Below, in pieces: positions 1 through 64,000 of a DNA stretch of 64,000 nucleotides; position 1 is the first letter of the stretch, and each line of letters opens with the position of its first letter. The translations under genes and the position numbers were made by a program. The stretch comes from Chrysomallon squamiferum (Eukaryota > Animalia > Mollusca): NCBI GenBank assembly GCA_012295275.1, contig CM022679.1, positions 13,826,001 through 13,890,000 of the forward strand, written 5' to 3'. Below the pieces are notes generated by a model that saw only the letters and a list, made by a program, of their open reading frames with translations, searched no databases and was not told the DNA's origin.

Positions 1-557
1 TTTATTTATTTTTATTATTTTATTATTATTATTTTTTAATTTCTTTCGAAAATATACAAAACGTTATTTTCCCGTGTAATTATTTACCTTAGATATTCTC
101 ACAACGTTCAAATTTCGTAGACATATTATACAGACAGTATGCAGGTAATTAATTCTATACAATATTTTTAATAATTTATAGGTGACACTCGATTTCATAC
201 AGCAATAGAGTTAATACAAAAGTCTGAGAAATCGCGAATCTAAATATTAACGCTCAAATTTACCAAAACATTAAACTAGAGAACACATAACATCTATTTA
301 ATACGGTAATATAATAATCTAAGAACAGTATACAGAGAAAACCAAATTAAACAAATTTCATACGGTATATGTTAAGAAAAAGGAACAGAAGAAAAATGTA
401 GTCTAGGTTGGGTACAGTTATGGGTGAATTGTAATATTTATTGTTACCTTGATGCAAATTGGATTGAGAGAGGTCTGCAGCGATCGTATAGTTGAACACA
501 GAATAACTTAGTAGTATGTAGAGGCAAGGTTTCAAGCGGGAAGTTTTGTAAGACACG

Positions 558-605
<48 letters not shown>

Positions 606-2379
606 AAAAAAAAAGCAGTTTGACTTACTTGGTTGTGTACTTAATTGCTTTTCTGTAATTATTTCTTTTAGTGTTCACTTTCGACTCAAAGAATCAGTTA
701 AACTGAAGAGTATTCCGAGGAATATTTGAATATTTCCTCAACAGGAAGGTTTTCGAGACGGAAATTACGGTTGTTCAGAATTATCTGTCGTCGAAGGAGA
801 TATAAATAGTTCCGGAATTTCCAAGCCAGTTAGTGCGTCTGCAAATACAGATAACATTGATTTCACATATGTGCATTTTCTTATGATTTAAAATAAAAAT
901 AAAAATCAGTCCATACCGGAAATTATATATATATATAAAAAAAATAATAATAATAAATATTTTATTTTTTTTAATAGATGTTAATTATTATTATTATTAT
1001 TGCTATATTTTATTTACTTTTTTAATTATATATATATTATAAGTATTTCAAGATAATCACAAAGTACATAAAATAAAGACGTTATGAACCATTCAAAAAC
1101 CATTTTATTTTTATTTTTATTTATTCATTTTTTTATTATTTTTATTTTTATTTTACTTTTTTTTTTACCGTCTCTCACTGATTATAAAATACTGGCATAG
1201 AGATATTATTTTGAAAGATATTCTGTGCATGATCATAAGTAAATGGTGATTTTAGGTAAAAAAATTTAATGTAAATAAATAAAATATTGCAATAATAACA
1301 TTAATAATAATAAACATCTAAACAAATTTACAAAAGTTACATTAAAAAAAATAATAAAGAAATAAATAAGAAAGAAAGAAAGAATGAAAAGAAAGAAAAG
1401 AAAAGCCAGTCATTGCGTCTGCAAATACAGATAACATTGATTACACATATCTACATTTTCATATGATTTAATATAAAAAAATAAATAATAAAAAATAAAA
1501 AAATAAAACAAAATAAAAATAAAAATGTAGTCTAGGTTGGGTATAGTTATGAGTGAATTGTAAAATTTATTGTTACCTTCATGGAAATTGGATTGAGATA
1601 CGACTGCCGCAATCGTATAGTTGAACACAGAATAAGTTAATAGTACGTAGAGGCAAGGTTTCAAGCGGAAAATGACGTGTGTTCAGCTTTATTCAGACAA
1701 AATAATCACGTGTCGCGTAAGCGATATAAACAGTTCTATTTTCCAAATTAAAAGTAAATCCATACCGGAAATTGCACGTCTTTACTTTAGTCTATTTTTA
1801 TTTTTATTTATTTATTTATTTATTTATTTTTTATTATTTTATTATTATTATTTTTTAATTTCTTTCGAAAATATACAAAACGTTATTTTCCCGTGTAATT
1901 ATTTACCTTAGATATTCTCACAACGTTCAAATTTCGTAGACATATTATACAGACAGTATGCAGGTAATTAATTCTATACAATATTTTTAATAATTTATAG
2001 GTGACACTCGATTTCATACAGCAATAGAGTTAATACAAAAAGTCTGAGAAATCATGAATCTAAATATTAACGCTCAAATTTACCAAAACATTAAACTAGA
2101 GAACACATAACATCTATTTAATACGGTAATATAATAATCTAAGAACAGTATACAGAGAAAACCAAATTAAACAAATTTCATACGGTATATGTTAAGAAAA
2201 AGGAACAGAAGAAAAATGTAGTCTAGGTTGGGTACAGTTATGGGTGAATTGTAATATTTATTGTTACCTTGATGCAAATTGGATTGAGAGAGGTCTGCAG
2301 CGATCGTATAGTTGAACACAGAATAACTTAGTAGTATGTAGAGGCAAGGTTTCAAGCGGGAAGTTTTGTAAGACACACG

Positions 2380-2426
<47 letters not shown>

Positions 2427-4202
2427 AAAAAAAAGCAGTTTGACTTACTTGGTTGTGTACTTAATTGCTTTTCTGTAATTATTTCTTTTTTAGTGTTCAC
2501 TTTCGACTCAAAGAATCAGTTAAACTGAAGAGTATTCCGAGGAATATTTGAATATTTCCTCAACAGGAAGGTTTCGAGACGGAAATTACGGTTGTTCAGA
2601 ATTATCTGTCGTCGAAGGAGATATAAATAGTTCCGGAATTTCCAAGCCAGTTAGTGCGTCTGCAAATACAGATAACATTGATTTCACATATGTGCATTTT
2701 CTTATGATTTAAAATAAAAATAAAAATCAGTCCATACCGGAAATTATATATATATATAAAAAAATAATAATAATAAATATTATTTTTTTTTTTAATAGAT
2801 GTTAATTATTATTATTATTATTGCTATATTTTATTTACTTTTTTAATTATATATATATTATAAGTATTTCAAGATAATCACAAAGTACATAAAATAAAGA
2901 CGTTATGAACCATTCAAAAACCATTTTATTTTTATTTTTATTTATTCATTTTTTTATTATTTTTATTTTTATTTTACTTTTTTTTTTACCGTCTCTCACT
3001 GATTATAAAATACTGGCATAGAGATATTATTTTGAAAGATATTCTGTGCATGATCATAAGTAAATGGTGATTTTAGGTAAACAAATTTAATGTAAATAAA
3101 TAAAATATTGCAATAATAACATTAATAATAATAAACATCTAAACAAATTTACAAAAAGTTACATTAAAAAAATAATAAAGAAATAAATAAGAAAGAAAGA
3201 AAGAATGAAAGAGAAAGAAAAGAAAAGCCAGTCATTGCGTCTGCAAATACAGATAACATTGATTACACATATCTACATTTTCATATGATTTAATATAAAA
3301 AAATAAATAATAAAAAATAAAAAAATAAAACAAAATAAAAATAAAAATGTAGTCTAGGTTGGGTATAGTTATGAGTGAATTGTAAAATTTATTGTTACCT
3401 TCATGGAAATTGGATTGAGATACGACTGCCGCAATCGTATAGTTGAACACAGAATAAGTTAATAGTACGTAGAGGCAAGGTTTCAAGCGGGAAATGACGT
3501 GTGTTCAGCTTTATTCAGACAAAATAATCACGTGTCGCGTAAGCGATATAAACAGTTCTATTTTCCAAATTAAAAGTAAATCCATACCGGAAATTGCACG
3601 TCTTTACTTTAGTCTATTTTTTTTTTTTTTATTTATTTATTTATTTATTTATTTTTATTATTTTATTATTATTATTTTTTAATTTCTTTCGAAAATATAC
3701 AAAACGTTATTTTCCCGTGTAATTATTTACCTTAGATATTCTCACAACGTTCAAATTTCGTAGACATATTATACAGACAGTATGCAGGTAATTAATTCTA
3801 TACAATATTTTTAATAATTTATAGGTGACACTCGATTTCATACAGCAATAGAGTTAATACAAAAGTCTGAGAAATCATGAATCTAAATATTAACCCTCAA
3901 ATTTACCAAAACATTAAACTAGAGAACACATAACATCTATTTAATACGGTAATATAATAATCTAAGAACAGTATACAGAGAAAACCAAATTAAACAAATT
4001 TCATACGGTATATGTTAAGAAAAAGGAACAGAAGAAAAATGTAGTCTAGGTTGGGTACAGTTATGGGTGAATTGTAATATTTATTGTTACCTTGATGCAA
4101 ATTGGATTGAGAGAGGTCTGCAGCGATCGTATAGTTGAACACAGAATAACTTAGTAGTATGTAGAGGCAAGGTTTCAAGCGGGAAGTTTTGTAAGACACA
4201 CG

Positions 4203-4248
<46 letters not shown>

Positions 4249-6024
4249 AAAAAAAAAGCAGTTTGACTTACTTGGTTGTGTACTTAATTGCTTTTCTGTA
4301 ATTATTTCTTTTAGTGTTCACTTTCGACTCAAAGAATCAGTTAAACTGAAGAGTATTCCGAGGAATATTTGAATATTTCCTCAACAGGAAGGTTTCGAGA
4401 CGGAAATTACGGTTGTTCAGAATTATCTGTCGTCGAAGGAGATATAAATAGTTCCGGAATTTCCAAGCCAGTTAGTGCGTCTGCAAATACAGATAACATT
4501 GATTTCACATATGTGCATTTTCTTATGATTTAAAATAAAAATAAAAATCAGTCCATACCGGAAATTATATATATATATAAAAAAATAATAATAATAAATA
4601 TTTTTTTTTTTTTAATAGATGTTAATTATTATTATTATTATTGCTATATTTTATTTACTTTTTTAATTATATATATATTATAAGTATTTCAAGATAATCA
4701 CAAAGTACATAAAATAAAGACGTTATGAACCATTCAAAAACCATTTTATTTTTATTTTTATTTATTCATTTTTTTATTATTTTTATTTTTATTTTACTTT
4801 TTTTTTTTTTTTACCGTCTCTCACTGATTATAAAATACTGGCATAGAGATATTATTTTGAAAGATATTCTGTGCATGATCATAAGTAAATGGTGATTTTA
4901 GGTAAACAAATTTAATGTAAATAAATAAAATATTGCAATAATAACATTAATAATAATAAACATTTAAACAAATTTACAAAAAGTTACATTAAAAAAATAA
5001 TAAAGAAATAAATAAGAAAGAAAGAAAGAATGAAAGAGAAAGAAAAGAAAAGCCAGTCATTGCGTCTGCAAATACAGATAACATTGATTACACATATCTA
5101 CATTTTCATATGATTTAATATAAAAAAATAAATAATAAAAAATAAAAAAATAAAACAAAATAAAAATAAAAATGTAGTCTAGGTTGGGTATAGTTATGAG
5201 TGAATTGTAAAATTTATTGTTACCTTCATGGAAATTGGATTGAGATACGACTGCCGCAATCGTATAGTTGAACACAGAATAAGTTAATAGTACGTAGAGG
5301 CAAGGTTTCAAGCGGGAAATGACGTGTGTTCAGCTTTATTCAGACAAAATAATCACGTGTCGCGTAAGCGATATAAACAGTTCTATTTTCCAAATTAAAA
5401 GTAAATCCATACCGGAAATTGCACGTCTTTACTTTAGTCTATTTTTATTTTTATTTATTTATTTATTTATTTATTTTTATTATTTTATTATTATTATTTT
5501 TTAATTTCTTTCGAAAATATACAAAACGTTATTTTCCCGTGTAATTATTTACCTTAGATATTCTCACAACGTTCAAATTTCGTAGACATATTATACAGAC
5601 AGTATGCAGGTAATTAATTCTATACAATATTTTTAATAATTTATAGGTGACACTCGATTTCATACAGCAATAGAGTTAATACAAAAGTCTGAGAAATCAT
5701 GAATCTAAATATTAACCCTCAAATTTACCAAAACATTAAACTAGAGAACACATAACATCTATTTAATACGGTAATATAATAATCTAAGAACAGTATACAG
5801 AGAAAACCAAATTAAACAAATTTCATACGGTATATGTTAAGAAAAAGGAACAGAAGAAAAATGTAGTCTAGGTTGGGTACAGTTATGGGTGAATTGTAAT
5901 ATTTATTGTTACCTTGATGCAAATTGGATTGAGAGAGGTCTGCAGCGATCGTATAGTTGAACACAGAATAACTTAGTAGTATGTAGAGGCAAGGTTTCAA
6001 GCGGGAAGTTTTGTAAGACACACG

Positions 6025-6066
<42 letters not shown>

Positions 6067-7836
6067 AAAAAAAAAGCAGTTTGACTTACTTGGTTGTGTA
6101 CTTAATTGCTTTTCTGTAATTATTTCTTTTAGTGTTCACTTTCGACTCAAAGAATCAGTTAAACTGAAGAGTATTCCGAGGAATATTTGAATATTTCCTC
6201 AACAGGAAGGTTTCGAGACGGAAATTACGGTTGTTCAGAATTATCTGTCGTCGAAGGAGATATAAATAGTTCCGGAATTTCCAAGCCAGTTAGTGCGTCT
6301 GCAAATACAGATAACATTGATTTCACATATGTGCATTTTCTTATGATTTAAAATAAAAATAAAAATCAGTCCATACCGGAAATTATATATATATATAAAA
6401 AAATAATAATAATAAATATTTTTTTTTTTTAATAGATGTTAATTATTATTATTATTATTGCTATATTTTATTTACTTTTTTAATTATATATATATTATAA
6501 GTATTTCAAGATAATCACAAAGTACATAAAATAAAGACGTTATGAACCATTCAAAAACCATTTTATTTTTATTTTTATTTATTCATTTTTTTATTATTTT
6601 TATTTTTATTTTTTTTTTTTTTTACCGTCTCTCACTGATTATAAAATACTGGCATAGAGATATTATTTTGAAAGATATTCTGTGCATGATCATAAGTAAA
6701 TGGTGATTTTAGGTAAACAAATTTAATGTAAATAAATAAAATATTGCAATAATAACATTAATAATAATAAACATCTAAACAAATTTACAAAAAGTTACAT
6801 TAAAAAAATAATAAAGAAATAAATAAGAAAGAAAGAAAGAATGAAAGAGAAAGAAAAGAAAAGCCAGTCATTGCGTCTGCAAATACAGATAACATTGATT
6901 ACACATATCTACATTTTCATATGATTTAATATAAAAAAATAAATAATAAAAAATAAAAAAATAAAACAAAATAAAAATAAAAATGTAGTCTAGGTTGGGT
7001 ATAGTTATGAGTGAATTGTAAAATTTATTGTTACCTTCATGGAAATTGGATTGAGATACGACTGCCGCAATCGTATAGTTGAACACAGAATAAGTTAATA
7101 GTACGTAGAGGCAAGGTTTCAAGCGGGAAATGACGTGTGTTCAGCTTTATTCAGACAAAATAATCACGTGTCGCGTAAGCGATATAAACAGTTCTATTTT
7201 CCAAATTAAAAGTAAATCCATACCGGAAATTGCACGTCTTTACTTTAGTCTATTTTTATTTTTATTTATTTATTTATTTATTTATTTTTTATTATTTTAT
7301 TATTATTATTTTTTAATTTCTTTCGAAAATATACAAAACGTTATTTTCCCGTGTAATTATTTACCTTAGATATTCTCACAACGTTCAAATTTCGTAGACA
7401 TATTATACAGACAGTATGCAGGTAATTAATTCTATACAATATTTTTAATAATTTATAGGTGACACTCGATTTCATACAGCAATAGAGTTAATACAAAAGT
7501 CTGAGAAATCGCGAATCTAAATATTAACCCTCAAATTTACCAAAACATTAAACTAGAGAACACATAACATCTATTTAATACGGTAATATAATAATCTAAG
7601 AACAGTATACAGAGAAAACCAAATTAAACAAATTTCATACGGTATATGTTAAGAAAAAGGAACAGAAGAAAAATGTAGTCTAGGTTGGGTACAGTTATGG
7701 GTGAATTGTAATATTTATTGTTACCTTGATGCAAATTGGATTGAGAGAGGTCTGCAGCGATCGTATAGTTGAACACAGAATAACTTAGTAGTATGTAGAG
7801 GCAAGGTTTCAAGCGGGAAGTTTTGTAAGACACACG

Positions 7837-7880
<44 letters not shown>

Positions 7881-9710
7881 AAAAAAAAAAAGCAATTTGA
7901 CTTACTTGGTTGTGTACTTAATTGCTTTTCTGTAATTATTTCTTTTAGTGTTCACTTTCGACTCAAAGAATCAGTTAAACTGAAGGGTATTCCGAGGAAT
8001 ATTTGAATATTTCCTCAACAGGAAGGTTTCGAGACGGAAATTACGGCTTGTTCAGAATGATCTGTCGTCCAAGGAGATATAAATAGTTCCGGAATTTCCA
8101 AGCCAGTTAGTGCGTCTGCAAATACAGATAACATTGATTTCACATATGTGCATTTTCTTATGATTTAAAATAAAAATAAAAATCAGTCCATACCGGAAAT
8201 TATATATATATGTAAAAAAATAATAATAATAAATATTTTTGTTTTTTTAATAGATGTTAATTATTATTATTATTATTGCTATATTTTATTTACTTTTTTA
8301 ATTATATATATATTATAAGTATTTCAAGATAATCACAAAGTACATAAAATAAAGACGTTATGAACCATTCAAAAACCATTTTATTTTTATTTTTATTTAT
8401 TCATTTTTTTATTATTTTTATTTTACTTTTTTTTTTACCGTCTCTCACTGATTATAAAATACTGGCATAGAGATATTATTTTGAAAGATATTCTGTGCAT
8501 GATCATAAGTAAATGGTGATTTTAGGTAAACAAATTTAATGTAAATAAATAAAATATTGCAATAATAACATTAATAATAATAAACATCTAAACAAATTTA
8601 CAAAAAGTTACATTAAAAAAATAATAAAGAAATAAATAAGAAAGAAAGAAAGAATGAAAGAGAAAGAAAAGAAAAGCCAGTCATTGCGTCTGCAAATACA
8701 GATAACATTGATTACACATATCTACATTTTCATATGATTTAATATAAAAAAATAAATAATAAAAAATAAAAAAATAAAACAAAATAAAAAATAAAAATGT
8801 AGTCTAGGTTGGGTATAGTTATGAGTGAATTGTAAAATTTATTGTTACCTTCATGGAAATTGGATTGAGATACGACTGCCGCAATCGTATAGTTGAACAC
8901 AGAATAACTTAATAGTACGTAGAGGCAAGGTTTCAAGCGGGAAATGACGTGTGCTCAGCTTTATTCAGACAAAATAATCACGTGTCGCGTAAGCGATATA
9001 AACAGTTCTATTTTCCAAATTAAAAGTAAATCCATACCGGAAATTGCACGTCTTTACTTTAGTCTATTTTTATTTTTATTTATTTATTTATTTATTTATT
9101 TTTTATTATTTTATTATTATTATTTTTTAATTTCTTTCGAAAATATACAAAACGTTATTTTCCCGTGTAATTATTTACCTTAGATATTCTCACAACGTTC
9201 AAATTTCGTAGACATATTATACAGACAGTATGCAGGTAATTAATTCTATACAATATTTTTAATAATTTATAGGTGACACTCGATTTCATACAGCAATAGA
9301 GTTAATGCAAAAGTCTGAGAAATCGCGAATCTAAATATTAACCCTCAAATTTACCAAAACGTTAAACTTTAGAACACATAACATTTATTTAATACGGTAA
9401 TATAATAATCTGAGAACAGCATACAGAAAAAAACAAATTAAACAAATTTCATACGGTATATGTCAAGAAAAAGGAACGGAAGACAAATGTAGACTACGTT
9501 GGCTATAGTAATGATTGAATTGTAAAATGTACTCTTACCTTGATGGAAATTGGATCGAGATAGGACTGCCGCCTTCGTATAGTTGAACATAGAATAAGTT
9601 AATAGTACGTAGAGGCAAGATTTCAAGCGGAAAGTTTTGTAACATGCACACACACGCACACACACATACACACGAAAAAAAAAAGCAATTTGACTTACTT
9701 GGATGTGTAC
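1..9710. repeat. Tandem array of ~1.82-kb units (about 5.3 copies visible, continues beyond the left edge)
   Basis: The marker ATGACGTGTG(T/C)TCAGC recurs at 1672, 3494, 5319, 7130 and 8944 (periods 1822, 1825, 1811, 1814). Units differ mainly in homopolymer and (CA)n length plus a few SNPs. The last partial unit (~9300-9710) is more diverged. Confidence 0.98.
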
Positions 9711-9759
9711 TTTTAAAACAATTTAGAGGACGAAAATAAAAATATTGCAATAATAGCAA

Positions 9760-10160
9760 TAATAATAACAAACAAAAAAAAAAAAAAAAAAAAAATTACA
9801 ATAGTAAAAATGAATAAACAAAAAAATACATAAATAAATAAAAGGAAATAAATAAAATTAAATAAATATAAAATAAAATAAAAAATGAAATAAAATTAAT
9901 AAATTTAAAAAAAAATAAAATTGATAAATTTAAATAACAATGAAATAAATATAAAATAAAATAAAGTTTAAAAAAATATTTTTTTCTAAATACAATATAA
10001 TTAAATTAAATTAATTAAATAAATAAATTAAATAAATATAAAAACGATTTGAAATAAAATAAAATAAAATGAATGAATGATTGAATGAATAATGAAATCA
10101 AATCAAATCAAATAAATATAAAATAAAATTAAATAAATTAAAAAAAAATTAAATTAAATT
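9760..10160. repeat. A-rich low-complexity tract (AAAT/AAAAT)
   Basis: Read directly; almost no C or G. Confidence 0.85.
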
Positions 10161-10180
10161 AAAAGTTGGATTTTTCTTAC

Positions 10181-11406
10181 TTTTACAAATTCCATTACCA
10201 TTTATGAATACAGCCTTTCAGCGTTTAACCCTTCTTTATCTACGGCTGGAACCACTGTTTTCAGTTCATTTGGAAGACCTGATCCATTTGGAATATGTTT
10301 GTTCTTATTACGTATGGTAATCACTATATCATCATCATCAACAGCAATGGTCTGGTCAGCAGTGTTTCTGTTTCTGTTTCTGTTTCTGGAATTCTGTCCA
10401 ACAGGATGATCTTCATCTGTTTCACTTATTTCCTGACACGACACACTTCCAGAACTTCTTCTGTAGTGTTTTCTATTAGCATCAACATCCTCTCCTTCTT
10501 TTCCATCACTGCTGCAGTGGATATTCCCGTTGGGAACTGCCTGACACAAAGTTGTTGTATCTGTGTCCCCAGCTCCATCTCCTGCCTCTCTCTGTGATTC
10601 AGCACACACGTTTTGCAACACCATCTTGTTCCCTAGAAATATTAAAACTTAATACAGTCCTATCTTTTATTAGTCATTTGTGTAACTCCATGAGAAAAAT
10701 TATATAAACAAAAAAGCAAACAAACAAATGATAAATACAATAATAAAAAAGAAAATGAAATAAACATTGTTAGAAATATAAAAATATACCACTCAGAAAT
10801 TACTGTTTTAGTGTACAACTCATACAAATTAACAGTAGTGATCTTCAGTCTGACCATAATGTAGGTCTCTACTTTGGCAGTATGATCAAATGGCAAAAAC
10901 ACTTTCAGTGTATCTCCTAATTTTTTTTTATTATTATCATTATTTTTATATATATATAAATATCAGCTAATGTTCGCTAATGATAAAGCATGACAGTAAA
11001 AATATACTATCACGAAACTGGATGAGTATTGTAATTTCCCCCCTTTATTTGCATCAATGATCATGATGTGTTGTCACACAAACTATAGCTATCAGTCTAC
11101 CATGTAGGCCTGTTCATTGTCGTTACTGCTTCACTGACGAATGGGGGAAAATGGCGGCGATACAATATTTTGAAACAGTATTATTTTATTACTATAGTTC
11201 ATTTTATTTATTTATTTATTTATTGAACAACGGTATTTCTTGTCCGTGACAAACAAAATAGTAATATAAGTGTAAAGAATTTTATCTCACTATTTATCAG
11301 ACTAGAGGTCTCTTATTTCATATAATGACATACGGAGTCCCATCACTGTGCCCACAGTTTGACAGGACAGAAATCTGCAACAGAATATGTTGATTCCGTC
11401 TCCCAT
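10181..11406 (-). pseudogene. 5' part of an unidentified protein-coding gene (2 exons), apparently frameshifted/truncated
   Basis: Exon 1 is 11406-11334: context CAAAATGG, MGDGINIFCCRFLSCQTVGTVMGL, phase-1 donor C|GTATGT. Exon 2 is 10632-10181: acceptor TTTCTAG|GG, in frame as R-N-K-MVLQNVCAESQ..., donor A|GTAAGA. An in-frame TAA at 10204-10202 lies just before the donor. No family recognised. A functional gene with a sequencing error is not excluded. Confidence 0.55.
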
Positions 11407-11419
11407 TTTGTTGGACACA

Positions 11420-12072
11420 AGTCTGGAAAATACAAAAGTCAGGGAAATCGCGAGTCTAAATATTAACCCTCAAATTTACAAAAACATTAAACTTTAGTAG
11501 ACATAAAACCTACATAATACAGTAAAACAATAATGTAAGAACAATATACTGACAAAAACAAATTAAACAAATTTCATACGGTATATGTTAAGAAAAAGGA
11601 ACAGTAGAAAATGTAGAGTACGTTGGCTATTGTTATGGGTGAATTGTAAAATGTATTGTTACCTTGATGGAAATTGGATTGAGATAGCACTGCCGCGATC
11701 GTATAATTGAACACAGAATAACTTAATAGTACGTAGAGGCAAGGTTTCAAGCGGGAAATGACGTGTGGTCAGCTTTATTCAGACAAAATAATCAAATGTC
11801 GGTTAAAATCAACGCAGAATTTTTAAATTTTTTACCTAGATTATTAAGGTTTCAAATAGAAATGACAGATTATTATTTATTTAAATTTACATTCTTTTTT
11901 ATGTATATATAAATAGTTCGGAATTTCCAAGTTAAAAATAAATCCATGTCGCAAACTATAATTTTTATTCTTTATTCTTTATTTTATTATTATTTTTATT
12001 TTAAATAGATGTTAATTATTATTATTGTTGTTGTTTTTACATTTTATTTATTTATTTATATTACTTTTTTTA

Positions 12073-12115
<43 letters not shown>

Positions 12116-12233
12116 ATTATTATTGCTATATTTTATTTATTTATTTATTTATTACTTTTTTAATTACAGAAAATAGATTTAAATACAGGTAAATTATCAA
12201 TTTATTATTTATGGGGTTTTTTTTTCTTCTAAA

Positions 12234-12288
<55 letters not shown>

Positions 12289-12800
12289 AAAAAAGGTAAT
12301 TTCACCTACTTAGATGTGTACGTAATTGCTTTTCTGTAATTATTTCCTTTAGTGTTCACATTCGACTCAAAGAATCAGTTAAACTGAAAAGTATTCCGAG
12401 CAGTACTTGAACACACCCTCTACGGTGTCGCGATATAAATAGTTCCACGTTAAAAATAAATCCACACCGGAAATTATTTTTATTATTATTATTCATTTTT
12501 TAAATAGATGTTAATTATTATTATTATTGCTATTATAGCTATATTTTATGTATTTATTTATATTACTCTTTTATATTACTTTTTAAATTATATATATATA
12601 TATTATAAGTATTTCAAGTTAATCGCAAAATACACAAAATAAAGACATTACGGACCATTAAAAAAGCTTTTTTTTTTTTTTTTTTACCGTTTCTCGTTAA
12701 TTATAAAATAACGGCATCGAGATATTACTTTGTAAGATATTCAGTGCAGGAACATAAGAAAAGAAACGATTGTTTCAAGCGGGAATTGTTAAATTAAAAT
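11420..12800 (-). promoter_or_regulatory. Promoter-like upstream region of the unidentified gene; diverged template of the tandem-array unit
   Basis: 11420-11795 aligns by eye with unit positions ~220-545 and 1672-1710; 12235-12760 aligns with ~560-1240. Contains TCGCGA (~11448), E2F-like GCGGGAA (11751 and 12779), TGACGTG (11759) and ETS-like CCGGAA (12467). Confidence 0.6.
12235..12285. repeat. (CA)n microsatellite
   Basis: Read directly; homologous to the (CA)n tract in each array unit (e.g. 562-600). Confidence 0.95.
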
Positions 12801-13107
12801 CAAAATGTGGATAAATAGATAAATAAATGATATATTGAAATAATAGCTGTAATAATAATAAATATTCAAAAAATAAAATTACAGAAAGTTACAATAAAAA
12901 AATAAAACACAGCAACAAAAACAACAACAACAACAAAGAAGAAGAAGAAGAAGAAGAAGAAGAAGAAAAAAGAAAGAAAGAAAGAAAAGCTTGCGCAAAT
13001 ACAACTTCGGGAGAGATAACATTTTCATGTAATTTAAAAATAAAATAAAATAAAATAAAATCAAAAAAATAAAAATCATGTAATTGAATGAAAATATGAC
13101 TGCTCCT

Positions 13108-13166
13108 CTTGACAAGACAGAAATCTGGAACAAAATACGCTGATTCAGTCTCCCATTTTGTTGGAC
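13108..13166 (-). pseudogene. Degenerate duplicate of exon 1 of the unidentified gene
   Basis: CCAACAAAATGGGAGACTGAATCAGCGTATTTTGTTCCAGATTTCTGTCTTGTCAA matches 11416-11358, but codon 4 GGA is TGA and the donor end is missing. Confidence 0.75.
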
Positions 13167-13479
13167 TGTAAAAAATGTTGGTCTTTTGGGAAATAAGCTA
13201 TACTGCAAGTCCCGTATTGTTTTATCATTTGCTATCCTTGACTACTTATATGTAATGTAGGTAACAGTAGGTGCAGGCACAGTAGAAACAAAGAAACAAT
13301 AGTACACTATTAAAGATCAAGATAAGCGACCAGTTTATTTATTATCTTCAGTACAATTTATATTTCTAAAATACACTTTTTATTTATTTATTTATTTATT
13401 ATTATTTTATTTATTATTTATATTATTTTTTTCTTTTAAAAATATAGAAAATGTTACAAATATATGATAACTTGATATA

Positions 13480-13510
<31 letters not shown>

Positions 13511-13511
13511 A

Positions 13512-13558
<47 letters not shown>

Positions 13559-14354
13559 ATAAGTATATTTTTCTGCATATATTTTAAAAAGCTTGAGCTA
13601 TATAAAACAAAAAACAAATATGTATGTATGTATGTGTTTTCAAATATGTATATGGACGTGTAAGAAAAAGGTGATTAATATCTCATTTTGTTTACAATTG
13701 TTATTATAGTGTTACTTCCACATTGTATTTATTCGACATTCGACTGCTGATTATATAACATAATCGCTTGAAATATTTCAGAAATAGTTATGGTAATTAT
13801 TTTATGATCGTAATATATATATTTTCAATCGTTTTGAAATTAATAATCATGATATAATGATCATTACAATTTAGCTGCTTGCGCGAAGCTTTTTAAATTT
13901 TATTTTCGTTTTGTCGACGTGCTGAAGCCGGCGTTCGCGTGAACCTGAATAATAGTGCTAAAACAAAATGATTTTGGTCAAGGGAAACAACTCAAAATTT
14001 ATTTAAAGCATAAAAAGCATTTTATTCTGTGAAATGAAAACCAAGGGGAACAACTCATATAATGTATTAATTCGTAAACAAAAAGACATCTTCAAGAATT
14101 TCGGACGACGTGGAAGTGGTTTTTCCAGAATGTTCGTTTGGTACAGGGATGGTTTGCTTCGTGACATTTTATCCACAAAAGCAATCTGATGCAGTCGTTT
14201 ATATTTCGGGGGTGTTTTTTGCTCTAAAACATAGTACAAGTTAAATGCAAAATTTTGTATAGCATTTATTTAGTTCCAACGCCAAAAAAACCCCAACAAT
14301 TTACGTAACCTTATATGATCAAAACAGTTTTTATTTTCATTTTATTTTAAAACA

Positions 14355-17300
14355 ATGGGCATATTTAATATAATTTTGGTGTTTGCCTGCGTGGCACCGT
14401 TGACTGTGGCTGAAATATTTACATCCATGGCACAGCTGGAGGAAGCATTGTACGCAGAAAAGGATCTCGCCTATGCACTTAGATTATACATACAGAATGA
14501 AGAAGCAAGATTAAGCAAATTAAAAAGGTAAATTTTGCATATATTTTCTCTTACACTACTTAATAAAAAAATAACAATAACAATAACAACTACAACAACA
14601 AAAACGAAGAGGGTTTAGAATATAAATGAAATATTTTTGACTGTTTAAGTAGTAACTGATTTTTCAAGAAAACATTTATTTATTACTAATACCATTGGAA
14701 CTTCCACAATTATTAGACAGTAATAGTAGCAGTAGTATATCGTTTAACACTTTTTATTCACAAGTTTAAATATCGAAAGAATTTTTTTTAAACTAAAGGG
14801 CAGTTTAAAAAAGCAACAAAAAAAACAATTATCATTTTTAACTAAAAAGGTCAAATTTAGTGTATCAGACACAAATTAAAAAGTAAGAAAGTTAGTATCA
14901 CTTTTAAATAAATAATCTGACAGAGTGTTAACTATTAGAAACTTATTCACTAAAATATATTTTATACTTATAATAGAACTGCAGATGATTATGAAACTCA
15001 CAGCAACCTGGCACTGCAAAATCCAGAAAAATATATAGCCAACCCAATTGAGGCTTTTCTTTTTGTGAAAAAATTTACTCAGGACTGGGATAGGGATATA
15101 GCCAGTCTGTTTGCAACCAACCAAACACAGCAAGGTAATATTTAAATATTTAGCCTACTGTTTAATAACCTGTCTGATTTTAGATTTTTTAAAGATATAA
15201 AATTAAATCTACCATACCTGAAGTTAATAATAATAGTCTTAAGGAAAACTGTTATAGTTCTTTTTAAAAATTATTGATTAAGAATAACAAATATTAAAAA
15301 TTGTCCTTAACAGATTGTTTATTATGTTCCATAATTGTTTTGACAGTTGTCTTTATTGGTTTCTTTTTTTTCTTTTTTAGTGTCTTTCAAAATATGTATT
15401 AAAGCTGGTGATTTTGCAAGGGATTTTTTTTTTTTTTTTCTTAATAAGTGAATATACTCTCTACATTTTTAAATTTTATTTGATAAAACTTCTAAATCTA
15501 CTGGCATTGGAAACAAACTAATTTAGTTGAATAATAATAATAATTAGTAATAAATAAAAAATATTAATTGAATTTTAAATAATTACTTAATTTTTCTTAA
15601 ATATTTTCCCAAGCATTTATTATCAACAGTGACAGTTTTTTTTTTATAAAGAATATTTTCATTTAAGATTTATTAGCAAGAATTGCGCAGTATCGCAGAT
15701 TGCTGCCAAATGAAGAGGATTTTGAAGGAGCAGTTTTGGGTTTGATACGACTTCAGGATACATACCAGCTTGAAACAACCAGACTTGCTGAGGGTGACAT
15801 CAACGGAATCCACTTTTCAGAACTAACAGGTAGAATCATTGCAACAGGCAAACAAATAAATTTAATAATAAATTAAGTTAATATTTTGACGTAACAGTTT
15901 TTGTTAGTGATAGATAGATGAGGTAGTTTCAGTTAATATTTTTTTTAAATAGATATTTTAATATGTTTTAATTTTATTTGAGTAAGTTTAGGTTTTTATT
16001 AGTAGTTTACAGACAAAGCAGTTCAATTGGGGTGGGGTTTTTTTTTAATACTTTTTACATTTAATTTGAGTGTATAAATGAGTTTGTATTTGCACCTTGG
16101 GCAGCATTTTTTTTTAATAAAATAGTCTAAAAGTTTTTTGTATATTTATATTTTAAATTATCCTTACTTAAATGACTTGAACTAATTTTGATAGTTGTTT
16201 ATATGCATTTACAAAATATCCCTACCAAAATAAGCATTTTGTCTTAAACCAGAACTTTTAATAATTTGAAAACAAAATAGAAATGTTATTTGAAAATTTG
16301 AAAATTAGTTTGTTTTATATTTCCTAGCATTATTTTAAATAATGTTTTATCAACATATAAGAATCTGTAAAAAAATTTAATTATTCCTTTTTTGTTCAGC
16401 ATGGAATTGTAATGCATGTGCCAGATAATTTGAAGCTTATGCTGTTTACCATGAAAATGTCATTACATGACATTATGTTAGTCCAACTTGTGAATAATGT
16501 GGTCTGTATATATGTAGATAAATAACAGTGCTTTTTCAAGTTTTCCAGATGCAATTTAACAAAAATTACAGGAATGTGTGCCATGTGACCAAATTAATTG
16601 ATCCAAACCCCTGTTTTAATCCATTGTGTTTTATCAAATACATATATTATACAGAAAAAGTTATAATGAACTAACTTCCTAAACTTGAAAGTATTTTCTT
16701 TTATTAGCATACTCTCTGTATATATATATAGATGTTTCTCTGTAGTGGGAAGCTGTAAATTTTCAAGGAAATGATTTTATGGTACTTGTTACTGCAAGAA
16801 CTGTGTAACCAAATATTCATTTACTAACTTTACGACTTTTAAGCACTGAATTTAGACCAAAAAAGTTTCCCATGAATGTTGAAATCTCAAACTGATATAT
16901 AAAAATATACCAAAACATTTTTCAAAAATGTGGGGGAAATGTTGTGGGATTCAAATGGAGAAAAAAAATAAAGAATGCATGTGATAGATAAAAGTCTTTA
17001 GACCTAGATATGTGAAAAATAAAACAAAACAAAAAAATAACACAGTGCTTCCAAAACTTCAAAAACATGTATATTTGTATATTAACAGCATGATCCAGGA
17101 CTGCTTTCTTTCCAGCCAGTTCTTGCTTTGAGATTGGTCGTGTCAGCTATGAGATGAATGATTTCAGTCATTCAGACATGTGGATGAAGCAAGCATTGAG
17201 CAGACTGCCAGACCATTCACAACAAACAGAACCAAACAAAGCAGTCATACTTGACTATCTGGCATTTTCAGCATACAAGGTTGGTTCTTGGGCTTGAACT

Positions 17301-19342
17301 AGCTGTGGGGAGAACTGTAATACTATAACCATGGGGTTCAGCATGGTCTGATCACAAAACCTTTCATCAGTTACATAGATTTCCACATACCAATCTCAAA
17401 AAAACACCTAAATAAAATAATAGCTTTTGAGGAAATGTAGCAGAAATTCAACTGATTTATATATGTTATTTATGTCTTCATCACCTTTGGTATTTAAAAA
17501 TGTTTAGTCAGATTCAGTTTATATAGTATTCTTTTTCTGTTAAATTTTTTTAACTAATTCTAAAATCTCAAAACTTTGAATTTATAAAAATGCCTGCTCC
17601 ATCTGCAAAATATGAAGATGAAATTATGTATGTGTGATGTGTGCTTTTCAGGTTGCTGTGTCTGGCACTTTACAATTTTTGTTTTTTTCTGCTGATATTC
17701 TATCCTGAAAATGTATGCTGTACTAACATAAGTAAGCTTTTTTTTTAAAAAAAAAAAAAAAATTATTTTAACATAGAATAGTGAAAAATATAGGCTTTTT
17801 ATGATTTTTAGGCACTTAATTTACCAGCAACAAGAATATTAACTGATTCACTTTCTGAGTTAAAATTAATAATATATGCATGATATTTAATTTTTTATTT
17901 AAAAAAAAAGAAAAGAAGTGGATAAGATTTTTGAAATTATGCAGAACAGGAGAATATCTGAAAGCATTATTTTATGGCATGGATTTACATTCATCATTTC
18001 TGAACTATCTATTCATGGCATGAGTTTACAGATGCTAATGCTTTTACAAAAATTAATACAAAGCTAGATAAAACTTTTTTCATGCACCATGCAAAAAACC
18101 AGAGCATCCAAAGCATGAAATTTCAAATACTTGAGAACCTACAAAGAGAAACATTTCTGATAACATCTCTGACTCTATGTAGCTGAGGAATGCTACACTA
18201 TTGGAAAGTATGCCTACTTCGCTGATGACTTCTATCACACTTACTTGTGGATGAGGGTTGCTCTGGCCAAGGAATCATTTGAACAGAACAAGACAGTTGC
18301 TCGATCTGACATTCTAGATTATTGTGCTTATGCTACAGCCAGGGTAAGCACTGTCCTGTAATGCCATGAACAGACATTTGTCATTATGTTTCCAGTGACT
18401 TGGTCTTAGTTTAAGATTTACTTTGTTACCTGCAGTGTTTTCATATGCTATTTCAGGTTAATTTTTTATTTTTTAAATTAATGTTTAATGTATTTTTTCA
18501 AATTACTGTTACACTGTTTTTACATATCTATATATATATATAGTTGTTTTTTTAATGGTTGTTTAATGGTATCATGTATTTCACAGTGTTTATACTACTG
18601 TTTGCAAACTATTGTATTAATTATTGTTTTAAAGTTATACTGTGTTATATTTAAGCTGTTTATTATGTTATTATGCTTTCATGTAGTCTAAAACTTTATG
18701 ATAGTACAATTATAAATTAAGAAATGTTACATAAAAATTTGTAATGTTCTGCTGTTCATTGGTTTATTGTATTATTTATTTTATTCTATTTCAATTAATT
18801 TTTATTTAATTTTATTTTAGTTTCATTTTATTTTTTTATTTAAAGATTTTCTTTCTTTTTTAAAGCAAATGCTGTAAAGAAAATGACAAATTTGATTTCT
18901 TTTCAAATGCCCATGTGTGAATCATTTTTAGAGCATTCTTCCTTATTCAATCAGCAGCTTAATGATGTATGTTGTGTAGTTTTAGTTATTCTGTTTCTGT
19001 TTATTTTCAGCAAGGAAATATTAGACATGCACTGAGTCTGACGAAGGAACTGCTGAAGATAGGTAAATTGCACTTAATAAAAATTAAAAGTTATTGAGAT
19101 AATCAGACTCTTTAATATTAAAAAAAAATAAGTGTTATCTGAATATTTCAGTATCAATATACCTTTTATTAAAATAGTATTTCTAATGTGAAAACTGAAA
19201 CTTGTAAAGTACCATTAATTTTAACTTCGAAATATTGCTTTTATATTTGTATGCATATAATGAATTCAGAAGTATTTATAGTAATCTTGTTATCTCTTCA
19301 TTTAAAAAGGGTTAGAAAAAAAAAAAATTGCATGATTGTAGA

Positions 19343-19376
<34 letters not shown>

Positions 19377-20565
19377 CATAATCAAAATTTGCTAGAAAGA
19401 TATATTTGATGTGTAAAATGAAAACACAGTGTTACAGGGGTGGAATAACTGGCTTTTTTTTTTTTTTTTTTTTTCACAGAGCCAAATCATGAACGAGCTC
19501 GGAACAATAAAGCCTATTATGAGAGAATTATTGCTGATGAAGAAAGGAAAGAAGGAAAACGTGGAGATGATGGAGAGGAACCAATAAGGAATCAGAGATT
19601 GAACAGACGAGGTTTTGAGTTCGAAACCTATGAAGCCTTGTGTCGGGGAGAAGATATCATAGTAGGGTTATTAATTTATCATCTTGAATTAAGTTAATAT
19701 TCCTTTCCATTCTATATGTTATGTAATTTAATTATAAAGTGTAATTCCTTAAAACTACTAGTAAGATGTATTAATATAATGTAAATACAAATTGTCCAAT
19801 TATTAAATAGTTGAAAGAAATGACCTGTGCTAAAGATTAGAAAATGAAATGATGGATATCTTTTTTTTAAATAAAATTAAATAAATATATATATATATAT
19901 ATATACACACAAATATAGATATATGTGTATATACCTATATACTTACATTATATATATATATGGAAGAAATTTACAAAAATACCTTAGAACTACATTTAAA
20001 ACAGTGGGCTGACATTATTTGCTCTATCAAAGATACTAACGTATTCCCAGAAAAGACAAATGTTTTTTAAAAACTTTAACATAGCATATGAACAGCTGAG
20101 GATTTCATAAAACTGAAATACAGTGCTTTCATTCTCTTTAAAACAGCCAATAAAAGATGCACACAAGTTGAAGTGTCGATACCAAACCAACAACAATCAC
20201 CCACTGCTGATTCTGAACCCTGCCAAGTTGGAGGAAGTTCACCTGAGACCCTGGATTGTTTTTTACCACGATTTTCTTAGCGATGCCAAAATTGAAACAG
20301 TTAAAAGTTTGGCTATGCCTAAGGTAACTTAAAGTGATATTGGTATTTGTTTTTTCCTTTTCTCCTGCATATGACACAAACAATAAGTAATATGATTTGT
20401 TTTTTTATTTCATATATTTTCTGCGTTTCCACCATCTAAGAAATGAAATACACTAATTCACAGGTTTTCACTTTGCTTATATTTTTAATCTTTCAGAAAT
20501 CTTGAATTTGTTTATGTTCTTAAACCAAATATTTGTACTAAAATTTTATTTTATTTTTGGGTTGA

Positions 20566-20599
<34 letters not shown>

Positions 20600-22994
20600 C
20601 ATCATTACTGTTATTATCATTATTTTAATTATCGTTGTTGTTGTTTTGGTTTTATCATTATCATGTTGTTTTTTTTTGTTTTTTTTTTACTGTTAGTATT
20701 TTTGTTGTTATTGTTATTGTTATTTATATACTTAATCCTTGAGTAATTTTTACAACCAGTTTTGTTTTTTAAATTTCAGCTGAATCGAGCAACAGTAAAT
20801 AACCCAGTAACAGGAAAACTAGAAACAGCCAGCTACAGAGTTAGCAAGAGGTCAGCATTACAGACTATTTGTATATAAATAATTGTAGTACTTAGATCAT
20901 ATATGTATTAGCATTACAGTTTATTGTATAAAATATTTCTTGACTAAGTACAGAGAATTTGGATATTTGTTGTATTTACAGTGTAATGAATGACTGAATA
21001 TTGTTTTTGGAAAAGTATTTACAGTATATCACATAAAACCAGGGTGTAACAGTTATAATGAATTTCCGTTATCAGGGAATTATTATAATTTAGGAAACCA
21101 TTATGTTTTATATAACTTTTAAAATGCAGTGAGTTTCTTAGGTTAAAAAAAACACACCACCAAAATAGCAACAACCCAGTTTTCATTAGTTTTCATGGTT
21201 CTTTCCCTTCGTTAGAAAGTTGGTATTTCTTTCCTGTTTATTCACATAAAGAGACTAATATTTAGCACTTCTAAGTGTTTAATGTTATTTTAATTGCCAG
21301 TGCATGGCTGGACACAAGTGAACATCCACATATTGACAGAATAGTGAAACGAATTGAAGCAATTACAGGTTTAAATATGAACACGGCAGAGGAACTGCAG
21401 GTAAAATAAAAAAATAAAATAACATGTACATGTGTACATAAAGAGTGCATAAAGAATCCTCGCACAAAAGCTACACAAGTTCAGTATCAGTTACATTTGT
21501 TAATTCCCAAAGATAACATAATATCTGTGGAGGGGTAATATCCCAAAGACGCAAGGAGAGTACATTTTATCATATCAAGAAGCATTAAGATTGTATCTGT
21601 ATCTCCTCAGATGAACACTTTTTTCATATTTAGATAAGAAGCTTCAAAAATGTAAACGTTTAAATATAATAATAATATGAACCTGTTTGTTCATAATATA
21701 TGTTACAACAGAATCTAATAATCCAAATGTTTCCTTATTTTATGGCTAATGTAATTATAAAATAATTAACTAAATTTTGTTTCTAATATTTTGTTATTTC
21801 AGGTTGCTAATTATGGAATAGGAGGCCATTATGAGCCACACCATGATTTCAGTACTGTAAGAACAATTTGGTTGTCTTAACTTAATGTTTGTCTCTTTAC
21901 ACTTTGTTATGTATTTATGAAACTGTACAAAAGGCACTATGTTTTCTCCTGACAGAACAATTTGGTTTGAATTACAACACAATCCACAAATTGTACCTTT
22001 TGTATTTTCAAACATACATCTTTGGATTTTTTCTAAAAAGTTTGTTAAAAAATTTGTTTATTAATTATTTAACAATGAGTGTTTTATATTTTTAAAACTT
22101 ATAATAGTTAATATTATTGTTATTATGATTTTTGTTATTATTATCATTATTACATTTTTTTTTTTTTTTTTTTATACAGAGGAAAAATGATGATGCATTT
22201 AGTTCACTGGGAACAGGGAACCGAATAGCTACTTGGCTGAATTATGTAAGTTAAAGTCTTTTTACTTAAAAGTATTTGTTAGAAATACCCGAAAGAAATT
22301 ATTCAGAAATCAGTTCATTAACCAATATAAAGAGTTACTTTGTTTTGCTGTAATTATTTAAATAAATATTTTTAGTAACTATAAACTTGAGAATTCTTTG
22401 AATTGTGTCTTGTTTTTATCATATTGTTTCTCTTGTATCAGATGAGTGATGTAACTGCAGGTGGAGCCACTGTGTTTCCAAAGATAGGAGTTAAGTTATT
22501 TCCTAAAAAGGTAAAAAGCTGTTTTCTCAAAACTACTTTTTTCATTTAGTTATTAATATTTATTTAGTTATTTTAGGTTAAATATGTTTTGTTTTTTTGT
22601 TGTTATTTTTTTTTATTTTTTTTAAACTGAATGAAATTATGAATAAACAGATTTTATTTTATATGTGTGTGTGTGTGTGTGTGTAAATACTTTTTTTTTT
22701 TTTTGTCTTTTTCCTCTTTTTTTTGTATAAATTCAGATACAAAATTTAAATTATTATTAATAAAGTTGTTCTCTATAGGACTTTTATAAAATATACAGTA
22801 AAATAAAGTTTCATTTTTAATCTAAGGGAGTTTCTGCTTTCTGGTACAACCTGTACAAAAGTGGAGAAGGTATCTTTGAAACCAGACATGCAGCCTGTCC
22901 TGTTTTGGTGGGTCAGAAGTGGGTATCTACAAAGTGGATTCATGAAAGGGGACAGGAATATCGTAGACCTTGCAGTATAGATCCCACTGAATAG
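14355..22994 (+). CDS. P4HA: Collagen prolyl 4-hydroxylase alpha subunit (P4HA1/P4HA2-like), 531 aa with exon 4a or 530 aa with exon 4b
   Basis: Exons: 14355-14527, 14977-15134, 15668-15829, [17116-17279 or 18183-18343], 19011-19062, 19480-19661, 20147-20323, 20780-20850, 21301-21400, 21803-21856, 22180-22245, 22442-22510, 22827-22994. All introns are GT-AG and phase-consistent. Motifs: signal peptide then EIFTS, LIRLQDTY, YRVSKSAWL, ELQVANYGIGGHYEPHHD (HxD), GNRIATWL, TRHAACPVLVGQKWV, RRPC. Confidence 0.97.
17116..17279 (+). CDS. P4HA: P4HA alternative exon 4a (peptide-substrate-binding/TPR domain)
   Basis: 164 nt, TTTCCAG acceptor, GTTGGT donor, phase 1 to phase 0. Encodes ASSCFEIGRVSYEMNDFSHSDMWMKQALSRLPDHSQQTEPNKAVILDYLAFSAYK. 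Confidence 0.9.
18183..18343 (+). CDS. P4HA: P4HA alternative exon 4b (peptide-substrate-binding/TPR domain)
   Basis: 161 nt, ATGTAG acceptor, GTAAGC donor, phase 1 to phase 0. Encodes AEECYTIGKYAYFADDFYHTYLWMRVALAKESFEQNKTVARSDILDYCAYATAR. Confidence 0.9.
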
Positions 22995-24841
22995 TTGTAA
23001 AGCATAATCCAGACATTGTTTCTATAGCAAAACACACACATGTGTATAATACTCATTTTATTATTTTTTTTAAAAAGTATGTTGAAAAACAAAATCATTC
23101 CTCACTGACATGTATTTTTAGTTTTTATAAATGTATTACTAGTTTACAAGATGTGTACATTTTTTGATACTTTCAGTATAGCCACTACTTCATAACGTTT
23201 TTCAAAATGAATTGCCATTAAATTATCTTTACAGATAGCTTTTGTGTAATTTTTTCTCTTTATGATATATAAAAAATAGCAAATGCATTTATGGAAAAGC
23301 ATTTACCAAAACATTTTTATCAAAAGGGAAGCAATTTAAATTCATAATATTTAATATATTGTTCAAGGGAAATAATCTTCATGTTTAGCATAATACTTTG
23401 ATTTTATTTTTATTTTTAAGTAATATGTTTGATTTTTAGAGAAATAGATATCTCTTGCTGCTAATAATTAAGTATTACTGTATCATTTTCTGAATATATA
23501 GTCCCCAGACAGTTTTCAAAGTTCTTGTTACAACTTTTGTATGTATATTATGCTTTCATATAGACATGTAAAGAGTCTGCAAATGTGTATTACTTTTTCA
23601 TGTTTTTATTATTATTTATAGTAATTATTATTAAATAATAAGGGGATATCAAATAGGATTTTTTTTTTTTTTTGGTTATGTTAGGGTATTTTGTTGGTTT
23701 TTTTTTTTTTTTTCTTCTCATAGCATATTTTGTTAAATCCATTTATCTGTATTGAAATGCAGCAGTGTACAGCTGTTTTTATAACTTGGAATGTTAATAG
23801 ATATGTCATTCACTGGTTATTATTATCATTTATCAATTTGCCATCTTTCTGGTCAGTTCTGCAGCAGAAAACAAAATAGGTATCAAAATTTAATCTTCAG
23901 ATTTTATCAGTTACTATTTATGCTTTTGTTTTTCTATATCAAAATTTGCCATTCTCAGTTTATGGTCTGTGAACAAAATAAAACTGCTAGATAATATATA
24001 TCTTTTTATAGCTTAAGTTGAAAATATACTTGAAGGGCTTAGAACTAGAATGGTCTAACTTGTACGTTGGTTACTAAGACAAACAAAAATGAAAAGTAAT
24101 GAACTGTGGTTCATGGGACAGGGTGCAGTCATGAGTTTCTTTAGTTGGTTTTTATATGAATGAAATAAGATAAAAATTAACAAAAATACGAGAAAACTCA
24201 AACAGGTGAAAACTAAAAAAAATTTATAAAGACCTGAAGTTCAGTGACATCATAGTAATTTATGAAGCACTGGACTATTCAGTCAACATCTTATCACCAT
24301 ATAATAAAAACTCATTTCTTATTTCTGTCAGGGTAGTTCCACTCTGGTTTTCAGCCCTTCATTTTTAACTTTCTTGGTGATATACTAAATGGAAACGTCT
24401 TGTTTTTTTCCATGTCTCCAAATTCAGCTGGTCTGTTTATGTAGTTAGTGTTGTGTTCTTCCATAGTGAATTTTTAGTCTGGGAATTGGTACCTTTTACA
24501 TACTATTCTCATTTTTTTTATAATTTTAAAAAAAATCTTTTTTCACAGAGAGAATTGTAAGTTTTTTTTGTAAAATTAGTTACAAATTCAGTATAAATTT
24601 TACAGTATATGTACAGTTTCTTGTGTATCATCACTAAATTTATTTGTAGATGATTTCTAAATATGTTTAGAAAGCAGACTGTTGAATGTTTTGTCACTTA
24701 TATTTTAAAGTTTATTGATGTTTATCTGAAAATGTACATTTCATTACTTTTATACATGCTTTTCATGTCTTTTTCTTAACCAGTGAGAGATCAAACTTAC
24801 TTTTTCATTTTGATTTGAATTGTTGTATCACTGCTTTTAGC

Positions 24842-24924
24842 AATAAACTGTTTTATATAGATGTATAGTTATTATCTGTTTAAAAGACAATAAATACAAG
24901 GTTTTTAAAAAAAAAGTATTTATT
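24842..24924. terminator. Candidate back-to-back polyadenylation signals (P4HA on +, PSD long isoform on -)
   Basis: AATAAA on + at 24842 and 24889; AATAAA on - at 24924-24919. These coincide with a visible switch from T-rich to A-rich + strand. AATAAA has low specificity in this AT-rich DNA. Confidence 0.35.
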
Positions 24925-27900
24925 TTGAAACTGGTACAAGTGAAATGATTAAAGGATGATGATGAATCTTTTGTTTCTGATTACCTTTTTTTTTCATATT
25001 TCTTACATGAATACTTAACAATGTATTATAGAAATGAAAACAACTCCAATAAAAAAACAAAAACAAAAGTAAGAAATTGTAAGAAATTATAAGAAATTAC
25101 AATCAAATTAGTTATTCAGGTTTAAACTATGCAGAGTATCAACTGATATTAAGGACCAAGAATAAAAAGTACAAATGTAGTGTACCACATTAAATGAAAT
25201 CAATTTTAAATGTTTCAAAACAGCATGAGTATTTATGATACTACAGAAGAAAAAAAATTCTGCATGCTGGTAAAACATTTAGGATTAATATTCTAAGTGT
25301 CTGAAATGAAAAAAATAATTTTTAAAGATTTGTTATTTTTTGTTAAACAAAATAGCTTCTATAAGAGTAAGAAACAAAAATGTTTTCAGTGATCATAAAC
25401 AAGCTCAGACAAATCTTAAATGAAAATTTAGGTGGGAAGAGATGTATAAATGATGCTGATCCAATAATACTTAAAATAATACCAAATAATATAACTGTTC
25501 TAGTGTATAGCCGCCAGTCACCATGCATTCTGAATAACAACTATCCAGAAAATAATAATAATAATTCTTTAAATAAATAAAATAAAAACTATTACACTAA
25601 CATACATTTGTGTGTGTGCAAAATGAAAGACATGTTTCTATGTATAATAAACAGTAAAACTACATACATTGTACAGTGTACATAAAATACAATCTTCATG
25701 TTAACGAACAAATACTACAGTAACGAACATTACTGTTGTTATTGGCCCCAGATTTAATTTTAATTCTAGGGATAAAGAAACAGAATTAAAACTATTGTTG
25801 CATTTTAAAAGTTTTCCAGTTTTATGAAATATTTAATAAATGAGAAACTAAACATTTTGCTCAGTACTGAATCTACAATAAGTATTAGAGGTCTTACAAA
25901 TATGTTAACAGTTAGTTCAAGATTATTCATCCTACAGCTAAAACCTAAAGCTAACACCCTCCATCTTTCCATTCTAGTCCATAAAGTTTATACAGAATTT
26001 AGTGAGGCCTCAAATGTTTGTAACCTAGACAACTGCCTAGTTTTTAACCTGATAGGTAAGTCCTGTTTTTCTTATGGTTATTGATAACTAATAAATTCCA
26101 TTAAAATACTGTACATCGATTGGTATTTTTGTAATATTATTTATATCTGAAAATTATTTATTAGACAAATTTCCAACTAAGTAAAATGTGGGCTTTGTTT
26201 AGAAAAAAAAGAAGGAAATTCTATTAATTATTTTAGTTTTCATGTCAAACTACAGTTCAGTCAGCACATTTCTATCCATGCATATAGCTGGATTGTTTTT
26301 TGTTTTTCATAATTTTAAATAAACAAATAAATATAAATTAATCTTTTAAATAACAGAACAGAAATATAAATGATAAATGCCACAAAGTTTACATATTTCT
26401 GAGACAGATGTGTATTTATTAATTCAATGACATCTAGAGATCAAATTCAGTAAATAAAAGTGCAGTTTACCTTAATTATTAAAAACTTCTATATTTAATT
26501 TTTAAGCAATAACTGTTATAAAACAAAACTGAATGGGCCATATTTTGAAATAGTTATTAACAATCCCAGATCAGACAATTTATTAATATCATCCATTTTT
26601 GATGTCACTGAACTGTATCAAATTTGCTTAATCCAAAGCCATCAATTATTAGTATTACACTGGAGTAATGAGAAGAATAAATTAAAATTCATATTTAAAA
26701 TATTAATATCTCAGTTGTCTTACATATTTTTATCTTATTATTATTTATTAGTCCCTTAACAGTCTGTTAAATTTATTATTTTATTCCAGACTGCAGTATC
26801 ATAAAATTATTGTTGAAAAACTACAGAGTATGACTTTTGGCAGTATACAAAATATGGATTTCCTTTCAATTACCAGATTTAGTATTATCTTGAAAAATAA
26901 ATAAAGTATTCATTTAAACTCTGCTTAAAGCATTTCAGAATAGTGCTGTTTTTCAAAATTTTAAAACAATATTAAAATGAAACAATTTAAAACCAGAACA
27001 AAAATTCAGTTGAAGTAACATTTAAGCATGATATACTCAATGTAATAATAACTAAAAAATATTGTGTATAAATATCTATATAAATAAATAAATAAATAAA
27101 GTAATAAATAACATCAATGCATTAAACAACATTTAAACTTCTTACTTGTTAAAGTTTTTAAAAAAAAATGGTGAAATTAAAATTATTTGCTATGGTAGCT
27201 TTTAAAGGATATAATTTTTAAAATTAATTATAACTAAGCTTCATGATAAGCCAATCCCTGACTAGAAACTAAAAAATATTAACATTGCACTACAAAACTG
27301 GGACAAAGCAGGAAATTATATAACACAAAACATTTTTCACCAATGTTAAAAATACTGTAACATATTCAACATAAATATTTTAAAAATAATTTGCTGCTTT
27401 GAAATATTTAAAAAAATATTTAATGCAATAATAAATTCAACTATAAAACTAAAATTAAAAATTATTTTTGAAGAAATTTTAGAGTGGAAAATAATAAAGC
27501 AAAGCAAAAAAAAAAATAATAATAATAATAATAATAATAAATTTAACTATGAACAAAATATATTTTTCAGTATTAAACTAATATTGCTTTCATCAGTTTA
27601 AAACAAATAAAAGAAAATACATGTATCCAGGTAAATTATAAACATGTCACTCAGCTCTAAATCAATATTAAATTATATAAAAATTTAACACAACTCAATA
27701 GTTGCAACATTGTCTATTGATAACTTCAAAATCATATTAAAAAATAATAATAAATACCACTAATAATTAAATTAAAATATAGATTCTACAGTAGTGGCAA
27801 AAATTAAAAAAATAGAATGATTTCTCACAATCTGCAAATGACAAAAACAACAGACAAACAAAAAAGTAATAAAAAATGCCATTTAGCACAACACATTTGC

Positions 27901-28594
27901 CATTGAAATGAGGTCTGAAAATTATTAACAAAATGAGCGAAAAACTTGTTCAGGTTTATACAGAATAATTATAAAGTCAATGTGCAATTTTAAAGTTTGT
28001 TAACTTCTGATTTACACATGGCAGAAATGATCCGTTAAAAGGACAAGAGAAGATAATTTGTGAATATTTAAATATAATTTATTGAGATTCATGCCTTTCA
28101 ACATGTCCACTGTTGTCATTGTGGATACAAACTGTGATATGATTCAAAAGTTCTAGAAATACATTTTATCTGATTTTCAGTTATACCATAAAGATGGTGG
28201 TTACTTTGAAAATTAAGAATCTCGACACTAGATACGTTTAAAAATAAAACAAATTTGGTTTTCTCTTAACATTTTTCATAGATCAGATATCATACATTTT
28301 TTTTAAAATTCCACAAGGACTTTAAAATGACCATGTATATCTCCACCCTGACATACCTGATTTTATTTAATATACATCACATTTATCATGTAAGCAGTAT
28401 GTAATCTATTCAATGAATAATATAAATTGCTTTATTGTATCTGCACACACATGAGCAAGCATGCATGCAAAGAAAAAACTGTGTTCTTAAGTCAAATATA
28501 ACCAAGAATCTATTAAAACTTTTAAGAATCTTAAAAATTAAAATAAGCTCCAGACCTCAACAGCCACTGAAGCTGTTCAAAATCTGAGACACAG

Positions 28595-28975
28595 TAAAAC
28601 AGAAGTCCAATATTTAAAATCGCTTGTCTTAAATACATTGAAACATCATGTGATTAATGTCCAACAATTCATTAACTGTATTATAAAGTGAGATCCAGTA
28701 TTTAAAATCTCTTGTTCATCACAACTACAAAGTCACATACTTGAATATTTAAAATGATTTGTTCATTATATGTTAGAAAGTCCAATACACTTGAATGATC
28801 ATATACTTGAATTTTAGTCCAAAATTTTAAATCGCTTGTTCATTAATTCTGTTACTGAGCCAGATACTCAAATTTTATTATTTTTTAATTAACCTCTAAT
28901 ATTAAAACTCACACATCTCTTAAATCTAGTAGAAAGTTGTATACACTTGAATTAAAGTGCACTATTTAAAATCAC
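28595..28975. repeat. Degenerate short repeats (core AGTCCAATATTTAAAATCGCTTGTTCAT)
   Basis: Variants near 28604, 28692, 28745, 28816 and 28958 with irregular spacing. Confidence 0.55.
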
Positions 28976-29466
28976 ACACACTATCTATATCACTCTATCT
29001 ACTCTTCATTTAACTTCTTGTCTCTGACAAAACTTTTTGAGTATTTTCCACACAAGATAAAAAAGAAAAATACAGTAAAAACTTTTGCCATGTGTCAACA
29101 TGCATCTCTGCTCACCAGTCCTTTGACCAGCAGCTCAGCTGGTATAAATATTTAACTGTGAGTGTATTCAGAAGCATGCGAAAATTAATTATTTGTATTT
29201 TCTGTCTTATTTCTATTTAAACAAATATTAATTTATCCATTTACAAATCTCTGTACAATTACATTATCAAGATTGACATAAAATAATTTTTGGGATAAGT
29301 TACCGAAAAACTTCATCTACAAGAAATTATCAACACATACCAGTGAAGAAGATAATGATATACAAATACAATAACAGACAAGATAAAGTTAGTTGTTTAA
29401 ATAGTTGTTTTCAGATCATAAGTTTGTAGGCTAGCAAAAAATGCAGCTCGGTCCTGTCAGCTCTGT

Positions 29467-29539
29467 TTACAAATAGGTGTCAACAGTCTGATCATTCACA
29501 TAGCCATCTGCTTCAGTTTCATTACAGTTTGGAGGGTGC
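29467..29539 (-). CDS. PSD: Predicted distal alternative terminal exon of PSD/EFA6 (R-HPPNCNETEADGYVNDQTVDTYL*)
   Basis: Acceptor TTTTGTTTTTCAG|G. Its phase 2 matches the internal donor GATAG|GTACAG at 43465/43464. The frame is open for 23 codons and ends T-Y-L-stop. Confidence 0.65.
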
Positions 29540-31515
29540 CTGAAAAACAAAATATATTGATGAAATGCAAGTAAAATATACAAATGAATTTAAACGAACT
29601 GTCAAGAGAGATGTTTATCATAAACATATATTGTATACTGTTCTTTAAAAAAAATATCACTGTCACTGTTTTTGCTGGTTATTTTTACAATTATTTTATT
29701 TTTACATTCTTAAAAAAGTTATGACGAAAACATTTACCAGTTTTGTTCCGTTTTCTTTCTTTCCATACACCCACATATTCCCACACATTGTTAGTTAAAT
29801 ATACAATCAAAAATAACTCGATACATACTTATAATAAACATATATGTAGCAGTATTACTGAAACATCTTTAAAATGCTTATTAGTACTATTACATCTAAT
29901 CTGAAAAAATACAAAACATGTTACAAGCTTAATGTATTTTTCATTAAAATTTGTTTTTAAAATATTCTGTAAGAAAGCACCATTCACAATGTGTATATAT
30001 GATTAGATAAATTTTTCATGAATATTTTCAATACGAAACAGGATTTCAGCAATTTGTAAAAAATACTACAGTATTTCATTTTTCTGAAGTTATTTATTTC
30101 CCAATGTAATAGAGAAGTTATTTTGTGAGTGGAACACACTGATACATGCAACTCTCTGTTTAACATGGCAATTCATTTTAATTGATTCATGCATACATAT
30201 CAACATAAGCATTAAGTTTTTCACATAACAAGTTTTTGTCATTTACTTCATTCAACTAAGTCTATTATTAATTTGGTGAACTTGTTATAACTGTTACATG
30301 GTTATAAATTGATGTCAGATACCAAACATCTAGCAAAAACAATTAAAAAATAACAAACAAAAAAATCTCCCATCTGGTTAGTGTTATTATGACATGAACA
30401 CTATGAAAGGTGCAAGTTGCTACAAATTTCTTCACATTAAATATTTAATGTTTACCTGTGAGTGTTCCAAGTGTTGTATATTAATATCTGACATTGATAA
30501 TTGTATAAAAAGCCAAGTTTTTAATCAAACATTTAAATATGGGTAACAGTGTTTTCTTAAATTTAAATAAATTTTAAAACCATCTTCAGTTCTGGGAATT
30601 TAGAAATATTTTTTAACATTAGAATAAGATCTCCTATTTCAAAAAATAATTATGTTAACAACTTTAATATACATTTATGTGTATATATATATATAAGGAC
30701 CATGTTGTACAGTATCGCTATTTTTTTTTTTTAAATAGAATATTAGCAGATATCATGTTTCACTGTTTTATCTCTACAAGTGTAACTGTAATTGAAGAAT
30801 CTCAAATTTCATGATAACTCTGTACTAGCTTGCACATTAACTAGAGTGGAATTCAATATTTCAAATTTCATCGCATCTACATAAGATGATGTTAGTTAAA
30901 TTAGAGATTTCAAATCAAACAATGATCAATTCCAATTCTAGTGTAATAACTAGTGATGATTTATATAAATACAACTAATTACATTGTTATTATATCTGTA
31001 TTTATAACTGATTTAAAAAAAACAAATTCCTAAAATTCAGCTTAACATTTGTTTTAAAACAATTATTATTATATTATTATCATTATTATTATTTTATTAC
31101 TAGTGCTAGTACTGTTATTATTGCCATTGTTATTGTTATTATTATTGTTGTTTTTATTCACTTGATCCACAGTACTATTATAATAACTTAAAACAGTTTA
31201 GTTTAGCCAGTGAAAGTTCACTGTTGTTGATGACAATTAGCTATGATAATGTGCAGCCAAATTTAAACTAATTTATCAATTGTAAGTAAGCTGATCAGTA
31301 TTACTGTGGTGAGATTACAGCTAATACTTTTTATATTTAAAGCTAAAAATATATCAAAGCTGTTTTTAGTGGCAAAGTTATATTAATATATGCATGTAAA
31401 ATATCTGTCCTGCAAAAAATTATCAATCCACTAATAATAGTAATTTAAGCAGTAGTAATAATGAGAACAAAACAACAACAATAATAATAAAAATGACAAT
31501 AAAAATAACAATGAA

Positions 31516-31551
<36 letters not shown>

Positions 31552-32196
31552 CATCATCATCATCATAATCATAATAATCACAATCACAATCACAATTATG
31601 ACAATAACAACAATAATTTAAACAAACCCAGTTAAAAAAAATAACAACATAAATATTAAAGATTTAATGTGCATAAAAGACAATATTCATGTTAACAGCA
31701 AAACACTTAAACAATGTTTATGTAAGTACAAAAAAAAAATCACAAAATCACATCAAAGTGTATTTTATAAATTGTAAGGTGACTTCAGAGTGAAAATAAA
31801 AGAACAAAAACCCACAAGTGTAGCATGTCCACAGAAGAGAAACCAAGAAACTGTTCGTTACAGTGGAAATCTAGTAGAATCAGTGAAACAAAATGCTCTT
31901 AAATAACCTACCTTTGTTAACAACACACACCACAGTCCAGCCTTATAGAATATTTTACATATTTGTATTGCACTGACTTAAAGAGAACCTTTTTAAAATC
32001 CCCTCAAGTTTTTCTTTTTTTTATCACTGCTTTTGTTCTTACTTTTTATCACATTCTCTGTATACAATTCAAAATGGCTAATTTATTAAACAAAAACAAA
32101 AAAAAAAATCTTTTATTAATGAAATTAACTTACTAAAAAGTTAAGCTTGAAATAACTATTAACATCACAAATGAACAGATTTTTATTAATAATATC

Positions 32197-32241
<45 letters not shown>

Positions 32242-32673
32242 TTCATCTTACCTTCAATAAAATTTAATTTAATCAACAAAAAATATTGTATTACTGTTAA
32301 TTGTATTTTAACTAAAAAAATAAAATTTTAATAAGTTAAAAAATTAAGTTAATGTTAAACCAAACAAGGCAAAATTGCAGTGTAGATAATTTACTTGGCA
32401 ACACAAATAGGTGCTATTAGTATGAAGTAACAGTCTGATAACATAACAAATGATGCAGATTTTTAAAAATCAACTTTTTCAGTTATTTCAGGTTCTGGCT
32501 TATTAAGGACATGTTCTGCTGTTCTACTGATACTAGTAACATGCAAACTAAAATTCACTATCTAGTAAAAAAAAAAACATAAGTAGTAAAAATGCTGTTC
32601 TAAACTACCATGACTATCTAGTAGCATTATTCAAGAACAACAACAACAATAAATAAATAAATTGATATACAAA

Positions 32674-32704
<31 letters not shown>

Positions 32705-32724
32705 ATATACAAATAAATATACAA

Positions 32725-32760
<36 letters not shown>

Positions 32761-32984
32761 AAAAATAATAATTCATAAACAAAAAAATATTAAATAAAAT
32801 AATAATTACATAATGCATTCTGATTCACCCTATTTTTAAAACAAATATTGTGAAAACTACTTAAGTTTTTAATCTGAGATAAACAAAAACAACAAAGAAA
32901 TTACTTTAAACAACAAAAACACAGTTTTGACCCACACAGCTGGAAGAAAAACAAGTTGTCTACAATGGTGCAATGTCAAAGTAA

Positions 32985-33620
32985 TTTTTTTTACTAAAAT
33001 GGTAGAAATAAAACTGGTTTTGACTAAAATGGCTAAATAGCAAAAGGGATTTTACTAAAACGGCTATAACAAATAAAGGGATTTTACTAAAACGGCTATA
33101 ACAAAGAAATTATTTTTACTAAATCCAACATCATTAAAGCTTGTAAAACACAAAAAGATAGTGTCTAAAGTGAACTCACCATAAAAAACAGCTAATAAAA
33201 TATAAAGAAAATTAAATTGGCTAAGTGACTAAAGAAAATGTCTGTTTTCACTAAAACAGCTAATATGGCTAAACGTAAACCATGATTTTGACCAAAATGG
33301 CTAAAAGAAAAGCATGATTTTAGACATAAAAAGCTAAAAAAAAAAGCATGGTTTTAACTAAAGTGACTAAAAGTAAAAAAAATTTTGTCTAAAAAAGCTA
33401 AAACAAAAGCATGGTTTTGACTAAAATGACTAAAAGTAAACATTATTTTGACTAAAAAAGCTAAAAGAAAAGGATGGTTTTGACTAAAATGACTAAAAGT
33501 AAACATGGTTTTGACCAAAGCAGCCAAAAGTAAACCATGTTTTGACCAAAATGGCTAAAAAGATAACATGGTTTTGACTAAAAAGAAAGCTAAAAGAAAA
33601 ACATGGTTTTGACCAAAAGT
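32985..33620. repeat. Degenerate ~31-bp minisatellite (approx. AAACATGGTTTTGACTAAAATGGCTAAAAG)
   Basis: TTTTGAC/TTTTAC-TAAAA recurs about every 31 bp (e.g. 33415, 33446, 33478, 33509); roughly 20 copies. Confidence 0.85.
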
Positions 33621-33733
33621 GGCAAAGGCATTAGAAGCACAGTAAACAAGCTTTACATGACATGTTAAGTACAAGACCAAGCCACAACCTGACATGCAAA
33701 ACATGCTGTTACAAAGAAATCACTGGAACTGAC

Positions 33734-33771
33734 CTGCTACTTTGGAAAATCCATTCGACGCTACAGGTATG
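33734..33771 (-). other. Candidate 38-nt cassette exon of PSD
   Basis: Pyrimidine-rich tract with TATGCAG acceptor and CAG|GTCAGT donor. Open in phase 2 (S-IPVASNGFSKVA). GCATG and TGCATG lie within 45 nt downstream of the donor. Confidence 0.4.
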
Positions 33772-34460
33772 CTGCATAATAAACTCAACAAGAATGAAAA
33801 ATAGCACACACAAAAAAAACACAACAATAAAAGATAAACGCTGCAAACATATGCATGATGTTATTAAATAATCATTATTTTTAAAAAAAATAAAAATAAA
33901 AAGTATGAACGAAAATAATGTATGTTGTATGTTAATAAAACTAGAAAAAGAAACTAACTAGTTTCTGGATGTAAAGAAATCTGATGAGACTAAAAATTAA
34001 AATGTTGATTAATGCTGTTAAAGAATACACAGTGATTACTGAATACATGAATTATTATTATTATTAAAAGAAAATTTATCAAATTTATGTTTAATATAAT
34101 ATTAAATTGCACACTACTGTTATTAAATTATAAAGTTATACCATTTAATTATATATCAGCATTATTAATTTATAAATTATTGATTACTATTATTAAATAG
34201 GACAGGAAGAATCATTTAGATTTAGATAAAATAAGCTATTACACACTAAGGTTATGAATGTAGATAAATAAATTTGCAAATAAGAATGATGATTCAAAGA
34301 TACTGTTAAAATACTGAAAAAACTAAAGTTTAAATTGGGAAAGACTGACTTTCTGTAAAATTATTGAAACTACTGTAGATAATATTTCCACATGAAAAAA
34401 AAATATAGCCTATATTAAAATAATAATTTTATTATTATTTTTTTTTTTTAAACTAATGTT

Positions 34461-34494
<34 letters not shown>

Positions 34495-35394
34495 AATATG
34501 CATGATTCATTGTAGATATTTTTTTTTTTTTTAATTTTATTTTAAATAATATCAAACCTCATTTTTATTTCAAGATTTTAAAAAAAAAAATAATAAAGAA
34601 AAAACAATGGACTCTTATGTTACCTTAATAACTGAAAATATTTTATTTTATTTTTTAATTTTATTTTTTTTTTTTTTTTTTTTTTTTATGGGAGAAGGTA
34701 TTACATTTTTTGTTTAATGATCTCATGTCTGTACTATTTAACATCTTTTAATTTTTTAAATTTATTTTAAATGTATATAATTTATTACTGCAATTCTTTT
34801 TCTTATTATAATTTCAAAACAGGATTAACTTCTGTTGGTTTGTTAGTGGGGGTCTGTTGGTTTTTTTCCTTCTTTTTTTTAAAATTATTATTATAATTTA
34901 TTTTAAAATTTTTAATTAAATGAATGAAAATGAAAACAAAAGTCACATTCTTGTTGTAAATGCTTTATCTCTTCTCTAGAGGAATTACAGTAACAGACAC
35001 AGAATGATGATTGGAAGAAATCTACAAGTAGTAACCATGGTAACACATATAGCACCAATGCTAGTAGAGACAGATTTAGTAGGGTTATTTACATATATAA
35101 ATAATCACATCAATTCATTATTAATCATGTCTTGATTTTCAGCTAACATGAAAACAGGTTTGTTAGCAAAAGGAATGAACTACAGGTTAAGTTCATAAAG
35201 AATACAGTCTGGATGAACCTTGTAAAAGCATGTTACCACAGTACCATGTTCTGTTAGTGATTTATTTGTTAAAACTATACTAAAAAAAGAAATTTGGCAT
35301 TACAATTATTATAGCATTACACACTGCTTATTTAATCAGAAATGGAATATAAAGTAAATCAGCATTAGGTATGTAATTTGTAAAATTAAATACA

Positions 35395-35426
<32 letters not shown>

Positions 35427-35708
35427 TCTAAAGCAAAACCTAGCTGTGTTTGGATTGACAATCAACAGATGGTGTGATTTATTCAATTTTGACAGTTTTA
35501 AATTTACAAAATGAATTTCAATACAATGTTTGTTTTGATGAATGGCATGTGAAAACTCTTTTTTTATTTAATATTAGAATTTTATTAAAGTTAATTTTAA
35601 ACAAAGTCAGTATTTTAGACAAAGACTAATGTCTGATCATATATATATATATATATATATATATTATTTATTATTTATTATTTTTCTTTTTCTCAACAAA
35701 AAACATTA

Positions 35709-36240
35709 GGGCTCATTTGTTCAAAATCTGGATCACTAACAGTCCTAGACTAAATTGTGACACTATGGGCTAACTGTAAGTAGTTATTAGTAGCTAAAAT
35801 ACAAAATGATTTACCCAAACAATAGGGTATAATGAAAACATACCACAACCAAGATGGTAACTTAAATTATTTTGATTAAAAAAACAAAAAAAAAAAAAAC
35901 ATTTAAATTGCAGCAATTTATAAAATATTAAAATTATTAGGACAACCATTGTCTTAGATGGAACATTTTACTTTAAAATTTTACTTAAAATAAACAAAAA
36001 GTTACAATTTGAAAAACTTTTGATATTCTGTTACATATCACATAATAGATGCTTCTCAGCATTAATTAATTGTTAGCAACACTAGCTAATCTATTAATAC
36101 ACGGCTTTGCTAATCCACTGTTCAGTTAATATTTGAGAATCTTATTTTGTTTAGCTAAAACAATTTTCTAACATAGGAACAAAGTTTATTGGTAATATTA
36201 ACGACAAGTAAGTTACCATAAATTTTGAACAAATGGGTCC
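35709..36240. mobile_element. Non-autonomous DNA transposon (MITE), ~530 bp
   Basis: Left end GGGCTCATTTGTTCAAAAT; reverse complement of right end GGACCCATTTGTTCAAAAT (17/19 match). Flanks are TTA| and |TAA. No ORF inside. Confidence 0.7.
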
Positions 36241-36785
36241 TAATTTAATTTCTGACAAAAAAAAAAAAAAAAAAAAGATAGAATATGAGTCTTGGCATCA
36301 CATTTCATGCACAAGAACATCAAAACTTCCAATGATATGGTTATGTTAGTGAGATAACTGTAAATATCAAAACAATTTAGGAAACACTCAGCACTTGATA
36401 AAAATTCAGTTTCAATCAATATGTCAATCTCTTTAAGGAATGATGATAACTATAAAAGAATTGAAGATCATTTGAGAAGCAGCAAGTGATTGTCTAACGC
36501 TGTAAAATTATGTCGCTAGATTAAACCAATAAGAAAAACAAGGAAATGCATTGAATGGCCATCATGTATTTAGAAAACTTCTGAATAAAATAATAATAAA
36601 ATTAGATAAAGTGTATTGTTAGCCTGGTAAAAAGAAACATGTTTGTTGTTGGTTAGAAAGAACCAGCACATTAAAACAAACCTACAGTTGAACGCTGTTT
36701 CCCATGTATTTACATAATCTCTTATCAAATATCAAAGTTAAAAGCTTATTCTAACACAATATACTCTAATGTTAAGGCAACAATA

Positions 36786-36821
<36 letters not shown>

Positions 36822-38019
36822 ATAAGTTACTAGTATCAAATTAGGCAAAATAGCATTTTCAATGAATAAATTCTTCTATACATTTTTATTTCTTTTTCTT
36901 TTTCTTTTTATTAATATTCAATTTACTCATATTTTCAGTACAAGTTCAAGTTTAACAGCTTTATCATGACTATATCCAATGTTCAAAGTTCAGACTTGTT
37001 CATCTAACCATGATGTGTATGGACAAGATATCTGTCATGGTAATGTTCATTACAAAAGGTGAAGAAATGGGTTCCTAATGTTATAACAATAATGTAATAC
37101 AAATGATGCTGTTTATAACATGTTGGTGTTTCCTATATTATTTTGATAAGGATACAGGTTAGTATTGAAAGAAAATACTTCATACATAATTAGTGTGTAA
37201 TAAAAGCATTTTAAAATAGCATCCCCACCAATTATTAGCACTGTTATTGGCCACATCCAAAACATTTTAAATATAATTTGTAAAAGAACATTTTCAAAAT
37301 TCTGTTAAATGACCACAAATGGAATATTGTATATCTGGAGTTACACACATATCTATAGAAAATAAATGATTTTTTAATTTTAGCAGATGAAAATAACAAA
37401 TAATTAAAGGTGTGTTCATTAAGCAGCGTGCATTTGCAGCTTACTTGCATGTAGGGGGGGGGAAAGAGGTTATTTTGAGATAATAAAAATGTTATGAAAA
37501 AATATGAAATTGAGTTACGATCAGAAAAATATTTGAATGTTTCAGTTATCTGACAGTTAACTGAAGAAATGAGCTTAGATTGGTTAACATGCACAAAATG
37601 TTAGCATTGACTTTCAATTGACAATACATGCATTCATTTCTATATATATACATATATATATATAAAATAGATTTCATAATAAAATATTTCTAAAACATTT
37701 GAGAAATTCCTTCATCCACTAATCATACAAATATGAACTATAAACAATTATCCCACGATATATAATCTTTCGCCCCATAATTTAAAAAAAAAAAAAATAA
37801 TTTTTTTTTTTTTATCAAAGGTTGGGGAATTTATAAGCATAAGTACCATAACAATAACAACCCAAGAAAATTATTCCATCCAAAAAAACAAAAAAAGAAT
37901 TTAGCTTTTCAAAACTAGTGTCCATTGTAATTGGACATTTTCATACTGTAAATATTAGGAGGGGGGAATTAAAAATTAAAACAAATAAATAAATAGATAA
38001 ATTAATTAATTATAAAAAA

Positions 38020-38035
38020 TAATAATAATAATAAA

Positions 38036-38070
<35 letters not shown>

Positions 38071-38084
38071 TTTTTAAAATAATA

Positions 38085-38118
<34 letters not shown>
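38020..38118. repeat. Interrupted (AAT)n microsatellite
   Basis: Read directly. Confidence 0.9.
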
Positions 38119-41100
38119 GCAATAACAATATTATTTTTAAAATAATAATACAATTTAAAAAAATATATTGATAAATCTTTGATAAAAAATTAAAAATAGG
38201 AAGGGCTACAGTATTACGGTAGACAAATATTGTACATCTAATGTAATCCATTTACATTCAATTAAAAGCCTATTAACAGTTTCTTAACATTTTATTCATA
38301 CAAACATAATGAAAAAAAAAAAAAAATTATATTGTTTTCTAAAAAAGAAAACATGCACCAATTTTCATTAAACTTATTCTGTAGTTTTATTCATAACTTG
38401 TAGATCCGTTTAATGGAAAATGTTGTTCCCCCAACCTCTGTAATGTTTGTTGTATGAATTTCCAAATGATAATTAAATGAAAATTAAAATATACAGCTTG
38501 GGTAAAAAGTTACTGGATATATTGCTTGCATGCAGTGTAATAAATGTATATATATACAATTTCACAAAATACACAACTGTGGTTTCAAAGTCATAATTTT
38601 TTATCAAACGTCTTGTATATAATGGTCTGAAATCAAAGTTCAAAGAAACAAATTTGTTAGGTTTTAAAACAAACATAAAGCCTTTGTTATGTTTGTAAGA
38701 AAGTATTGCTGACCTTCACCTTCCATGAGAATGTAGAAGAAAGACCACACAGATGATTCACACTACATTTCAGTTACAGTATTATGAAACCAATCATTAT
38801 TAAGATAATCAGTTCTAAGTCAAGCAATACTTACTGTCCATAAAAATAAATATCATTCTGAACAAATGTGCTTTCAAAGACTTACAATATATATTTATCC
38901 ATACTCTGAATTTGAAAAAAAAAGAAAAAAAAAGTATCAATACACAGCCAAGATTTATAAATTTCTAAATAAACAGTTTATGGATTAGAAGCTTATTTAT
39001 AGCAACTATTAAGAGAATTCTTTCAAACTTTCTGCCATTTTATGTCTTATTCTATTCCCTACTAACATCAACTCTTTTAAAGCTGACCGTACATAATCCC
39101 TTCCAAGCCATTCTGGTCTACAATATACAGTTTTACACAAACACACATACACTTATCATTTATACACATACGTACTCACACTTATACTTGCTTTCTCTCA
39201 CTTGCTCTTTTTTTCTATCTCTTTCTGTCTGTCTGTCTTTCTTGTCCATTAATTCCTAACTGTACTACTATAGCCAAAAGTTTTGAACAAATCACCACCT
39301 TCTCTGCAATTATCGAGCAGACCTTTTCCGTAACAATGTGAAAGGACAAATAAAAATTATCTAATGTTATTCTCTTAAGTGCACCATGGCTTACAATTAC
39401 AATATTGCAATCAACTGTCTGTATCTTCATATTCACAGTATTTTTTTTTTTTTTTTACAAACTATAAACTAAAAAAAAAAAAACAATAAATAAAATAAAA
39501 AAACGTGAAAAAAAAAGAAAAAAAAAAGCTAAAAGGTAAACCATGTAATAAAAGACTATATAAACTAAAATATACATGAAACATTTTATGAACAGTGTAT
39601 GTTGATACAGAGATATACAGAGGGGTAGGGTTGTGTAGAAGAAAGAAAGACTTTACAATTATACTTTGTACACAAATTTACACTTTTAACATAAAAGCAG
39701 GCAGATTTGAATTTTTAACCTTCTAGATTCGTCCAGCCTTCAAGTCAGAATAGAATGGATACTGCTGAAACTAATGTTTTGAGCAAATCCTGCAGTTACA
39801 TCAAACTAAAATTATTCCACTAAAACAAAACTGTGCTAGGCAAATACACAACATAAAGCCAGATCATATGAATCAATAATACTGATAACTTATTTTAAAA
39901 TAAAATTATGAAAATAATTTGAATGATAGTCATTAAACATAAAAAACAAAAGAATATGAAAATACTTTTACTATGTTTTGGCTAAGTTTTATTTACAAAA
40001 ACTAACAAATGATTCAATTTTTTAATGAAAAAGACATCTGTAAGTACTTTAAATAATATTGGAGAGTATACAAAAAACAAACAAAACAAAGAAAAAAAAA
40101 CAATCTTTAAAATTAACTGTTCCAAAGAACAAAAAATTCTGGACCTTAATTCTTATGCTTTGGTAAATCGATTTCTTGGTTTTCCAGATCTTAGTTTCAG
40201 TTATACAACAACTAATTTGTATGTAAGCGTAAAACAAACAATTTATGTGTAAGCATAAAGGTTTCATATATAACAAGCATTCTTAGTTAAATAATAACTA
40301 ATAATAATCACAGTTGTCAAAAACAAAATTGGTTCTCATTCATTTTATAAGATTTTCTAAAGGCCAAAAGGTCGGAAATATTTTTTGATTTCATTAATTT
40401 GTACAAAGACACACTGTTACCTATTTAACAGTAATCAATTTTAAAAAAGTTCAACTGGAGATTACTGGTTTTGCTATAATATTATACAGTACTTTAAAAA
40501 CTACTAGGGATGGAAACAGAGGTCAGTTTCAAAGCCTAAATTGTGAAAATAAGTAATAAATGAAATCCAAGATAATGACAAATGTTAAAAACTGTTTACC
40601 CATTATTACCTTTGAGCAAAGTAACCAATAACATTCTGATAGTCTGTATATTTTTATCAAGTGATTGTGAAAATTTACAAGCAAGACCAAACAAGAATGG
40701 TTATCAACCAACCCACAATCTTAACATAACATACAATTTACAAAATGCATCAAGTGGTTTTTAACCTATGACTATGAGCAACTGAGATGTGAATGATATT
40801 AAAAGCTGATAGCCTAATGGAAATGAGGTTTTTAATTGATTTCAAATTATTAGGTGTTCTTAAGAAAAAAAGAAATAATAAAGAAAAAAAAGCATAGCAC
40901 TTTCATATTGCTCTCTATTGTTTTACATTTAAAATAATTTGCAAAAAAAATCATAAATTTAAAAATAAATAAATCTACTTGATGAATACTGAAATTTAGG
41001 TTTTATTTAATAAATTCCATTAGATGACTAATCTGAAAATTACACAGTAAAAAATAATAATTTAAAATTAAATGTTTTAAATTAAAATAAAATATGTAAC

Positions 41101-43406
41101 TAAAAAAAAAAAAAAAAAAAAAAAAAATCAGTGAACTAATATTTAAAAACATTAGCATCTACCACAGCCAAATTTAAGCTTAAAAAATAAAATTTAAATA
41201 TGTAAAAAATACTAGTAATAATTCTACTGAAAATAACTAATTTATCTAACAAATAACTCTAATTTATCTAACAAATAGCCAAATTTAAGCTTTAAAAATC
41301 TAAATTTAAATTAATTTTTTTTTAAATTACCATAAATTTATTCTAATGAAAATAACTTTGAATTACCTTCTAATTTAGTCACCAGTGATAACAGACACTA
41401 AAGGATATAAAGTAGAAATCATATTATAATGTTATCCTTGTAATTCTGATCATAAGAGACAAAATAAATATTAATTTGCGTATCAAACGTTTGTTGAAAT
41501 CTGAAATAATGAGTCAACTGTGGTATTAGTTGAAACAAAAGGCAGAAAGTATAATTTGAATTTTCTAAAAATAGTGAAATAAATTATAAAAGATATTTAA
41601 AGTTTTACTTTTTTTACCATATTTAGTTTTGTCTTTACTTCAGGTATTGAAAACTGTTTTTTACTGAAAATTGCCTAAACCTTTAGAAAAAAATAGTAAT
41701 AATAAAAAGTTTAAATAAACAACAACAACAAAATGAACAGATGATGTATTTATAATGAATTACTTTGGTCTGATGAATTACAAATATCTAAAACATTAAA
41801 TAAATTGTGAAAATAATAATAATAAAAATCAAAAGCCAGCCTCTAAACATAAATGAAAAAGAAAATGTCTATGATTTGAGTTTTGTTTTTAAAAGTAGAA
41901 AAAGAAAAAAAAAAATGTTTACCGTATAAATGAATCAAACTGACAGAAGAATATGTGTTATCAGTAGAGAACTGATAAACTGACAGACAAATCAAACCAA
42001 GCTATTTAAAATGAGGCTTTTAAAAGAAGAAAAACTGCTTAAATTGTTTTTTTTCATTCATCACTTATGGCAAGAAGTTTCATAAAAATAAATGAAGAAC
42101 TGGATTTACCAGAACATTACAGTGAGATTCTAATAAGTACTGGAGATTCTTTTATAAATAAAAAAAGCAGGAAACAGAAACATTTTCTACAAAAATACTG
42201 AGCAATATTATTAAATTTGTATGTAAACTGTCATTAATAGTTTCAAGTATGTTTCTCTCTCTTTCTAACCGTATATAAATGATTAAACAAAAGATTTAAA
42301 CAGATACCAATGACATTAGCACGAATTCACACACTGATTACAGAGGACTCTGCAATGCCTATTCTTGCACTAATTCACAAATGCCTTTCACCAGCAATCA
42401 CTACAGTTTCAAATAATTTCAGACAAGGGTTTTTATGAAGTTTACCAAAGCATACTAACATCTATCCTTTTTTATATTTTAAAATATATTTTTAATGGTT
42501 ATAAAATCAGTAAATATTAATTAAGAGTAATAAATTCAGCTGTTTCTTGCTAACAGCATTGATGACAAAAATGAAAATATCCTTTTTTAAAAAAAAAAAA
42601 CTCTGAACCATTACCTGAATTTCTCATTTATCATATGATCAAGCACAACAGATTTTTAAAAAGAAATGTCCTGTGTGTGTGTGTGATGTCTGTGACAAGT
42701 GATGACAATATAAGCGTATCACACACTGTAGCATAATTACGTCAGATCTGTGTAACTCATACACTTCCAATATGATCAGTTATAATGTATGTCTATCTGA
42801 AATGCAGATATTTGTTTGTAAATCAGATAAAAACTATCAGTTACTGAATGAAGAACACTAAAACAAATGTTTGTTTTAAAACACTTCTGAAAGATGTATA
42901 TAAGCAACAAAATCACATACAGTATCTGACTAGAATCACAACAACATGCAGGTCTGTCAATGCTCTGAAAACCCACACATACATAAGTATGAACACAAAG
43001 CTAATCATGCCTCTAGATCTGGGCAAAAGAAAAAAAAAAAAAAAAAATAAATAAAAAGTATCAGCTAGCAAAACATTATGGCTGAAAATGCAGAATTAGT
43101 TTGCACCAACAAATATATGTTATATATCTATTTCTTTTTAAATTTCTCTTACCCTTATTTCTTTCATAAAGTGAGCTTCAGTACCAAAACCGACATACTA
43201 AATGGACTGTTTGTTTTTGTTTAACACTATTTGGTGGACAGGCAGTTTTAATGTCATTCTGACCTCTATTTGTTATCATCTATCTAATCGTGTTAAAGAC
43301 ATTTGTCCACCGCTATGTTAAATGAGCAACAACGTCACCTTACTTCTCTCTATACAGGTTTGGTAGAAAGCATTGAAAATAGCACAGCAGTTATTTGCCT
43401 GACCAG

Positions 43407-46400
43407 TCAGATTATGTCATAATCCACATGGTCAGTTTGGTATATGGCTGCTCGGTAACTGTACCTATCAGAAAGACTGCGTTGTACAGGCTTCCAAGGC
43501 GAGTATCCTGCACTCTGTGCTGTTGTTGCTGATGACGGTGGTGTGGTACCAGTTCCAATCTCTTCATCCTCACCAATGGTTGTTTCAACCAGAGATGGCT
43601 CCAGCTCAGGATATGACATCATCTTCCCTTGTAAAAGGTAGACGTATGTCTTAAATCGTCGAATCTGAAAATTGAGGTGAATAACATTTTAGACTGCAAA
43701 TACTACAGCCTTATATTGAGACAAAAGAAAAATTAATTAGTATTTAACAACTTACTTCAAAATAATCAGATTATCTATAGCAGTTAAATGTGCTTACTTT
43801 TCTCACAAGGAAATATGAAGTCATACAGTCATGTATGTCCATAGCCGTATAAACATACATGCAATCAATATTTAATGAAACATTACATATAAAACACATG
43901 ATTTCTAACGGCTATTTTAGGTTATCTATGTATAAATTTAACAGCAAATGTCCAGGTGGATAGGAAACCATATAGCACTGCCTTTTTATTTAGCAACTGA
44001 ACACAAATGTAAAGAATGAGTGTTTAGTATCAACAACCTATCACTGAATCAGATTAACTAATAGACTTATTTACATATGCATTTGCATGAATCTTCAGAT
44101 ATTAAAGACATTTGTCTGTGTTAAATGAGCAGCAAGCCATCATTTACAGAGAAATACAGAAATATCAACATACCTCGTATTCAAGAAAAGATTCTTTCTC
44201 CAGATATTCAGCAATAATTCTTGATTTGGCCCCTTTCTCTGGAGCGGTGCTCCTGTGCTGTTGTAATTCCAACTCCACTGCTGCCACTCTCTCCTCATGA
44301 CTTCGCAGCTGATCTTTCTAAACACAGACAAACAAAAACTTGTGAACTATATGCAAATCTATCCAAACAATGAAAAACAAAGTATAAAAAGAAACAGCAT
44401 ATATAATCAAATATGTACACATTAAGAAAGAAATATATATTAAATAAAAAAAATACATATTAACTCATTACAAAATGACATGACAAGCACTAGTATACAT
44501 ACACACATAAGGCAACTTTTGGCAACCATTATTCACTGAACAAACCCCAAATGAGATACATGAAAACTAACCATATTTAGCTGTGTGTAAGATGCTGGGA
44601 ACAGAGGCCTTTGGAATTTTTTAACCTTTGACCCAACAGCGCCTGCTAAAGGTGGAGCAGAAAATGTGGCAGCAACCATATTAATTGTGTCAATCCATTC
44701 CTGAAGTTCTTTGCTGTCACTGAAAAACAAATATGTGTGTTTGTTCACTAGTTCATGAAAAACATTAATCAAATTAAATAATATAAAAAGTATGTGTGTG
44801 AACACATTACTTATATACAAACACATTATCAATCAGATACATTTGTGCATATACACACACAATCATTCATTTGTACATGTCACATACATAGTAACATATA
44901 TATTATACACATTCAGGTGCACATTCTTGCATGTACATGCACACATACTCACTATGAACACACACTTGATTTCTATCTCATGCACATACCCAGAATTACT
45001 AACTGCATTCTACAGATACTTTTATACATGTCCTTTGAATCATGAATTTAACACACAAACACACACAACCACACACACACACACATGAAAAAGAAGTAAA
45101 ACTATACATTTTATATCTAACCTTGTTTGGAAGAGAAACTCTGCGTAATCTGCTGTTTGAAGTCGAAAGACGTGTTGTTTTTTCGTGTAGTCTGTTGCCT
45201 TGGTTGCCAGTGAATGGTGAATGCGAACAGCATTGTTAACATTTTCCACAAACGTCCCCTTTTTCAGCTGGTGCTCATCTTTGTACAGGTAAAGAATCAT
45301 GTCACGCAAAACTGCACAGAACATCTTCCAGCCACGTCTGCCCAAAGGTGCTGTAAAAAATAAATAAAAATTAAAATAAAAAACTGTATATAGTTTATAT
45401 GCCCCACAAGAAGGTTTTAATGCTTAGAAATAGCTTTCATTATACATTTTATAAAAATGTTAAAAAAAAAAAAAAATTAAATTGTTAATGATAAATAAGG
45501 TTAAAAAAGGTCAGCACAAAAGACTTGATTATGATGTTACTGTCATATTTTATCTTTGATGTGAAAAGATTTAGTCTTTTTTTTTTTTTTTACCACTCTG
45601 CAATAAGTAAATGATAAATGAGTTTCAAAACTATCATATGACGAATTATAAAATAAAAAAAGATATTCAATTGGGTTTCATCGAGAACTTTGTACATTGT
45701 CTGTGAATGTTTAAGACAGTGAAAATGACATACTTTTCCTCCCATCTGGATCCAGACAACACTTTCTCATCACATACCCCTTCTTGTACTCTGTTGTTTT
45801 GGAAGGATCAGGCAGCTGGAATGTAACAAAACAAAGAGCATAATTAGTTACTGCAAAATAAGTGTAAAACTAATCAGTTTTTATTTTTTTTATTTTATTT
45901 TTTTTATTGTTAGTGGGTTTTTTTTTTCTCCCATATCTAGGAGAAAAAACCCTGTCATTTTGTATATCAGCATAGTTTTCACCTATCACTAAATTCAAGG
46001 TAAAATAATTTGTTTAAAATACATGAGTTTTTTTCAATGGTATAATCATTATTTAAAAATTCAAAACTGACAAACCTTGAACAGTTATTTTAAACTTCTA
46101 AAACAAAATAAATGACTCACATCAAGAAATGGATTAGAACCTATGAAATGCTGAGGAACAGCTGCTATGGCAGGACCTGGGATTTCTGTAGAAACTTCTT
46201 TTTCCTGGGTCTCATCATCACTGAAATATCAGTACAAACTTAGTGTAATTCTTTACAGTTACAGATAAATAACTATAAAAACATTAATTTATAATCATGA
46301 CTTTTCAACATCAAAGTTAGATACATACAGACATGAGAAATTAATTCTTCAACATGTTTGTTTTTAAACTGATTTATTCTAACAGCCATATCTTACAACA

Positions 46401-49400
46401 TTTATTATTTACTATTTTCTGCATAAAATAACTACTTTGTTATTAATTTCACTTGACTAACAAAAACACAACTGCTACTGAACTGAAGTGAAAGCCAGGC
46501 ATATGTTAACATGTCTGATAATTATTAGGAAAGAAATGAAATGACTGCAGTCTTCCTTTCTGCTAATGACATGAAACTGTGGACAGACAGAAGGACTTAC
46601 GTGGCCCATTCTAATGGCTCAGCTTTGATTGCATGGTATATTGCTTTGATAACTTCTTTTGGAAAATTTTCTCCATCATTTAAATCAGCAAGGTTCTCAA
46701 CAAACTCAGCACATGTCATCTTCCTTCCAACAAACTATAAAAAAAATAAAATAACAAAAATTATATTGTTTTAAACAAGCAAAGGCCTGAACAATACAAA
46801 TGTAGGTTATTTCACCATTTATCGTTTGCGGGTTTTCCAATCAAAAAAATCAATTCATTATTATTATAATCAACAAAATTTAGCATTAGCAAGAAGTCTA
46901 TAGAAAGTTGCTCTTCAGGTATTAATGTAAAATATTTTAAGGCTTTAATTACACTGTTCTGGTTTAAAGGAGAAATGATGTGATTTATTTAGTTACCTGT
47001 CCATGCAGGTCAGTGTTTAACAGCATTATTGCACAGGTCAGGGTGTGACAAGCATCTGAAATAAATAATTATAAATTTTTTACATTTACCAACCACAATG
47101 CAAATTTTTAAAATATATTAAATAAGACATAAGTATAAAGATGCATATAGTGTGTATGTGTCTCAAATCTCACTATAATTTCAACCTCTGAACCTGGTGC
47201 TGGGTGCTATAACAAATTTGATTAAAAGTTATTAATACAAAGCAATAGATATTATTTAAGTATATATGCAACCTACAAAGATTTTTAATCAGAGACATAG
47301 TAAATAATTAAATAATATAGTACAGTTACAGTCACGTACATAACAGACTCTGACAAACTTTTGGTAATTTTTAAATTGGTAATGATTTAACTGATGATTG
47401 AGAGAACAATAAGCAGAAACACACCATCTGAATTGAAAGATCCTGGATTGCTTTCCATGTAAAATCGTGAAAAATGAGCCAGCACTCTTTCACGTTCCTG
47501 GGTCTCCCCACTCAAATTGCACTGTTTAAGAAATTTTCTCAGTGCAACATCTAATGTGTCACCCTTGATTTGAAAATACTTGAAATATTCTTCTGCAACC
47601 AACGTGCTGAAATCATTTCTGGAAAATAAATAAGAATAAAGGAAAAATATTTGGCTACCAAGTTGAATATTCACAGAAATAACAAAAATCTGTTGAAAGT
47701 TGATCTGTGGAATATAACTTAAAATCCAGTAGATACTCATCAGATATATTACAGACAGCTTCCCAGACAGGAACAAATAGTGACACAAGACAATACACAG
47801 GTAAAAAACAGTTACTGTAAAAAACAACTATTTTTCAAAATGGCTATTTAGTTTATTTATATATTACTTATTAATATTAGTATTTTAGTAACCAAAACAT
47901 ATTTTCACACTTAACTGTCTTCCTTTATTCCCTATAAATATTTAATGAAATTTAAGAATGTTATATAGACATATATATATATTTATACACAGGCACTTAA
48001 TAAAATTCTATCCAACTGAAAACAGAAACCATTTTAATACATATATAAAACTTACTTTTTGGAAAGATGCCTGGAGATATCACCCTTTTTAAAACCATCC
48101 ATATGATAAAGTCTTTTGGCAAGTCTAGCAGCAGATGGGCGGTCCACACTTTTCATTGGTTGGTGGTACACACTTCCAACATCAGACAAATCCAAATCAA
48201 ACGAATTAAGAAGTTCAGAAGTTGGACTGCCCTCTGATTCTCCATCTGAATTATCGTTATCACACGTAGATGAAGATTCAGGCTCAAGGTTTTGATGTGG
48301 CGGTTCAGAAACACCATTAACAACAGCACTACTGTCAACAGACAACACATTATTTTGAATTCTGCTGTTATCTTTTAAAGCTTTGGGTTCTTCCAAGCTG
48401 ATAAATCCAGGCATGAAAACTCGTTCACTTCCTTTTTCTTCTCGTTTTTCAGGGGAGCTGTGAAGACTTTTGGAAGCAGGCTCACTAACCTGTTCAGATG
48501 ATGCTGCTGGACTGTTTGCACTACAGGCTAGCGTATCAAGAGAATAGGAAATATTGTCATCTATATCAATATTAACTAATGCAAGACCTGATTCAGATTC
48601 CAAGTAGTTCTCATGACTCTTGCTTGTCCGAACCACTGACTGAGCTTGTTTTGGTGTGCCAGTTATTTTTTCTTCACTTTGGCTTGAGGTCATTACCGGC
48701 AGAGGGGCATCTTCAGAATTTGTAACTTCAGGTAGAGAAGAATATTTGGTGGCATCTTCATCAGATCCAGAGCTCTGGCTGTCTTGCTGGACTCCAGAAT
48801 CTCCTGAGCTGGGTATATTGTGTACATTTTTCTCCAGCTCGCCATTAAGAGAGAGCACAACACCATCGTCTACTGGTCCTGTTTTGGAAGTGTCTGTTTG
48901 TGAAGTGGGTACCACTGGTAGTTCTTTATGAGGAGAATTTTGTTCAACAGTAGGTGTTTCAGCTAGTTTTTCAGTTATTGACATTACAAGAGCTTCACTG
49001 CAAGACGACGACTCTGATTGAGACATATCACTCAAATCTTCAGTGGTCGCAACAGGGGCCTTAACAATGTCGTTGTTGCCAATGATACTTTTAGTTGCAG
49101 GTGGCATAGGCGGATGATGAGTTTTACTCGATGGAATTTTGGAAGGACTAGCATTATGCAAACATGTATTGCCCAAATTACCTCCAAATAGATCTTCGCT
49201 GTTATTTTTTAATGATGGTGATTTGGTATTGTCTGTTCTAGGGGATTTCTGATGTGGAGGAGTGGTTCGTATAATCATGTCTCCTGTCATTAAAAAAGTC
49301 TCAAAACCCTTGCCTTTCTGTCGCTGAGGAGATTCGTGTTTTGGTGTTGTTTCAATTATTATTCCATTTTCATGATAGTTCTGAATGTTGGATTCTACAT

Positions 49401-49572
49401 GTTTTTTCACTGTACTTTCTGTTGTCTCTCTTTTAGAAACCTGTCCATTTGATGGTGAGGATTTTCGGACAAGGATCTGTGGACTTCTGACTGGAATCCT
49501 TGATGTTTTAACAGGCTGTGGTGGGCTCCTCACTGGTATAGGAATTCGTGAAGGACTGGTCCGACTCGCCAT
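43407..49572 (-). CDS. PSD: PH and SEC7 domain-containing protein (EFA6, Arf6 guanine-nucleotide exchange factor), 954 aa
   Basis: Exons: 49572-48056, 47618-47425, 47055-46997, 46734-46601, 46220-46121, 45815-45734, 45350-45122, 44719-44572, 44317-44174, 43664-43407. All introns are GT-AG and phase-consistent. Sec7 motifs: SAARLAKRLY, LSGETQERERVL (glutamic finger), TLTCAIMLLNTDLHG. PH domain: TPLGRRGWKMF...HHSLATKATDYTKKQHVFRLQTAD. Followed by FSAPPL..AVGS..KFQRPL and a coiled coil. An acceptor at 49651 implies an upstream non-coding exon. Confidence 0.96.
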
Positions 49573-50179
49573 GTTTGGCAAAACACTGCAGAAACTTCAT
49601 CTACAAGCACATTTATGGTCAATCCATTCTATATAGGTTAACAGACAGTTCTGAAAAGAAACAAAATTAATATGAAAAAGTGATTGATTTACAATTATAA
49701 TAATTAACGTGATCCAAACATCATTATCTGTGTTTCAAATAAAACTGATTAATAAAACATTGTACAGATTACTTTATTCTTATACATATAATTAGACTGA
49801 AATAATATTTTTGTACTGTCACTCGACTTACTCATTTAGTGACATTAGTCACTTAGTGTCATCGAATTCTCACTTAATCAGTCAATAATAATAAAATAAA
49901 AAAAGTAGTATCGCAAACAGATCTCAACTCAAAGTACATACTTAGCCATTACATGGGACAAACAGGTAATATATCTTTGTGAAATATTTGTTTTGAAAAA
50001 ATGTTAAATATTTGTATGAAGTTTAAAATACATGTTCTTAAAATTATAGTTCAAAGTGAACACTGACAAGTGTGAGTGAGAGTGTGAAGACTTATCAAAA
50101 CAATGGAAACATTTAATATAAGAAATCGATGTGTATCCAGTTGCACTAATGCTTTCCATTATTTTAGTACTTGCCATTA

Positions 50180-50520
50180 TGACAACGTAGAAATAAAATC
50201 GACTCAGCAATCCTTTTTATATACCCTTTTGCCACTAAAATGTAGAAATGAGAATTTACATATTAAAAATTTTCCTACTTCGACAAGAACTTCCGCTAAT
50301 GGAGTACAGTTCTCGGAAAATAACGCGAGACCGCATTTGGCAAAAAAATAAAAATAAAAAAGCTTTAAACCGGTGTAACGTCACAAAAGTCTATTTACAA
50401 TAGAAATATGTAGATACAGATATAAATAGAACTTATTATAAAGCAGTTTAAATCAAACTAATGCGTTAAGTGTTAGTATCACACACACACATGCACACAC
50501 ACGCGTAATCCGATTATTAT
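50180..50520 (-). promoter_or_regulatory. CpG-retaining patch, probable PSD promoter/first non-coding exon
   Basis: Local CpG cluster 0.5-0.9 kb upstream of the 49651 acceptor, with CRE-like TGACGTTA (- strand, ~50382-50375). TSS and donor not determined. Confidence 0.4.
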
Positions 50521-50525
50521 TATTA

Positions 50526-50582
<57 letters not shown>
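50514..50582. repeat. (ATT)n microsatellite
   Basis: Read directly. Confidence 0.95.
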
Positions 50583-50583
<1 letters not shown>

Positions 50584-51057
50584 GGCACTGTTTTCATTTG
50601 TTTATTTCTATTAGAATAAATTCAGTATTAAATTTTCACTTTATACATTATTTTTCTTAAACAGGTGAGAACTGTATTGGAAACTCAAACAAAGTTTAAC
50701 ATAAAGTGGTATCCATACCAGCTAGCATATTAAGATATTTGCTGTGAGCCACATGTGGGCTGCCTGATAATGATGACTATGATGACTGAACTATTTTCAG
50801 TTTGATTTATTAGTAATTAATTAATTAATTTATTAAATTTATTTTTGTAATATTTATTTTTATTTTATTGTATTTATAATGATGTGTATATTTTTAAATT
50901 TACTTTTTATTTATTCATTCATATGTTCTTTGGGATTTCATTGTTTGGACTGATTGTTTCATTTTTTAAAAAGGTTTGTTCGGTACGTTGGTGAACAATC
51001 TTCTATTTTTCAAATAACAGGTTGCGTATTATTATCTATTCTTGGTATAGGGGTATC

Positions 51058-51078
51058 ATGACTCAGCAGGTGACTCAT
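51058..51078 (+). promoter_or_regulatory. Consensus ARE / CNC-sMaf site with adjacent AP-1 site
   Basis: ATGACTCAGCA (51058-51068) is followed by TGACTCA (51071-51077), inside a CpG-retaining patch (~50980-51370). Confidence 0.5.
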
Positions 51079-51517
51079 TGTGCTTCCTTCAAGGTACATG
51101 ACGGAAACGACGAGGAAATTCGAAGTGTCCTTTTTAAATGCTGATGCACCTGCACATTTCAATAAAAAAAAAAAAAAAAAAAAAAGCTATGGAGGGTTTG
51201 GGAACTTCAATCCCGACTTCTCGAAATTAACGTAGTTCATGTACTGACCGAATGCGAATATCAAAGAACACTTTAGCATAACATCGCGTTAACAGCTTCG
51301 AAGCATTATCGTTTTAACGATTACTGTCGTAATATGTTACTCTAAATGATCCCATTTAGTGATTTACGTGAATATTTTCTTATATGATCTTTGTCTTCTT
51401 TATATAATATATATATTATCTGCAGAAAGTCCTATATATGTCTGGGTGTGTGCAATACATTTTAAATTCAGTAATTTGTATTTAACCTTGTTTTGTAATA
51501 TTTATAAATCAACTAAC

Positions 51518-51553
<36 letters not shown>

Positions 51554-52857
51554 TAATAATAATAAAAAAAATGAAAAAGCATAATTTTACTGGATGCATT
51601 GTTACTGTTTTTTCACAAATGGCTTAAATGTTTATGTACTGACTTTTATTTTGAATGTTTATTTTGAAAGTTAAATAAAACATCTTGTCAATAGTTTGAT
51701 CATGCACCATTTGCTCATTTAACATACATGTATTACATTATAAAATAAATGTTGTTCAGTTATTTTATAGTGAAATATATTTCATAGTTTGGTTGTTATA
51801 TATTTAGCTTACACCCAGTTTAAGTTTCTCTTTTATTTTATTAGTACTTCAGTCTTTTCTAATAATGAAAAATACTTTCATTCTGTCTTTTGTAACTGCA
51901 GTCATATCACTGCATATAGCGAAGACTAATTAAAAGTGTATTTACGTATCTTGTATTATTAGGAAATTATTCTAGCTTATGGTGACAAAATATGATAAAA
52001 GGTATAAAATATTTAGGGCTGTCTTAATGAGCACAGCTATTAGATTTTCCAATTTTATATTTAAACATAACTTTAAAGATTGCAAAGGAGAGGAACTGAA
52101 CTAACACTATATTATAAAGGCAATTATCCGAAATTTGGAAGAAATAAAAATTTCTGACATCTTTAACCATTGAATTGTCAGTAATTTCGATTCCTGTTAG
52201 GTCCTAGCATAAGTCAACACTAATCTATACAAAAGATTGATCGGCGACTTTCAGTAATATATATATTAAAAAAAAAAAAAAAAAAAAACAATATATATAT
52301 AATACATACTTTTGAAATTCCTTTTTTTTTCTTTCTTTTTTTTATTATAAATAAAGACTCTTTTATTATTATTATTCATCTCTATATCATTGTATGTTGA
52401 ACAAAATTAAGGAAATAAATTTAAAACATTTACAAAATGCTGCAAAAAATATATAATTTATATTTGTAAAATATTTTTTGCGAAGCTAAATGTATTATTT
52501 CTTGATGTAATGACTTCACTTAACACTGTTCTCAAATAATAGTATAATCTTCTTAAAGGTAAAATATTATACAAAGAATGTAATTACTACAGGTAAAAAA
52601 GGATGTATCTAAGCAGTTTTATTTGCAAACGATTTTTTAATACTTAAGTTCATTTTTAATATTCGCAGCCATTCTTTGTTAATAACAAAGGGTTACAACA
52701 AATTAGTCTGTTCAAAAATTGAAGTAACTTATTGCAGTTTTTAGCTTTTGCATAGTTATTATTACATTTTCATAGCGTATACAAACTGTTGTTGCTGTGG
52801 GATTTATTTATTTATTGTTTAATTTATTAAATATTCTAACTGATTGACCAAATAGAT

Positions 52858-52888
<31 letters not shown>

Positions 52889-53099
52889 CTGTCAATTATT
52901 TGTTGGAATCTTCAATCAAACCGAATAAATTCAAATTATCTGTGTTTATGTATGCTTTTATATTAATGGATACAAAAAAATTATTTATATTTTTAGTATG
53001 CATATTTGTTTAAACATTTTAAATCATTTTAAAATGTTATTTATATTTCACCTTTTTCAATAGCATTATATTTATAATGATTATTATGTTTTGTGTATA

Positions 53100-53281
53100 T
53101 CGTCCTGTCACTCAGTCGGATTCGGTTGTTGAGACCACATAAATAAGATTTAAATAGGTCAGGTCACATTGTCATCGAGGGCATTTACGACTGCGTTTCG
53201 GTATTGTGGTTTCGTATTTGCGATAGGGTAATTTACGCAGTGTCTGTGGTGCAGAAGGGAGGGATTTTTAAGCAACTAAAC
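53100..53281 (+). promoter_or_regulatory. SGPL1 promoter/5' UTR
   Basis: CpG-retaining segment directly before AAACATGG. Includes TAAATAGGTCA (RORE-like monomeric nuclear-receptor site, 53151-53161). Confidence 0.5.
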
Positions 53282-54877
53282 ATGGCCGAAGTTGTTAAGC
53301 AAGCAATGGTAAGTGCGATATATATTCGATATTAACATTTGTTTTTCAGCTTCTGGAAGATATTATTATTCATGCCAAAGCATATTCGTATATGAACAAT
53401 TATTTACAGTATCAAAATTATTGTCCCATATAGATTTAGCAAATGTCGATTGCCTTTCAAGTTATTTTATTGTTAAAAATATGAAACTCCAAAACAACAA
53501 TTTCAGTTCGTCAAACTGTTTGAACAGTCCTTTGACATTACCCTTCCCGGGCCTGATACTTACTATTAATTTTATTGAACCAGTTAGATCAGATACTGAT
53601 GTTCACTTTCAAGATAGATAAATAATTATATAATTAATATATATAATCTGATGTCATCAAAATTCCCACGACCGCAGTCAGTCGGGCTGAATGGCAACCA
53701 CAAGACAATTTGAAGAGATGCTTTTTTAAAAAATATTTCTAAATCAAAATTGTTATTAAATACTGTCAATAAATTAGTAACAGAATTATAGTCCTGTATC
53801 TTTATTTAAACTTTGATCTATAGATTAAATATGACGGTCAAAGTAACAATGACCGATCATTCAGTGTTCTTTGTTCATAATCGGATACAAATAGTGAAAT
53901 ATTTGAAACGGATCATACAAAGTTATGTAGATAACTGTTCAAAGTCCACTCTTTAATTACATTCCTCAAAATTTATAAAGTTATATAGAACATTTAGAAA
54001 ATAATAATTCTTAAATACTGATATAAATTAAATAGAGTTTTAAAATGTTTTTATAAAAATAACATGGAATACATGTATCATTTTTGATGTAAGGATATAC
54101 CACCATATTAACATAGTTGATACTTAATCCATTCATTCATTAATATAATATATAATTTTATATGTAGATGTTGCTTTAGAATACTGAATCACAGTGAATC
54201 AGGAAATTCTAATGAAACTTTCATGTAAATATAGTTTTGTAGTCACTGTAAAAACATGTTATTTCTTTCTGTAAACATATAAAAATACATTTCAGTTTTA
54301 TTACCTTCGTTTGCAAGAATTTTGACTTGATTGATAAAGTTTTGTCATAACAACATAAGATGAATGGTAGAGCATGAAAAAAATGCTGCATCAGTGTCAA
54401 GACTAAATTGATTTGCAAGGATTATAAAGCATTTATTTTTAGTATTTTATTTACTGAAAACAAAATAATAATAATAATAAAATATGGATAATGACATTAA
54501 TAATATAAAATGGGTGCTGCCATAACGCAAGTTGTTTAGATCAACACTGTAAGAATTTTCTTTACAACAACAATCAGAATAAATTTGGCTAACAAATATT
54601 AAGCAGCCCTGATGTTTCATCTATGCACCACACAATTTTCTTTTCCTGATGTCTGACACAGTTTTTGTCTACACACTGAATGAATAAGTGGCATTTACAA
54701 TTTCATTCATGTATTCTAAATTTTATAGTCATCTGTCCAGAACAGCATTCTAGCATTTCATTTGAAATGTCCTGACAGTGATATTACATACTTAAAATAC
54801 ATTAAGGTTACAGTACTGAATCGTCAAAACTAATTAATAAAAAAACAAATTTATGTTGATTAAAATTTGCCTTTCTG

Positions 54878-54922
<45 letters not shown>

Positions 54923-56369
54923 ATAAAAATATCAAAATCAAAATTAGTTGGCAAAAATTCTGAGAGAATTTTAATAAAATAAAAATAGAAACTACATACG
55001 GAATTTCTATCAAATATCCAGTTTTCCAGAATTTTTTTTCCTTTTTAAAAGTGTTATTGTAAATATTGAGAAATATATTCCACCATTAATTTTATGTAAT
55101 GTAAGATTTATTATAAGCTTGGAAATATTCTGTTGTAGTGTGATTGTTGTTATTTCTGCGTATATGTTAGGGTGAAATATTCTGTATTACAACAAAAATG
55201 AAATAAAAATGTTTGATTAACATTTCCTTTTGAAATAAAACTTCAGATTAGCAAACACGTGAAACATTTAGTTTCATCTCGGTTGTCAAACATTAATATC
55301 TGTCTGCATTGTTCTTGGACTGAAATACGTGAGAAGTAGTTACTTTATTTTATGCCTTCTTTTGCATGTTATTGCAGTTTAATTAAATGTTACTACCCCC
55401 TCAAGAAAAATCACAGTCATTAATTATTACTGTTATTACATAATAATTGTCATACATCTTTAAATATAATTTGACTAAATTCTATAAAAGATACAAACAT
55501 ATTAATTTTTTTATTTTATTTTATTTTATTTTTTTAAGCTATATTTTTATTTTTGGGAGGTAAAAAAAAAACATCTCAGAAAAATCAAAAGCCTAAGTTT
55601 CTATTTTTCAAAACTACTTTTCACACAGAACTTAATGTCATGTTGTTTGGGGTTTTTTGTATGTGTGCATTTGTATTACTAGATGAATGAGAAATATGTG
55701 TGATGTTTAAAAAATATATAATCTGCAATATGGGTGTAGTATCAGAAGAAATATCTTTGTAGGTTAGACCACTATACATTTTAACAGGCCTCACGTTTTC
55801 TGTACTGGCACATGTAACTGAAAATGATCTTTGAACTGTTGATCAGTCTTTACATAATACAGCAACATAAATTTCACTTGAGAAACAATAACATGACTAA
55901 TTCAGCAGTATCAAAGTAATATATTGGTCAAGTGTGTTCTGACTGGGTCATTCAAATGACAGTTCTCCATAATATATTTTATTTTTAATTTGTTTTTATG
56001 TAACATACATTTTTATAATAATTATTAAGTGTCCTGAAGTTATTTTATTTTATTTTATTTTATTTTATTTTTATTTTTATTTTTATTTTTATTTTTATTT
56101 TTATTTTTTTTTTTTTTATTTTTATTTTAATTTTTATTTTTTTTAAATTTTTATTTTTTTATGTTATTTTTTTTTTTTTTTTTTTTTTTTATGTTATTTT
56201 ATTCAGATAGAAATATAAAAATCAAATATGTTTGTCAGAATCTAAATATGCAGAAATATTTAACTGTCTAGCATATTTTATATTTTAAAGCATGGGTTGG
56301 CAACATTTTGGGCAGAGGGGTCCAGGCAGCTATGCACTGTTTTGGAGGAGGGCCAAGATATTAAATGTA

Positions 56370-56427
<58 letters not shown>

Positions 56428-59400
56428 GCCGATATTTCTCATTCTCAGTTCTGTCTTCAGTAATGAAGACCAAAAAGAATGCTATAAAGCAAAGCTGCTC
56501 TGGTCTGGATGTTTAAAGAAAAAATAATGAAGCTGATGTAATAATTGGTGTCCAAGTATTCAGTTGGAGGCTGGACTAAAATCTTTTGCAGGTCGAATCA
56601 GCTGTCAGATATCTGTTAAAAGCCTATATCACCTGTTTTCATGGCCATGTAATAATTGTACACACAAAAGCAAGAAGTGGCCCTTTAGGCAGCAGTGCAT
56701 AACATTTTGTTTTGTTTTTAATTCTGTGGTCCATAATAATATATGACACTATATAAATGTGATTTAAAAATTTATAGGATGCTTTATTTTAAAACAAAAA
56801 ACAAAATAATAATAATAAATAAAAAAATATAATTATTCCATCAATTGTATTAAAATAAGTTATTTGAAGCCTGGAAATTATTATACGTTGTCATATATTT
56901 TTTATTGATCTTTTATTTTATTTTATTTTATTTTTTTGCAGAAACCAGTGCTTCCAGTGTTAGAATTGATAAAAGAAGTGTTGAATTCGTTGGCCAAAAA
57001 TAAAGAACCATGGCAGCTAATGATCTACACATGTGGAGCAACACTGGCTACTGTGGCAACGTACCAGTTTATCTTTCAAGATGAACGTAAGGGACATTAT
57101 TGAAAACATCAAATTACGATGGCTTGTTTAACATACTGTGATGTTACAAATTTGGAGTCAGACTAAAATTCATTGTTTAAAACAAAGGCTTGAACTATAA
57201 CAAGTCATAAGATCAAATCTTGTTTGAACATCCATCCATTATAATTTCCCATTCCAGATTGTTCCACCTATCAGGCATGGTATACATTTTCTTGTTTTGA
57301 GAAAATGCTTGTAATAGATTCCTTCTGTGTTACATTATTCATAGTGCAGAGTTACAGATTTTTCTCTCATAACGTCAGTGTGAAGAAGAAAGAAAAAACA
57401 GCTGTAACATAATTATTTGGCACGTCACATTAAAAATCTTCAATTGTTCAAACTGGAATTTTTTAAGGTTTTAAGGTTTATATTTCAACAGACCTTGTTA
57501 TGTGTCAAACTAATTTATTATTTATTTATTTATATTTTTGTCTTATGTTTTTCATTTTAAATTTAATTGCAAAACTTAAAACATGTTTTGAGGTCTATCA
57601 GCATCTAAATCTATTTTCAAAAACTTCTTATAAAAATATTCTGTTCACTCGAGATCTGAAATAAAAATAAAAATAGATTTTTAATTTTTAAAATAAATAA
57701 TTTTTAAGTAATTATTTAATTCAATGATTTTTTTACCAAAAAAATAAAAACCATTTAATTGATACTGTTATTTGTTTAAATATTATTAATTACATGTTTA
57801 GTTTTATATACTTTTTTTAACTTTTTTTTTTTTCTTCACATAGCTGTCAAAGAACGTGCCAAAAGACAGTTTTTCAGGTTAATTCGGTATCTACCTGAAG
57901 TGAGAAAAATGATAGAAAAACAAAAGTCATCAACACTTAAAGATATTGAAAATCAGAAAAATGATCAGCTGCGAGGCAGTCCATATGTACAGAATCTTCC
58001 AAAACAAGGCTTAAGCAAGGTTAATATTTAGTTCCATTTTATTTTATTTTACATTAAACTTTTTATTATTTTATTTCAATTTTATCTAATATATATATTT
58101 TTTTTTTCTTCTTCTTCTTCTTAATAATCCATATCTACTACATTTAATATTTAATTCAATACTTTCTGCATTCTATTTATAATAATACTTTATTCCTTAC
58201 AGTGTGTTTGAATATTTCATTTCTGTGTTTCTGTTACTGTTTTGTATTTAACTACAATAACCTATTGTAGATTTTTTTCTAATTTTATTTCAATATCTAT
58301 TACATTTCATTTTGCATTTACTGTAGTTTTATATTTAATTTCTCTATTTTGTTATGTAGTTTTATTGTTCATTTCAATACAGTTGACTACAATTTTATAT
58401 TAATTTCAATATTAATATATTATTGACTTCAGTCTTACATTTCTTTTCATTATTACCTACAGCATCTAACATTTCATTTTAATATTATCTGCTATAATTT
58501 TTCTTGTGTTATATTTCTTAACAGTTTTCAATTTTAATGCTTTTAGATGCACCTCATATGTAAATAGTAAAACATTTCTGCTTATTTATTATATAAAACT
58601 GGTCACCTTGGTGAGTGTAAGCTATGGAAAATGTTTTGTTATTAAAAAAATTGTTGCATTCTGATAGCATAACTGAGTACACACCTGGCTTATAAATTCA
58701 GAACATTTTTTCTTAGTCTGTACATAAAGTACACATTATTTATTGTGAACTGCATTGACTTAGTTCTAAAAGAATATTTAATGACAATTTTCCAGGCTGA
58801 ACTTATGGAAGAATTACAGAAGTATAAGTCACTGGGTAAGTCTGCCTTCTTGAAACATAAAAATACTTTTAACTGTTGGAGTAATAAGCTTTAAACAGAA
58901 TATATCAAAAATATTTAACTTATTACCATTCTAAATTATCAGTCTGATATTACCCCTAGAACATGGGTAAACAGTTGTCTGTATAAAATATGATTATTAA
59001 ATAGTAAGAAAACAAGGGTTAAAGTTCTCTTTGTGGTGTGGGACTGTGTTGATGTATTAAAACTAAGATTTTTCAAACAAAACAGTAAATGTATAAATTT
59101 TTCCTGAACAAATTAGAAATTATATAAAAGATTGTTCTGGTATGTTTGAATAATGAATGAAGAGATGTGTACAAAAAACATTCTGTGTTAAAAAAAGAAA
59201 TCAAAACAATCTTAGTTCTCTTTTTTACAAACCTGATGGTTTATACAGTCATTAACAAGGATTCTCTTTTGCATATTATCTCAATTGTTTGGTTCTTTCT
59301 GTAGTAACAACTTGAAATGTTTTGAATGTCTTGTATTTTCAGACAGGGGAAACTGGCAGGATGGCTGGGTGTCTGGAATGGTGTATAATGGAGAGACAGA

Positions 59401-62400
59401 TCTCACAGATGTCATGTCCACGGTTTGTATAGGACACGTCTGTCCACAAATTTCAGTTCTAAAAGTGTTGGCCCGAGTGTTTGTCCTACAGTGTAATGAC
59501 CACAGTGCCAACAAAGAATGTGATTGTGTGAGGTACTGTATTCCAGAGAGCATTACACAAGCAAAGAATAACTGAAGTTGATGAAGTTTTATAGATCACT
59601 TAAAAATTTGATTTTGTCAGTAGGCTGAAAATACTTATATATCATGGTTGTGTTCTGAGCATTTAAAAGGAAAAACAAATGGTAGATGATTAATGAAATT
59701 TTGTGTTTTTTAGAATTGTCTCCAACAAAATAATTTAAATTTTAATTATAAAAAAATTATTATTATTATTATTATTATTATTTTCTTTATTTTTGTTTTG
59801 TCTATTAATTTTGTCATATATTTTTTAATATCACTATTATTATTATTTCTTTTTCTCAGACATATGGGATGTTTGCTTGGAGTAATCCTCTTCATCCTGA
59901 AGTGTTCCCCAATGTGGTTAAAATGGAGGCCGAAGTAGTTCGTATGACCTGCAATATGTTCAATGGTGGACCGCAGTCTGTTGGTACTGTAAGTCAGTTT
60001 TGTTTGCTCTAGGTTTGTCTTCACAGTGAAATGTTTATTAATATAACAAACCTTTTGTAACCATCTGATACTAGTTTTTTTAAATAAATAATGATAAATA
60101 AAATAAATGATGATAAAACTAGATAATAGATAAAAAAATATGTTCGGAGTGCAAGTCAATTTTATTTATTGCATTTTTATCTGTGCTGTATGTTCACAAT
60201 GAAAAAAAAAAATATATTTTTTTTTTTCATTTAATACTGATTTTTTAAAATAAATCATATTAATTCAGTTTGTGAAATATTTGTAAACATGAGTAAATAC
60301 AATAAACATAATATAATAAAAAAAAAATTTGTTCTAGATTTGACTATAATTACATAATAAATATTTATATACTGAAAATATACATATTTTATGGGAAAAA
60401 AATGGTTATCATTTTTTGGGGTATGTTTGTGTGGAAGTGTTTGTTTAATATTTTATTAATTAATTAATTAATTAATTAATTTATTTATTTTGTTTCTGTT
60501 CAGATGAGTACTGGAGGAACAGAGAGCATTCTGCTGGTCTGTATGGCATACAGAAATATGGCAAGAGAGGAACGTGGGATCAAATTTCCAGAAATGTAAT
60601 TTAAAAAAAAATTATTATCACTTTCAGTTGTTACATTATACATGAAATAGTTAGTGATACAATATTGATTTATTTTTGATGGGGATATTTTTTATTTATT
60701 TGTAAAATAAAATTGGAATCAGATTTTTTAAACTTTGTTTGTTTATGTATGTTTTTCAGATTTATTTTGTGTTAAGATTTTTCTCAAGACTTGTGTTGAT
60801 ATTAACTAAGGTCGTTTTTTTTTTATATAAAATGTTTTCTTTAATTTTTAATTTTATTTTTTTTAATTATATATAAATTACTTAATCTTCTAGTAAAATT
60901 TTCTGTATCTTAATTTATTGAAACAAAATAGTATTCAATTATATAATTTTTAGAATTTCACCTTTCATGCATCCCAGATTAGTTTATTATAATTGTTATT
61001 TTTATTTAATTTATTAGTTTCATTTATTTATTTATATCATTATTGATGTTATAAATCATTTCTTTTTCAGGATTATTCCAGTTACTGCCCATGCAGCATT
61101 TGACAAGGTAATTAACTTATTTCAATAAAAAGTTAAAATAATGTTCATCTGAAAACATTTGAATAATTACATTATAATGAAAAAAACAGTCTGCTTACTA
61201 AAATAAATTGATGTTGATGTTTGCAGTAATGCTCAAATATAATAATTATATTATAATTTAAAAACAGTTTATATGTTGTTTCTTTTGTTTGTTTTTTTGT
61301 TTTTAAATGAATTTCTGTTGTCATTTACAATAATGTTCAAACATTTAATTATAGTGTGGAAATGTTTATATTACTAAGGAGTCATAACATGTAACTGTTA
61401 GTCACAGAGTTGTGTTACTATTTTATTCATAATAGAAAATTATTTCAGTATTAAACTGTTCATTACTGGCTTATATCTTGTATGGTTGATGACTAATTGA
61501 TTATTTAGTTATTGATGTTAATACTGAACACAGTGTGAACATATTTGAACTGAATCATACTGTGTGTAGGTTTGATGTATATAAATTTTAATATAAGTTT
61601 GATGCTGTATGTAAAATTTGTTTTTTTTAGTTCTATCAGCAAATTATGATACACCTGGGGTACTGAAAGTAGCTTGTTCTCTACATGATAAAATCACTGA
61701 AATAATCTTTTTTTCAAGCAGATCATGATACACTGAGCATTAATATATAGAAATAATGTTTATTTTAAAATTTGTTTCTTGTGGGTCTTTTAAAAATCTG
61801 TTCTCATTTTTTTTTATATCAAGATATTAGTTGCTTGACAATGCCACTGTGGTATGAAGCATTTCTAAACCCTCTGTAATATATTTTTATCAGTCACTGA
61901 ATTCAAACATGAAATGATTTTTCTTTTTTCTATTCTGCAGGCAGCAAACATCCTGAGAATGAAAGTAACTCACATTCCTGTTGATCCAGTTACTTGTAAA
62001 GTTGACATGAAAGCAATGCGTCGAGCTATCAGCAAGAAGACATGTATGGTAAGTTCATTCACCATACCATTCTTAAAACTTTCCAGTGATGTCATTTTAT
62101 TTTTTCATACATTTTACAGTTATACAGATGTTAAATTTAGTGTCAGTTAGTTGTACTTAATATATTTTTAGATTAGTGTTTTAAGGTTTGTTGTCATGAA
62201 AAAAATTATTTTGTTTGTTTGGGTTTTTTTTTGCCTTCTTTCAAATTATTAATATTGTAATTTTATTCATTTGGTGCTTTTTTCTTTGAGCATTTCTTTC
62301 ATTCTTTTCTCTTTCAGTGGATAATATTACATAACATGACATTTTTTATTTCAAATAAATAACATTAACAATAATATAAACAATATCCAAACATCAGATC

Positions 62401-64000
62401 TGCTGAATCTAACTTTTTATTTTTTTATTTTTTTTTTATTCTTTATTTTCTAGCTTGTTGGTTCAGCACCAGGATTTCCTCATGGTGTTATGGATCCAAT
62501 TCAGGAAATAGCAGAAGTGAGTTAATTTTAAATCCTTCTGGAGACAAACATATTTAAAGCAAAATTCATTTTTCTTTTACTTATAATGTTATTTGGGAAA
62601 TGATCATAAAGTTATATTAAGTGTGTATTTTCTTCCATCTTGTTTAAGAATAGATGGCTATGTTTATATTTGAGGCTGTTGTTGAAAAATACTCAGGATC
62701 ACATCTTTCCACTATCATTCTGATCCCAATATCCAGACACATTCATTCACCAAAACCTGATAAAAGAAAATCCAGTTAATAGCAGGGCATATATTTTTCA
62801 CAGTAATATTTCTTTTATTTAATTGATAAATTATCCATTGAGTTAATTTAAAACCAAAAACATCATGCAAATATCTGTTAAATTTCAAATGTAATGTACT
62901 AACAACAGATTTTCAGAGTTTTTTTCAAATTTGGATATAAAAATCTAATTAGAATCTAGAAAATAATGTAAACTATTACAAAAGAAGATAACATTAAATT
63001 TATTTTACTTTTAGTTGGGCAAAAAGCACAACATTCCAGTTCATGTGGATGCATGCCTTGGTGGGTTCTTGATAGCATTCATGGGCAAAGCTGGGTATCC
63101 TCTGGATCCTTTTGACTTCAGAGTTCCAGGGGTGACCAGTATATCTGCTGACACACACAAGGTAAGCATTAAGAAATTCAGTTGTGTTATGTTGTGTTAA
63201 ATATCTCACAAAGAAATTCTTTGAATTATTTAAATTTAAGTTATAAATATTAAAAAAAGAATACCATAATATTTTAAATATCTTATGACATCCTTTCATC
63301 TTCACAAATGTACAAAATGTTATTATATTTTTCTTAATTTCAGCATGTGGAAGGGATAGAAAAATTCATTTATTACTAATTTTTATTACTATTATTATTA
63401 TTATTATTATTATTATTATCATCATCATTATAGAAATTATGATTGTAAGTCTATTAATATCTGTGCAGCAGTAACTTATCACTGATTTCTTTTTTTAATC
63501 CAACAGTATGGTTTTGCACCCAAAGGTTCATCTGTGATAATGTATTGTGATGCCAAATACAGACATTATCAGTACTTCCAGCAAGTGAACTGGCCAGGTG
63601 GAATCTATGCAACTCCTACCTTAGGAGGTAATTAACTAATTTTGTCTTCATAGGTATCTCAAAATTAGTCAAGATATATTTTCAATCACTTTTCACATTA
63701 ATGCTATTTAATATCATTTAAAGGTTTTTGATTTTTGATTTTTGATTATATTTTTTTATTTTTTTTTACATGCTGCATTTGAAACTTATCTTTTGTTTTA
63801 TTGTTCTCCATAAAATCTTAATTGTGTATTTTATTTTTTAATTTTTTAATTTATTTTTTATTACAATTTTTTTTATTAACAGGTAGTCGAGCTGGTGCCA
63901 TCATAGCTGCTTGCTGGTCAGCAATGATGTTCATGGGAGAGAGTGGATATGTCAATGCCACTCGCAAAATTATCAAAACAACAAGATTCATTGTAGAAGA
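53282..64000 (+). CDS. SGPL1: Sphingosine-1-phosphate lyase, cut off at its 3' end by the window edge
   Basis: Exons: 53282-53308, 56942-57086, 57844-58019, 58796-58835, 59343-59422, 59860-59988, 60504-60595, 61071-61107, 61941-62048, 62454-62516, 63015-63161, 63507-63627, 63883->64000. All are phase-consistent. Motifs: EPWQL plus TM segment, [52 protein letters not shown] (PLP lysine), [17 protein letters not shown]. Confidence 0.97.
56291..56635. mobile_element. Possible decayed hAT/Charlie-like MITE containing a (CA)n tract
   Basis: GC-richer island in SGPL1 intron 1. It starts CATGGGTTGGCAACATTTT, contains GAGGGCCA-type subterminal motifs and ends ...TCACCTG. Resemblance to Charlie-type ends is from recall only. 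(CA)n at 56371-56423. Confidence 0.4.
58190..58530. repeat. Highly degenerate short tandem repeat in an SGPL1 intron
   Basis: Recurring CTACAG/CTGTAG-TTTTATATT-TCATTTCAATA-like units. Confidence 0.4.

What the first reader, a model, noticed from the sequence alone, without database searches (positions are those of the whole stretch)
17116..18343. Mutually exclusive exon pair that swaps the substrate-binding domain of collagen prolyl 4-hydroxylase
Seen: two tandem, homologous but strongly diverged exons (A..CF/Y.IG..SY/AY..DF.H..WM..AL...ILDY). Both are stop-free, have intact splice sites and run phase 1 to phase 0. Including both or neither shifts the frame, so exactly one must be used. Established: this segment is the first part of the TPR-type peptide-substrate-binding domain, and the human P4HA1 helix DYLSYAVY contributes aromatic residues to the proline-peptide groove. 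The known vertebrate mutually exclusive exons (P4HA1 9/10, P4HA2 12a/12b) are instead in the catalytic domain. Here 4a reads DYLAFSAY and 4b reads DYCAYATA, and only 4b has an N-K-T sequon. Inference: one gene makes two isoenzymes with different collagen/proline-rich substrate preference, doing by splicing what vertebrates do with paralogues.
Basis: partly seen in the sequence, partly recalled or inferred. Interest (0 to 1): 0.85.

Follow-up and report, generated by a model that had tools for sequence, protein, structure and literature searches.

The report
Swappable collagen-gripping exon in prolyl hydroxylase
In an animal that is likely a snail, the gene for the collagen-modifying enzyme prolyl 4-hydroxylase carries two alternative versions of the exon that builds half of its collagen-gripping groove and splices in one or the other, an arrangement also found in a clam and a brachiopod that likely gives two enzymes with different substrate preference, although here the first version was seen joined to the exon before it only in a form with an early stop.

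Summary
Observation confirmed. Exons 4a (17116-17279) and 4b (18183-18343) are homologous, phase 1 to 0, and each alone completes a P4H-alpha frame (531/530 aa); both or neither give early stops. RNA contigs of 4 runs (one study) show 3-4b (2/4), 4b-5 (4/4), 4a-5 (3/4), and no 4a-4b or 3-5 joint. The pair recurs in a Tegillarca model, Lingula RefSeq isoforms and two unnamed contigs. Five second-type exons share Tyr156 (0/132 background) and lack the aromatic of P5-pocket Tyr199; 4a has Phe at 196. The N-K-T sequon is not a conserved difference. GCATG (RBFOX) motifs cluster in the introns before 4a and 4b. Binding is untested. Already in automatic annotation (Lingula); no describing paper found in ten searches. 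The scan earlier found catalytic-domain P4HA exon pairs on other DNA, not this one. New variant of a known kind.

The parts
14355..22994 (+). Collagen prolyl 4-hydroxylase alpha-subunit gene, 13 coding exons per transcript
   Evidence: Model with AG/GT at every internal boundary, open 531/530 aa; 75% identical to Gigantopelta P0001 over 371 aa. RNA checked only for 15600-19300; loose ends there match the end of exon 2 and the start of exon 6.
15668..15829 (+). Exon 3, constitutive, ends in phase 1
   Evidence: Covered and joined onward in 4 of 4 runs.
17116..17279 (+). Exon 4a, productive form (helices H7-H9 of the PSB domain, canonical type, Phe at 196, Tyr at 199)
   Evidence: Open frame; 3' joint to exon 5 in 3 of 4 runs; 5' joint at 17116 in 0 of 4 runs; good pyrimidine tract and a YTRAY 31 nt upstream.
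17089..17115 (+). 27-nt upstream extension of 4a with in-frame TGA at 17091-17093 (likely NMD-targeted form)
   Evidence: Joint 15829 to 17089, GT..AG, in runs X2 and X4; no variant letter listed at the TGA; stop at codon 166.
18183..18343 (+). Exon 4b (derived type: Tyr156, Tyr196, Ala at 199, N-K-T)
   Evidence: Single contigs join 3-4b-5 in X1 and X3; 4b-5 joint in 4 of 4 runs; 74% identical to Gigantopelta.
19011..19062 (+). Exon 5, constitutive here (helix H10); single copy
19480..19661 (+). Exon 6 (helix H11, with the equivalents of Arg223, Asn227, Tyr230; constant half of the groove)
   Evidence: Translation read against the human alignment.
15830..18182 (+). Introns before 4a and before 4b, with 9 GCATG (RBFOX-type) motifs at 16399, 16414, 16977, 17088, 17341, 17878, 17977, 18018, 18113
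   Evidence: 9 in 2856 nt of the three flanking introns against 1 in 4027 nt of the other ten (Fisher p 0.002).

Best explanation
This is a tandem pair of homologous exons, spliced one at a time, that swaps helices H7-H9 of the peptide-gripping domain of collagen prolyl 4-hydroxylase; it is likely an ancient lophotrochozoan switch that likely yields two enzyme forms with a differently shaped proline pocket, and its choice is likely set by RBFOX-type splicing factors. Shown: exon anatomy, frame logic, RNA joints 3-4b, 4b-5, 4a-5, recurrence in four other genes. Inferred: both-or-neither products and the 17089 form of 4a are removed by nonsense-mediated decay; the 17116 acceptor is used at some level and gives a 531-aa enzyme; the b form, lacking the Tyr199 wall of the P5 pocket, binds proline-rich peptides differently from the a form (Phe196, Tyr199), so one gene does part of what vertebrate paralogues P4HA1 and P4HA2 do.
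For: Frame logic. RNA joints, with no 4a-4b and no 3-5 joint in 4 of 4 runs. Same segment present twice in tandem in the Tegillarca model P0002, swapped between Lingula RefSeq isoforms (2 of 11 carry the b type), and present as two AG..GT exons of phase 1-0 in genomic contigs L004 and L005. Tyr156 in 5 of 5 b-type exons (window, Gigantopelta, Tegillarca, Lingula, L004), 0 of the other 19 rows, 0 of 132 background segments; position 199 non-aromatic in those 5 (A,S,L,T,S) against 8 of 132 background. Tyr196 and Tyr199 shape the P5 pocket, Tyr158, Asp192, Tyr193, Tyr196 the P8 pocket, and Tyr193/196/230 to Ala raise Km (PMC12433258). A model of the Lingula b isoform has the five PSB helices, the exon covering the first three, and fits human PSB at 1.0-1.8 A rmsd. 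4a shows no significant excess of change against Lottia (12:5, 10:6, 7:5; p 0.14-0.77). GCATG excess repeats in L005 (10 against 2.45 expected, p 2e-4; antisense 1).
Against: The productive 3-4a joint (17116) was seen in 0 of 4 runs; the joint seen carries a stop. All RNA is assembled contigs from one study: no levels, no tissues, absence not shown. No binding data. The exon tree is unresolved (3 of 21 branches starred); a single b clade is not rejected (p-AU 0.45) but not shown, and the second exon of L005 lacks both b signatures (Gln156, Tyr199). The background was retrieved with 4a as query, which biases it against b types. Phe196 is the commonest state in that background (93 of 132), so it is not special to 4a. 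4a has lost two nearly constant residues (Asp149 to Ser, 1 of 132; Tyr164 to Ser, 0 of 132). GCATG was noticed after the fact in the window (rank 5 of 1024 pentamers) and in L004 the excess is weak and also seen in other introns (6 against 2.3; 8 against 3.95).
Confidence: 0.6

Rival explanations
1. In this species 4a has become mainly a poison exon: choosing it sends the message to decay through the 17089 acceptor, so the ancestral two-isoenzyme switch now works as an off-switch and only 4b makes enzyme.
For: Only the stop-bearing joint is seen, and it is the path the assembler kept in 2 of 4 runs. Loss of Asp149, Tyr164 and the sequon in 4a. No annotated protein of 96 aa or more matched 4a while 4b found Gigantopelta at 74% (weak search). 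The 27-nt extension holds off-frame Asp-Cys-Phe codons (about 1% by chance, noticed after the fact), a hint that the start of 4a was rearranged.
Against: 4a is stop-free over 54 codons, keeps Tyr158, Asp192, Tyr193, Tyr199 and the helix pattern, and is not significantly accelerated. 17116 has a stronger pyrimidine tract than 17089 (12 against 9 of 17) and its own branch-point-like motif. The libraries hold unspliced intronic sequence, so nuclear forms not yet degraded are expected, and contigs drop minor paths such as a 27-nt variant. No SECIS-like match in 14000-27000, so recoding of the TGA is unlikely.
Confidence: 0.2
2. Both isoforms are made but bind peptides alike; the swap tunes something else (folding, tetramer assembly, packing against the N-terminal domain, stability at temperature or pressure).
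For: The strictest b signature, Tyr156, is not among the listed pocket residues. Four of the five exon-borne groove residues are aromatic-equivalent in both forms, and the H11 half of the groove is shared.
Against: The second conserved difference, loss of the aromatic at 199, sits in the P5 pocket and holds in 5 of 5 b types.
Confidence: 0.15
3. The pairs in different phyla arose by separate duplications or were partly homogenised, so there is no single ancient switch, only a duplication-prone exon.
For: Unresolved tree; L005 second exon is of a different type; L004 copies are 61% identical to each other; mrp-1 is described as an independent gain of such exons in molluscs, annelids and helminths (PMC7434440).
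Against: Same order (canonical first, Tyr156 type second) in window, Tegillarca and L004, same boundaries, two shared rare residues.
Confidence: 0.2

Closest known systems
Mutually exclusive exons of vertebrate P4HA1 and P4HA2
   Same: Same enzyme family, tandem homologous exons used one at a time (PMC12525012 passage; P4HA1 event also reported in C. remanei, PMC8373072 passage).
   Different: Those exons (9/10 and 12a/12b, placement recalled, not from a call) lie in the catalytic domain. Here the swap is in the PSB domain, and the window gene has single copies of the two catalytic-domain exons.
Vertebrate paralogues C-P4H-I and C-P4H-II
   Same: Two PSB versions; in the vertebrates they differ in affinity for (PPG)n, poly-Pro and PxGP peptides (PMC12433258).
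   Different: Separate genes, and the described difference is at the P1 pocket (Tyr233 against Gln); here the difference would be at P5 (position 199) with everything else in the protein identical.
Lingula anatina P4HA isoforms X1-X11 (RefSeq XP_023930560-70)
   Same: The same segment is swapped, with the same b signature.
   Different: Automatic annotation only; Lingula also swaps three further segments (2, 4 and 2 versions), the window gene only this one.
coq-2 exons 6a/6e (PMC7434440)
   Same: A canonical and a derived homologous exon, exclusive, shared by molluscs and annelids, with two invariant residue changes that switch substrate use.
   Different: Unrelated enzyme; function shown genetically there, untested here.

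Membership tests
Collagen prolyl 4-hydroxylase alpha subunit | N-terminal dimerisation domain, TPR-type PSB domain, catalytic 2OG/Fe domain in one open frame | tested here: met
   Gene model; PSB hits; 75% identity to P0001 with Pfam PF23558 and PF13640.
Collagen prolyl 4-hydroxylase alpha subunit | Hydroxylates X-Pro-Gly as a complex with PDI | not testable with these tools
   Needs enzyme assay.
Tandem-duplicated mutually exclusive exons | Adjacent homologous exons, same phases, similar length | tested here: met
   164 and 161 nt, phase 1-0, score 90 against shuffle maximum 31.
Tandem-duplicated mutually exclusive exons | Each exon is spliced between the same flanking exons | tested here: met
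   3-4b-5 in X1, X3; 3-4a-5 in X4 and both 4a joints in X2, though through the 17089 acceptor.
Tandem-duplicated mutually exclusive exons | No transcripts with both or neither | tested here: inconclusive
   0 of 4 runs show such joints, but contigs cannot show absence.
Tandem-duplicated mutually exclusive exons | Both choices give full-length protein | tested here: inconclusive
   4b yes; 4a only through 17116, a joint not seen in RNA here; both full-length in Lingula annotation.
Vertebrate P4HA1 9/10 or P4HA2 12a/12b event | Swapped exon lies in the catalytic domain | tested here: not met
   Swap is at PSB helices H7-H9; catalytic exons are single in the window.
Exclusive splicing by competing RNA pairings or steric block | Conserved docking/selector complementarity, or a very short intron between the exons | tested here: not met
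   Only AT-rich, low-complexity inverted repeats, none shared with L004 or L005; intron is 903 nt. Short or imperfect pairings could be missed.
Selenoprotein (TGA read as Sec) | SECIS element downstream | tested here: not met
   No SECIS family among 4 weak Rfam matches in 14000-27000.
RBFOX-regulated exon | (U)GCAUG motifs enriched in flanking introns | tested here: met
   Window 9 against 2.07 expected; L005 10 against 2.45; L004 weak; motif identity from PMC5538552.
RBFOX-regulated exon | Exon choice changes when RBFOX is removed | not testable with these tools
   Needs knockdown or minigene.

The most novel reading that the evidence does not exclude
Lophotrochozoans build their collagen prolyl hydroxylases combinatorially from one gene with up to four exclusive exon clusters (two in the PSB domain, two in the catalytic domain; up to 32 combinations in Lingula), including an undescribed, half-billion-year-old second type of peptide groove without the Tyr199 wall; this snail has kept only the groove switch and has coupled one arm of it to message decay.
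Probability: 0.35. Interest if true: 0.75.

Novelty: new variant of a known kind. Interest (0 to 1): 0.52.

Why it matters
[quoted passage not shown] Two natural enzyme forms that are identical except for three helices of that domain, kept across phyla with the same two residue changes, are a ready-made test of whether the domain sets which prolines get hydroxylated. It also suggests how invertebrates with very different proline-rich substrates (fibrillar and cuticle collagens, byssus, shell matrix, peptides) could diversify the enzyme without gene duplication, and it flags a systematic annotation error: models that join both exons (Tegillarca) or start in the intron (Gigantopelta).

Tried and rejected
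No assembly was held for the window, so no other P4H genes of this species were examined. Word search with 4a found nothing among 6 candidates (weak). Loci L008 and L009 of 9 were false hits and were dropped; L001, L002, L003, L007 are intronless copies and L006 an arthropod-like gene with a different exon layout, so only L004 and L005 inform on tandem copies. The exon tree (24 rows, 55 columns) was unresolved. Inverted-repeat search gave no docking site. Sec recoding: no SECIS. Extra copies of exons 5, 8 and 11 in the window: none by HMM. Cluster look-ups of 20 further hits named only two echinoderms, insects, fish and nematodes; the Asterias X1/X2 pair compared differs only in the catalytic domain, too thin to set the taxonomic range. 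The Atlas returned only the known PSB family. The single-sequence model is poor outside the PSB domain (mean pLDDT 44.7). No complex prediction was run: no proline-rich substrate chain was at hand.

Full report
Observation. The window holds a collagen prolyl 4-hydroxylase alpha gene at 14355-22994 (+). Exons 4a (17116-17279, 164 nt) and 4b (18183-18343, 161 nt) have AG/GT ends and run from phase 1 to phase 0. Their peptides are 20/54 identical, score 90 against a maximum of 31 in 2000 shuffles, and there is no third copy in the window. Each matches the first half of the human P4HA1 peptide-substrate-binding (PSB) domain. In the full model 4a gives 531 aa and 4b 530 aa; both together stop at codon 243, neither at 169. 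The nearest of six named proteins compared is from the gastropod Gigantopelta aegis (76% over the C-terminal 316 aa, against 47-68% for Lottia, Solemya, Tegillarca, Lingula and Owenia), so the source is likely a gastropod.

RNA. Five runs hold the gene, four on record as RNA, from one study. Joints, all GT..AG: exon 3 to 4b in 2 of 4 (X1, X3, each one contig through to exon 5), 4b to 5 in 4 of 4, 4a to 5 in 3 of 4, exon 3 to 4a in 2 of 4 (X2, X4), 4a to 4b in 0 of 4, 3 to 5 in 0 of 4. The 17116 joint was seen in 0 of 4. These are contigs, which show presence only, drop minor paths, and here include unspliced intronic pieces, so a productive 4a message is neither shown nor excluded. Rfam shows no SECIS in 14000-27000. 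The 17116 site has the better pyrimidine tract and a branch-point-like motif 31 nt upstream whose A sits just before the 17089 AG, which fits two competing acceptors.

Relatives. Three word searches returned six named proteins. The Gigantopelta model begins in the intron before a 4b-type exon (74% identical). The Tegillarca model contains both copies in tandem. Among 11 Lingula RefSeq isoforms, 2 swap exactly this segment; I did not see Lingula or Tegillarca DNA, so the tandem layout there is inferred from the proteins. A metagenome scan gave 9 loci; two were false hits, five were intronless or of a different exon layout, and two genomic contigs, L004 and L005, carry two AG..GT copies of phase 1-0 between the same flanking exons. 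The pair is therefore seen in five genes, spanning gastropod, bivalve and brachiopod.

What the swap changes. With human numbering, set by alignment to a human-like hit so that 158, 192, 193, 196 and 199 fall on Tyr, Asp, Tyr, Tyr, Tyr, the exon carries 5 of the 9 residues listed for the P5 pocket (Tyr196, Tyr199, Asn227, Tyr230, Phe231) and the P8 pocket (Tyr158, Tyr193, Tyr196, Asp192-Arg223) in PMC12433258 (abstract, passages and first part of the introduction read). Five second-type exons (window, Gigantopelta, Tegillarca, Lingula X3, L004) share Tyr156, found in 0 of the other 19 rows and 0 of 132 background segments, and have Ala, Ser, Leu, Thr, Ser at 199, against 8 of 132 non-aromatic in the background (that background was retrieved with 4a and is biased to the canonical type). 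The second exon of L005 has neither mark. 4a has Phe196, the commonest background state (93 of 132). A model of the Lingula b isoform shows the five PSB helices, the exon spanning the first three (pLDDT about 65-78), and fits human PSB-I and PSB-II at 1.0-1.8 A. The sequon is in both copies in Tegillarca and L004, in the first only in Lingula, in the second only here and in L005, so it is not the conserved difference. 4a has lost Asp149 and Tyr164 but is not significantly faster than Lottia's exon (p 0.14-0.77). The exon tree is unresolved; one b clade is not rejected.

How the choice may be made. The intron between the exons is 903 nt and no shared pairing element was found. GCATG, the RBFOX motif (PMC5538552 passages), occurs 9 times in 2856 nt of the three flanking introns and once in the other 4027 nt (p 0.002). 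I noticed it after the fact; as a named test it repeats in L005 (10 against 2.45, p 2e-4, antisense 1; that intron holds a tandem array and my intron limits were approximate) and only weakly in L004 (6 against 2.3, with other introns at 8 against 3.95). Factor-driven choice plus decay of frame-shifted products is the likeliest mechanism; both steps are inferred.

Comparison with what is known. Exclusive transcripts of P4HA1 and P4HA2 are long known (PMC12525012 passages; PMC8373072 passages); that they lie in the catalytic domain is recalled. The window gene has single copies of those exons, while Lingula and L004 have clusters there and at the H10 exon too. The nearest functional precedent is coq-2 6a/6e (PMC7434440 passages). 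Ten searches of the held library (listings only except the five papers named) found no paper describing a PSB-domain exon swap; subscription journals and the supplements of exon-duplication surveys were not seen and may list it. The scan's earlier notes concern catalytic-domain pairs in arthropod P4H and fish PLOD1; look-ups by sequence and by PSB words were empty.

Verdict. The feature is real, transcribed and deeply conserved; it is a new variant of a known kind, already present in one automatic annotation. The isoenzyme reading is likely for the group (0.6 for this gene as stated), with a serious local rival in which 4a serves mostly as a poison exon (0.2). Interest 0.52; 0.75 if the combinatorial system and a distinct second groove type are confirmed.

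Noticed in passing
Lingula proteins P0006-P0016; L004 4669-4719, 5154-5201, 7834-8777, 11043-11631; Owenia P0005: Three further exon clusters in the same gene family: two versions of the H10 exon (Lingula, L004, joined in the Owenia model), four versions of the catalytic-loop exon in Lingula (one clear and two weak candidates in L004), and two (Lingula) or three (L004) versions of the exon after the HxD motif. The window gene has single copies of all three.
   Followed up: partly
window 17089-17129: Off-frame codons for Asp-Cys-Phe lie 22 nt before the real Cys-Phe, and the AG-CATG start resembles the Ala-Trp-Asp start of the first exon of L005; a possible trace of an older exon start. About 1% by chance, noticed after the fact.
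   Followed up: partly
L005 4482-5145: A 47-nt tandem array repeats the end of the first alternative exon with its donor site about 14 times in the following intron.
   Followed up: no
window 350-11770: Degenerate tandem repeat of about 1.8 kb period with several near-identical copies, seen from recurring ORF translations.
   Followed up: no
window 43410-49596, minus strand: Exons of a PH-domain gene (Pfam PH_9, E 5e-28) with a 514-codon low-complexity exon; resembles PSD/EFA6 by recall.
   Followed up: partly
window 56909-60009, plus strand: Exons that resemble sphingosine-1-phosphate lyase by recall; no Pfam match at E 0.01 for the two fragments tried.
   Followed up: no
window 21803-21856: The iron-binding motif reads His-His-Asp where the named relatives have His-Phe-Asp.
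   Followed up: no
window 17200, 17222, 18223: RNA variants: 17222 (4 of 4 runs) and 18223 (3 of 4) are synonymous, 17200 (1 of 4) changes Ser to Asn in 4a (codon effects read by hand).
   Followed up: no
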